DNA from: Chlorokybus atmophyticus
Lineage: Eukaryota > Plantae > Mesostigma and Chlorokybus algae
Assembly: GCA_009103225.1 (NCBI GenBank)
Contig: RHPI01002272.1
Coordinates: 78,905 to 119,707 of the forward strand
Direction of reading: 5' to 3'
DNA length: 40,803 nt
The position numbers and the translations under genes are program-made. Below the pieces are notes generated by a model, which was not told the DNA's origin, made no database searches, and saw nothing but the letters and a program-made list of their open reading frames with translations. This document shows, piece after piece, positions 1 through 40,803 of the stretch. Each line of letters starts with the position of its first letter. The stretch's first letter is position 1.

Positions 1-78
<78 letters not shown>
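1..78. repeat. (CT)n microsatellite
   Basis: Direct read. Confidence 0.99.
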
Positions 79-80
<2 letters not shown>

Positions 81-520
81 CTCAAACTTCTGCACTGCAC
101 GCAGTCTGCCTCTCCACTCCAAACCATGCGCAGCATGCACGTGCGCACGCATGCAGATGCACACATGTTCATTCACTCACACTCCGCCTCTCCTCAACGA
201 CGCGCGCACTGCACTTACGCACGCACGCACAAACTCTGTCTACCAATTCTCTTCCAAGCGCACGCACATGCATGCATGCACGCACACACGCACATTCCAT
301 CACATACAATCTGTCGCTCCTCCTACACACACTCTGTCTACCAACTCTTTCTACAGGAGCATCATAGCACGCACGCACGCACGCACGCACACTCTACTCC
401 GAGAGAGAGATCATGCGTTGCACATATGCATGCCCGCACGCATGCACACTTACAGACACTTGTGTCCTAGGTTGTTACCAACGTCTATGTCTCTTAACAG
501 GCTGCGCATTGCTAAGCAAC

Positions 521-3500
521 ATGCCTGAGGTTCCAGAAGCTACTGCGATAGCGCGCAAGATATGTGACCATCTCACGCCTCAAACCCATATTGTTAGAGC
601 GTACCGGCCGCAACGAGAGAAGCCGGCTGAACAAGGTGGGTTGGCAGCATCATACTTGTCTGCATAATGCCTCCTGCTATTTCTCTTATGCTCAAATGAT
701 GTACATCATTCTTGGTTGCAGGCCAGAGAAGTGGCATTCTGTACGAGGTTACAAAAACCGGATCAGTGGTGAAGCAGCCCGACGTGGCTACCGCACTTGG
801 CTGGCATGGTGACACTGGACCGCGGCTTGTCTTAACTTGTTACAAATCAGCGAAAAGTGTGTATCTGTTGTTTTTGGTCTCCAGTATACAGGCACTCGTT
901 CTTCAAGTGCATCCCGCTACGGGTGGGTGTAATGCACCTGCTGTCTGCGTTGCATTGTCGTTCATCTCGCTAATGATCAGTTGACATAGGTGCTGCACTT
1001 GACACATATGACAATATTGACACCTACCCCTGCGGATATTATGGAGAGCACAATGTATGCTCTCGCATGTCATTGGTGTTGGAGCTGACAAACGCAAAGT
1101 GCAAGTACCTCGTCTTGCTTGACTGCACTGGACACGTCAACATCGCTTTCTGGCAGACACACCACATTAGTTGGCCGCTCTCTCAGACTCCTATGGTGTG
1201 CGGGCGCAAGGTCGATAGGCTGACAGTGCTTGCTCTGCCACAAGTGTTGTCACATCTGGCAAACTGGGGACCTGACATGCAGGTAATCAATAGTGGTGTG
1301 ACAAGAATTGTGGTGTGACAATTGACACCCGTAACGATTGTATGTTGACAGTTGACTGCAATGTGCCCTAAAACCACTATCTGGAACAGGTAGCGAACGA
1401 GGCATGGAGAGAGAATTTGAAGCAGAAACTTTCGGAGCTCAATGCAAAAGAACGAAAGATTCGTTTGCCGCGCTTGTTGTACGACAAAGACCTGTTTGCC
1501 GGCAATGGGCGTAAGAATGTCAGCGAGCAGTTATTCATCATCTATAAGGAGTTCGGGTATGCTCCCCGTTTCTACAGGTTTCACATCAATTGCATGCTTG
1601 CACACGCTTGCAAATATTACCGTATGTATCGTGCATATTCACATTGCTTGTTCCTCATGCAGGCCCTTAGCATGCTGGGCTACAGCTGATGACATTATGT
1701 TGGGCACCTTCTACCGCAATGAGAGACGCTTTGATGTGGACGCCCCCATTGACATTATCACTCAGTGGCTTTACGATTCAAAGGAGTTCAGCAATTTCAC
1801 AACCGCAACGCACAGTTTCCCTGACGAACAAAAGTAAGCTTGCGCTAGTGGAGTTCTTACTACATTATCCATTTCACATTGAACATACTGTTAGTATGAT
1901 GCGGGTATTGCAGGTTCAATCGAGAATTCTTATTCTGCCATCGAACTGAAGAGAACGACGACTTCACGAACATTACATATGGGAAAACGGTGCGCTTGAC
2001 ATTCCATTACCCACGGTTTGTCGAATGCACTTTGAATGTCTCATTGATGCTTGCATGTATTACCGCACTTGTTGACATAGAAAGAGCTCAGTATTAACTT
2101 TCATACAGGTTGACACTAAGAATACCGGCATGAGAGTGCATAAAGATGTTTGTCGCGCCGTGTCTTCCATTGAAACCCAAGAGACGCGGCTTACATCGGG
2201 TACATTATCAAGAACCGANNNNNNNNNNNNNNNNNNNNNNNNNNNNNNNNNNNNNNNNNNNNNNNNNNNNNNNNNNNNNNNNNNNNNNNNNNNNNNNNNN
2301 NNNNNNNNNNNNNNNNNNNNNNNNNNNNNNNNNNNNNNNNNNNNNNNNNNNNNNNNNNNNNNNNNNNNNNNNNNNNNNNNNNNNNNNNNNNNNNNNNNNN
2401 NNNNNNNNNNNNNNNNNNNNNNNNNNNNNNNNNNNNNNNNNNNNNNNNNNNNNNNNNNNNNNNNNNNNNNNNNNNNNNNNNNNNNNNNNNNNNNNNNNNN
2501 NNNNNNNNNNNNNNNNNNNNNNNNNNNNNNNNNNNNNNNNNNNNNNNNNNNNNNNNNNNNNNNNNNNNNNNNNNNNNNNNNNNNNNNNNNNNNNNNNNNN
2601 NNNNNNNNNNNNNNNNNNNNNNNNNNNNNNNNNNNNNNNNNNNNNNNNNNNNNNNNNNNNNNNNNNNNNNNNNNNNNNNNNNNNNNNNNNNNNNNNNNNN
2701 NNNNNNNNNNNNNNNNNNNNNNNNNNNNNNNNNNNNNNNNNNNNNNNNNNNNNNNNCTCCCTCCCTCCCTCCCTCCCTCCCTCCCTGCACCGGTTGATGC
2801 GCAGGTCCATTCTCGTGGCACAGCAAAGCCACTTTTGTGCACCTAGCAGCGGCTAATGCGCTTGTGTGGGGGACGGATCAGAAAAGCATCGTTGAAAAGA
2901 AGGACGACGCGACGCGCAACATATCCTGCTACTGCAAAAGAGAATTGGCCGAGGAGTATGCACGACAGCTGAGCCCAGACCGTGTTTCTGGTGTGCATGG
3001 ACTTGATCGCCTACCGCCACCTGAGGTAAACAATACAGTACACATGCCCTTACACTTGCAAGCGGAACGAAGGCCTTTACACTTCTTAAACGCATGCAGA
3101 GGACAGAAACGGTCGGTAGCCCGAGCTTGAAAGGCGCAAAAAATAAGGCCAAGAACGATGCGCGCACAGTGGTACGCACTCATCAACACATGCATTCGCA
3201 ACCACTTGATTTGTCGCACGCGCGTGTGCGCACGCACATGCGCGCGTGCGTGCACCTGTATAAACACACGTGCTTGTCCACCTAAGCAGAAGACAGAAAC
3301 CGATGGTACGAGCTCGACAAGAGCCAAAAACAAGGCCAAGAAAGCTGCGCGCACAGTGGTACGCACTCATCAACACACATGCACGCGCAACCACTTAAGT
3401 TGTTGCACGGGCGTGTGCGCACACACATGCGCGCGTGCGTGCACTCGTTTAGACACACGTGCTTGTCCACCTAAGTACTCCACCTACTTGAGGGGCAAGT

Positions 3501-4425
3501 TAATAAGCAACAGCTGGTGCAAGCACTCAGGCGAATGCAGCTAAGCGTAGTGTGGTACGCACCTGTAAGCACGCATACACACGTACAAGCATGCACACAT
3601 TAACGCACGCCGACATAGTTGAGCACGTGCTGCGCGTGCACTTCTGTGATTAGCAGCATCGCACGCAGGCACTGACACCTTATCAAATTCTGCAGATGGT
3701 CAAGGCCGTCAGCAAGAGCGCTACAGGGAAGGCCAAGGCGGCTCGTCCATTGGTACGCACTCGTATGCCCACGCAACCACTTCTGTTACCGCACGCATGT
3801 GTGCACACGCGGTCAGATCCGTCAGTTAGGAGTGCACACACACTGTGTGTGGCATGCTTGCATGCACACACAAGCGGTCAAACTGTGCACGCAAGCGTGC
3901 GCACGCCAAAACTCACTCATAATGAAAAGGTGTGCACATGTGCATGCAAGCACGCACAACCACTTAAATTGGCACCTTAGCAGGCGTCAACCATTCGCAA
4001 GTCATCTGGCAAAGGCACCCGAGCAACAAGATCTACCACAAGAGCTGAGGCGTCAAATTCCACTACCACTAGCGAGCTGGTTGCCGCTACGGCACAAGCA
4101 GTTAGCCAATCCAATGAGGATGACGCAGCCCCGGCGGCAACGACGACTGTGACAGCAGCGGTACAAGCGGCAAAAGTAAAGGCAGGCAACCTCGCAAACC
4201 TTGTCCAGTGCATCAAATGCCGTCATTGGGTTCATGGCGATTGCTGGAATCTCAGACCCATCAATGGTGAAGGTAAGTGTTATGATAGCTACTGTTGTCG
4301 TACGCTATCCGTCCCATGCTGTACATAACATTACGTGCAACAGGTGCCGATTTCAATTGTCTGATAGTCGACACATGGGAGAAGCGTAACTTTGTATGTG
4401 GGAGAACCAAAGAATGCAACTTGAA
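521..4425 (+). CDS. Fpg/Nei-family DNA glycosylase-like gene with Lys-rich repeats and PHD/CW-like Cys/His motif (left copy; open where visible, interrupted by the N gap, 3' end uncertain)
   Basis: Exons 521-635, 722-808, 990-1282, 1390-1577, 1663-1833, 1914-1989, 2109-gap and further exons to 4425 or beyond are phase-consistent. Motifs: N-terminal MPE(V/G)PE, ALGWHG, SLVLELT..YLVLLD, LANWGPD, and H2TH-like RLLYDKDLFAGNGRKNVSEQLF. Later: VQCIKCRHWVHGDC...FNC. Confidence 0.68.
2219..2756. other. Assembly gap (N)
   Basis: Run of n. Confidence 1.
3090..3760 (+). repeat. Tandem exon-plus-intron repeat (about 190-bp period) encoding Lys/Ala-rich peptides
   Basis: cag|...AAGGCCAAG...GTG|gtacgcac recurs near 3099, 3289, about 3500 (degenerate) and 3696. 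Confidence 0.8.
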
Positions 4426-5886
4426 GGTGATGGTTGTTGTGGTCCTCCCACTTGGCTGTATCTGTACTACCACGCACATAACATGTGTTGGGGTGTAGCG
4501 CATTCTCCTAATTATGTTACGTAACTGTTTCAACACGATTAGAGTTTGTTATGCGGCACAACCAAACTTGCTTGACACTCGTGAGTTTGCCGTTCAGAAA
4601 AACGAGGCATGTTCAACGTCGCTATTGGCTACGTGTCAAGTCGACAAGCACAGGAACGCAATGCAAGCGATGGTATGCTATACGCACGCGCGCATGCACA
4701 CACGCACGAGGAAGATAGCATGCAATAACGGTGGTATTGCATTGTGCGCAGGGGCAGGAGGTGCTTGCGTCTACGAGTGCACAGGTTGCAGGCAGTGACC
4801 AGGCAAAGCAAGTGCGTCACGTTTGCATTAAGTCAAGGTGGTTGCATTGAATGCATTGAATGATGTTCAAAGTGAGTACACTGCAGAACAAGCGGAAGAG
4901 AGAAAGGCACTGGATTGCTAGACGCCGCGCTGATATTGAGAGGGGTGGATATGGTGTCGGTGTTAAGGTATGTGTATTGCAATGCAACAGGTATGCATAC
5001 GTCGATTAGCAAGGAGGTTCCTGAAGCTTTGCCATACCCAGCTGCCAAAGACCAAGCGCAAGAAAGGTGAGGTGCTGCGTCGAGAGAAGGTTATTCGCGA
5101 CCTTCAAGATGCCGCATTACGGCAGTAGGGCATGCACCTGCATTGCAGCTCCGGTTGAGCGCCATTTCCAGGCTCCCACTAAGGCTGCCTCGCGCAAACT
5201 GCTTGCATTCCCAACACTTGTGCTACGCGCTCGCGCACCGGGGTATTGTCAGCAGATAGCACAAGGTGTCCTCCAACAGCAAGAAGCATATGGGCAGGTG
5301 ACTACCACTTGTAACACATGCCCACCTGCTGTTTGATCTCCTTGCTTGGTAAGGTTGGCTGCCCTCTGCGACAAATAGTCGGTCTTGTGCCAGGGCAGAA
5401 ACTGAAGACGACCTTGACCTGCCTAAGTTGAGCCTGCAATGCACGTGATTGTTCGTGCCAATCAGTTCCACCATGTCGTTGTCGACCAGTAGGTTGCAGG
5501 GATTCACTGACTTTGTCTTTGAGCCGCGAGCTGCTCCGGCTTTTCCCTTGGTGGAGCAGCAGCAGATCCCTCCAAACACTGTGTGCAGCCTGTTTCTCAC
5601 ACTAGCCACATAGAGTTACTCTCAACTGCAATACGGGTCGCCCTTCAACCGGTTTCCGTCACCCTCCCGCCCACAAGTGTTGTGCCACAATATCTGTGGG
5701 CGGGAGGGATCCCGAAAGCAACGGTTGCTTCCCTGTTCATGCCAGGCTGGGGCCTCGATGGCGAGGAGGTGCTGCTGGAACCAGAACTGTAATCAAAGTC
5801 CACTTGATACAGCAGAAGTACACTCGCCTTACTCCTTGTTCGCAAGCAAGGTGGTGCGGGTGGCGAGGGGATGTCCTTGCCTGATT

Positions 5887-7134
5887 TCACGGGTTTTGCG
5901 GGGACTTGTCCACCAGACCTGTGCAGGCCGATCCCATCCTTGATAATGCGCGGCTAGGTGGTCGCGCTCGGAGTGTTGCAGCAAGCTGCACTCTTTGACC
6001 ACCATGCTGCAGCGCTTTTGACACAGCCAACCCAAGCATGTCAGAGTCCTTGTGCAGTCTTATGCATGCTACACCAGTCTCAAGCGCCATATTTTGATAT
6101 ACATCGCATTGTTGCAATCGCCGCCGCCGACCTGACATAACGCTCTCCATATCTTTCGCATAATGGTTGTAATAGTCACAGACAAAATGGCAACCGGCAC
6201 AGAATTTGCTATATTTACAGGCGCTATGACACAGAACATTACTCAAAGCCTATGACTGATTACGCGGGCGCCTATTACTCATGTCTGTCCCGGAGGGCCT
6301 ATGCCTCACCGTACTTGCTCTGCATACGCACGACGCCAGTGGTTGAGGGCCATCACGCTGTCGGGGTCGTTGAGCCCCAGCTCCGCTTGCATGTCAGTTT
6401 TTGTAGCAGAGCGTATGTGCGTAAGCACGTGCTTGTAGTCTTGCCGTGATCAGCGCATGTATGTGCAAGTTGGTTTGTGCCAGGTACAGTACATATGTCA
6501 GTCAGTCTATAGTATGTGTTGACGTATCTGCATATGCATGAATTTGTGTATCTGTGTATGCCAGTTAGAACAGCTGTGCGGATCGTGCATGTTTGTCGGG
6601 CTCTTACCCTGATAATGTTAGAGGCAACCATATCCGGCAGCGCCAATATGCCTCACCCCCTACATCTTTGGTGCACATAACAGTGATACAACGGAAGAAT
6701 TGGACATTTGGCATTGGCGGGAATACTGGCAACGACGCCAAGCCGCTGTACTTGCTTCCGTTCTGCTCCTGCTAATGCTGCAAGTCCATTGGCAGATCTG
6801 ACGTTCAAGCACACTTGTTGTGTCCTCTTCCTCCTCCTCCTCTTCCTCCTGCTGCTGCAGCAGAACAGCAACAACCGCAGGAGCCAACTTACTGATAGGG
6901 TTCGACAGCGCCGCCAAGCCGGAGCACCCTGTTCGATCCTGCGTCTCTAGAGCAGTAAGCTCGCCAAAGGACTCCGGCAGCGCCGCCAAGCTGCCGCACC
7001 CGCTCAGGTCCAGCTTTTGCATAGCAGGAAGATTGATCAAGGATCCTGGCAGCACCGCCAAATTGTCGCACTGGCTGAGGTCCAGCTCTTGCAGAACAGC
7101 GAGCTTGCCGAAGAACTCTGGCAGCGCCACCAGC
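5887..7134 (-). pseudogene. 5'-truncated LRR - EP-like fragment (left arm, frameshifted)
   Basis: Inverted copy of 19931-21179 with a 1-bp loss near 6390 (KLTCKRSW vs KLTREAEL). Confidence 0.68.
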
Positions 7135-8977
7135 CTGCAGGCCGTGTGTCTTTTCATGCATGCCAAGCAACAACAGGGTGCTCACCCTTTCTACCTGTAG
7201 GTCAGGCAGAGGAGGCCTGTGTGACAACGGTGCTGTCAGACAGTGTGTGACAAAATAAGGGGCAAAACATCACCACCAATCTTGGCGTCTCATCAATGGT
7301 TTCACACAGCGACCGAAGGGGAATCCCCTGAGTATTACTCAGTACCACTCCGCCACTACGCCTCGTCTCTCCCACCATTTTGTGTACAAGAAGACCCTTG
7401 CACAGATGTAGGCAGTAGCTGTTTAGTGAGAGAGGCAGCCTGTCACATAAGCGGCTGTGCACCGTCCCTCTCGCGCTCTGCTGTGCGTGCGCGCGCATGC
7501 GCATGTATGCGTGTGCTTGCTTGTGCACACATGCAATCTTTGAGATAATCACCTTGATTGACCCTCCCTCTCTGCGCAAGCAAGTGCAGACTCTCACGAC
7601 AGTGCTGCACGTGTGCTTGTATGCGTGTGTGAAACACTGACTCGCACTTCTCCATACCTTTCAACACGACGTACACCATTGTCAAGACGGTGGTACAACC
7701 CCGTTCGCAACGTCCCTGAGCCGCAGGTGAAGGAGGTCCACAAATCGGTGTGACAACCGTCCCGTGGCCGTTATCTACACCAAGCTCCGCACCAACAGTA
7801 GCAACGGTCCCACGCGGGGAGGCCCACATCACCACTGCCACCTGTTGACAGTACATAACACCTGTCCCCAGCTGCCAGCTGCTACCAGTGGTGGCGCTGG
7901 GCAGCAGCAACAACATCCAGGCGAAGAAAGTTCGGTATCAACTGCCTGGGTGGGGTGGGGAGGGGGCATGCCGAGCTTCGGCTGAACCGTTGCGGCAAGG
8001 TAAGATCTGCGCCTACTTCTTCCTCGTCGACCGCAATGAAAGACTGCTACGCCATCCGACGCAAGGTAAACCCAAGGTAAACAATCACCCGTGTCTGTGC
8101 GTGCGCACACGCACGTGCATGTGTATGTCTCTGTCTCTGTGTGGCCTACAATTTACCAGCAGCTAATACCAGTCACACTGGTGCAGTGGCGGTCTCTGTA
8201 ACTATCACACACAAAAGATACCCACCAAATCGTGTTAACCATTGTGTTTGTTGGATAGTCGGAATACACATCATTATGATGAGCGTGCCACCCCTGTGGC
8301 TACCAACAGTTGTCCGCGCGTCAGCTGTTTGTGGTTGCCATATCAGACAGATAGACGGTTGAGACAACTAGTATCTGCATGTAAAGCAAGTGCAAACCTG
8401 CAGGTCACAAGCTGGCAACAACAACAATAACAACAAAGTGTAGAACATGTCAATACATGTCATGCTGAGCTGGCTGAGTCAGGACTCACAATGCAAGCAC
8501 AACGACAATGACAACGACGAACAAGTTACTGCCTCAGCCATCCGTCCATCCACCTCATCTTTCTCATCACCAACATTGCCACCATGTACCTGTGGCCTGC
8601 CCCAACTCCGCGGTCCTCGTCGATGCCGCACGCCCCTCGCCCACGTCTACGTCATCCGGCATGAGAATGAGAAAGCGTGCAGCTACAGCCCCGGTTTTAC
8701 AACCTGCACACGTGACACAATATGTGTTGTGTGTCATTTATGTGTCACCCAAATATGCACGAAAGTTTACAGATTGTGTAGGTAACAGGCACACATACAC
8801 GCACAGTGTGCACTGGATGCGCTGAGTAGAAGAGACTCCCATAGAGTACCAACGCCGCGATTATGTGAAGGTAGTGGGTACGAGTGCAAGACAACCAGTC
8901 CAGGTTGACCAGTGACGATTAGATGTATCGCAAGCCACAAGCGCCTATGATTTACTGTCAGCCATGCCGTGCGCATG

Positions 8978-9346
8978 CAGGCTGGTGCACTTGTCTGTGT
9001 GAGAGCGCGCATGATCGGCATCACATCGCTGGCAAAGGGGCGGCTGTACTTGACTGTGGAGTACACCAAGATGGGCCGGCTGGATGCGTATGGGTTGGGC
9101 AATGTGGTGTGGACGCTCTCTGCCTATGACGGCGAGCTGGAGGCGGATTGCGTCCCCATCCCTATCGACAGGTCCTTTGTTTGCACCAACGCACCAACGG
9201 CGGACAGTCCTTTTCTGTCAGATTTCCTCTGGCTTTTTCACTCACAACTGACTATGTCTACGGCACCGGTGAGGAGTACATCACCAACAATGGCGTCGCC
9301 TAATGCAACTGCCCATGCCCGTCCTCTTCCGCTGCGCCTTCAGTGA
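8978..9346 (+). CDS. Unidentified coding-like exon, weakly XRN 5'-3' exoribonuclease-like
   Basis: Open and non-repetitive: YGLGNVVWTLSAYDG...P...PFLSDF loosely resembles XRN YxEGLxWVLxYYxxG...P...APFASDF. Confidence 0.3.
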   Translation, partial: QAGALVCVRARMIGITSLAKGRLYLTVEYTKMGRLDAYGLGNVVWTLSAYDGELEADCVPIPIDRSFVCTNAPTADSPFLSDFLWLFHSQLTMSTAPVRSTSPTMASPNATAHARPLPLRLQ

Positions 9347-10191
9347 TACCACACTGAAGGCAGCAGCCGCCTTGTAAGCAGCCGCCATGCGTACTCCCGG
9401 TATGTGTCGTACTTGGTTACACTCTCACAACATGAACAATGACAAGCTTGTACACACGTGCCGGCGCGTGTCCGTGCGCGCGCACATATCCATGGCTGCA
9501 TGTGCGTGGATGCGCACGCGCAGGAACGCACACACATGCTCACATGTCAATGTGCAGGCATATGGACAACAGGTTGAAGGTCCCTGAGAAGCTGCGGCTT
9601 CTTGGCGTCCCACGAGCGGCTGGCGGTGTACGAGGACCGCGTCGTGGGCGGTGGGCGACCGCATGGCCGCCAACAACCCGCGGAGAGCCATCATCACCTG
9701 CGGAGGGGGGGACTGTGCATGCACATGCGCACCAGCCTACGTCCTTCGGGCATTTTCGCCCATCCTCAACACTTTCCAGGTCGTAAGTGAGTCCCGCACG
9801 CGCATACATACACGTATATAATGCTATTATAACCGTCATATAACAGTCATGTACATAAGCCACAACTCATACACACTAGTAATGCACCACCTCGGCTCAT
9901 AAACGCTCAGCGCATATGTGGCATGAGTACCTCACAACCACATACGATTGCCTGTCAAGTTGCGGTCCAGCAATGCTACTTCTTTTGTTGCTCACTTATA
10001 CATCCCCTGCGCTACTACTGCAGCCCACCTGATCCAACGGGTGTATGTGACGACAACGGTTTGTTCTACTTGTACTTGGATCGAAGAAAGGATGGTTGTC
10101 AGGCTTTGCAGCTAACTGAGTGCAAGTTAGACCAGATATTCTATTGAATCAGTGGTTTACGCTGAAGCGGTGCAAGGAGTTCAATTGTATG

Positions 10192-10408
<217 letters not shown>

Positions 10409-10841
10409 AAGATGCTGTAGAGCAGCGCTNACAATCACGCATGCGCGCACGCAGGTAGCTTAAACATACACTCGCGCGCGCACACAGCTGCGACCACCAA
10501 TGCCCGCATGGCACGCAGCCACGCACCTCTTCAGGCATGCATGTCCACACGTACATGCACACAAAGAGAGCCACACAGTGTTGCACACATGCAGGTATAT
10601 GCTCAGGTCTCGAGTATGAGCACATCATGTCAGTGCACATTTTCTGCACATGTTTAGACGCATTCAGACATAAACATACATATACATGCAGACTCAAGTG
10701 GACACATATGCAGGCTCGAAGTTCCCGCGTTCGATATACTACAACCTGCAGTTTAATTACCTAAAGCTTATACAAAGTCCCTTTCGTCTCTTGACAAGGT
10801 GGAGTACACCTTGTCAAAAGGCGAGAGGAAGGCACCGCAAC

Positions 10842-11478
10842 TCATGAGTTCCCCTCTATGGCATTCATTTCGTCCAATGCACGTTGTGTTGAAGACGGTG
10901 CAGCAGTTTTGTTATGTTTCTCATACTGAAGCTCCAAGAACGTGTAGTACTCTGGCCGATTTTCCGCCTCAAGGTAATGTCGATTGCCAATAGGCCACTG
11001 CTTCCACAGCTCGAGCCGGTAGTAGTTGGCAATGTCAATGGGCTCAACCATGAGTCGCATCGTGTTGCCTCTCACCAACCAGTCACTGGACTCGCTGAAA
11101 AAATAGGCAGGCAACATGCCATCCATGTACCACTTGTATGCTATACGCCAGAAGTCCCGTGTAACCCTGTTAGGTTGGTGGAGAGGTCATAACAGTACCG
11201 AGCAAGCATTCAATTGCACTAATCTTAAGCTGCAATGCATGTCGGCGGACCTGCGTGCACGGTCGACCCTCCACAAGCGCTCTGCTTGCGGGCTGCCATC
11301 ACTGCCACTGCCACGATATGCTCTGAAGTCGGCGTAGCAGTCTGCCGAGGTCAGCATAAAGGCTTGTATTGTGTCCATGGCGTCTTGTACCTCATTGCGC
11401 CACATGTTAGCAAACTTTGTTTCATGGCTCCGCTGCGCGGCAATACGCGATTCGACCACTCTCCGTGGCTGCAAAGCG
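10842..11478 (-). CDS. EDS1/PAD4/SAG101-type EP domain (2 exons) of NLR1
   Basis: Spliced sequence AMDTIQAF...CYADFRAY...RARR|VTRDFWRIAYKWYMDGMLPAYFF...WLVRGNTMRLMVEPIDIANYYR...HYLEAENRPEYY matches the EP consensus order (YYDxF ... R..L..FW ... LP..F ... W ... YRxLVEPLDIAxYYR ... Y ... RP.RY). Confidence 0.88.
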
Positions 11479-14400
11479 CTGCAAAAATATAATGCACTAA
11501 GACTATGGATGTCATGGTAGGTCAACACTGCAGGTCAATCAGGCTGCAATGCAAACCTGTGTGACATGGGCATGAAGGCCGGCACACTTCCCAAGTGCCT
11601 GACGAGGGTGTCGTACCCAGCCCAGGGTTCCTATTGCATGAGGATGGCATCGAAAGAGCCACGGAGTTACTAACGCAGACATCATGTAAGACTATTCGGA
11701 AAGGCTGCGTGCATGCTGCAAAGTCTTGCTCGTGCATGAAGGTTTGCATAGCGTGGAGCAAATGCACCACCCCCTTTAAACTTGCCTGCTGATCGCCAAG
11801 GGTGAAGTAGCCAAATTTTCGAATCTGCATTGGTACGTGCTTTCTTTCTCCGGGGGGGCGGAAGATGACTGGAACCAACCACCCGGAAAGATTTCCCTCC
11901 TCATAAACCTTGCATAATATGTTCCCGTACTCGTCGTGCGTCCCCGCGCCCACCCAATCAGCTGCGGTCGGCTGTCTCAATGAAAATCGCTCATAATACT
12001 CATCACAAACCACCACCACCTGAAGCGTTATGTTAACAACCGCAGACCAAAGCATGCATATCTGTCATTCTCGCGTGCTTGCTTACTACATAAGCTATGT
12101 AAGATGGGAATGGTTGATGACAGCCACGATGCGCAAGATGTTCTACACTATCAGAGATGATGTGACCATTGGTACCTTTGTGCCATCCTTGAACATCTGC
12201 CCAATAAAAGCTGGCCATGACTGGTACCCAGTTTTGTCATCGATAATGACATGTACATTATCTTGTTGCAGTTGCTCAGCAAGCCTCCACACACGCTTTG
12301 CGTGAAGCTTGTCAAAATGGCAGTAGCTAATGAATACTGTTAACTTGGTCTCTTTTCCCTGTCCGCTATGTGCCACAGCACGCAAATTATTATAAACATG
12401 GTACAGCATTTGCCGCACAAGAGATTGCGCATGGTTTGCGAAGACAGCCATGCAAAACTTACGCAGTAGCAGCATTGTTGACAGAGGCCTCGGCCTTGGC
12501 CTCCGCGTCCTGCTGGTGCTGCTGCAGCACAGCAGTAGCAGCGTTGTTGACAGCGGCCGCGGCCTTCGCCTTCGCCTCCTGCTGGTGCTGCTGCAGCACA
12601 GCAACAACGGCAGGATGTAGCGCACTGAAGTCTTCTGGCAGCGCCTTCAAATGGAAGCACCCATACAGCTTCAGAATGTGCAGAGCCGTGAGCTTGCCAA
12701 AAGACTTTGGCAGCGCCACCAAACTCGCGCACCAGCTTAGGTCTAGCTCACGCAGAGCAGCGAGCTTACTGAAAGACTCTGGCAGCACCGCCAAGTAGTC
12801 GCACGCGCTCAGGTTCAGCGTTTCTAAGTTGTCCAACTTGCTGAAGGACTCCGGCAGTGCCATCAAGCTGCCGCAGTAGCTCAAGTCAAGCGTCTGCAGG
12901 GCAGCGAGTTTGCCAAAAGACTCCGGCAGCGTCGCCAAGCTTTTGCAATTACTCATGTCCAGCGTTTGTAGGGCAGCAAGGTTGTCAAAGGACTCCGGCA
13001 GTGCCGCCAAGCTGTTGCACTTGCTCAGGTCCAGCGTCTGCAGGGCAGCCAGTTTGCCAAAAGACTTCGGCAGCGCCGCCAAGCTGTTGCACTTGCTCAG
13101 GTCCAGCATTTGTAGGGCAGCGAGGTTGCCGAAAGACTCCGGCAGCGCAGTCAAGTTGAGGCTAATGCTTAGGTCCAGTTTCTGTAAATTTATGAGACCT
13201 CCAACAGACTTGGGTAGCATGCGCAACCCGGTTCGGAAGAGATCTAAAACCCGTAGCATAGTGAGCCCGCCAAGCGCTTCAGGCAGCTCGTTCACTTGAT
13301 AAGAATCACGCAGCACCAGAACTTGCAGCGCCTGGAGGTTTCCTATGGACTCAGCCACCGTCATCGAGGCATCATTATGGACGGCTTCTTCTACTATAAG
13401 GACGACCAGATTTTGGCATGCAGCGGCATTGCACAGGAAAGCGCTCAAGGCTGAATAGCGTGGACGTCTCCATTCGAGATAAACCAGCTCTCTACGGACC
13501 CTGTTGGGAGCGTGAAGTGTGCCATCCCAATCAGTTGTGCCAAGGTCTAGCATGCGGAGGCGAGGCATGAAGGCCATGCCACTTGATGTTTCACTCCAGT
13601 TGAGCCCAGACCAGGACACAGTCTCGGCGTGTTCAGAGCCCTGCATACAACCACAGCATGCCAAATATTAGTAGTTCTCATGTGCTCACTTTCAACAGCC
13701 ATGCTGTAACATACTACCAGAACATAGTGTATTGCACGTTCTTGTATTGGATGCATGCATGCAGCAACCTTCAAGCCAACCAAAAGAACATGAGATGAAG
13801 GAACCAAGCTGGAACGTGGCATATAAGCACCTGTTGAAATACGGCGCTCAACTCCTTGGGCAACCATATGTGCTTGGGCGGGTCTGCTCGATTGGCAATC
13901 ATTCGCCCCATGTCGCGAAGTTGGCCATGTACCGAAAAGCAGATATTGCCTTTGAAACTTAATGAGTATGGCTTGTGCTGGTTTGGTCTCCATTTCAAGC
14001 GAATAAGGGACAACTCCACTAGGGTGTACACTTTTAGCGACGCGCGGTTCCCCCACGCCGGAAGCAGGAAGTCTTTATTCTTCCCCAATGCAAAGCAGCA
14101 AATGTCCAGAAACACTCGCTGATATGTGGGCGTTAAAGAATTGTAGCTAAGCTCCAGCGTTTTCCACAACCGGTCATCTTTGGTACGTTTAAGCCCCTCA
14201 GCCTGTTGCAATTGATCCAGTGCAACTTTCCAAAACTGCACATCATTGCTGCTGCGCTTGCCCAGAAAGGAGCCCACGACTTCAAGTGCGAGCGGCAGGC
14301 CGTCGCACGCCTGGATGAAATCCTTGACGTTGGGCTCCAACTCCTCAGGCACTGGATGCGAGCCGAAGGCAAAGTGGCAAAACAGTTTTCTAGCGGGCTG

Positions 14401-15819
14401 AGCGTCCAGCTCTTCCACCTCCTCCACCAAAATATGCTTGTCATGCCCCCTCAATAAGCCGTGCTCGCGAGATGTCACCAGCACACGGCTTCCTTCACCC
14501 AGCAGAGGGTTGGCGGTCTCCAGATTGAAAGGACCGAGCAGAGCTTCTTTTTGAACCTCGTCCCAGATGTCATCAACAAAGAGCAGCACCTTCCGCCCTT
14601 GCAAATGGTTCTGGAGAAGCATCTTTGCTTGATCAATCGCCTTGGCTGCATCACGAAGTCCCTTATTCCCAGTAAGCGCTTCAAGCATATCCTGTTGCAG
14701 TTTAACCAATTCTCCAGTGTCTTGACGCTCTTTCCCGACCTCTACAAAGCAGCAGCTGCGAGGAAAAGTGCTGCACAGCTCGTTGTAAACCGCCTTGGCA
14801 AGTGTAGTCTTTCCGACGCCGCCCATGCCCCAAAGCCCCAGCACGACGACCTTGCTTACAGAGGCAGCAGCACTCAGCTTCTTGAGGACAGCTTCAACTC
14901 GCCGGTCAATGTCCACTGGGTATTTGGCGACATACAACGCATGGCGGTCCAACGTTTTCAGCACGTCGTCCACCACTTTGTTTGCTAAAGCAACTGGGTC
15001 ACTGACAAACAACAGCCAACGTTAGGAAACCACACATGACAACCTGAGCAGAGATGTTCTCCAGCGACAACTCAACTCACCCATTCTCCAGCCTCAGGCC
15101 CGTTGTTCCAAATGCTTTATCCAGCGCAACATCGTATGCAGGTTTGTTCTGGATATACTGCTGCTTGCCACTCAGGCATGCGCTGAAAACAAATCATACT
15201 CGTAACCAGGAACATGGCTACCGGACTGACAAGTGACAGAGTCTAGAAACTGTGCTCACCATTCAATACTTTGCTGAATCTCGGCTTTCAGGCTGTCAAA
15301 GTCATCATCGAAGAAGATGGGCTTAACGATGTTTGCTGAATCCTCCATCATGATGCGCAGCTCTTCCAGGCAGCACCACGAGTCCCCATAGTTACGCGAC
15401 AGAACAGGCATTTTGATGCGAGCGGTGTGTACATTGGCGGTGATCACAGTCCAGGCGTTGTCCCCGGGCTGCAAGCTGAGTTCATCTACGAAGCAGGTCA
15501 AGCTCACTTGTTTGAAGTAATCATGCAGATAATAAACGAAGTTTTTCTTAACGTCCCCTCTATGGCTCAAGAAAATGTCACTGCCAGCGTGAGGATTGGT
15601 CTTCGACAGAACGCAACTGTCTGTGATGTGCAACGTGTGAGTTGACTTGTCAGCGGACTTACAGTGACTGTATTTCATGGTACTTGACGGCTCAAAACCT
15701 GCAACCTTCTTGCTTTGCAAAGAATATGTTACAAGACACATGCGCAGCATATGCACCATCAAAGGCACGCTTGGGTTGTTTGCAAGCTTACCGTCCAGGT
15801 TTGCATTTGGGGCAGACAT
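10842..15819 (-). CDS. TIR-NB-ARC-LRR-SEFIR-EP (EDS1 EP-domain) NLR, apparently intact, 10 exons
   Basis: Manual splice model: 15819-15792, 15620-15260, 15182-15081, 15001-13831, 13640-12463, 12365-12176, 12019-11786, 11630-11557, 11478-11251, 11166-10842. Total 3891 nt = 1297 codons including stop. All introns are GT-AG except one GC-AG, and phases match throughout. The start codon is the least certain part; further 5' exons are possible. Confidence 0.88.
11557..12365 (-). CDS. SEFIR-type TIR-like domain (3 exons) of NLR1
   Basis: Spliced sequence LTVFISYCHFDKLHAKRVWRLAEQLQQDNVHVIIDD...KDGTK|VVVVCDEYYERF...GAGTHDEYGNILCKVY...LVPVIF...HVPMQIRKFGYFTLGDQQ|EPWAGYDTLVRHL follows the SEFIR/TIR_2 pattern (VFISY-H, LA-L, DV-ID, V-VC-Y, G-G--E, IPV-F, P-L, GY--L-R-L). 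Confidence 0.78.
12463..13640 (-). CDS. LRR exon of NLR1 (about 10 repeats of 24 aa) plus Ala/Gln linker
   Basis: Repeated LxxLDLSxCxSLxxLPESFGxL units (72-bp period), preceded by ELVYLEW-type post-NB sequence and ending at the donor GC|gtaagt. Confidence 0.97.
13831..15001 (-). CDS. NB-ARC exon of NLR1
   Basis: P-loop GMGGVGKTT, kinase-2 LLFVDDIW, RNBS-B SRVLVTSR, CDGLPLAL, RNBS-D FLDICCF, and an MHD-position variant VHGQLRDMG. Confidence 0.97.
15081..15620 (-). CDS. N-terminal TIR domain exons of NLR1
   Basis: DIFLSHRG-DVKKNFVYYLHDYF...CFVDELSLQPG...MPVLSRNYGDSWCCLEELRIM...KPIFFD. The Glu at the usual TIR NADase catalytic position (WCxxEL) is retained. Confidence 0.93.
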
Positions 15820-16319
15820 TGAGACCTCAAGGCAAGCTCCCCCTCTTAGCCTGCAGCAAGACAAGAACTGTTAAGAGCTTGTAACGCCTATACGCAGACA
15901 TAACACGCACGCAACCACAAGTACATGCTGCCGTCAATGCTCAGCCACACCTGCAAGGTGATGCAATAAAGTGCAGGGATTGCACGCTGACATGAAAGGA
16001 AGCGTGTGCTTATGCTCACAGCGCATGAAGTCGCTAGCCCAGGCATGCCGGCCAGAGGTCTTTTCCTTTCTTGACAACGCACTAAGCCAGTGCAAACGAA
16101 AGTGTACCAAAAACCAAACGGCTGCAGGTGACTTCAACTCTCTATACGTAACGCCTCGCGAACAGCTACTCGCAATGAGGTTGCCGCCTAGCACGGTACT
16201 GAAACTTAAACGATTGACAGTCCAGTAAAATGCTCTTGCTTGCACATGCCTCTTTTACAATGTCACAACAGAAATCTCCGGCCACAGCGCTGCCGTATAA
16301 CATTCACCGAATGCCATGC

Positions 16320-16635
16320 ATGACTACGAAGCATTGCATGGCTGACCTGAGTGTGGCTAGCTAGCTGGCATGCTGTTCTGGTGTGCTGTGCTCGCCGCCA
16401 CCAGCGTCCGCACACCCTCCACAAACGGCAACGCTCCTTCGCCCGGTGCGCTGAAATCAGGTGTGCGTCCTTCCGTCCAACGCTTGTCCGCCCCCAGCTT
16501 GTGTGGGGCGGCGTCGCCTCTCCGCCCCGCGCCTTCTGCCGCTGCTCCGCACTTGCTCTGGTCCATGTCCATACCGCCCGCTGCGTCCTCTAAGCTGACG
16601 CGGAGCCAGGTACCGTGACAAAGTGCCGCAGAGTG
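16320..16635 (-). promoter_or_regulatory. GC-rich upstream module shared with the NLR3 upstream region (putative promoter / 5' UTR exon)
   Basis: Reverse-complement match to 29975-30270 (cttagaggacgcagcgggcgg...cagaacagcatgcca.ctagctagccacac). Both copies lie upstream of a TIR gene in the sense orientation. Confidence 0.5.
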
Positions 16636-18339
16636 CAAAACCAGATCAGTGAATATGTCGAACGGAGTCGAACCTGTCGCCCATCATCCATGTCAGGATT
16701 TTTCACGTGCTTCATGCATATGTCAGGAGACGCCTAGCCCCTAGCAGTGCTATGCCCATGCACAGGTGTCATTGAACCCGCGTTGTATACCTCGTATGGT
16801 ATGGCTCCCGAACCCTTACCATGCTAGGCGTCCTACCAATGATAGCCCACCATGTCATGTCTGCACATGCATCAAGCAAACTAGGCCTTAATGCGGGGAG
16901 GAAGTGGCGGGCTCCAGCCTGGGCCGGAGGTTCAGGCGCATGTCGAAGGTTTGATGTTCTACGATATGAATGATAAGACGTGACCAATTCATGCGCTCAA
17001 GCTTGTTTCCTTGATTTGCCGGCGGCAGGGCCTGGAGTGGTGCGGTGCGGTGCGGTGAGGCGTTGGCGGGCGGGCTGCAGTGTGTCCCCGCCGCCGGGCT
17101 CGGGGAAGGACTTTCTCCTGGATGGGAAGGAGAGCAGCGCAGCAGGCGCCAGCTGTCCGTCTTCAGCGCCATGCTGGGCGGCGCTGCTTAGCAAACGCCA
17201 ACGGCGCAGCCGGGAGGATTAACGTAGATTGCTACAGCTGCAGGCACGGCTTTCCGCAGGTGCTCTACAATGTCTCGCCATTGCTGCCTGCCGTCTGCCC
17301 TCATAATGCTTGTCTAGCTAAACCAACTTCACAGCACGTAAATCTGCTGGTACCGCACAAGTACCACAGGCTGATCAGCGCCTGTGTGTGTTGTTGTGAA
17401 TGCATGCATGCACACACGTGCGCGCTCACTCACTCATACACACACATGTCTTCACAGACATGGACATATGTGGTTCTTGCAGCCATTCAGTGCTTTAGCT
17501 CCTTGCACGAAGCAGCTAAACTGACGGCAAGCATGCTCTGGTATCTAAGTACGTGCACTTCTTCTGTTGTCAATGTCGTTGGGGCCGTACTGCTGGTGGC
17601 AGTAACAGTAATGGCTTCGCGGTATGATGAAGTGGCAGCGCAAGAGATTGTTGTGTACGGTGTAAACTGTGGAACAGATGAACGACAGTCAAAAGTACAG
17701 TCTGCTTCTGTTGTATTGGACGCAACTCACAACGCTTGAACGCCNTCCTCACCCGCCGCGGGAAGTTAAGCTATGGTCAGCAAACGTATACAAAGGAACA
17801 GTGCTCAGCATAGTTGACGCAGTATGTAGATACACTCTCTCCTCGCTGACCATATCCTCTATGGTTTGTTTAACATGTATACACAAGCGTACCACTCTCG
17901 TCTGCGACGCAGCAACTGTTTTGTTTGCGAGCATTTGCCCTGTTTGTTGCGCATGCGCATGCATGGAACGGGCCTTTAATGTGCACACTAGACGTTGTTG
18001 CATGTCAAAGCTTGCCGTGCCAGGTGCTCATCATATATACACCGCTTCTTACCACCAGTAGATACGCTTTGTCGTTTTCTGCAGCTTCACGCCACTTGGT
18101 CAGCGCTGGCATGGCTATCGCTGAACTAAGTGAACTTTGACAGGACTTGGGCGCTCCGCACCCATGAGGCTGGTCTGCACCGCGCTTGGCTTAGCAGCAG
18201 AAGCAGAAGCGCTTGCGCTTGAGATGGGCGGGCTGATGTTACGGAGGCTTCCTGCAGTGCTAACTGCGGCTGCATCCATTGTCACTGGTGCCGGCTACTG
18301 GAACCACACACATCTCAATCGTGGTAGTGCTGAACTCTA

Positions 18340-18690
18340 TCTGACCTCGGCCGCTCCTAACAATGCTGCTATTGCGTAAGTTTCAACTACAGCCTTCTTT
18401 GCATAGCATGTACAAGAATTCTACTCCAACAAATGATGTGACATGCTTTTGACATTTTGCAAGTGCTGTGGCAAATAGCGGACAAAGACAAGAGGCAACA
18501 GGGGCACGGTCCACGACGCCAGAAGCAAAGTCGACAATGTCTACAAGCTACTGCCAGCTCAACATTCGACACAACAGGCAGAGGCTTGTTGAGCAACTGC
18601 AATGGGACGTCATTGTGGACTACAAGAATAATTGCCAGTCATGGCCGGTGTTTATTGGGCAGATGTTAAACGATGGCACAGAGGTACCAG
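18340..18690 (+). pseudogene. Relic of NLR linker end, intron and SEFIR exon 1
   Basis: aatgctgctattgc|gtaagt donor as in NLR1/NLR2, then EAKSTMSTSYCQ...LVEQLQWDVIVDYK..SWPVFIGQMLNDGTE|gtacc; opposite strand to NLR1. Confidence 0.8.
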
Positions 18691-19930
18691 TTGTAACATC
18701 ATTGCTTGTAATGAACGCGCATGGTTGTCATCAACATATCACAGCCTCTTGCATCTCATGTAGTAGCTATAGTAAGGCACGCCTTAAAGACAGCAATGCA
18801 GTGTGACTGGTTTGTATATGTACTCCTGACGGTTCAGGTCATTGGGTCAGGATGACCTGAAAGGTTATCCTGACCTGGTCCTTTCACATATGCAAGCCAG
18901 TGCGAAGTAAATTCTGACTGAGCAGTCTATCCGTGTAAACCACTCACTGCAGGCTTGTGGTCAGACACCCTCACTAGGCGCCCATTGCTTGCAATAAATC
19001 TAATCGTCACTGGTTGATCTGGACTGGATACCTTGCTCCCTGTACCCACTACCTCCAAAAACTCGCGCCGTTTGTACTCTATGGGAGTCTCTTCTACTCA
19101 GCGCATCCAGTACACACTGTGTGCGTGTTATCTACATAATCTGTAAACTTTCGTGTACATGGCTTGGGTGGCAGGGTACACATAAATTGCGTCACGTGTG
19201 CAAGTTGTAGGAGCGGGGTTGTAGCTGCACTGTGCCAGTGGTAATGTGGGCCTCCCCGCGTGGGACCGATGCTACTGTTGGTGCGGAGCTTGGTGTAGAT
19301 AGCGGCCATGGGACGGTTGTCACACCGATTTGTGGAGCTCCTCTCCCCTGGGGCTCAGGGACGTTGCAAACGGGGTTGTACCACCGTCTTGACAATGGTG
19401 TACGTCGTGTTGAAGGTATGGAGAATTGTCAGTCAGTGTTTTACACACGCCTAAAAGCACACGTGCAGCACTGTCATGAGAGTCTGCACTTGCTTGCGCA
19501 GAGAGGGAGTTAATCAAGGTCATGATTATCTCAAAGATTGCATGCGTGCACAAGCAAACACACGCATACATGCGCATGCGCACGCACAGCAGAGCGCGAG
19601 AGGGACGGTGCACAGCCTCTTATGTGACAGACTGCCTCTCTCACTAAGCAGATACTGCCCACATCTGTGCAAGGGTCCTCTTGTACACAAAATTGTGTGA
19701 GAGACGAGGTACAGCGGCGGAGTAGTACTCAGTAACACTCAGGGGACTCCCCTTCAGTCGCTATGTGAAACCATTGACGCCAAGATTGGTGGTGCTGTTT
19801 TGCCCCTTGTTTTGTCACACACTGTCTAACAGCACCGTTGTCACACAGGCCTCCTCTGCCTGACCTACAGGTAGAAAGGGTGAGCACCCTGTTGTTGCTT
19901 GGCATGCATGAAAAGACACACGGCTTGCAG

Positions 19931-21179
19931 GCTGGTGGCGCTGCCAAAGTTCTTCGGCAAGCTCGCTGTTCTGCAAGAGCTGGACCTCAGCCAGTGCGAC
20001 AGTTTGGCGGTGCTGCCAGGATCCTTGATCAATCTTCCTGCTATGCAAAAGCTGGACCTGAGCGGGTGCGGCAGCTTGGCGGCGCTGCCGGAGTCCTTTG
20101 GCGAGCTTACTGCTCTAGAGACGCAGGATCGAACAGGGTGCTCCGGCTTGGCGGCGCTGTCGAAACCTATCAGTAAGTTGGCTCCTGCGGTTGTTGCTGT
20201 TCTGCTGCAGCAGGAGGAGGAAGAGGAGGAGGAGGAGGAGGACACAACAAGTGTGCTTGAACGTCAGATCTGCCAATGGACTTGCAGCATTAGCAGGAGC
20301 AGAACGGAAGCAAGTACAGCGGCTTGACGTCGTTGCCAGTATTCCCGCCAATGCCAAATGCCCAATTCTTCCGTTGTATCACTGTTATGTGCACCAAAGA
20401 TGTAGGGGGTGAGGCATATTGGCGCTGCCGGATATGGTTGCCTCTAACATTATCAGGGTAAGAGCCCGACAAACATGCACGATCCGCACAGCTGTTCTAA
20501 CTGGCATACACAGATACACAAATTCATGCATATGCAGATACATCAACACAAATTGTAGACTGACTGACATATGTGTTGTACCTGGCACAAACCAACTTGC
20601 ACATACACGCGCTGATCACGGCAAGACTACAAGCACGTGCTTGCGCACATACGCTCTGCTACAAAAACTGACACGCGAAGCGGAGCTGGGGCTCAACGAC
20701 CCCGACAGCGTGATGGCCCTCAACCACTGGCGTCGTGCGTATGCAGAGCAAGTACGGTAAGGCATAGGCCCTCCGGGACAGACATGAGTAATAGGCGCCC
20801 GCGTAATCAGTCATAGGCTTTGAGTAATGTTCTGTGTCATAGCGCCTGTAAATATAGCAAATTCTGTGCCGGTTGCCATTTTGTCTGTGACTATTACAAC
20901 CATTATGCGAAAGATATGGAGAGCGTTATGTCAGGTCGGCGGCGGCGATTGCAACAATGCGATGTATATCAAAATATGGCGCTTGAGACTGGTGTAGCAT
21001 GCACAAGACTGCACAAGGACTCTGACATGCTTGGGTTGGCTGTATCAAGAGCGCTGCAGCATGGTGGTCAAAGAGTGCAGCTTGCTGCAACACTCCGAGC
21101 GCGACCACCTAGCCGCGCATTATCAAGGATGGGATCGGCCTGCACAGGTCTGGTGGACAAGTCCCCGCAAAACCCGTGA
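19931..21179 (+). pseudogene. 5'-truncated NLR fragment: LRR, poly-Glu linker, then a divergent EP-like C-terminal domain (right arm)
   Basis: LRRs (LQELDLSQCDSLAVLP, LDLSGCGSLAALPESFGEL) are followed by phase-consistent exons 20288-20408, 20559-20756 and 20843-21179, open to a stop. No TIR or NB-ARC sequence upstream. Confidence 0.7.
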
Positions 21180-22231
21180 AATCAGGCAAGGACATCCCCT
21201 CGCCACCCGCACCACCTTGCTTGCGAACAAGGAGTAAGGCGAGTGTACTTCTGCTGTATCAAGTGGACTTTGATTACAGTTCTGGTTCCAGCAGCACCTC
21301 CTCGCCATCGAGGCCCCAGCCTGGCATGAACAGGGAAGCAACCGTTGCTTTCGGGCTCCCTCCCGCCCACAGATACTGTGGCACAACACTTGTGGGCGGG
21401 AGGGTGACGGAAACCGGTTGGAGGGCGACCCGTACTGCAGTTGAGAGTAACTCCACCTCCGAGGCAGCGCTGAGGCAACCTTAGTGGGAGCTTGGAAATG
21501 GCGCTCAACCGGAGCTGCAATGCAGGTGCATGCCCTACCGCCGTAATGCGGCATCTTGAAGGTCGCGGATCACCTTCTCTCGACGCAGCACCTCACCTTT
21601 CTTGCGCTTGGTCTTTGGCAGCTGGGTATGGCAAAGCTTCAGGAATCTCCTTGCTAACCAACGTATGCATACCTGTTGCATTGCAATACACATACCTTAA
21701 CACCGACACCATATCCACCCCTCTCAATATCAGCGCGGCGTCTAGCAATCCAGTGCCTTTCTCTCTTCCGCTTGTTCTGCAGTGTACTCACTTTGAACAC
21801 CATTCACTGCATTCAATGCAACCACCTTGACTTAATGCAAAAGTGACGCACTTGCTTTGCCTGATCGCTGCCTGCAACCTGTGCACTCGTAGACGCAAGC
21901 ACCTCCTGCCCCTGCGCACAATGCAATACCACCGTCACTGCTATCTTCCTCGTGCATGCGTGCATGCGCGCGTATAGCATACCATCGCTTGCATTGCGTT
22001 CCTGTGTTTGTCGACTTGACACGTAGCCAATAGGGACCTTGAACATGCCTCGTTTTTCTGAACGGCAAACTCACGAGTGTCAAGCAAGTTTGGTTGTGCC
22101 GCGGCATGACAAACTCTAATCGTTTTGAAACAGTTACATAACATTATTAGGAGAATGCGCTACACCCCAACACATGTTATGTGCGTGGTAGTACAGATAC
22201 AGCCAAGTGGGAGGACCACAACAACCATCAC

Positions 22232-23859
22232 CTTCAAGTTGCATTCTTTGGTTCTCCCACATACAAAATTACGCTTCTCCCATGTGTCGACTATCAGACA
22301 ATGGAAATCGGCACCTGTTGCACGTGATGTTATGTACAACATGGGACGGATAGCGTACGACAGTAGCTATCAACACTTACCTTCACCATGAATGGGTTTG
22401 AGATTCCAGCAATCGCCATGAACCCAATGACGGCATTTGATGCACTGGACAAGGTTTGCGAGGTTGCCTGCCTTCACTTTCGCCGCTTGTACCGCTGCTG
22501 TCACAGTCGTCATTGCCGCCGGGGTTGCGTCGTCCTCATCGGATTGGCTAACTGCTTGTGCCATAGCGGCAACCATCTCGCTAGTGGTAGTGGAATTTGA
22601 CGCCTCAGCTCTTGTGGTAGATCTTGTTGCTCGGGTGCCTTTGGCAGATGACTTGCGAATGGTTGACGCCTGCTAAGGTGCCAATATAAGTGGTTGTGCG
22701 TGCTTGCATGCACATGTGCACACCTTTTCATTATGAGTGAGTTTTGACGTGCGCACGCTTGCGTGCACAGTTTAACCGCTTGTGTGTGCATGCAAGCATG
22801 CCACACACAGTGTGTGTGCACTCCTAACTGACGGATCTGACCGCGTGTGCACACATGTGCGGTAACAGAAGTGGTTGCGTGGGCATACGAGTGCGTACCA
22901 ATGGACGAGCCGCCTTGGCCTTCCCTGTAGCGCTCTTGCTGACGGCCTTGACCATCTGCAGAATTTGATAAGGTATTGGTGCCTGCGTGCGATGCTGCTA
23001 ATCACAGAAGTGTATGCGCGGCACGTGCTCAACTATGTCGGCGTGCGTTAATATGTGCATGCATGTACGTGTGTATGCGTGCTTACAGGTGCGTACCACA
23101 CTATGCTTAGCTGCATTCGCCTGAATGCTTGCACCACAGCTGTTGCTTATTAACTTGCCCCCCTGGTGGAGTACTTAGGTGGACGAGCTCGCGCGTTCCA
23201 TTGAGTGCACGCACGCGCGCATGTGCGTGCGCACACGCCCGTGCGACAACTTAAGTGGTTGCACGTGCAAGTGTGTTGATGAGTGCGTACCACTGTGCGC
23301 GCAGCTTTCTTGGCCTTGTTTTTGGCTCCTTTTAAGCTCGTACCATCGGTTTCTGTCTTCTGCTTGGGTGGACAAGCACGTGTGTTTATACGAGTGCACG
23401 CACGCGTGCATGTGCGTGCGCACACGCGCGTGCGACAAATCAAGTGGTGGCGAATGCATGCGTTGATGAGTGCGTACCACTGTGCGCGCATCGTTTTTGG
23501 CCTTAGTTCTTGCGCCTTGCGTGCTTGTACCGACCGTTTCTGTCCTCTGCATGCGTTTAAGAAGTGTAAAGGCCTTCGTGCGTCCGCTTGCAAGTGTGAG
23601 GGCATGTGTACTGTATTGTTTACCTCAGGTGGCGGTAGGCGATCAAGTCCATGCACACCAGAAACACGGTCTGGGCTCAGCTGTCGTGCATACTCCTCGG
23701 CCAATTCTCTTTTGCAATAGCAGGATATGTTGCGCGTCGCGTCGTCCTTCTTTTCAACGATGCTTTTCTGATCCGTCCCCCACACAAGCGCGTTAGCCGC
23801 TGCTAGGTGCACAAAAGTGGCTTTGCTGTGCCACGAGAATGGACCTGCGCATCAACCGG

Positions 23860-23900
<41 letters not shown>

Positions 23901-25745
23901 GGTCCAGTATGTAGATTACCATGTGCGTATTGCATTGAAGCACTTACCAATGCGGAGTGTGCCTCTATCATAAGCAGGGTCACGCCATGCCTCCTGATCC
24001 TTTTTCATGTAATACATAAACCCGTCGCCTCCTGCAAAGCACCAAGCCTCGGTTCTTGATAATGTACCCAATTTAAGCCGCATCTCTTGGGTTTCGATGG
24101 AAGACACGGCGCGACAAACATCTTTGCACTCTCATGCCGGTATTCTTAGTGTCAACCTGTGTGAAAGTAAATACTGAGCTCTTTCTAAGTCAACAAGTGC
24201 GGTATAACACATGCAAGCATCGATGAGACATTCAAAGTGCATTCGACAAACCGTGGGTAATGGAATGTCAAGCACACCGTTTTTCCGTATGTGATGTTCG
24301 TGAAGTCGTCGTTCTCTTCAGTTCGATGGCAGAATAAGAATTCTCGATTGAACCTGCAACCCGCATCATACTACCAGTATGTTCAATGTGAACAGGGTAA
24401 CATAATAAGAAATCCACTATCGCAAGCTTACTTTTGTTCGTCAGGGAAACTGTGCGTTGCGGTTGTGAATTTGCTAAACTCCTTTGAATCGTAAAGCCAC
24501 TGAGTGATAATTTTAATGAGGGCGTCCACATCAAAGCGTCTCTCATTGCGGTAGAAGGTGCCCAACATGATGTCATCAGCTGTGGCCCAGCATGCTAAGG
24601 GCCTGCATCAGGAACAAGCAATGTGAATATGCACGATACATACGGAGATATTCGCAAGTGTGTGCAAGCATGCAATTGATGTGGAACTTGTAGAAACGGG
24701 GAGCATACCCAAACTCCTTATAGATGATGAATAACTGCTCGCTGACACTTACGCCCATTGCCGGTGAACAGGTCTTTGTCGTACAACAAGCGCGGCAAAC
24801 GAATCTTTCGTTCTTTTGCATTGAATTCCGAAAGTTTCTGCTTCAGATTGTCTCTCCATGCCTCGTTTGCTACCTGTTTCAGATAGTGGTTCAAAGGCAC
24901 ATTGCAGTCAACTGTCAACATACAATTGGTACAAGTGTCAATTGTCACACCACAATTCTTGTCACACCACTATTGATTACCTGCATGTCAGGTCCCCAGT
25001 TTGCCAGATGTGACAACACTTGTGGCAGAGCAAGCACTGTCAGCCTATCGACCTTGCGCCCGCGCTCCATAGGAGTCTGACAGAGCGGCCAACTGATGAG
25101 GTGTGTCTGCCAGAAAGCGATGTTGACATGTCCAGTGCAGTCAAGCAAGACGAGGTACTTGCACTTTGCGTCTGTCAGCTCCAACACCAATGACATGCGA
25201 GAGCATGCATTGTGCTCTCCATAATATCCGCAGGGGTAGGTGTCAATATTGTCATATGTGTCAAGTGCAGCACCTATGTCAACTGATCATTAGCGAGATG
25301 AACAACAATGCAACGCAGACAGCAGGTGCATTACACCCACCCGTAGCGGGATGCACTTGAAGAACGAGTGCCTGTATACTGGAGACCAAAAACAACAGAT
25401 ACACACTTTTCGCTGATTTGTAACAAGTTAAGACAGGCCGCGGCGTTCCGGTTTCACCATGCCAGCCAAGCGCGGTAGCCACGTCGGGCTGCTTTACCAC
25501 TGATCCGGTTTTTGTAACCTTGTACGAAATGCCACTTCTCTGGCCTGCAACAAAGATTGAGTTACATCATTTGAGCATAAGATCAATAGCAGGAGGCATT
25601 ATGCTGACAAGTATGATGCTGCCAACCCACCTTGTTCAGCCGGCTTCTCGCGTTGCGGCCGGTACGCTCTAACAATGTGGGTTTGAGGCGTGAGGTGGTC
25701 GCAAATCTTGCGCGCTATCGCAGTAGCTTCTGGACCCTCAGGCAT
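22232..25745 (-). pseudogene. Fpg/Nei-like glycosylase gene, right inverted copy (frameshifted)
   Basis: Reverse-complement match to 521-4425, beginning MPEGPEATAIARKI. A 2-bp deletion near 24748 in the H2TH exon (cgtaagtgtcagc vs cgtaagaatgtcagc) shifts the frame. Confidence 0.66.
23863..23898. repeat. (AG)n microsatellite (intronic in the Fpg/Nei-like gene)
   Basis: Direct read. The left arm has (CCCT)n at 2757-2785 in the same position. Confidence 0.97.
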
Positions 25746-26185
25746 GTTGCTTCGCAGTGCGCAGCCTGTTAAGAGACATAGACGCTGGTAACAAAGTAGG
25801 ACACAAGTGTCCGTAAGCGTGCATGCGTGCAGGCATGCATATGTGCAACGCATGATCTGGAGTAGAGTGTGTGTGCGTGCGTGCGTGCGAGCATAGTATG
25901 ATGCTCCTGTGGAAAGAGTTGGTAGACAGAGTGTGTGTAGGAGGAGCGACAGATTGTATGTGACGGAATGTGCGTGTGTGTGTGCGTGCATGCATGTGCG
26001 TGCGTGCATGTGCGTGCGCTTGAGAGAGACTTGGTAGACAGAGTTTGGGCGTGCGCAAGTGCAGTGCGCGAGTCTTTGAGGCGAGGCGGAGTGTGAGTGA
26101 GTGCACATGTGTGCATCTGCATGCGTGCGCACGTGCGTGCTGCGCATGGTTTGGAGTGGAGAGGCAGACTGTGTGCGTGCAGTGC

Positions 26186-26188
<3 letters not shown>

Positions 26189-26250
<62 letters not shown>
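26189..26250. repeat. (AG)n microsatellite
   Basis: Direct read; partner of 1-78. Confidence 0.98.
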
Positions 26251-26267
26251 CTGATGATTACACTCAC

Positions 26268-26357
26268 CACTTCGAGCAGCCCGCACTGGCGTAAGAGGGT
26301 TGACGGTGCCCGGATCAGCTGCGCGCTGTCGCCTTAGCCGCCGGACCCTTCAGGCAT
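26268..26357 (-). pseudogene. Degenerate third copy of the Fpg/Nei-like first exon
   Basis: ATGCCTGAAGGGTCCGGCGGCTAAGGCGACAGCGCGC is MPEGP with a 1-bp insertion; the flanking intron resembles 25750-25860. Confidence 0.5.
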
Positions 26358-26725
26358 GTCATTTCCACAAGGCTTGTGGCCTGTTGAGGGTTAGATGTCA
26401 AGAACACAGTGACCAACGGGGACAGACTTGTGTACATGTGGCGTTTCAAGCCTGCGTGCATGCATGCGCGCGCACGTGCATATGAGCAATGCATGGTCTG
26501 AGGTATAGCGTGGGTGCGATGCTCTTGGGAAGTATTTCATAGACAGAGTGTGTGTGACTGAATGTGCGTGCGTGCGTGCGTGCGTGCGCGCAGTGCATAC
26601 TCGTAGGGACAGAGTTCGTAGACAGGATGTGAGTTTGTGCAATGCAGTGCACGGTTTGCGCAGTGCACGTTCGGGAAGTTGTGCAACGTGTGAATGTGCG
26701 TGAATGTGTGCAGTGCACGCTCGGG

Positions 26726-26966
26726 NNNNNNNNNNNNNNNNNNNNNNNNNNNNNNNNNNNNNNNNNNNNNNNNNNNNNNNNNNNNNNNNNNNNNNNNNNN
26801 NNNNNNNNNNNNNNNNNNNNNNNNNNNNNNNNNNNNNNNNNNNNNNNNNNNNNNNNNNNNNNNNNNNNNNNNNNNNNNNNNNNNNNNNNNNNNNNNNNNN
26901 NNNNNNNNNNNNNNNNNNNNNNNNNNNNNNNNNNNNNNNNNNNNNNNNNNNNNNNNNNNNNNNNNN
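26726..26966. other. Assembly gap (N)
   Basis: Run of n. Confidence 1.
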
Positions 26967-27182
26967 GGGCGGGCGGGAGGGGAAGGAGAAGGACCGACCG
27001 CTCTGCTCTGCCCTTTATGCCGCCTCCGCCGCCTCCGCTGGTTGCAGAGCACTGCACCGCATGAACCCCAATCCAACCAACTCCCCTAGCCGAGCGTGCC
27101 CCACCACCACCGCCTCCGCCACATCAACCAGCAGCAGCCCACCCCGACGCTTTCTGGCGTGAGAGGCGTTGACGTTAAGTAG

Positions 27183-27434
27183 GGCTAGGGTTTGCAAACC
27201 CACACACACAGCCTCACCGCGCATGCCCAAGACAGGCGCGCTCAGCTAGTGTAGGTTGCTTACCCACAGCACACGTCACAACCCCCCAAAGCCGGCCGCC
27301 GCTAACGTGAACTAGGCTAGGGTTTGCAAACCCACACACGCAGCCTCACCGCGCATGCCCAAGACGGGCGCGCTCAGCTAGTGTGGGTTGCTTACCCGCA
27401 ACACACGTCACAACCTCCCAAAGTCGGCCGCCGC
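27183..27434. repeat. 132-bp direct repeat pair, each unit with a telo-box and a GGGTTTGCAAACCC palindrome
   Basis: Units 27183-27303 and 27315-27434. TAGGGTTT is the reverse complement of AAACCCTA. Confidence 0.8.
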
Positions 27435-28238
27435 TGCCACCCAAGCCTTGCCGCCGCCGCCGCCGCCGCAACGGTCACAACCAGCAGACAGGCGGTAGCA
27501 TACTGTGCTCGAGAGGATGAAGTGAGGTTGTGCACCCGGGCGTCCATGCATGAGCAGACTGTCAAGGATTACTCCAATCCACAAGTTGCTTGGCTTGGCT
27601 TGGCTGAGCGGCGTTGGGCGGCGATGGCGGCGGAGGAGCGTATGTATGTTGGCGGGCGGCCCCCTCCTCTTCCCTCCTATCTTACGCTGCGGCGTTGGCT
27701 GCTGTTGGTTCACTGCAAGCCGCAGGTGATGCTGCTGTGGGTGGATGTGTGGGTGTGGTTTTCTTTCCTGCATGGCACGCAACCCCTCACATGTGCGTTG
27801 CCGGTAACGTTAGCTAACATGCAGTTGCACAGCGTGCATTTCCAATCGGATGCGAAACGCGATTCATACCTTGCCAATACCTGCGCGGGTCAAGTCAGAT
27901 CGCATGCTGCACACAGGTTGTCTTGTCAATGCACCACATGTGGTGCGCCTTGAATGAATACTATCACTGCGACAGTGTCACATACTTTGCGGCGAAGCGT
28001 GTGTGTGACCCTCGCACAGGGCGTGTTGTACAATGACACAGTGCGCGCGTGTGCGTGTGCATGCGTGAGTACACACGTGCGCACGCATGTTGTGCGACGC
28101 GTGAGTACACACATGTGTGCTCCACACCATGCTGAATCCCCGTCCCCCCAATACGTAAGCATGTGCATGCATGTGCGCGCGTGTGTACATGTGTGTACAT
28201 GTGTGTCTCACACACTCAAAAGCGTTGTATTGTTGCAG

Positions 28239-29124
28239 TTTGCAACGGGTTCCACGACCATGGCGTTTATCTGGGCATGACGGACGGGGGCTGTTTTCCA
28301 AAGTCGTCGAGTCCACACTTGACACACACCACTTTGAAGGTAAGACAAGCACATGTGCACAACTCGCAAACATTACACCGGGTTGTTACCTGTCACGAGC
28401 TTGCGTGCGCGTGTGACAACCACAGACCTACCAGGCTTCGAAAGGAATGTGTACGAGCGCGACCACGCCCTCATCATGCCCGAAAGCTGCGTCTTTCGCC
28501 CGCTGCACGGCTGGTACACTGACCCGGTCCCGATGTGGCACACCCGGTATGGCACACTCACGTTTGTTCCTTTTGACGCTGGTTGTAACATCTCTACAAA
28601 GAACAACAACAACTACAACCACAGCGGCAATGCGGATGTGGCGGTGATGGCAACGCGCGCGACGGGCACGCACTTCACCATGGCACTCGCCAAGCTCAGA
28701 AGTGAGTGCGGATTTTGTTCACAGTCACTTAAGCTACAAGGAGGAGAGTGATCCACTGTACTCTGACAAGTGTGCATGCAGTATAGAGTGTGTGTTGTCT
28801 CTCATCTGTACCAGCTGCTTGCCCGCAGGCAACGCCTCTCCCCCGGTACCATCCGAAGACGTGGAAAGGTCACGCTCACGCACACGACGGCGCCATCAAC
28901 TTGCACTCAACCAACTTGTCTCCACATGAGCTACAGGTGAGAAAGACAACGGTCACTTTATGTTTGACACCCATCATTGTTTGGGGTGTGTTACTGAGTG
29001 GTGTGAGCGACATGTGCCATTGACGCGCAACTCCCTCATAGGTTGATGGGTACGCTTACTTTCCATCAGGCCACAAGCACTCCATTGAGTCCACGCACGG
29101 TGCCATCCTTTGGTTTGAGAGCAA
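28239..29124 (+). pseudogene. UGLYAH: (S)-ureidoglycine aminohydrolase, N-terminal part only, damaged
   Basis: Exons 28239-28339, 28426-28513, 28625-28701, 28829-28868, about 28883-28936 and 29042-29124 give FSKVVESTLDTHHFEDLPGFERNVYERDHALIMPES...TGTHFTMALAKL...PPVPSEDVER...DGAINL...VDGYAYFPSGHKHSI, which matches plant UGlyAH (DLPGFTRSVYKRDHALITPES). The acceptor before 28883 is missing and the C-terminal cupin is not found. Confidence 0.85.
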
Positions 29125-29974
29125 GTGGGTGGATCAGACGTGTGTGCGTGCATGTGCATGTGCATGTCCGATTCCAAGTCAGTGCGCACACACACGTGTA
29201 TGTGCGCGCATGTTCATCTGCACCATGTATGTATGTGCGTGTGCGCATATGCACACGTGCATGTTTGCCAATGGCCGCTCTTGCGTGCTGAGTGGAGAGA
29301 TAATGTGCATGACGCCGATCTCCCTCTCTACTTATGATCTACTTTGCCATACAGGTGAACCCGGTTGGTCTCCTTTACTTTCATCCGGGCGGCCAGCACA
29401 ACCCAGGCCTCCGTTCTTACAACCACCGCCAAGTTCACACCCACCTCGGCGGACTTTGGCGACGAGGCCTTTTATATGTGGGTTGGCACACAAGTGCATA
29501 AGCAACCTTACTGACAAGATGCTGCTTGACATTGCTTCAACTCGTGCCAGTCCGGACCACATCTTGCTCTGCCACATGCTGCGTGCTTTGGCACAGAGTG
29601 TGTATGCGCTGGGGCCGCTTCCTGTCCTGCGACAGCCTTGCAATCGTAAGCTCGCAGACTCTGCCAAAACCGCAATCAATCCTATTTCTGTTTGGTCGTG
29701 TGAACCAGCAGCCTCCTTATTTCGCACCATATACCCGCTCGTACCGGGGGCTCCACGGCAACATTAGCCCTGTCGCCCCGGTACTCGGTGTATATCTAGT
29801 ACGTGTTATGATAGGCTCAGGCTACCACTGGTGGCATGCGTCTCCTGGTTCATAGGTCAAGCACGTCATGGGTTGGGGTTGTCGTGACAAAGTCAAGACA
29901 ACCCCAACCCATTCGTTAATGCATTCCAGGTTGGATGCCGCTTACCTGTTCAACGACCGGATCTGCACCCGCGC

Positions 29975-30270
29975 GCGGCACTTTGTCCCGGTACCTGTCA
30001 CTGCGTCAGCCTTAGAGGACGCAGCGGGCGGCATGGGCGCGGACCAGAGCGAGCGCGTGAGCAGCGGCGGGGCGGAGGGGCGACGACGACGCACACACAA
30101 GCGGGGGGCACCACGCAGCCAGCTGACACCGCACCGGGCGAAGGTGCGTTGCCGTTTGGTCGTGAGGCCGCTGCTTGCGGCGAGCACAGCATGCCAGAAC
30201 AGCATGCCAACTAGCTAGCCACACCTAGGGAAACCATGCAATGCTTGACAACGTGCATGTCACTCGGTGC
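29975..30270 (+). promoter_or_regulatory. GC-rich upstream module of NLR3 (homologue of 16320-16635)
   Basis: See partner copy. Contains a plausible donor gggcgaag|gtgcgt. Confidence 0.5.
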
Positions 30271-31469
30271 AAGATGGGGGTGCTGGCGTTGGTTAGTAGT
30301 GGTGCATGGCAGGACAATTGCTAGTTCATCTTGTAAATTGCATGTGCATGCAAATGAGCAGTTCATAAGATGTCAACCGTTCAGTGAGTGTTAGGGTTGG
30401 CCGCAATCTCAGTGCAGCCGCCCGCTGGTTGCGTGTTGTGAATCTTGGAGACTACACAGTGTCAGTTCACACCGACACTGACACTGGGTGAGCAAAGCCA
30501 ACGGTCGACCAGCTCTAAAAGCATTCAATCCATACCTGGCTGAGTAGTTTCCTGTTGGCCTGGGCAACGGCGGTAGCAGTGGCAGGACGTGGAGCGGCTG
30601 GTGTTGTGAAGGTGCCGTCAGCTGTGCTGGACGTCGTTTGGAGAAATGGTAGTGGTTTGCGCGCTGACTGTAGGCGGAGTCGCCATCCAAGCTGGCTCCC
30701 ATGTTGGCACGCGCTAGTAGGTATGAGGCAGGCGCTAAGGCTATCAGCATCAGCATCAACCTGCGCAATCCGTATGTTCACTATGCTTACGTACACTGAG
30801 TTCTGAACACTGTGTGGGGTGTTGAAACACAGTGCATTCGCTGTGCGAAAACAAGTCGTATAAACTGCATAGCCACATGTCAGCACAATTGCCGGATGCG
30901 GTGGCTTTGGTTGGCTGCCTGTATGGTATGCAGAAGTGTAGTGCACAAGCAAGGCAATACACTTGTCACTTACTTGAGCTTGCATAGTGCGCAAGTTGCA
31001 CCTTCTCAATGCAAAGTCTGCATATGTGGCTTCATCGCACAAACGCTGTACTGTGCATGCATTGCACATGCACTGTGCATGCTCTGCGTCAAGCTCTGAG
31101 TGCTCGTATTCTCAGCGCGCGGTTCTTTTCATCAAGGGGAGGCTAGAGCAGTAGCGGCAGCGTAAGTGGATATGGGAGCGGAGGGCCTGAGAGTTGCGGT
31201 GCAGCAATAAGCTGTCGACGTTTCTGTTGTTAAGCAACGTCAGCTGCGTTGCAAGGCAGCAGGCAGCTGGCCGTAGCGGCGGCGGAGTCTTGTTCCTCAA
31301 CTGCAGGTATGCTTCAAGCCATTGACTGATTGAAGCCTTACTGAGCAGCTCCTCAGTGTAAATGACTCACTGCAGGCTGTAGTTGGACACCCTCACTGTA
31401 CCACCCTTCAACCTGGTGCTGTGCTGCTGCGGCTGCCGCTGGTGGTGTATTGCAGCGTACCGTGGAGTC

Positions 31470-31812
31470 ATGGCTGCGTATCAAGGGGAACAGTATGACG
31501 TCTTTCTCTGTCATCGGGGTCCGGATACAAAGAAACATTTCAGCGTGTGGCTGAAGCGCGAGCTTGAAGGGAAGAAGCTACAGGTGTTCCTTGCTGATAG
31601 GTCAATGGGTACGGGAGATCATGCGTCTGAAACAATGAACGCAGCCATAAAGACGGCAACATGCGATCTTGTGGTGCTGTCTCGGGGGTTCTTTGTTAGC
31701 AGATGGTGCATGCAAGAGCTCCGCAACTTCCTGGATTGAGGAAACTGCACACCAGTCTGGTACGATGTCACCCCGGATGACATAAACGCAGAGAAGATCA
31801 GGAACAAAGAAG
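31470..31812 (+). pseudogene. TIR-domain gene of a different subfamily with an in-frame nonsense codon (NLR3 5' remnant)
   Basis: MAAYQGEQYDVFLCHRGPDTKKHFSVWL...VVLSRGFFVSRWCMQELRNFLD*GNCTPVWYDVTPDD, with TGA at 31737-31739, then a donor at 31812. I found no NB-ARC exon downstream. Confidence 0.88.
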
Positions 31813-32534
31813 GTACATTGCGACATGGTTGACATCTCAAATGGGATTCTTGCCCCTTCCTCAGGCTAACCTTTAATGCATCTATCACGTTAGGTGAAGT
31901 GTGGAAGCATCACGGGGGCGAGCTGTGGACAAGCTGCAGTATGACTCAAGCGGACTGGATATGAACAGTTAAGACCTTGCAGATGTATGCATGGACAACA
32001 CCAAGAGATATGATAATTACCAAGACACCTATGTCGATGCGTATGCAGATCCCCAAGAGTGTGTATATGCGTGCCCGCGTGGGTACGTGTGTGTGTGCGT
32101 GCAAGCATGTTATGATACACAGCATCAAACGTCTGGTGTAGCAAAGTCCTGCACAATTCCCCCCGCTCCATATCTGTAACCTTCTGCACAGTCCCAACAA
32201 ATGTGAGTGTGTGTGCTTGCACGTGCGGCGCATCGCTGCATGTGTATGCACGGAGGTATCCTTACATGTGCGTGTACGCAAGTAGGTACACAACACAAAG
32301 AGCAACAGCCACAAGTTCAACAACATGCATGTATGCGCCGCACTCATACATGCATTAGCTGACCGAAGACAGTTGATATCCCGTCGTGAATCTCCAAGGA
32401 CAAAATTTATGCACTCCGATCGCTCGACCTGTTTGTTGATTCATTGTATGCGCACAACAATGCTGCAAACCGTGTAAGGTCAACAAGCCAGCAAGCACCT
32501 GCACACGCACACACATGCTCCACGACAAACATGA

Positions 32535-32705
32535 TCATCATCATCAGCAGCAGCAGCAGCACCAACAACCACACCCACCACCACCACCACAACAACATTA
32601 GTAACGACAGAGTAACAGAGGGATGACTTGGGAATCGTTGAGTCAGAAGTTGTTGTTGTTGTTGTTATTGTTGTTGTTGCTCAATAGAAGTTTATGTTGT
32701 TGTTG
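32535..32705. repeat. Trinucleotide low-complexity tracts (CAT/CAG/CAC/AAC, then TTG)
   Basis: Direct read. Confidence 0.9.
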
Positions 32706-33135
32706 CGGTTTTTACTATCAGTACCAACCCCACCTTGCTCATAACTCCGTTGATGGCACACAGGGTCACCATGGCGACGAAACAGCCCCGCCATCAGCCT
32801 GTGAATTTGTTTTTCTTCCAATATGCTCCGCCTCTTTGTGGGGACGGCAATAAGGCTCCGCACCAGCTGTGTGCGCGTGTGCATACGCGCCAATAGGCAT
32901 TGTTTGAGGGGTGACAGATAGCACTGAGTTTGGAGAGATGAATAAGCTAGCGTGCAATGCGTCACAAAACACACGAATCGCACGCTCGCACGCACGCACG
33001 CACGCGCCTTACTACTAAGCCGTAGATCCGTGTTTTCCAGCATGGACCCCTTGAGCAGCACTTGGCAGGGCCCAATAACAGTCTTTTGCTCTCACGTGCA
33101 CAAATGGCACACGTTATCCCCCCGCGCCCCCCCCN

Positions 33136-33296
33136 CACGCCTGGATAATATCGTTGGCGATTGGCTCCAACTCCACAGGCACGGTAAGCAATTTGCCAGG
33201 TTCAGTGAAGGCATAATTGTTGAAAAGTTCTCTAGCCGGCTGATCGTCGAGCAGCAGCACCTCCTCCACCAATGTATGCTTCACATGCCCCTTCAG
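33136..33296 (-). repeat. Near-exact about 160-bp copy of NLR2 NB-ARC sequence
   Basis: Identical by eye to about 38809-38968; starts immediately after an N at 33135. Confidence 0.85.
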
Positions 33297-34479
33297 GGGG
33301 GCTCTGTGTGTGATAAAGTGAATGAAGGAAGAGAATCGGCGTGCTTCGTGCGTTGAGTACTCCGCTGATGTGTGAGACGTGTCGCCGTTGAGATTCATTG
33401 CCCTCACAGAGCCGTACGCAAGCTCGTGGACACGTCCATGGGTCGTCCGGGATGTTCTCGCTGTGTGTGGGGTCCTGCACCACCTTGCTTTGCGCAGATG
33501 TACCGTGTACCTCGATGGCAATACCGGTGTTTGCAAGTGCTAGTTCGTGCGGTACCGCGAGCTTATTGTATTGCGAACAACATTGCAAGAGGTTCACGGT
33601 GGACGAGGTGTACTTCGACCACGACTGGTTCCTGCAGCACCTCCCAAACCTGGCATGAACAGGTGACCAACCACAATACCATGCGGGCTAGGTGCTGACG
33701 AAGATTGGTTGGCAAGCCACCCATTTTGCAGTTTGGGAAAAACTGCCTGTGGCTATCGGCTAGTGTGGGAGACGATCAGCATACACTCATAGATGTTGTT
33801 TGGCCACTGCCCGCACGGCTTGCATTGTCCGGGCTTTGTTCTGAACTTTGACACCGTTTTACAACAAGCGTGTGGCAGCAGGCGTCAGGTTGCTCATGTT
33901 GTCTGGTACAAACGTGTTGAGGCTGATGCCAGCCGCAATGGGGGCCGCACTTGCCAGGGTTTATACATAGTACCCAGCGGAAAAACTGTTCCGAGCGCAA
34001 CTATTACAGCGCCAAGAGTGATCCCGCCATGCTTTGAGAGCTGCAAGTTCTACACAATATTGCACTCCTCCCAGCGCTGCCCTGTCAAGAAAGCAGCTGG
34101 TTGGATGCCTTGCTGGCATGCTGCATCCATGCAAGCGACTGATGTCTGCCACACAGTGCTGTAATACATGATACATGCACAATGCAAACGCATAACAGCT
34201 GCACTGCACAACACCGTACATGGTACGTACACTGTGTAAGGGTGCTGTAAACTGCATACGATAAAAATTGTTGGCCAGAGTAAGGACAGCCACGCATTGG
34301 CAAAGTACTTCATGTGTCATTAAACGCTGCACCCTTCAACGTGGCATAGACACAATGATAGCTCTCAAAGGTTTCAAGAGCTACCACTCATCCACACATG
34401 CAGTCCCGCATGCATGTGCGAACATATGTCCGACGTATGTTCGCATAAGGATATCCTTGCACACAACTCTTAGAGAAGT

Positions 34480-34609
<130 letters not shown>

Positions 34610-35041
34610 NATTACGAGATGCTGTAGTGTAACATTTCAAAATCAGTCATGCACGCGCGCAGGTAGCTCAAGCATACGCGCGCACGCCCGTACACAGCTG
34701 CAATCGTCAATGTCCGCATGCACGCAGCCACACACCTATTCGCGCATGCATGTCCGCACGTACATACGCACAGCGCGACACACAGTGACGCACCCATGCA
34801 GGTATATGCTCAGGTCTTGAGTATGAGCACATCAAGTCATTGCATATACTGTATATACTGTATGCACGCTCAGACACACTCAGACATACATGCATACCCA
34901 TGCGGACACATATGCAGGCACGCAATTTCAATGTACTACAACCTGCGCAATTTCAATTCTGTCAAGCTTATACAAAGTCCCTTCCGTCTCTTGACAAAGT
35001 GGAGTACACCTTGTCAAGAGGCGAGGGGAAGGCACTGCAAC

Positions 35042-35686
35042 TCATGAGTTCCCTTCGATGGCATTCAATTCGTCCAATGCGCGTTGTGTTGAAGATGGTG
35101 CAGCAGTTCTGTTATGTTTCTCATACTGCAGCTCCAAGAACGTGTAGTACTCTGGCCGATTGTCTGCCTCAAGGTAATGTCGATTGCCAACAGGCCACTG
35201 CTTCCACAGCTCGAGCCGATAGTAGTTGGCAATGTCAATCGGCTCAACCATCAGGCGGAAAGTGTCGCCTCTTGCACACCAGAGATTGGACTTGTTGAAA
35301 AAGAAAGCAGGCAACATGCCTTCCATGTAACGATTGTATGCTGAACGCCAGAAGTCCCATAGAACCCTGTCATGTCAGGTTGGTCACCGCATGATGTGGA
35401 GGTCATACCAGTACTTAGCAAGCCGTAAACTGCATTGAACTCAAACTGCAATGCATGTCGTCTGACCTGCATGCGTGTTTGACTGATTTCAAGCGCTCTG
35501 CTTGCGAGCTGTCATCACCGTCACGATATGCTCTGAAGTCGGCGTAGTAGTCTGCAGAAGTCTGCGCAAAGGCTTGTATCGTTTCCATGGCAGCTTGTAC
35601 CTCGTTGCGCAACTTGTCAGTAAATTCTGTTTCATGTTTTCGCTGCTCGGCAATACGCGAACCGCCTACTGTCGGTGATTCCAAAG
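35042..35686 (-). pseudogene. EP-domain exons of NLR2
   Basis: EVQAAMETIQAF...YYADFRAY...KHACR|VLWDFWRSAYNRYMEGMLPAFFF...GDTFRLMVEPIDIANYYRLELWKQWPVGNRHYLEADNRPEYY; intron 35466-35367. Confidence 0.87.
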
Positions 35687-38600
35687 CTGCAAGGGTAAAT
35701 GCATTGAGATTACGCGTGTCATGTGGTAGGTCAACCCTGCATGTCAGATGCCAATCAGGCCGCAATGCAAACCTGGGCTGCATGGGCTGCATGAAGGGCG
35801 GCTTCTGCTGCTCGGTGATACGCGAACCGCCCACTGTCGGTGACTCTGAAGCGCTGCAAAGGTAAATACACTGAGACTACGCATGTCATGTGGTAGATCA
35901 ACACTGCACGCTGAATGCCAATCAGGCCGCAATGCAAACCTGGGCTGCATGAAGGGCTGAACACTTCCCAAGTGTTTGACGAGGGTGTCGTACCCAACCC
36001 AGGTTCCCTATTGCACGCAGAACCAGAAGACCCGCGGAATTACTTAAGCACACATCATTTAAAACTATTTTGACTAGGTGCATGCTGCAAGGTCTCGCTC
36101 GTTCATTGAGAAGTGTGCACAGCTTGGAGCAAATGCACTACACTCTTTGTAGTGTTTGAAACTTGCCTGCTGATCGCCAAGGGTAAAGCAGTTAAAATTT
36201 CCGGATCTGTGCAGGTACGTGCTTTCTGTCTCCAGGGGCCTGGAAGACGACTGGAACCAACCAGCCAGAGCGGTTCTGCTCTTCGTAGACCTTGGTTAGT
36301 ATGTTCGTGTACTCGTCGTGCGTTCCTGCTCCCAATCTGTCAGCTGCAGTCGGCGTTTTCAGTGAAACCGTTCGTAATGCTCGTCACAAGCAACGATCAC
36401 CTGCAATGTCACGAGTACAACCAGCAAACCGATCAATGCATGGCTGTTGTGCAGGCGTGCCTGCTGACGGCATGAGATGCGAGAAGTTGGGATTGTCTGA
36501 TGACGGCGACCACGCGCAAGGTGTTCTACACTTTGGAGACGATGTGACAACAAGTACCTTTGTGCCATCGTTTGAACATTTGACCAATAAGAATCGGCCA
36601 TGACTGGTTTCCAATTTTGTAGTCGACAATGACGTCTATATTGTCTTGTTGCAGTTGCTCAGCAAGCCTCCGCACACGCTCTGCATGATGCTTGTCAAAC
36701 TGGCAGTAGCTGATAAACACAGTCAACTTGGCCTCTGACGCCGCGGACGCTGCCTTTGTAGCCTCTTGTCCCTGTCCGCTATGTGCCACAGCACATGCAA
36801 ATAACCATAAGCATGGTACCTGTAGTACAACACCTGCCGCACATGGCATGTGTGCATGATTTGCAACGAAAGCTATAGCAAAACTTACGCAATAGCAGCA
36901 TGGTTGACAGCCGCTGCCGCCTCCACCTCCGCCTTCGTCTCCCGCAGGTGCTGCTGCAGCACAGCAACAACAGCAGGATCCAACATACTGCAAGATTTTG
37001 GCAGTGCCTTCAAGTGGGAGCACCCGTCCAGTTTCAGCTTTCGCAGTGCAGAGAGCTTGCCAAAGGACTCCGGCAGCACCGCCAAACTGTCGCACCAGCT
37101 TAGGTCCAGCTCACGCAGAGCAGTGAGCTTGCTGAAGGACTCTCCCAGCACTGCCAAGCGGTCGCACGCGCTCAGATTCAGCGTTTGCAGATTGTTCAAC
37201 TCGCCGAGGGACTCCCGCAGTGCCTCTAGGCTGCCGCAATAGCTCAAGTCAAGCGTTTGCAGGGCAACGAGACTACCAAAGGACTCCGGCAGCTCCGCCA
37301 AACTGTTGCAATTGGTCAGGTCCAGCATCTGCAGGGCAGTGAGTTTGCCAAAGTACTTTGGCAATGCCGCCAATCTTTCGCAACTTCTCAGGTCCAGCGT
37401 TTGCAGCATAGCGAGGTTGCCAAAGGATTCCGGCAGCTTCACCAAGCTGAGGCTATTGCTCAGGTCTAGCATTTGCAGCATAGCGAGGTTGCCAAAGGAC
37501 TCCGGCAGCTTCGCCAAGCTGTTGCACTTGCTCAGGTCCAGCATTTACAGGGCAGGTTGCCAAAGGACTCCGGCAGTGCCGCCAGGCTGCCGCAATAGCT
37601 CAAGTCAAGCGTTTGCAGGGCCACGAGACTACCAAAGGACTTCGGCAGCTCCTCCAAGCTGAGGCATTACCTTAAGTCCAATTCCTGAAGGTGCATGAGA
37701 TCTCCTACAGACTCGGGTAGCTTGTGCGAACCGGTTCTAGAGAAAACTAGAGTCTGTAGCATAGCGAGCCCGCCAAGCGCTTCAGGCACATTCATCAGAG
37801 GTTCACAGCCCCGCAGCACCAGGATTTGCAGCGCCTTGAGGTTCCCAATGGACTCAGTCGCCACCATTGAGACATCAACATGAACGATTTTTTCTACAAT
37901 TAGAACCACTAATGTAGTGCACGCAGCGGCATTATACAAGAAACTGCTCAAGGCGGAACAGCGTGGACGTCTCCACTCGAGATAGACCAGCTCTCTACGG
38001 ACCCTATTGGGAGCGTGAAGTGTGCCATCCCAATCAGTTGTGCCAAGGTCTAGCATGCGGAGGCGAGGCATGAAGGCCATGCCACGTAATGTTTCGCTCC
38101 AGTTGAGTCCAGCCCAGGACACAGTCTCGGCTTGTTCAGAGCCCTGCATACAACAACAGCATGCCTAAGATCAGCAGTTCTCACGCGCTCACTTCCAACA
38201 GCCATGCTGTCACATACTCCTGAAACACCGTGGGTTGCACATTTTTGCTGGACCCATGCATGCAACCTTCACAAGCCAGTCAAAAGGACATGAGATGAAG
38301 GAACCAAGGTGGAACGTGGCATACATGCACCTCTTGAAGTAATGTGCTCGATTCCTTTGGCAACCAGATGTGCTTGGGCGGGTTGGCTCGACTGGCAATC
38401 ATTCGCCCCATGTCGCGAAGTTGGCCATGTATCGAAAAGCAGATATTGCCTTGTGCACCCAATGAGAATGGCTTGTACTGGTCTTGTCTCCATACCAAGC
38501 GAATAAGGGACAATTCCACCAGGGTATTCACTTATAGTGCCGCGCCCTTGCCGCACGCTGGAAGCAGAAACTTTTCATTTTTCCCAAATGCGAAGCAGCA

Positions 38601-40479
38601 GATGTCCAGAAACACTCGCTGATAAGTGGGCTCTAGGTAATTGTAGCTGAGCTCGAGCGTTTTCCACAACCGGTTATCCTTGGTACCTTCAAGCCCCTCT
38701 GCCTTTTGCAATTGATCCAGTGCGTCTTTCCAAAACTGCACATCACTGTTGCTGCTGCGCTTGTGAAGAAAGGATCCCACGACCTCGAGCGCGAGTGGCA
38801 GGCCTTGACACGCCTGGATAATATCGTTGGCGATTGGCTCCAACTCCACAGGCACGGTAAGCAATTTGCCAGGTTCAGTGAAGGCATAATTGTTGAAAAG
38901 TTCTCTAGCCGGCTGATCGTCGAGCAGCAGCACCTCCTCCACCAATGTATGCTTCACATGCCCCTTCAATAACTGGTGATTACGAGAGGTCACCAGCACA
39001 CGACTGCCTAACAACACGATATTGAGTCAGTCGTGTAGTGTCAGCCTTATTGTGTCAGTCTCACTGTGTAGGCAATGATCCACTGGTAATGTGCCTTACC
39101 GGTACCCAGCAGAGGGCTGTCTCCCCAAAAATTGCAACAACCGAGGAGGGCTTCTTTCTGATCCTCGCTCCAGACGTCATCAACAAAAAGCAGCACCTTC
39201 TGCCCTTGCAAGCGGTTCTTGAGAATTGCCATTCCATGAATGGAGGTCAATGCCTCTACAGGCTCACTCCCCAGCTTTTTGAAGCATTTGTTGTTGCAGC
39301 TGTACCAGCTTCCCGTTCTCTTTACATGCATCTTTTTCGACCTCTACAAAGCAGCAGCTGCCTGAAAATTTGCTGTACAGGCTGTTGTAAACTGCTATTG
39401 CAAGTGCAGTCTTTCCGATACCGCCCATGCCATGAAGACCCAGCATGATGACCTTGCTTCCAGCGGCAGCAGCATTCAACTTGTTGAGTACAGCTTCAAC
39501 GCGCCTGTCAATGTCCACTGGATGTTTGGCGACTTCCAAGCGGGGGGGTAGCCTTCTCAGCACGCCTGACACCACTGCATCTACTAAAGCAGTCCTGGTA
39601 CTGCCAACAAAGAGCAGATGTTGAAAACATTGCCGCAATCATGATGACAACGGCATCACAACACGAACCAGTGACAACCCAACTCACGGTTATTGATTGA
39701 CCCTCCAGCCCGGTCTGTTAAACGCCTCCTCTACCGCCGTGCGATATTCAAGTTTGTTTTGGACGTATAGGGTCTCACCGCGCTGGCATGCGCTGAAAAC
39801 ACACAACATGCTGGTCATGATGGAAATCCTGCTGATTGCTGGCGAGTCTAGGAGAAAAGGTAAACTATACTGCCAGTACAGTGTACCCACCTGTGAATAC
39901 TTTCCAGGATTATGGCTTTGAGATCGTCAAAGTCATCATAGAAGATAGGCATGATTTGATGTTTCCTGGACTCTCCAACATAATGCGCAGCTCCTCTAGG
40001 CAGTAGCAGGATTTCCCGTATCGACGAGAAAGGACAGGCATCTTGATGCGAGCGGACCGCACATTGGCAATGATGACATCCCAAGCTCCGTTGGTTTCCC
40101 CGGGCTGCAAGCTGAGCTCGTCCACGAAGCAGGTGATTCCAACTCTGTCAAGCATGCGATGCAGATAGTCAACAAGATTGTTCTTGACGTCAGGCCCTCT
40201 ATGGCTCAGGAAAACGTCGCAGGGAGAGTGAGGGATAGTCTTTGACAGCGGCATATTGTCTCCGTCTGCAACACGCAAGTTGACTGGTCAGTGGGCTCAT
40301 GGAGCATTATTTGCTGGAGGGAAATGCCGTCTGGCGATCAGCTGGTGAATAAGGGAGCTGCACAGGATCGATACAAACCGCAACGCACACCAACATGTCA
40401 AGCACATTTGAGTAGTAGTCGTAGTGTTGGTCAACAACCTACCGTTGAGGTTTGCATTGGGGGCCAAAGGTTTGTTCAT
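35042..40479 (-). pseudogene. Paralogous TIR-NB-ARC-LRR-SEFIR-EP NLR pseudogene (NLR2)
   Basis: Same exon order and splice sites as NLR1. Lesions: +2 frameshift near 39955, TAA at 39690-39692, +1 frameshift near 39278, AAA>TAA at 38532-38534, a stop at 37667-37669 followed by frameshifts, indels in the SEFIR exons (near 36570, 36362 and 36195), and a 2-bp loss at the EP exon 1 acceptor (near 35686). Confidence 0.9.
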
Positions 40480-40803
40480 TACGACCTGCAGCCAGCTCCT
40501 CCTCCTTGCTGGCCTGCAGCGGGACAAACCGAATTGTCATGAGCTTGAGACGCCTGTAACGCACAGTGACATGCAACCATATACATATACATATACATAT
40601 ACACCATCATTCGATTGGAGTCACTAGGTGTTTGCCAGCAGAGTGCAATATATTGCACACTGATGACAAGAAGTGTGTGCGCACACTGCATGCATGTGGT
40701 TTCCAAGCAAGTCGCTAGCCAGAATTCCCATCCGCGAATGCCAAGCAAGCCCAAAAGTAATTGTACTGAGTACCAAACACGGTTGCAGGTGAGTTCGACT
40801 CTC

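Follow-up and report, generated by a model that had tools for sequence, protein, structure and literature searches.

Chlorokybus atmophyticus is an alga from the base of the land-plant lineage. An apparently intact gene of this species encodes a canonical TIR-NB-ARC-LRR receptor that is followed by a linker, a SEFIR/TIR_2-type domain and a lipase-free EP domain. The EP domain has so far been treated as a hallmark of seed-plant EDS1 signalling proteins, and the EP-bearing proteins of seed plants are encoded by separate genes. Current papers describe EDS1 as absent from non-seed plants and credit green algae only with "short EP-like sequences". The first-pass annotation, made from the letters of the DNA, knew of no described protein with this architecture, and our literature search agreed, since among the papers searched it found none describing a TIR-NB-ARC-LRR-SEFIR-EP fusion and none naming both SEFIR and EDS1. 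Because Chlorokybus has an apparently intact receptor gene that ends in an EP domain, the origin of the EDS1 pathway becomes testable.

Gene structure and junctions

The gene lies on the minus strand of the window, the whole 40,803-nt stretch of DNA that was analysed. Its spliced coding sequence of 3,891 nt (1,296 codons) is distributed over 10 exons and runs from an ATG at 15819-15817 to a TGA at 10844-10842. This TGA is the sole stop, so the ten-exon frame with consistent phases proposed in the first-pass annotation proved to be open throughout. There are no N bases in the span and no assembly gap, and all introns are GT-AG except for one GC-AG intron (CAG|GCAAGT). In BLASTP against moss TNLs, residues 24-895 aligned as one HSP (E 1.9e-105). 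We regard the complete architecture as probably real. The features are as follows.

10842-15819, minus strand: whole coding span, TIR-NB-ARC-LRR-SEFIR-EP; single terminal stop after splicing, no N
15792-15819, minus strand: exon 1, start codon (ATG 15819), 9 codons + 1 nt; donor G|GTAAGC; E1/E2 joint in a relative's RNA
15260-15620, minus strand: exon 2, TIR core with catalytic-Glu motif CLEEL; Pfam TIR_2 and TIR, PDB matches
15081-15182, minus strand: exon 3, C-terminal part of TIR; phase-consistent splice sites, unbroken alignment to moss TNLs, E2/E3 joint in the relative's RNA
13831-15001, minus strand: exon 4, NB-ARC; Pfam NB-ARC 7.5e-34, motifs located
12463-13640, minus strand: exon 5, NL-linker, about 11 LRRs of 24 residues, Gln/Ala-rich linker; Pfam LRR_14 and LRR_8, 72-nt tandem units
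12463-12603, minus strand: 69-nt duplicated unit (AVLQQHQQ...VNNAATA) ending at the exon-5 donor; TRF
12176-12365, minus strand: exon 6, N-terminal half of SEFIR/TIR_2-type domain (LTVFISYCHFD...); TIR_2/SEFIR scores, exon-5 junction as in P0001
11786-12019, minus strand: exon 7, C-terminal half of SEFIR/TIR_2-type domain, GC donor at its end; likeness to P0002, joints in the relative's RNA
11557-11630, minus strand: exon 8, 24-codon linker micro-exon (EPWAGYDTLVRHLGSVPAFMPMSH); present in P0001 and P0002, joints on both sides in the relative's RNA
11251-11478, minus strand: exon 9, first long EP helices; model pLDDT >90, within the region aligned to EDS1/PAD4 EP
10842-11166, minus strand: exon 10, EP core (VEPIDIANYYR...HYLE..NRP..Y) and stop codon 10844-10842; Pfam EDS1_EP 37.9 bits, E9/E10 joint in the relative's RNA
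35042-40479, minus strand: paralogue B, pseudogene with the same domain order and intron positions; stops, frameshifts, insertion

RNA contigs from a relative supported six of the nine splice junctions, namely E1/E2 (15607>15791), E2/E3 (15185>15290), E6/E7 (12007>12174), E7/E8 (11627>11784), E8/E9 and E9/E10. A single 763-nt contig carried the SEFIR and EP domains together, and related transcripts were abundant. Neither the E4/E5 nor the E5/E6 joint was among the matches shown in the relative's RNA. The predicted NB-ARC|LRR junction (E4|E5) rests on homology, as alignments to five full-length NLRs run across it. For the LRR|SEFIR junction the support comes from the public gene model Chrsp114S01646 (P0001, 680 aa), which places the splice between LRR and SEFIR at exactly 12463|12365 as in our model, and from the conservation of the junction among paralogues: the sequence ...VNHAAIA|GQG of P0002 marks the same exon-5 junction, with NAA(T/I)A|GQG common to both genes. 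Since Chrsp114S01646 spans LRR-SEFIR-EP only and the TIR-NB-ARC half is in no model of the public annotation, the full architecture is missing from the public protein set. Exon 8 is described as a linker because of its low pLDDT.

The TIR-NB-ARC-LRR half

Pfam domains were called on the exon ORFs. The TIR exon matched TIR_2 (45.8 bits, 1e-11) and TIR (40 bits, 4.6e-10), and its best matches in the PDB were the TIRs of flax L6/L7, ROQ1, RPP1, RPS4 and RUN1 (3e-9). The domain is thus of the plant type, closest to L6, ROQ1 and RPP1. Its SWCCLEEL aligned with STWCLEEL of ROQ1, so the catalytic-Glu motif is retained. The NB-ARC (117.5 bits, 7.5e-34) contained the motifs GMGGVGKT (P-loop), LLFVDDIW, GLPLAL and HGQLRDMG, and its nearest relatives were TNL NB-ARCs from seed plants and Ginkgo, at 30-35% identity. 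The LRR exon matched LRR_14 (122.8 bits, 1.8e-35) and LRR_8 (3e-26), and TRF reported a repeat of period 69 at the end of this exon (2.0 copies, 91% match). No C-JID/post-LRR domain was detected in the protein.

The TIR Glu motif, NB-ARC motifs, NL-linker and LRRs align end to end with TIR-NLRs of seed plants and mosses (ROQ1, RPP1, L6; Ceratodon purpureus TNLs P0120 and P0068), and the same working, an oligomerisation-dependent TIR NADase, would be expected. Unlike in these receptors, the C-terminus of the Chlorokybus protein consists of the Gln/Ala linker, the SEFIR-type domain and the EP domain.

The SEFIR-type domain

The second TIR-fold domain is of the SEFIR/TIR_2 type as predicted from homology, and any enzyme or adaptor activity is putative. 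Exon 6 by itself scored under the Pfam cut-offs (TIR_2 21.6 bits, SEFIR 18.0 bits). The complete domain of the closest paralogue, P0002 (about 77% identical, counted by hand from the alignment), scored 41.0 bits for SEFIR (cut-off 23) and 37.7 for TIR_2 (cut-off 28), and P0058 also exceeded both cut-offs. The best PDB match was 5y8f, deposited as "Sefir domain protein", and the nearest ESM-Atlas clusters were SEFIR/TIR_2 (score 0.95); the structure prediction for this domain was of low confidence (pLDDT 40.6). The pattern VFISY...(D/E)VI(V/L)D...KV(I/V)V.CD..Y is common to known SEFIR domains (PDB 5y8f/5y8e; metazoan IL-17R/Act1). In contrast to these, the Chlorokybus domain occupies the C-terminal side of an NLR, an EP domain follows it in every case, and its sequence relatives found by search were from Chlorokybus only.

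The EP domain

The first-pass annotation had staked its reading on an EDS1_EP profile or structural match for 10842-11478, and both were obtained, with EDS1, PAD4 and SAG101 as the only family recovered. Exon 10 scored 37.9 bits against Pfam EDS1_EP (PF18117; cut-off 23.1), and phmmer with the EP exon matched exclusively EDS1/PAD4/SAG101 in the PDB. A profile built from 56 algal EPs retrieved AtPAD4 (7e-24), OsEDS1 (1.4e-22), AtEDS1 (6e-15) and SAG101 (5e-9) from the PDB, and beyond PAD4, EDS1 and SAG101 nothing fell below 0.01. The AlphaFold (AF2) model of the EP (203 residues) reached a pLDDT of 89.8, with exon 9 forming helices 25-63 and 83-110 (pLDDT >90). The best 24 Foldseek matches of this model all belonged to the EDS1 family, and the next match lay far behind at E 0.7; in the VIA structural comparison, EDS1-family chains gave Z 15.1-19.6 (rmsd 1.5-2.8 Å over 153-177 residues), while the best unrelated chain gave Z 7.0. 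On these profile and model comparisons, the domain is truly homologous to the EP of EDS1/PAD4/SAG101, with the same predicted helical-bundle fold and the common core motif EP(L/I)DIANYYR ... Y ... RP..Y, including the Arg that matches AtEDS1 R490.

The Chlorokybus EP differs from these proteins in that it is fused to an NLR and is shorter, with about 180 residues and a Pfam match at profile positions ~16-122 of 211. The protein also lacks a lipase-like domain and with it the LLIF helix; in seed plants, it is the lipase-like domain that drives EDS1 heterodimerisation. Leu and Tyr stand at the positions of AtEDS1 H476 and R493, two residues that contact TIR products in seed plants. The EP may receive TIR products, but these substitutions count against it; an Arg occupies the R493 position in only 18 of the 56 algal EPs.

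Related genes in the window and in the genome

The earlier description held for the main gene and failed in part for its paralogue at 35042-40479. This copy B is homologous to the main gene over its full length, including introns, at 70-88% nucleotide identity, and the fusion is therefore older than the duplication. The same domain order and intron positions were found, but copy B is broken. Stop codons interrupt its frame at 38534-38532 (NB-ARC region, opposite K487) and 37669-37667 (LRR), exon 6 has gained 1 nt, exon 7 has lost 1 nt, which creates a TGA, and 92 nt are inserted in the NB-ARC exon. The stretch contains no N. Copy B was rejected as a second intact fusion gene on account of these lesions, and the only paralogue within the window is dead. 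Its last exon still scores 35.4 bits for EDS1_EP. Degenerate NLR fragments were also seen at 6660-7166, 18137-18806, 19899-20327 and 31497-31793.

Elsewhere in the genome, SEFIR-EP or EP proteins are encoded by the stand-alone genes Chrsp103S01043 (P0002), Chrsp235S03603 (P0058), Chrsp5S06985 (P0004) and Chrsp114S01653 (P0025). The stand-alone proteins share the SEFIR-EP module, micro-exon and splice junctions of the main gene at about 75-85% identity, and carry a hydrophobic N-terminal segment (P0002, P0058, P0004, P0023, P0025, P0040) in place of TIR-NB-ARC-LRR. The linkage of a TIR fold to an EP thus recurs in Chlorokybus (P0002, P0058, P0004), and a further gene combines EP with a plant-type TIR as EP-TIR-EP.

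Proposed mechanism and alternatives

The best explanation, to which we give a probability of roughly one half, is that the SEFIR-EP tail serves as a built-in output adaptor of the receptor. The LRRs would sense a ligand and the NB-ARC would oligomerise the receptor, which would bring the N-terminal TIRs together as an NAD+-cleaving enzyme and simultaneously cluster the C-terminal tails. The clustered tails would then recruit free, probably membrane-anchored SEFIR-EP and EP proteins through SEFIR-SEFIR and/or EP-EP homotypic contacts, and the EP bundle may bind a TIR-made nucleotide as well. Sensor, enzyme and transducer in one chain had been proposed in the first-pass annotation; its EP identity and lack of an earlier description stood, the TIR keeps its catalytic-Glu motif, and the cis-coupled TIR-to-EP signalling itself is an inference. 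The fusion may also be an ancestral form of TIR-EDS1 signalling; an integrated decoy fits the data about as well.

Our preference for the output adaptor over such a decoy is tentative, at somewhat less than even confidence. The decoy is in itself rather unlikely. As a decoy, the tail would have been copied from the free membrane-anchored SEFIR-EP signalling proteins and kept as bait for a pathogen effector that attacks them, and would switch on the TNL without transmitting a signal. Its place after the LRRs is the typical position of integrated domains, and as in RRS1-WRKY and RGA5-HMA it closely copies free host proteins, the identity of about 75-85% to P0002, P0058 and P0175 being the pattern that duplication of a host target into an NLR would leave. 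The changed ligand-contact positions and the location within a cluster of NLR fragments, usual for fast-evolving sensors, point the same way. Every near-invariant EP residue is kept, as is the SEFIR core, and the EP exon has a dN/dS of 0.40 against copy B, which is weak counter-evidence because a decoy may be conserved as well. No paired executor NLR was identified in the window. Unlike in RRS1-WRKY and RGA5-HMA, the integrated piece consists of immune-signalling folds (TIR fold and EP) and could therefore be output rather than bait, and the co-occurrence of both folds in the non-NLR protein P0004 suggests that the two work together and are not just bait.

It is improbable that the locus yields two products, with the fusion being rare or a gene-model artefact. 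Readthrough of the exon-5 donor, with intron 5 kept, meets a stop after one codon (TAA 12461-12459), so a plain TNL isoform is possible, and in-frame ATGs before exon 6, within intron 5 and the end of exon 5 (ORF 12143-12625), could start a separate or alternative SEFIR-EP protein of the kind encoded elsewhere in the genome. The E5/E6 joint missing from the displayed RNA matches and the public model without TIR-NB-ARC would agree with this. However, P0001 itself splices LRR to SEFIR, the junction recurs in P0002, and copy B has kept the arrangement. Moreover, the 97 nt between both parts leave no room for a promoter, and P0001 starts inside the LRR exon, which marks it as truncated and not as a sign of a separate gene. 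Least probable is a silent relic, intact by chance and neither expressed nor used. The locus was in none of the RNA runs searched, none of which came from this strain, and copy B and the NLR fragments listed above are degenerate. Against this stand the abundance of related transcripts in the relative's RNA and a 3.9-kb frame that crosses ten exons without a stop or frameshift, where copy B, at 70-88% identity, now carries two or more stops and several frameshifts.

Gene structure and transcript support

Listing the ORFs of the minus strand and reading its sequence directly gave a chain of long ORFs with short gaps between them and canonical splice signals, corresponding to a receptor gene with TIR, NB-ARC, LRR, SEFIR-type, and EP domains. 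The ten-exon model comprised the following exons.

Exons of the ten-exon model of the receptor gene (window positions)
15819-15792, minus strand, exon 1 (E1)
15620-15260, minus strand, exon 2 (E2)
15182-15081, minus strand, exon 3 (E3)
15001-13831, minus strand, exon 4 (E4)
13640-12463, minus strand, exon 5 (E5)
12365-12176, minus strand, exon 6 (E6)
12019-11786, minus strand, exon 7 (E7)
11630-11557, minus strand, exon 8 (E8, micro-exon)
11478-11251, minus strand, exon 9 (E9)
11166-10842, minus strand, exon 10 (E10)

The spliced gene had 3,891 nt, corresponding to 1,296 codons and a single terminal TGA, and its span (10842-15819) contained no N. The gene ends placed at 10842 and 15819 in the first-pass annotation coincided exactly with the stop codon and the ATG. 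All introns were of the GT-AG type, except intron 7, which was a consensus GC-AG intron (CAG/GCAAGT). A nine-exon model joining 11786 straight to 11468 was dropped because the micro-exon at 11630-11557 was revealed by the public protein model Chrsp114S01646 (P0001), the SEFIR-EP protein Chrsp103S01043 (P0002), and the RNA of a relative. Exhaustive pairing of donors and acceptors in the E7-E9 region gave too many options to discriminate.

The sequencing runs X1 and X2 contained transcripts of this relative, which are 80-90% identical and bear on junction positions, not on expression of the receptor gene; runs X3 and X4 were low-coverage DNA. Among the runs searched, none with RNA of this strain contained the locus. 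In the transcript contigs of the relative, joints matching E1/E2, E2/E3, E6/E7, E7/E8, E8/E9, and E9/E10 lay at the homologous positions, and the E7/E8 joint confirmed the GC donor at 11786 as well as the micro-exon. A single 763-nt contig contained both SEFIR and EP, and a single 1,541-nt contig contained both TIR and NB-ARC. The E4/E5 junction was based on homology, being crossed by single HSPs to five full-length NLRs, and not on direct RNA, while E5/E6 was taken from the public model together with the junction ...NAA(T/I)A/GQG, which is conserved in P0002 and in the in-window paralogue (copy B, 35042-40479, minus strand). Reading through the E5 donor led to a stop after one codon, so that intron retention would give a plain TNL. 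This possible product is the main residual doubt on the single chain, and the presence of all five domains on one chain is likely but unproven.

Representation in the public protein set

Searching the representatives brought up a protein of 680 aa that is identical to the C-terminal exon; it was the JGI Chlat1 model Chrsp114S01646 of Chlorokybus atmophyticus. This model (window 13575-10842) is truncated and mis-spliced: it begins at a Met within the LRR exon, leaves the TIR and NB-ARC regions unannotated, and uses a donor at 11909, whereby half of the SEFIR domain is skipped. The NB-ARC exon as query found no identical annotated protein of 215-680 aa. When P0001 was the query, LRR matches swamped the results, and EP was carried only by Chlorokybus proteins. 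Since the public model lacks TIR-NB-ARC and no identical NB-ARC protein was found, the five-domain architecture is absent from the JGI protein set. A survey of predicted proteins would therefore not class the locus as an NLR, and the case illustrates how annotation-based NLR surveys could miss such a gene.

The TNL half

Pfam was scored on each exon ORF. The N-terminus carried a plant-type TIR domain (Pfam TIR 40 bits, TIR_2 45.8 bits), and the best solved relatives of the TIR exon were the plant TNL TIRs of L6/L7, ROQ1, RPP1, RPV1, SNC1, RUN1, and RPS4. The motif SWCCLEEL aligned to STWCLEEL of ROQ1, indicating that the catalytic Glu is retained; catalytic activity of this TNL is plausible as judged from its sequence. 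The NB-ARC domain (117.5 bits) had the motifs GMGGVGKT (P-loop) at residue 222, LLFVDDIW (kinase-2) at 303, and GLPLAL at 398, with HGQLRDMG at the MHD position, and it was followed by an LRR region scoring 122.8 bits with LRR_14. Residues 24-895 formed one BLASTP HSP to full-length moss TNLs (E 1.9e-105), and this end-to-end alignment, like that to full-length NLRs, indicates that the first 895 residues are an ordinary TNL. The intact TNL proposed in the first-pass annotation was thus borne out by the open ten-exon frame, the Pfam scores, and the moss alignment. A post-LRR C-JID is typical of angiosperm TNLs, though not universal; the Chlorokybus gene instead has a linker, SEFIR, and EP, and the E5 ORF had no Pfam match to C-JID at E<=1.

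The SEFIR-type domain

The second domain of predicted TIR fold is interrupted by an intron in the receptor gene, and E6 alone, encoding its first half, scored just below the cut-offs (SEFIR 18.0, TIR_2 21.6 bits). The uninterrupted domains of P0002 and of the SEFIR-EP protein Chrsp235S03603 (P0058), which are ~77% identical to it, passed both cut-offs, with 41.0 and 38.1 bits for SEFIR (PF08357) and 37.7 and 35.8 bits for TIR_2 (PF13676), respectively. The best PDB sequence match was 5y8f/5y8e, deposited as 'Sefir domain protein' (E 0.035), and the nearest ESM-Atlas clusters were SEFIR/TIR_2 families (score 0.95, 182 shared features). An AlphaFold2 model of P0002 from a 6-row alignment had an alternating beta/alpha pattern, but its pLDDT of 40.6 made it unusable for fold search, and a search with the SEFIR region matched only Chlorokybus paralogues. 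The Pfam, PDB, and ESM-Atlas matches agree with the SEFIR-type assignment made at first reading, and the label is well supported at the sequence level.

The EP domain

The E10 ORF scored 37.9 bits with Pfam EDS1_EP (PF18117; cut-off 23.1). When E10 alone was compared with all PDB sequences, the 13 best matches were EDS1, PAD4, and SAG101, with the alignment running over FW...EP(L/I)DIANYYR...Y...RP..Y. When 1.84 billion representatives were scanned exhaustively with HMMER, 56 EP relatives were obtained. The EP profile had 56 sequence rows, consisting of the scan matches and the paralogue P0058, with the repeat-protein matches P0017 and P0055 excluded. Against the PDB, this profile matched AtPAD4 (7e-24), OsEDS1 (1.4e-22), AtEDS1 (6e-15), and SAG101 (5e-9), and the next sequence was at 0.015.

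The last 203 residues (equal to P0001:478-680) were modeled by AlphaFold2 with the EP alignment as an all-helical bundle (pLDDT 89.8, pTM 0.82). The top 24 Foldseek matches in the PDB were all EDS1-family chains (TMq <=0.67), after which E rose abruptly to 0.7. VIA-align superposed 14 EDS1-family entries with Z 15.1-19.6 and rmsd 1.5-2.8 A over 153-177 residues; the best unrelated chain had Z 7.0. An EP tail had been proposed for 10842-11478, and the EDS1_EP profile match and the structural matches sought there were both found. The EP identity of the C-terminus is secure.

Members of the EDS1 family (EDS1, PAD4, and SAG101) are expected to carry a class-3 lipase-like domain at the N-terminus, which in EDS1 includes the LLIF helix. 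The Chlorokybus gene has TIR-NB-ARC-LRR in that place, and no exon matched Pfam Lipase_3. It is therefore not a strict EDS1-family member, only a bearer of EP. Across the 56 aligned algal EPs, the E, P, D, A, and Y of EPxDIANYYR, a Tyr, and the Arg equivalent to AtEDS1 R490 were near-invariant, and this Arg was kept in the receptor gene. The cavity residues H476 and R493 of AtEDS1 contact TIR products (bioRxiv 10.1101/2022.05.02.490369). This pair is replaced by Leu and Tyr (RPEYY) in the receptor gene, and the R493 position is Arg in 18 of the 56 algal EPs.

EP relatives in Chlorokybus and on other contigs

Further Chlorokybus genes encoded SEFIR-EP proteins (P0002, P0058, and P0175), short EP proteins (P0023, P0025 = Chrsp114S01653, and P0040), and an EP-TIR-EP protein (P0004 = Chrsp5S06985). 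Every one of these seven Chlorokybus proteins exceeded the EDS1_EP cut-off. The N-terminal region of P0002, P0058, P0004, P0023, P0025, and P0040 included a stretch of ~19 residues with strong hydrophobicity (Kyte-Doolittle mean 1.7-2.5), and the free EP and SEFIR-EP proteins bearing it are probably membrane-anchored.

In chlorophytes, a protein of Elliptochloris has already been automatically named 'EDS1 EP domain-containing protein'. In Elliptochloris bilobata (GCA_040144335.1; contig L002, 1-10628), a 142-aa EP gene and an oppositely oriented 673-aa Lipase_3 gene lay two genes apart, a proximity that may be coincidence. A metagenomic contig (L003, ENA ERZ26867466 ctg25145, 7020-16657) carried on one strand, in sequence, lipase-like ORFs and an EP ORF, followed by a TIR, then a STAND P-loop, and finally a TPR ORF of 906 aa. 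The lipase-like ORFs matched only EDS1/PAD4 lipase-like domains in the PDB (best 1.7e-9; Pfam Lipase_3 27.2 bits), and the EP ORF (38.8 bits) was of the algal type, 45% identical to Chlorokybus EP. This arrangement looks like an EDS1-like lipase and EP gene that adjoins a TIR-NB-TPR gene or is fused to it. On a Logan contig of SRR12899024 (L006, 879-3226), a Lipase_3 ORF whose GHSLGG nucleophile elbow is intact lay ~1.7 kb upstream of an algal-type EP ORF on the same strand, possibly a second lipase-EP gene. On JASCQV010002970.1 (GCA_030012885.1; L001, 1712-6975), an EP ORF (Pfam 60.5 bits) lay 4 kb from a TIR/TIR_2 ORF, with a CBM_14 ORF nearby.

Possible function and evolutionary meaning

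The gene is real and unusual, a new domain architecture of known parts in which a TNL carries a module of two signaling folds that also occurs free. In the reading that we prefer, with a probability of about 0.4, the SEFIR-EP tail is a built-in output. Oligomerization of the receptor would assemble the TIR enzyme and cluster the tails, the clustered tails would recruit free SEFIR-EP and EP proteins by homotypic contacts, and the EP domain of the tail may bind a product of the TIR enzyme. The main rival, a credible if somewhat doubtful alternative, is that the tail is an integrated decoy copied from the free SEFIR-EP proteins. It is favored by the 75-85% identity of the tail to the free SEFIR-EP genes, and the gene fits the definition of an NLR-ID in that the noncanonical domain on the NLR copies a host protein that also exists free; the window showed no intact NLR that could act as a partner. 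Sequence data cannot separate built-in output from decoy, and readings in which the locus makes two products or is silent share the remaining probability. A signaling role of the gene is put forward as a hypothesis that can now be tested.

Current papers place the origin of the EDS1 family and of its EP domain in seed plants and describe non-seed plants as being without EDS1; one 2026 preprint notes that reports from green algae were limited to 'short EP-like sequences'. The mode of TIR signaling in plants and algae said to 'lack EDS1' is an explicit open question in papers of 2022-2026, and Chlorokybus TIR domains have already been assayed in Nicotiana. In literature outside subscription journals, our search found nothing linking these TIR domains to EP, and nothing naming both 'SEFIR' and 'EDS1', although a prior description is possible.

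A robust, full-fold EP domain is present in an early-diverging streptophyte alga, and evolution has joined EP physically to TIR-fold domains several times. 'Rosetta-stone' fusions of this kind usually mark proteins that work together. We tentatively propose, as an idea with the odds against it, that TIR enzymes and EP were partnered in streptophyte algae long before seed plants, and that the EDS1 family re-packaged an ancient EP receiver at a later stage. If so, the partnership would be hard-wired in Chlorokybus in the TIR-NB-ARC-LRR-SEFIR-EP chain and in the EP-TIR-EP proteins. The co-linear lipase-like and EP exons beside TIR-NB-TPR on L003, and the class-3 lipase upstream of EP on L006, fit such a partnership and hint that the lipase-EP pairing itself is older than thought. 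The tail, the receptor with or without its catalytic Glu, and the free SEFIR-EP partners offer constructs with which to ask whether EP has received TIR products since ancient times.

The paralogous copy and the decayed neighborhood

Copy B aligned to the receptor gene over its full length, introns included, which indicates that the fusion is older than the duplication. The first-pass annotation had described it as a paralogue of the same architecture; the homology holds along the full length, but copy B is a pseudogene. Two in-frame stops (38534-38532 and 37669-37667) interrupted it, exon 7 had lost 1 nt so that a TGA arose, exon 6 had gained 1 nt, and the NB-ARC exon contained an insertion of 92 nt. 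The dN/dS between the EP exons of the two copies was 0.40. A 167-nt tandem duplication (35642-35951) around the intron before the first EP exon of copy B doubled the acceptor region.

The window as a whole is a heavily decayed NLR cluster. The region 19931-21179, considered as 'LRR + divergent EP-like', was rejected, giving no EP signal by tblastn or Pfam in the ORFs tested; likewise, no EP signal was found downstream of 19899-20327 in the ORFs tested. The remnants observed were as follows.

Remnants in the window
18137-18806, plus strand, degenerate P0002-type copy in which the hydrophobic N-terminus ...LPAVLTAAASIVTGAGYW... is followed by a decayed SEFIR exon, its VFISY lost; head-to-head with the receptor gene, ~2.3 kb from its start
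6660-7166, minus strand, LRR fragment of 72-nt units, ending in the PAVVAVL linker motif
19899-20327, plus strand, near-mirror LRR fragment of 72-nt units, also ending in PAVVAVL
31497-31793, plus strand, TIR-like fragment (36% identity)
33141-33296, minus strand, NB-ARC-like fragment (57% identity)

The two LRR fragments, inverted relative to each other, are NLR debris. Long (TC)n/(CT)n microsatellites at 10194-10406 and 34481-34609 occupied the equivalent place downstream of the receptor gene and copy B. Single-N marks at 10430 and 34610 adjoined these microsatellites, and larger gaps were located at 2219-2756 and 26726-26966.

Follow-up and report, generated by a model that had tools for sequence, protein, structure and literature searches.

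The EP domain of the immune hub EDS1 counts as a hallmark of seed plants. A 2026 preprint calls it unclear how TIR receptors signal where EDS1 is absent, and states that for green algae only "short EP-like sequences" are on record and that robust EP homology is confined to seed plants (10.64898/2026.05.20.726525). The window analysed here, a stretch of 40,803 nucleotides of Chlorokybus atmophyticus DNA, gives this issue a concrete form. A first-pass annotation, made from the letters alone, had read the segment from 10842 to 11478 as an EP domain without a lipase-like domain, and had proposed that, if the source proved to be an alga or another non-seed plant, EP would predate the EDS1 family and might have begun as a module attached to an NLR. 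Is this segment a true EP domain? In what kind of gene does it reside? Did EP originate in NLRs? What could it do there?

Gene A and its surroundings

The segment corresponds exactly to the last two exons (11478-11251 and 11166-10842) of a predicted gene of Chlorokybus atmophyticus on the minus strand, here called gene A, which runs from 15819 to 10842. In the predicted splice model it has 10 exons, 1302 codons and a 3909-nt CDS with a single stop; its introns are all GT-AG with matching phases, and its domains follow in the order TIR, NB-ARC, LRR, bacterial-type SEFIR and EP. The exons of gene A and two related features of the window are as follows:

15792..15819, minus strand: exon 1 with the proposed start codon (15819), an inferred ATG followed by a GTAAGC donor
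15260..15620, minus strand: exon 2, TIR domain (Pfam TIR_2 E 3.3e-12, TIR E 1.2e-10)
15081..15182, minus strand: exon 3, linker between TIR and NB-ARC (AG and GT boundaries, frame maintained)
13831..15001, minus strand: exon 4, NB-ARC with the P-loop GMGGVGKT (Pfam NB-ARC E 7.5e-34, profile 3-247 of 248)
12463..13640, minus strand: exon 5, leucine-rich repeats with a linker rich in Gln and Ala (Pfam LRR_14 E 1.8e-35, LRR_8 E 3e-26; within the annotated protein P0001)
12176..12365, minus strand: exon 6, SEFIR domain of bacterial type (TIR fold), first half (PADLOC bSEFIR E 1.8e-11 with this exon alone)
11768..12019, minus strand: exon 7, second half of SEFIR (conserved in P0003 and in gene B, 77% identity)
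11557..11630, minus strand: exon 8, short linker (in P0001 and P0003; AG and GT boundaries; phase 2 into exon 9)
11251..11478, minus strand: exon 9, first EP helices with the motifs CYADF and RARR (E 7e-9 with the EP-family HMM, profile 6-63)
10842..11166, minus strand: exon 10, EP core (DFW, LPAYFF, VEPIDIANYYR, NRPEYY) and stop (Pfam EDS1_EP E 1.9e-9; EP-family HMM E 7e-47)
35045..40260, minus strand: gene B, a paralogue in tandem that repeats the domain order of gene A (DNA identity between the two 70-80%)
18137..18806, plus strand: remnant of a gene of the P0003 type (membrane-anchored SEFIR-EP), its EP part missing (tblastn with P0003 residues 1-37 at 81% and 48-126 at 57% identity)

The intron that follows exon 1 could instead be read through in frame.

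The locus is real DNA, as contigs from two separate sequencing studies (low-depth DNA) match parts of it without difference. The annotated protein P0001 (EukProt/JGI Chlorokybus atmophyticus Chrsp114S01646) is 100% identical to the window, which places the source in a streptophyte alga and bears out the guess that it is not a seed plant. P0001 lies wholly within the model of gene A and already joins the LRR to SEFIR-EP, covering LRR-SEFIR-EP only; as it begins inside the LRR exon, the join of the TIR-NB-ARC-LRR (TNL) part to SEFIR-EP rests on the splice model. It also omits the last 46 codons of exon 7, an exon supported by tblastn with P0003, residues 48-206 of which align on 12376-11768.

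The N-terminal part has the anatomy of a TNL: TIR, NB-ARC with a P-loop and LRR follow in this order in one stop-free spliced ORF, presumably transcribed as a unit. The best PDB sequence matches of the TIR domain are TIRs of plant TNLs, such as L6, ROQ1, RPP1 and RUN1. Its CLEEL motif aligns with C83-L87 of ROQ1, so that the Glu at ROQ1 position 86, which we take to be the catalytic residue of the TIR NADase site, is retained.

The domain behind the LRRs is of another kind. PADLOC bSEFIR matches residues 375-480 of P0001 with E 3.6e-17, while ThsB TIR-like models reach only 0.01-0.04, and on the exon 6 piece Pfam TIR_2 and SEFIR score under their cutoffs. The domain thus fits bSEFIR above the Pfam SEFIR and TIR models, and among PDB sequences a Bacillus SEFIR domain matches it best. 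The paralogue P0003 gives E 1e-19 with bSEFIR and 41 bits, above the cutoff, with Pfam SEFIR; in its structural model (SEFIR and EP) the EP part is confident and the SEFIR part poor (pLDDT 37-80). Bacterial SEFIR proteins of the anti-phage type differ in their C-terminal parts, whereas the SEFIR domain of gene A is internal in a eukaryotic, intron-bearing NLR gene. For the bacterial proteins, a preprint reports defence and a SEFIR-SEFIR contact mutant, with no enzyme activity shown (Millman et al., 10.1101/2022.05.11.491447).

In gene B the NB-ARC and the LRR part are interrupted by in-frame stops, and the LRR and the SEFIR part by frame changes; on its sequence it is a pseudogene. Its EP exons contain no stop codons, and the one at 35045-35368 is 82% identical to that of gene A. 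Fragments of SEFIR, LRR, TIR and NB-ARC domains are additionally present in the window. An EP-family HMM gives signal at four places only, namely exons 9 and 10 of gene A and two paralogue exons at 35045-35876, with none downstream of the remnant at 18137..18806.

The EP domain and its cavity residues

All of the motifs named in the first-pass annotation lie on the minus strand in a single frame. VEPIDIANYYR is at 11048-11016; DFW, LPAYFF and the W preceding VEP are upstream of it in the same exon (11166-10842), and RHYLEAENRPEYY follows downstream in the same reading frame. Do these motifs reflect homology? Pfam EDS1_EP matches exon 10 with 37.9 bits (cutoff 23.1; E 1.9e-9), and when a single exon is compared by phmmer with the whole of PDB, chains of EDS1, PAD4 and SAG101 take ranks 1-13. 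A profile of the EP family built from 38 relatives finds OsEDS1 (E 3e-27), AtPAD4 (4e-23), AtEDS1 (3e-20) and SAG101 (1e-15) among PDB sequences, and nothing else there is significant. On these sequence comparisons the EP match of gene A is far beyond chance.

The predicted fold agrees. An AlphaFold (AF2) model of EP including exon 9 has pLDDT 93.2 and pTM 0.85, and the top 24 Foldseek matches in PDB are all EDS1, PAD4 or SAG101 chains with probability 1.0 and TM up to 0.72 (OsEDS1); the first match after them has E above 1. Among AFDB clusters, plant EDS1-type entries lead. The structural alignments made by Foldseek show about 20-25% identity with EDS1 and PAD4. With a significant sequence match and the same helical fold as PF18117, the domain is an EP, as had been supposed from its motifs. 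YYDxF, RxxLxxFW, LPxxF, VEP(L/I)DIANYYR and HYLxxxNRPxxY are common to algal and EDS1-family EP, which in both settings occurs within TIR signalling.

Its extent is different. Gene A covers positions 59-122 of the 211 in PF18117 and its algal relatives 6-138 (32-61 bits), whereas seed-plant EDS1 from metagenome loci covers 1-203 (152-209 bits); the EP of gene A amounts to about the first two-thirds of the seed-plant domain. EDS1-family proteins also have an N-terminal class-3 lipase-like alpha/beta-hydrolase domain. Gene A has none, and hence no LLIF helix: Pfam detects no lipase-like domain (no Lipase_3) on the exons or on P0001, and a six-frame search of the whole window by tblastn and by an HMM, with the lipase parts of seven seed-plant EDS1 sequences, yields no match either (E no better than 0.36 and 1.9), while seed-plant controls score 62-74 bits. 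The claim that neither the gene nor the window encodes a lipase-like domain thus stands. The C-terminal EP of gene A is a lipase-free homologue of roughly the first two-thirds of the EP of EDS1, PAD4 and SAG101, and the anatomy and homology set out above can be taken with high confidence.

The core of the domain is conserved at the codon level. Between genes A and B, dN/dS is 0.095 over codons 37-107 of the last exon, which by codon comparison places the EP core under purifying selection; over the first 36 codons of that exon it is near 1.

Whether the basic residues lining the ligand cavity are conserved was a check proposed beforehand, and the outcome is divided. In EDS1-PAD4, R425, Y473 and R490 of EDS1 have roles in ligand binding, Y473 stacking on the adenine and R425 contacting a phosphate (bioRxiv 10.1101/2022.04.01.486681). 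Gene A retains equivalents of R425, Y473, K478 and R490, so that two basic residues in question, R425 and K478, are kept. Lost are EDS1 K440/K441 (Met/Asp), H476 and R493 (Tyr here), and PAD4 R314 (Met), K379/K380 (Ser/Asp) and Y383 (Val). All of the 38 relatives aligned have Arg at the position of R490 and an aromatic residue at that of Y473; at that of R425, Arg stands in 22 of the 32 filled rows. Several of the ligand-contact residues lost in gene A persist in membrane-anchored paralogues; membrane-anchored algal EP relatives keep Arg at the R493 position (RPxRY), unlike the window copies. Since R493 is essential in Arabidopsis (PMC6377607) and absent from gene A, binding of pRib-AMP/ADP in the seed-plant manner appears unlikely here.

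The green-algal EP family and the NLR fusion

EP relatives were found in Chlorokybus and in the chlorophytes Elliptochloris bilobata and Myrmecia bisecta. Lipase-free EP proteins of algae include P0003, P0004, P0017 and P0025 of Chlorokybus, P0005 of Elliptochloris and P0075 of Myrmecia, and no lipase is joined to EP in any algal family member examined. They share the truncated EP core of gene A. Outside the window, EP is accompanied by a membrane helix, by a TIR or SEFIR domain, or occurs in fragments; many relatives have an N-terminal hydrophobic helix, among them P0025, which is encoded on the same scaffold as gene A. Fusions of EP to TIR-fold domains take the forms SEFIR-EP (P0003, P0068), TM-EP-TIR-SEFIR-EP (P0004) and, in Myrmecia bisecta, EP-TIR (P0075), and in one assembly (GCA_030012885.1, locus L001) an EP ORF and a TIR ORF are 4 kb apart. 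Among the 67 matches listed from a search of 1.84 billion representatives, no EP-like sequence came from a named prokaryote; most were unnamed environmental proteins.

In a maximum-likelihood tree of 60 rows, a branch supported at 100/100 separates seed-plant EDS1 from all other rows, among them the window copy. The seed-plant side consists of EDS1 only, PAD4 and SAG101 being absent, because its rows were taken from metagenome contigs by the pattern [VC]EPLDIAN, which cannot catch these two. An AU test rejects uniting the window clade with angiosperm EDS1 (p 6.8e-5). The EP region of gene A, 71-76% identical to P0002 and P0003, groups with them, and both window copies lie inside a clade (100/98) made up of Chlorokybus sequences alone, alongside SEFIR-EP proteins that are not NLRs.

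These results separate the two halves of the original proposal. The first half, that EP predates the EDS1 family, is upheld by the non-seed-plant source, the chlorophyte relatives and the position of the window copy outside the EDS1 clade: EP is far older than EDS1, and that of gene A belongs to an old green-algal family whose homology is robust by profile and fold. Neither of the two refuting conditions set beforehand, a seed-plant source and nesting inside a seed-plant clade, is borne out, the second as judged against EDS1. A contaminant, or a copy recently acquired from a seed plant, was considered and rejected, given the GT-AG introns in an algal scaffold, the low identity to EDS1 and PAD4, the diversity of the algal family, the tree and the AU test. 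The second half, that EP started as an NLR-attached module, is not supported, as NB-ARC or LRR parts were seen on none of the relatives recovered outside the window and a full TIR-NB-ARC-LRR in front of EP occurs, among the algal proteins recovered, only in the two window copies. From their nesting within a Chlorokybus-only clade of non-NLR SEFIR-EP proteins, the fusion to the NLR looks recent and lineage-specific.

Possible roles of the SEFIR-EP tail

What does an EP domain do at the end of a TNL? We tentatively propose, at somewhat under even odds, that it acts as a receiver. A TNL would have captured, behind its LRRs, an entire SEFIR-EP signalling unit of the kind also present in free-standing and probably membrane-anchored genes. 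Upon activation and oligomerization of the receptor, the N-terminal TIR may make an NAD-derived product, and the SEFIR domains may self-associate. The EP domains would then meet in the oligomer, or pair with membrane-anchored EP paralogues from genes nearby; through the face that carries the equivalents of R425, Y473 and R490 they would bind either a partner or a nucleotide made by TIR, and relay the signal. EP would thus take the role of the seed-plant EDS1 heterodimers, tied to a TIR-fold domain by fusion rather than by a lipase-driven dimer. The repeated linkage of EP with TIR-fold domains, the conserved contact positions, the dN/dS of the EP core and the retained TIR Glu point to such a mechanism, which is weakened by the loss of several contact residues, by the missing last third of EP and by the absence of the lipase dimerization domain. 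For the explanation as a whole, anatomy and receiver mechanism together, we estimate a probability of about 0.5; it is also weakened by the relaxed first 36 codons of the last exon, by the decay of gene B, by the poorly folded SEFIR part of the P0003 model, and by the bacterial SEFIR work, which supports contacts between SEFIR domains and shows no enzyme activity.

Angiosperm NLRs are known to carry integrated domains, for example RRS1 with a WRKY domain. Gene A resembles them, being a canonical TNL with post-LRR domains of non-NLR type that also exist as free genes (P0003, P0068), with a remnant of one such gene left in the window; it differs in that the integrated unit is itself made of immune-signalling domains, SEFIR and EP. 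The tail may accordingly be a putative bait: it would copy a host protein targeted by effectors, namely the free membrane-anchored SEFIR-EP, so that modification of the tail switches the TNL on and EP senses rather than signals. The placement of the extra domains after the LRRs fits this idea, as do the nesting of the window copies in a young clade with free SEFIR-EP genes, the N-terminal part of the last exon evolving at dN/dS near 1, and the contact residues that are lost here and kept, with RPxRY, in membrane-anchored paralogues. We nevertheless consider it unlikely, with perhaps one chance in a few. No paired executor or helper NLR is seen beside gene A; no pathogen or effector is known for Chlorokybus; and several architectures without an NLR, as well as a chlorophyte protein, join EP to TIR-fold domains, which argues for a working partnership rather than baiting alone. 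The strong purifying selection on the EP core also speaks against a bait, if weakly, since a bait must resemble its model as well.

A somewhat more doubtful alternative retains signalling and dispenses with the ligand. EP would be a helical module for protein-protein contacts without a small-molecule ligand, which pairs with other EPs, for instance membrane-anchored ones, and thereby places the receptor at the membrane or builds a larger assembly, in the way of SEFIR-SEFIR or TIR-TIR contacts. Seed-plant EP domains do contact one another and helper NLRs (PMC8813719; PMC12856790), an N-terminal hydrophobic helix is common in the algal relatives, with P0025 on the very scaffold of gene A, and most seed-plant ligand-contact residues are absent from gene A. 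However, the best-conserved positions of the family include the equivalents of Y473 and R425, which contact adenine and phosphate, and the repeated fusion to TIR folds suggests a link to the products of TIR-fold domains.

It is very improbable that the long ORF is functionless as one protein, a mis-joined model of separate or decaying TNL and SEFIR-EP genes: the broken gene B, the scattered domain fragments and the limits of the public model would suit such a relic, but 3909 nt over ten exons are stop-free with canonical splice sites and matching phases, P0001 already links LRR with SEFIR-EP, the EP core is constrained, and P-loop, TIR Glu and LRR repeats are intact.

The receiver reading can be extended to the family, in a form that we regard as speculative and rather unlikely as a whole. 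EP would be the ancestral receiver of TIR-type signals in green plants, and two complementary EP classes of Chlorokybus would pair like EDS1 with PAD4 or SAG101: one membrane-anchored with an R493-type Arg (RPxRY), the other SEFIR-fused with a K478-type Lys and RPEYY in place of that motif. Together they would bind a nucleotide made by TIR or SEFIR. The TNL-SEFIR-EP gene would combine sensing, signal production and reception in a single chain, and the EDS1 family of seed plants would go back to the joining of such an EP core to a lipase-like dimerization domain and its extension.

A literature search found no description of a TNL-SEFIR-EP protein and no paper that names both Chlorokybus and SEFIR. 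In this streptophyte alga, EP stands in one polypeptide with TIR, NB-ARC, LRR and SEFIR, and in chlorophytes it is fused to TIR; the association of EP with TIR thus predates the split between green algae and land plants, or was transferred between these lineages. The algal proteins provide concrete material for testing the contacts and ligands of EP before the fusion with a lipase-like domain, and the reading of TIR products by EP is now testable outside seed plants.

Anatomy and source of gene A

The EP motifs pointed out in the first-pass annotation all lie on the minus strand of 10842-11478 in a single frame: VEPIDIANYYR is at 11048-11016, with DFW, LPAYFF and a Trp 5′ of it and RHYLEAENRPEYY 3′ of it. 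These coordinates match exactly the two EP exons of gene A, the model of which was assembled by hand and then through comparison with relatives.

Exons of the gene A model
15819-15792, minus strand, exon 1
15620-15260, minus strand, exon 2
15182-15081, minus strand, exon 3
15001-13831, minus strand, exon 4
13640-12463, minus strand, exon 5
12365-12176, minus strand, exon 6
12019-11768, minus strand, exon 7
11630-11557, minus strand, exon 8
11478-11251, minus strand, exon 9
11166-10842, minus strand, exon 10

All nine predicted introns are GT-AG, and the predicted coding sequence of 3909 nt gives 1302 residues with one stop.

Domains of gene A
TIR: Pfam E 1e-10 to 3e-12; its CLEEL aligns with C83-L87 of ROQ1
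NB-ARC: E 7.5e-34
LRR: E 1.8e-35
Second TIR-fold domain (SEFIR): PADLOC bacterial SEFIR model, E 1.8e-11 (one exon) and 3.6e-17 (annotated protein)
EP, last ORF: Pfam EDS1_EP E 1.9e-9, 37.9 bits (cutoff 23.1)

A profile of the EP exons from gene A and its paralogue, run against 1.84 billion representative proteins, gave 67 hits, the top one of which, P0001 (680 aa), agrees with the window at every residue across LRR, SEFIR and EP. P0001 is the EukProt/JGI Chlorokybus atmophyticus protein Chrsp114S01646, which confirms the non-seed-plant source guessed at first reading; Chlorokybus is a streptophyte of the class Chlorokybophyceae. Contigs of low-depth DNA from two separate sequencing studies are identical to parts of the locus, one of which runs across the EP exon (11346-11659). 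The public model departs from that of gene A: it begins within the LRR exon and omits 46 SEFIR codons (VYEEGNLSGW to ASLKGV; 11768-11905, minus strand); since these are conserved in both P0003, a SEFIR-EP protein of Chlorokybus, and gene B, the omission is, to judge by the sequences, probably an annotation error. At 10181-10450, about 400 bp downstream of the gene A stop codon, there is a long microsatellite of the (GA)n/(TC)n type, and two N runs (2219-2756 and 26726-26966) mark assembly gaps in the window.

Homology, fold and contact residues of the EP domain

In the literature searched, EP is treated as defining for the EDS1 family and as limited to seed plants, and a 2026 preprint (10.64898/2026.05.20.726525) reports "short EP-like sequences" in green algae, with robust homology in seed plants only. 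When the EP exon was compared with all PDB sequences by phmmer, ranks 1-13 were EDS1, PAD4 and SAG101 chains. A family profile built from an alignment of 38 relatives matched EDS1 of rice (E 3.2e-27) and Arabidopsis (3e-20), PAD4 of Arabidopsis (3.8e-23) and rice (6e-20) and SAG101 (1e-15), with no significant match in the PDB sequence set beyond these three proteins. AlphaFold2, given the last 193 residues of gene A and the same alignment, predicted an all-helical structure (mean pLDDT 93.2, pTM 0.85), for which the first 24 Foldseek matches in the PDB were EDS1/PAD4/SAG101 chains (probability 1.0, TM by query 0.48-0.72, rmsd about 2-4 Å for most), the best match after them having E >1. The domain anatomy of the gene A model and the homology of its EP domain are shown.

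Among AFDB clusters, plant EDS1-type entries rank first. Several entries without an EDS1-type name (C5KH53, A0A7S0DJB3, A0A1D3CUH7, A0A1X2HYJ0 and A0A1X2HYB7), one of them named transmembrane protein, were also matched (probability 0.99-1.0, TM 0.54-0.59). On predicted models, the reach of the EP fold may extend past green plants.

Algal EP proteins cover the Pfam model partially (positions 6-138 of 211, 32-61 bits), whereas seed-plant EDS1 ORFs from metagenome contigs cover positions 1-203 (152-209 bits) and carry Lipase_3 in addition. The claim that the EP domain is lipase-free was borne out: Pfam found no lipase domain on the gene A exons or ten relatives, and the lipase parts of seven seed-plant EDS1 proteins, used as HMM and in tblastn, had no match in the six frames of the window.

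Arabidopsis EDS1/PAD4 numbering was read from sequence alignments, and the roles of the residues in ligand contact are taken from bioRxiv 10.1101/2022.04.01.486681 and PMC6377607.

Gene A residues at ligand-contact positions
EDS1 R425: kept (Arg of RARR)
EDS1 Y473: kept
EDS1 K478: kept
EDS1 R490: kept
EDS1 R493: Tyr
EDS1 K440/K441: Met/Asp
EDS1 H476: Leu
PAD4 R314: Met
PAD4 K379/K380: Ser/Asp
PAD4 Y383: Val

In gene A, conservation of the cavity-lining basic residues holds in part, for R425 and K478 and not for R493, K440/K441, PAD4 R314 or K379/K380. Across the 38 relatives, the Y473 position is aromatic and the R490 position Arg in all 38; of the 32 rows with a residue at the R425 position, 22 have Arg; K478 is Lys/Arg in 16 and R493 is Arg in 14. 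RPxRY is common to EDS1/PAD4 and the membrane-anchored EP proteins of Chlorokybus; in the SEFIR-fused proteins, RPEYY or RPDYY takes its place. In the alignment, membrane-anchored P0017, P0025 and P0034 have Arg at the R493 position without the K478-type Lys, and SEFIR-fused P0001, P0002 and P0003 have this Lys with RPEYY/RPDYY. From these sequences, the Chlorokybus EP proteins seem to fall into two classes, membrane-anchored and SEFIR-fused, which may be partners.

Relatives, phylogeny and the gene cluster

At least ten EP gene models are present in Chlorokybus; besides the proteins listed below, they include fragments. Beyond Chlorokybus there are two named matches, both chlorophyte; many others are environmental or assembly proteins.

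Architectures of EP relatives
P0003, P0068 (Chlorokybus): SEFIR-EP, hydrophobic N-terminus
P0004 (Chlorokybus): membrane helix, EP, TIR, SEFIR, second EP
P0017, P0025, P0034 (Chlorokybus): small, membrane helix and EP; P0025 shares the window's scaffold
Elliptochloris bilobata: 142-residue EP protein, already "EDS1 EP domain-containing protein" in UniRef
Myrmecia bisecta: 451-residue EP-TIR protein, spliced gene (8001-11254 of locus L003, GCA_040144395.1, 4.2-Mb scaffold)

In GCA_030012885.1 (locus L001, 1712-2215 and 6244-6975), an EP ORF and a TIR ORF are 4 kb apart; a CBM_14 ORF lies near them. A 160-residue environmental ORF (L038 186-665, metagenome contig Ga0207433_10314464) has the EP core (Pfam 60 bits) without a lipase part and clusters with algal sequences, not seed plants.

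Scanning metagenome contigs for [VC]EPLDIAN gave 57 loci, most of them EDS1 genes or transcripts of seed plants; one stretch resembles the EDS1 sequence of Arabidopsis in the PDB. In a maximum-likelihood tree of 60 rows, in which seed plants are represented by EDS1 only (23 rows, without PAD4 and SAG101), these 23 rows form one side of a branch (support 100/100). The group that holds both window copies also includes P0002, P0003 and the second EP domain of P0004 (100/98). Joining the window clade to angiosperm EDS1 was rejected by the AU test (lnL difference 71.7, p 6.8e-5), so that the window EP does not nest within seed-plant EDS1, the one family member sampled. The proposal that EP began as an NLR-attached module was not supported: the NLR-attached copies belong to a young, Chlorokybus-only clade and NB-ARC/LRR parts were seen on none of the relatives recovered outside the window, and thus the NLR fusion looks derived, not ancestral.

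Gene B and related fragments
35045-40260, minus strand, gene B, tandem paralogue (TIR, NB-ARC, LRR, SEFIR, EP order; 70-80% DNA identity to gene A)
18137-18806, plus strand, fragment
19932-20213, plus strand, fragment
6861-7133, minus strand, fragment
31497-31793, plus strand, fragment
33141-33296, minus strand, fragment

Gene B has in-frame stops in NB-ARC and LRR and frame changes in LRR and SEFIR; its EP exons are stop-free, the last being 82% identical to that of gene A. Between the two genes, codons 37-107 of the last EP exon, which span the core from VEP to NRP plus the tail, have a dN/dS of 0.095, and its first 36 codons one of 1.06; the EP core is under purifying selection. The fragments comprise a P0003-type N-terminus with a degenerate SEFIR, two LRR pieces, a TIR-like piece interrupted by a stop, and part of an NB-ARC; the window is an NLR/SEFIR/EP cluster holding much wreckage. 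At 19931-21179 (plus strand), where an LRR joined to a highly divergent EP-like domain had been proposed, the EP-family HMM in six frames gave no EP match at E up to 10, nor did tblastn with 67 EP proteins.

A possible role for the SEFIR-EP tail

The literature searched contains no paper treating Chlorokybus and SEFIR together and no description of a TNL-SEFIR-EP protein. In the preferred reading, the tail of gene A is a SEFIR-EP signalling unit, acquired by capture, which would receive or pass on the product of the activated TNL. Alternatively, it could be an integrated bait. An adaptor working without a ligand is a further rival. Three features speak against a seed-plant-like pRib-AMP/ADP receptor role for the gene A copy: the R493 equivalent is lost, the final third of the EP domain is missing, and there is no lipase dimeriser. 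The tail might also be a relic, a reading against which the purifying selection on its EP core speaks. As for the captured signalling unit, EP has been joined repeatedly, in varied orders, to TIR-fold domains in both a streptophyte alga and a chlorophyte, which argues for a working partnership between EP and TIR-fold domains.

Follow-up and report, generated by a model that had tools for sequence, protein, structure and literature searches.

A probable bacterial-type SEFIR domain behind the leucine-rich repeats of a TIR-NB-ARC-LRR receptor of Chlorokybus atmophyticus

Results

The receptor gene and its exons

The window analysed here, a stretch of 40,803 nucleotides of the Chlorokybus atmophyticus genome (GenBank assembly GCA_009103225.1, contig RHPI01002272.1, positions 78,905 to 119,707), harbors on its minus strand the gene for a TIR-NB-ARC-LRR receptor, for which a JGI model is available (P0002, Chlat1 1185). 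Pfam searches of the window gave the domain order TIR, NB-ARC, LRR, SEFIR exons, EP. The canonical N-terminal TIR (15259..15582; Pfam TIR 4.6e-10, TIR_2 1e-11) has kept its own catalytic motif SWCCLEEL in the translation and is followed by the NB-ARC exon (13774..15012; Pfam NB-ARC 7.5e-34) and the LRR exon (12462..13664; Pfam LRR_14 1.8e-35 and related families). Behind the LRRs, about 165 residues are encoded by three in-frame exons (12365-12176, 12019-11768 or -11786, and 11630-11557), with AG at the acceptor and GT (or GC) at the donor sites. Next are the exons of an EDS1-type EP domain with an approximate span of 10845..11478 on the minus strand, including one intron; Pfam EDS1_EP matches 10845-11126 with 1.9e-9 and 37.9 bits (cut-off 23.1), and the EP part is continuous in P0002. 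Because the EP domain follows, the SEFIR domain is not C-terminal.

The first base of exon 1 (12176..12365) finishes a codon opened in the LRR exon. Exon 1 contains TVFISYCHF and covers strand A (TVFISY), helix A, strand B (VHVIID) and helix B. Exon 2 (11768..12019) covers strand C (VVVVC, in VVVVCDEYY), the C-C′ insertion, the GAGTHDEY helix and strand D (LVPVIF). The glutamate of THDEY, a candidate catalytic residue, is read from a GAG codon at 11930..11932 on the minus strand and corresponds to E93 of the modelled paralogue P0001. For the end of exon 2 there are two options, either the GT at 11767-11766, as in P0001, or the GC at 11785-11784, in which case the exon ends at 11786. Exon 3 (11557..11630) encodes the last helix (GYDTLVRHL), which aligns to helix 153-162 of the model, and a linker; it stops two bases into a codon and is spliced to the EP exon at 11478 (junction MPMSH/SALQP in P0002). 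The original prediction had placed the domain at 11557-12365, which are the exact outer bases of the three-exon block, and all five of its motifs (VFISY, V-VC-Y, GAGTHDEY, LVPVIF and GYDTLVRHL) were found in frame on the minus strand within the three exons.

P0002 agrees with this structure at the junctions LRR/exon 1 and exon 1/exon 2, at the acceptor of exon 3 and at the junction exon 3/EP exon, but differs in exon 2, where it splices from an internal GT at 11908-11907 and leaves out 11908-11786, the half with strand D. If the transcript indeed used this donor, which lies after ILCK, the SEFIR domain would not be made whole; strand D would be lost and a broken remnant would be left. P0002 reads accordingly (...GNILCK/EPWAGYD...), and the internal donor AAG/GTTTAT resembles that of exon 3, CAG/GTTTGC. 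However, the 41 skipped codons are open and 37 of them are identical to P0001, compared with 27 of 37 in the retained part; the skipped part matches the bacterial strand-D motif, and the JGI models of the paralogues P0001, P0009 and P0010 all contain it. A truncated domain is, thus, very unlikely.

Sequence evidence for a SEFIR domain

Taken singly, the exons gave few matches. Exon 1 scored 21.6 bits with Pfam TIR_2 and 18 bits with Pfam SEFIR, both under the cut-off, and 1.8e-11 with the PADLOC bSEFIR model, while exon 2 gave no Pfam, PADLOC or PDB match and no usable Atlas match. P0002, in which half of exon 2 is missing, scored 20.2 bits with Pfam SEFIR (gathering cut-off 23). We used the paralogue P0001, which is 73-90% identical to the window gene per exon piece and 82% identical over exon 2, as a contiguous proxy. 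P0001 matched Pfam SEFIR (PF08357) with 41 bits (cut-off 23) over profile positions 2-143 of 150 and PADLOC bSEFIR with 74.4 bits; TIR_2 was matched with 37.7 bits (cut-off 28) and PF01582 gave no match. Millman et al. assign a bacterial SEFIR when the SEFIR match is stronger than the TIR matches, which is the case for P0001 (41.0 versus 37.7 bits), the margin inside Pfam being small.

A bacterial-only profile, made from 20 bacterial SEFIR proteins, recognized P0001 with 86 bits, exon 1 with 37.4 bits (p ~1e-13) and exon 2 with 22.8 bits (p ~4e-9), and exon 3 alone gave no significant score on it. Conversely, a profile made only from algal and environmental members retrieved the SEFIR domain of Bacillus cereus (BcSEFIR; 5Y8E/5Y8F) as the sole significant PDB match (5e-7), with TIRs at E values of at least 0.3; animal SEFIRs were not retrieved from the PDB by this profile. 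After addition of bacterial rows, BcSEFIR was matched at 5e-43, the human Act1 SEFIR at 2e-11 and bacterial TIRs at about 1e-5. Of the 15 columns without variation among the 20 bacterial SEFIRs, the window exons retain 13, including that of the glutamate; the two changes are Met to Ile and, ahead of strand D, Lys to Trp. The retained core comprises VFISY in strand A, the aspartate at the end of strand B, V..C...Y round strand C, the G-x-G turn with the glutamate helix, and the proline of strand D.

The matches to both families could also mean that the domain is a generic TIR of the TIR_2 type and is labelled SEFIR only because the profiles overlap. The two Pfam scores of P0001 are close, TIR_2 is slightly ahead of SEFIR for exon 1 alone, and TIR NADases are close behind in the fold ranking described below. 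The double match is, however, a property of the SEFIR family, since 20 of 20 bacterial relatives carry both Pfam labels. Against the 74 bits for PADLOC bSEFIR the only competing TIR model was a weak ThsB match, the profile of the half from strand C to the end found BcSEFIR as its sole PDB match and no TIR, and the gene's own N-terminal TIR reached just 4.6 bits on the bacterial-only SEFIR profile. A generic TIR is thus most improbable. Altogether, the block behind the LRRs is very probably a bacterial-type SEFIR domain, a member of the STIR superfamily with a TIR fold.

Other searches retrieved few proteins. Exon 2 within its ORF of 177 amino acids had no match in a word search, and the word search with the P0001 domain matched Chlorokybus proteins throughout. 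A HMMER search of the whole library with exon 2 gave seven matches, three of them Chlorokybus proteins, three environmental ORFs that resemble eukaryotic exons and one noise; there was no land-plant protein among them, the reach of the 78-residue query being limited. An NCBIfam look-up returned nothing useful.

Predicted fold and position of the glutamate

An AlphaFold2 model was built on P0001 and not on the joined exons of the window gene. It has a pLDDT of 77 and a pTM of 0.78 and shows the beta-alpha order A to E, with strands at residues 9-14, 38-41, 63-68, 111-115 and 135-136 and with an extra short helix (70-77) and a loop before helix 88-104. VIA-align Z scores of the model were 16.1 for the Act1 SEFIR, 13.7 for the IL-17RA SEFIR, 13.3 for the SPARTA TIR and 12.7 for BcSEFIR. 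The predicted structure is therefore that of a SEFIR: a five-stranded TIR-like fold in which an insertion separates strand C from the next helix and for which SEFIRs are the best structural matches. The absence of any predicted SEFIR or TIR fold had been named in advance as the finding that would speak against the domain; a TIR/SEFIR fold was obtained, and profiles and model alike bear out a second TIR-fold domain after the LRRs that is of SEFIR type and not a canonical TIR.

The THDEY glutamate is invariant in 20 of 20 bacterial SEFIRs, in the crystal sequence of BcSEFIR and in all algal and environmental members. E93 of the model belongs to the second turn of helix 88-104, which is the first long helix behind strand C. 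Human Act1 has Ile/His where the bacterial and algal SEFIRs have this glutamate. The residue singled out in the original prediction is, thus, a strong candidate for a functional residue. The literature that we searched contained no paper naming the catalytic residue of a bacterial SEFIR.

Catalytic TIRs, such as those of plant TNLs, SARM1, SPARTA TIR-APAZ and AbTir, have the same fold (Z 10.5-13.3) and also carry a glutamate on the helix after strand C, as does the SWCCLEEL motif of the gene's own TIR, the THDEY glutamate being a candidate equivalent of this residue. hhalign pairs the THDEY glutamate with the second, catalytic E of CLEEL in the N-terminal TIR only in a greedy alignment of near-zero confidence. 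From the glutamate to the proline of strand D there are 20 residues in the SEFIR domain and 14 in the gene's own TIR. Profile-profile alignment of the SEFIR domain to TIRs has any confidence for only the first ~45 residues, and sequence profiles bridge the two over the first 60-75 residues only. The algal SEFIR further differs from the catalytic TIRs in that it has no PF01582 match and that its strand C is set apart from the glutamate helix by an insertion.

Free and fused copies

SEFIR-EP is also encoded in the same genome by free genes; their products (P0001, P0009) carry a hydrophobic anchor at the N terminus and have SEFIR domains that are ~70-80% identical. Among the Chlorokybus protein models found, SEFIR is always joined to EP. 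SEFIR plus EP is a module, which in the receptor is fused behind the LRRs. A conserved pairing of the two domains in environmental relatives was considered and rejected, as EP signal was seen beside none of them in L001 and L002, a comparison of limited power.

The window contains two further copies. SEFIR exons of a second TNL-SEFIR-EP gene are located at 35928..36798 on the minus strand and contain indels of one base at three places; the NB-ARC and LRR of this gene are split as well. The claim that GAGTHDEY is kept in both paralogues holds insofar as the motif is present in the second copy (~36195-36365), but this copy is frame-broken. Its identity to the first copy is 77-85% in the exons and 71-83% in the introns. 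Since the frame is broken and exon identity is not above intron identity, the presence of GAGTHDEY there is no evidence of selection, and the decay of this sister copy indicates that the fused form is not uniformly constrained.

The third copy is on the plus strand (18224..18695). A relic of exon 1 had been proposed at 18480-18690; the copy is real and extends over 18468-18695, where it is 57% identical to residues 48-126 of P0001, but it belongs to a decayed free gene for a membrane anchor and SEFIR, as its anchor exon (18224-18334) is an 81% match to the exon that encodes the hydrophobic N terminus in the free SEFIR-EP proteins (tblastn). The tblastn search of the window with P0001 revealed neither exon 2 nor an EP part at this copy, and its ORF has no Pfam match.

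Discussion

The closest known counterparts of the algal domain are BcSEFIR and the bacterial SEFIR proteins of Millman et al. that are described by the PADLOC bSEFIR model. They belong to the same family and share the core VFISY...D...V..CD..Y...G.G..E...Y....P with its invariant glutamate, and BcSEFIR, at a fold Z of ~12.7, has the highest sequence identity (22-23%) of all structural matches. Two extra residues (H-D) ahead of the glutamate give the algal domain a spacing that is also found in the bacterial proteins P0029 and P0030, whereas its loop before the G-x-G turn is longer than in bacterial SEFIRs. The architectures are different. In the single-protein bacterial systems the SEFIR domain is N-terminal and followed by a C-terminal domain of ~300 residues that the algal proteins lack; the algal SEFIR is internal and intron-split, with TIR-NB-ARC-LRR before and EP after it. 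The long PADLOC envelope on P0001 raised the idea that EP is a relative of this bacterial C-terminal domain, and we rejected it after neither P0001 nor P0009 had matched the bSEFIR model with its EP half.

In bacterial anti-phage defence, NAD+ is depleted via the SEFIR domain (10.1101/2024.02.11.579819; 10.64898/2026.09.04.749371), and the exchange D40A at a predicted SEFIR-SEFIR contact abolishes defence (10.1101/2022.05.11.491447). The algal SEFIR retains the invariant glutamate of its family and may therefore be a second, candidate NAD-cleaving unit of the receptor. As the N-terminal TIR retains SWCCLEEL, two glutamate-bearing TIR-fold domains in one receptor are a fair description; of the two TIR-fold enzymes that had been proposed, the second is still a candidate, judged by its sequence.

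SEFIR domains are known as adaptors in animal IL-17 signalling. Those of the IL-17 receptors and of Act1/TRAF3IP2 (PDB 9OT1, 4NUX, 3VBC) are the best structural matches of the P0001 model (Z 16.1, 13.7 and 11.5), and the HGLHT turn of Act1 aligns with the algal GAGTH. The algal domain could accordingly be a non-catalytic homotypic adaptor that binds other SEFIRs, like IL-17R and Act1, and so brings the free, membrane-anchored SEFIR-EP proteins to the receptor once it is activated. Such partners are present in the same genome in the form of P0001 and P0009, the predicted fold has adaptor SEFIRs as its closest matches, and the aspartate at the end of strand B is retained, which is the sole bacterial-invariant aspartate close to the site of the D40A contact mutant. 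However, the enzyme-type bacterial family and all algal members share the glutamate and the G-x-G turn without exception, whereas Act1 has neither, and by sequence the domain is far nearer to bacterial than to animal SEFIRs. A pure adaptor is for these reasons unlikely, and the roles of adaptor and enzyme can coexist.

Plant NLRs carry integrated domains after the LRRs. C-JID and integrated decoys such as the WRKY domain of RRS1 are, like the algal SEFIR, extra domains behind the LRRs of TIR-type NLRs; C-JID has a jelly-roll fold, whereas the algal domain has a predicted TIR fold. The SEFIR-EP tail, which occupies this very position, could then be an integrated decoy, a copy of a free SEFIR-EP signalling protein that serves as bait for pathogen effectors directed against the free protein and whose own chemistry is irrelevant to signalling. 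Several points favor such a role. Duplication out of free genes, or into them, has involved the entire SEFIR-EP module and not SEFIR alone; a canonical TIR with its catalytic motif is already present at the N terminus of the receptor; and fused and free copies turn over rapidly in the window, which contains one broken copy and one relic. Here, however, the effector is hypothetical and so is the interaction, and all core residues are retained, which a bait neither needs nor forbids. We regard a decoy function as doubtful.

The nearest relatives of the algal SEFIR are bacterial. The bacterial origin that was suggested for it is compatible with our SEFIR tree, but this tree is unrooted and thinly sampled, has long branches and leaves out animal and fungal SEFIRs; a bacterial origin, read from the sequences, is therefore plausible but unproven.

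Our preferred explanation is that an intact bacterial-type SEFIR domain, encoded in three exons between LRRs and EP, acts as a glutamate-dependent NAD+-cleaving unit; taken as a whole, catalysis included, this is a tentative reading with somewhat less than even odds. By analogy to the bacterial SEFIR, we infer that the domain would self-associate once receptors or free SEFIR-EP partners come into proximity, and that the associated SEFIR would then cleave NAD+ through the glutamate. In addition to the N-terminal TIR, the receptor would thereby gain another unit that consumes nucleotides. The parts behind the LRRs are peripheral in known TNL tetramers, and induced proximity of an enzyme in this position is therefore less obvious than for an N-terminal TIR.

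Seed-plant EDS1 reads the products of TIRs through its EP domain. One could go further and assume that the algal EP senses a nucleotide made by a TIR and activates the adjoining SEFIR to cleave NAD+, in an old output module of the green lineage that resembles Thoeris and exists in a free membrane-anchored and a receptor-fused form. We consider this rather improbable; if it were true, the first partner of EP would have been a SEFIR enzyme and not the lipase-like domain of EDS1.

To our knowledge, SEFIR is outside the described domain repertoire of plant-lineage NLRs. In the literature searched, no plant NLR with a SEFIR domain was described and no paper pairing SEFIR with Chlorokybus was found. 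A SEFIR as second TIR-like domain is thus unusual for a receptor of the plant lineage, and, if the domain is active, the receptor holds two different TIR-fold units that consume nucleotides. The glutamate, which bacterial and algal SEFIRs have and Act1 lacks, offers a simple marker to tell enzyme-type from adaptor-type SEFIRs. Chlorokybus is among the earliest-branching streptophytes, and the pairing of SEFIR and EP provides a testable route to how TIR signalling was wired before EDS1 existed.

Results

The window DNA is eukaryotic, with short introns. A canonical TIR with the motif SWCCLEEL (15259-15582), an NB-ARC exon (13774-15012) and an LRR exon (12462-13664) belong to the same minus-strand gene as three SEFIR exons at 12365-12176, 12019-11768 (ending at 11786 instead if a GC donor is used) and 11630-11557. 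The gene continues into an EDS1-type EP domain at about 11478-10845 (Pfam EDS1_EP, 37.9 bits; cut-off 23.1). The outer limits of the three-exon block match exactly the span 11557-12365 of the original prediction, and its five motifs (VFISY, V-VC-Y, GAGTHDEY, LVPVIF and GYDTLVRHL) were all found in frame in these exons. Just downstream of the gene end lies a long (GA)n/(CT)n microsatellite (10181-10450). The window also contains N runs at 2219-2756 and 26726-26966 and a plus-strand ORF (17080-17736) that matches the Pfam family DNA-PKcs CC1/2 weakly and under its cut-off (20.5 against 26.1 bits).

The SEFIR stretch is covered by a protein model, Chlorokybus atmophyticus jgi/Chlat1/1185 in EukProt (P0002), whose junctions are those read here save one. 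The JGI model leaves exon 2 early, at an internal GT (11908-11907) after ...GNILCK, and thereby drops 41 codons (11786-11908, minus strand), among them strand D with LVPVIF. We think that this early junction is an error or a minor isoform, because the skipped codons form an open reading frame throughout, are better conserved relative to the paralogue P0001 (37/41 identical, against 27/37 in the retained half of exon 2) and fit the strand-D motif of bacterial SEFIRs. The strand-D part is included in the JGI models of the Chlorokybus proteins P0001, P0009 and P0010.

Library searches of the domain were done exon by exon, and the signals obtained in this way are weak. Exon 1 scored below the Pfam cut-offs (TIR_2 21.6 bits, SEFIR 18 bits), matched bSEFIR, the PADLOC model of the bacterial anti-phage protein, at 1.8e-11 and had SEFIR/TIR_2 clusters as language-model neighbours. 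Exon 2 alone gave no match in Pfam, PADLOC, PDB or Atlas, and a HMMER search of the whole library returned seven proteins: P0002 itself, two other Chlorokybus proteins, three ORFs from environmental assemblies and one chance match. Among them is P0001, a protein of 415 residues with a hydrophobic N-terminus, an unbroken SEFIR-type domain and an EP domain, which is 82% identical to exon 2 of the window. P0001 reaches 41 bits for Pfam SEFIR (cut-off 23; profile positions 2-143 of 150), 37.7 bits for TIR_2 (cut-off 28) and 74.4 bits for bSEFIR.

In the bacterial genomes scanned, a single relative turned up, in Mycoplasmatota bacterium WC44; a word search from it yielded 20 bacterial proteins, all labelled Pfam SEFIR and TIR_2. 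A profile built from these 20 bacterial domains only gave 86 bits for the P0001 domain, 37.4 bits for exon 1 and 22.8 bits for exon 2, and 4.6 bits for the gene's own N-terminal TIR. These scores, together with those of P0001 in Pfam and PADLOC, bear out the SEFIR-type domain proposed to follow the LRRs. The sole significant PDB match of a profile made from algal and environmental sequences only was the crystal structure of the Bacillus cereus SEFIR (BcSEFIR, 5Y8E/5Y8F; 5e-7), TIRs having E values of at least 0.3; with the bacterial rows added, BcSEFIR (5e-43) ranked before human Act1 SEFIR (2e-11) and bacterial TIRs (about 1e-5). The post-LRR domain is therefore a SEFIR, with the bacterial SEFIRs as nearer kin than the animal ones.

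The fold was modelled on the P0001 domain, which stands in for the window exons and is 73-90% identical to them per exon piece. Model quality rose from a pLDDT of 67.7 with 8 alignment rows to a pLDDT of 77 and a pTM of 0.78 with 24 rows. In the model, strands A to C come first, with helices A and B between them; a short additional helix plus loop, a long helix (88-104), strands D and E and a final helix then follow in this order. In VIA-align, the 24-row model matched Act1 SEFIR best (Z 16.1, 147 residues, rmsd 3.9), followed by IL-17RA SEFIR (13.7), SPARTA TIR (13.3), BcSEFIR (12.7) and the SARM1 and RPS4 TIRs (about 11); the 8-row model gave the same order. Thus, a TIR/SEFIR fold is predicted with SEFIRs ranked on top, but the modelled fold by itself cannot tell SEFIR from TIR.

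The candidate catalytic Glu is E93 of the P0001 model (window codon 11932-11930). In bacteria the motif is G-G-x-G-x-E, with the Glu in 20/20 sequences; BcSEFIR has it too, as GVGTE, and the algal and environmental members without exception read G-x-G-T-[HR]-x-E; the two-residue spacer before the Glu is common to Chlorokybus and the bacterial SEFIR proteins P0029 and P0030. From strand C to the end, a 22-row alignment has Y, G, G, E and P as its sole invariant residues, and of the 15 columns invariant in bacteria the window exons retain 13. Human Act1, a pure adaptor, has Ile/His at the Glu position. In the model, E93 is on the long helix that follows strand C, in its second turn; topologically, this helix corresponds to helix C, the carrier of the catalytic Glu in TIR NADases. 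When aligned profile to profile, the domain and the gene's own TIR match with confidence over the first ~45 residues only; greedy extension sets the Glu against the second Glu of CLEEL at near-zero confidence, and sequence searches with the second half of the domain found no TIR. Since the distance from the Glu to the strand-D Pro is 20 residues here and 19 in BcSEFIR, but 14 in the gene's own TIR, the Glu may lie one turn off the TIR catalytic Glu.

A second TNL-SEFIR-EP copy lies at about 35045-40278 (minus). Its SEFIR exon 1 has one single-base insertion and exon 2 one deletion and one insertion, its NB-ARC and LRR reading frames are split too, and its exons are no more conserved than its introns. 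Judged from these frames, it is probably a pseudogene, or else badly assembled. GAGTHDEY is indeed shared by both paralogues, as noted, but says little on selection because the second copy is decayed or misassembled. The third, relic copy of exon 1 is also real (18468-18695, plus), but a copy of P0001's hydrophobic first exon stands before it (18224-18334, plus), and neither an exon 2 nor an EP part could be detected further downstream. From this arrangement we infer that 18224-18695 is the remnant of a former free anchor-SEFIR gene of the P0001 type and not of a receptor.

Discussion

A bacterial source of the algal SEFIR is plausible. In a midpoint-rooted tree of four algal or environmental domains and the 20 bacterial ones, which all go back to one query, with animal and fungal SEFIRs left out, the eukaryotic sequences formed one group (support 97/91) that joined P0029 and P0030 (93/97). 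This agrees with the proposed bacterial origin, but these are the longest branches of the tree, and direction and timing are beyond these data. Contamination as source of the domain was ruled out by the introns, the host-like composition and the in-frame fusion. The environmental ORFs look like exons of eukaryotic genes, because in the two contigs examined (those of P0004 and P0006) a SVFISYCHE piece lies upstream, set apart as if by an intron. Two ENA metagenome contigs carry SEFIR-like genes (L001 4727-5448; L002 5145-5800) 31-40% identical to the algal domain, each with such a separate SVFISYCHE piece upstream and with no EP domain nearby. L002 also has a DUF5906 gene and one for a DNA methylase; its host could be an alga, a virus or a mobile element. 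The gene for P0030, one of the 20 bacterial proteins (contig L004, 8001-9968), has a PLD-SNF2 helicase, an MmeI-type methylase and a 3076-residue ORF without Pfam matches as neighbours, which looks by gene content like a typical defence island.

A bacterial SEFIR protein depletes NAD+ via its SEFIR domain (10.1101/2024.02.11.579819; 10.64898/2026.09.04.749371), and D40A, at a predicted SEFIR-SEFIR contact, abolished defence (10.1101/2022.05.11.491447). The literature found on bacterial SEFIR does not name a catalytic residue. An invariant acidic residue on helix C, after a Gly-rich turn, in an NAD+-cleaving family would likely be catalytic; the algal domain retains both this Glu and the strand-B Asp, and the animal adaptor-type SEFIR has lost the Glu or never had it. 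Because the Glu is invariant in an NAD+-cleaving family, kept in the alga and absent from the animal adaptor type, we favour a putative enzyme-type SEFIR for the algal domain, a reading to which we give slightly less than an even chance. In TNL tetramers, the post-LRR parts are at the periphery, so that SEFIR tails would be brought together less readily than the N-terminal TIRs, which counts against an enzyme.

The free proteins P0001, P0009, P0010 and P0003, encoded on other Chlorokybus scaffolds, consist of a hydrophobic N-terminus, SEFIR and EP, and all Chlorokybus models found have EP directly after SEFIR in this way; the EP half of the free proteins did not match the C-terminal domain of bacterial SEFIR proteins. 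That the mobile unit is SEFIR plus EP, rather than SEFIR by itself, fits two other functions that deserve real weight: the receptor SEFIR could act as a homotypic adaptor and recruit the free SEFIR-EP proteins, or the receptor tail could be an integrated decoy, a copy of them.

Whether enzyme, adaptor or decoy, the post-LRR SEFIR is a new member of a known family. SEFIR-like N-termini have been reported for fungal NLRs, and work on Chlorokybus TNLs concerns the N-terminal TIR; on EP it mentions only the occurrence of short EP-like sequences in green algae. Since our literature search found no paper on SEFIR together with Chlorokybus, and SEFIR served only as outgroup in a 2026 atlas of eukaryotic TIRs, the architecture is new for the plant lineage.
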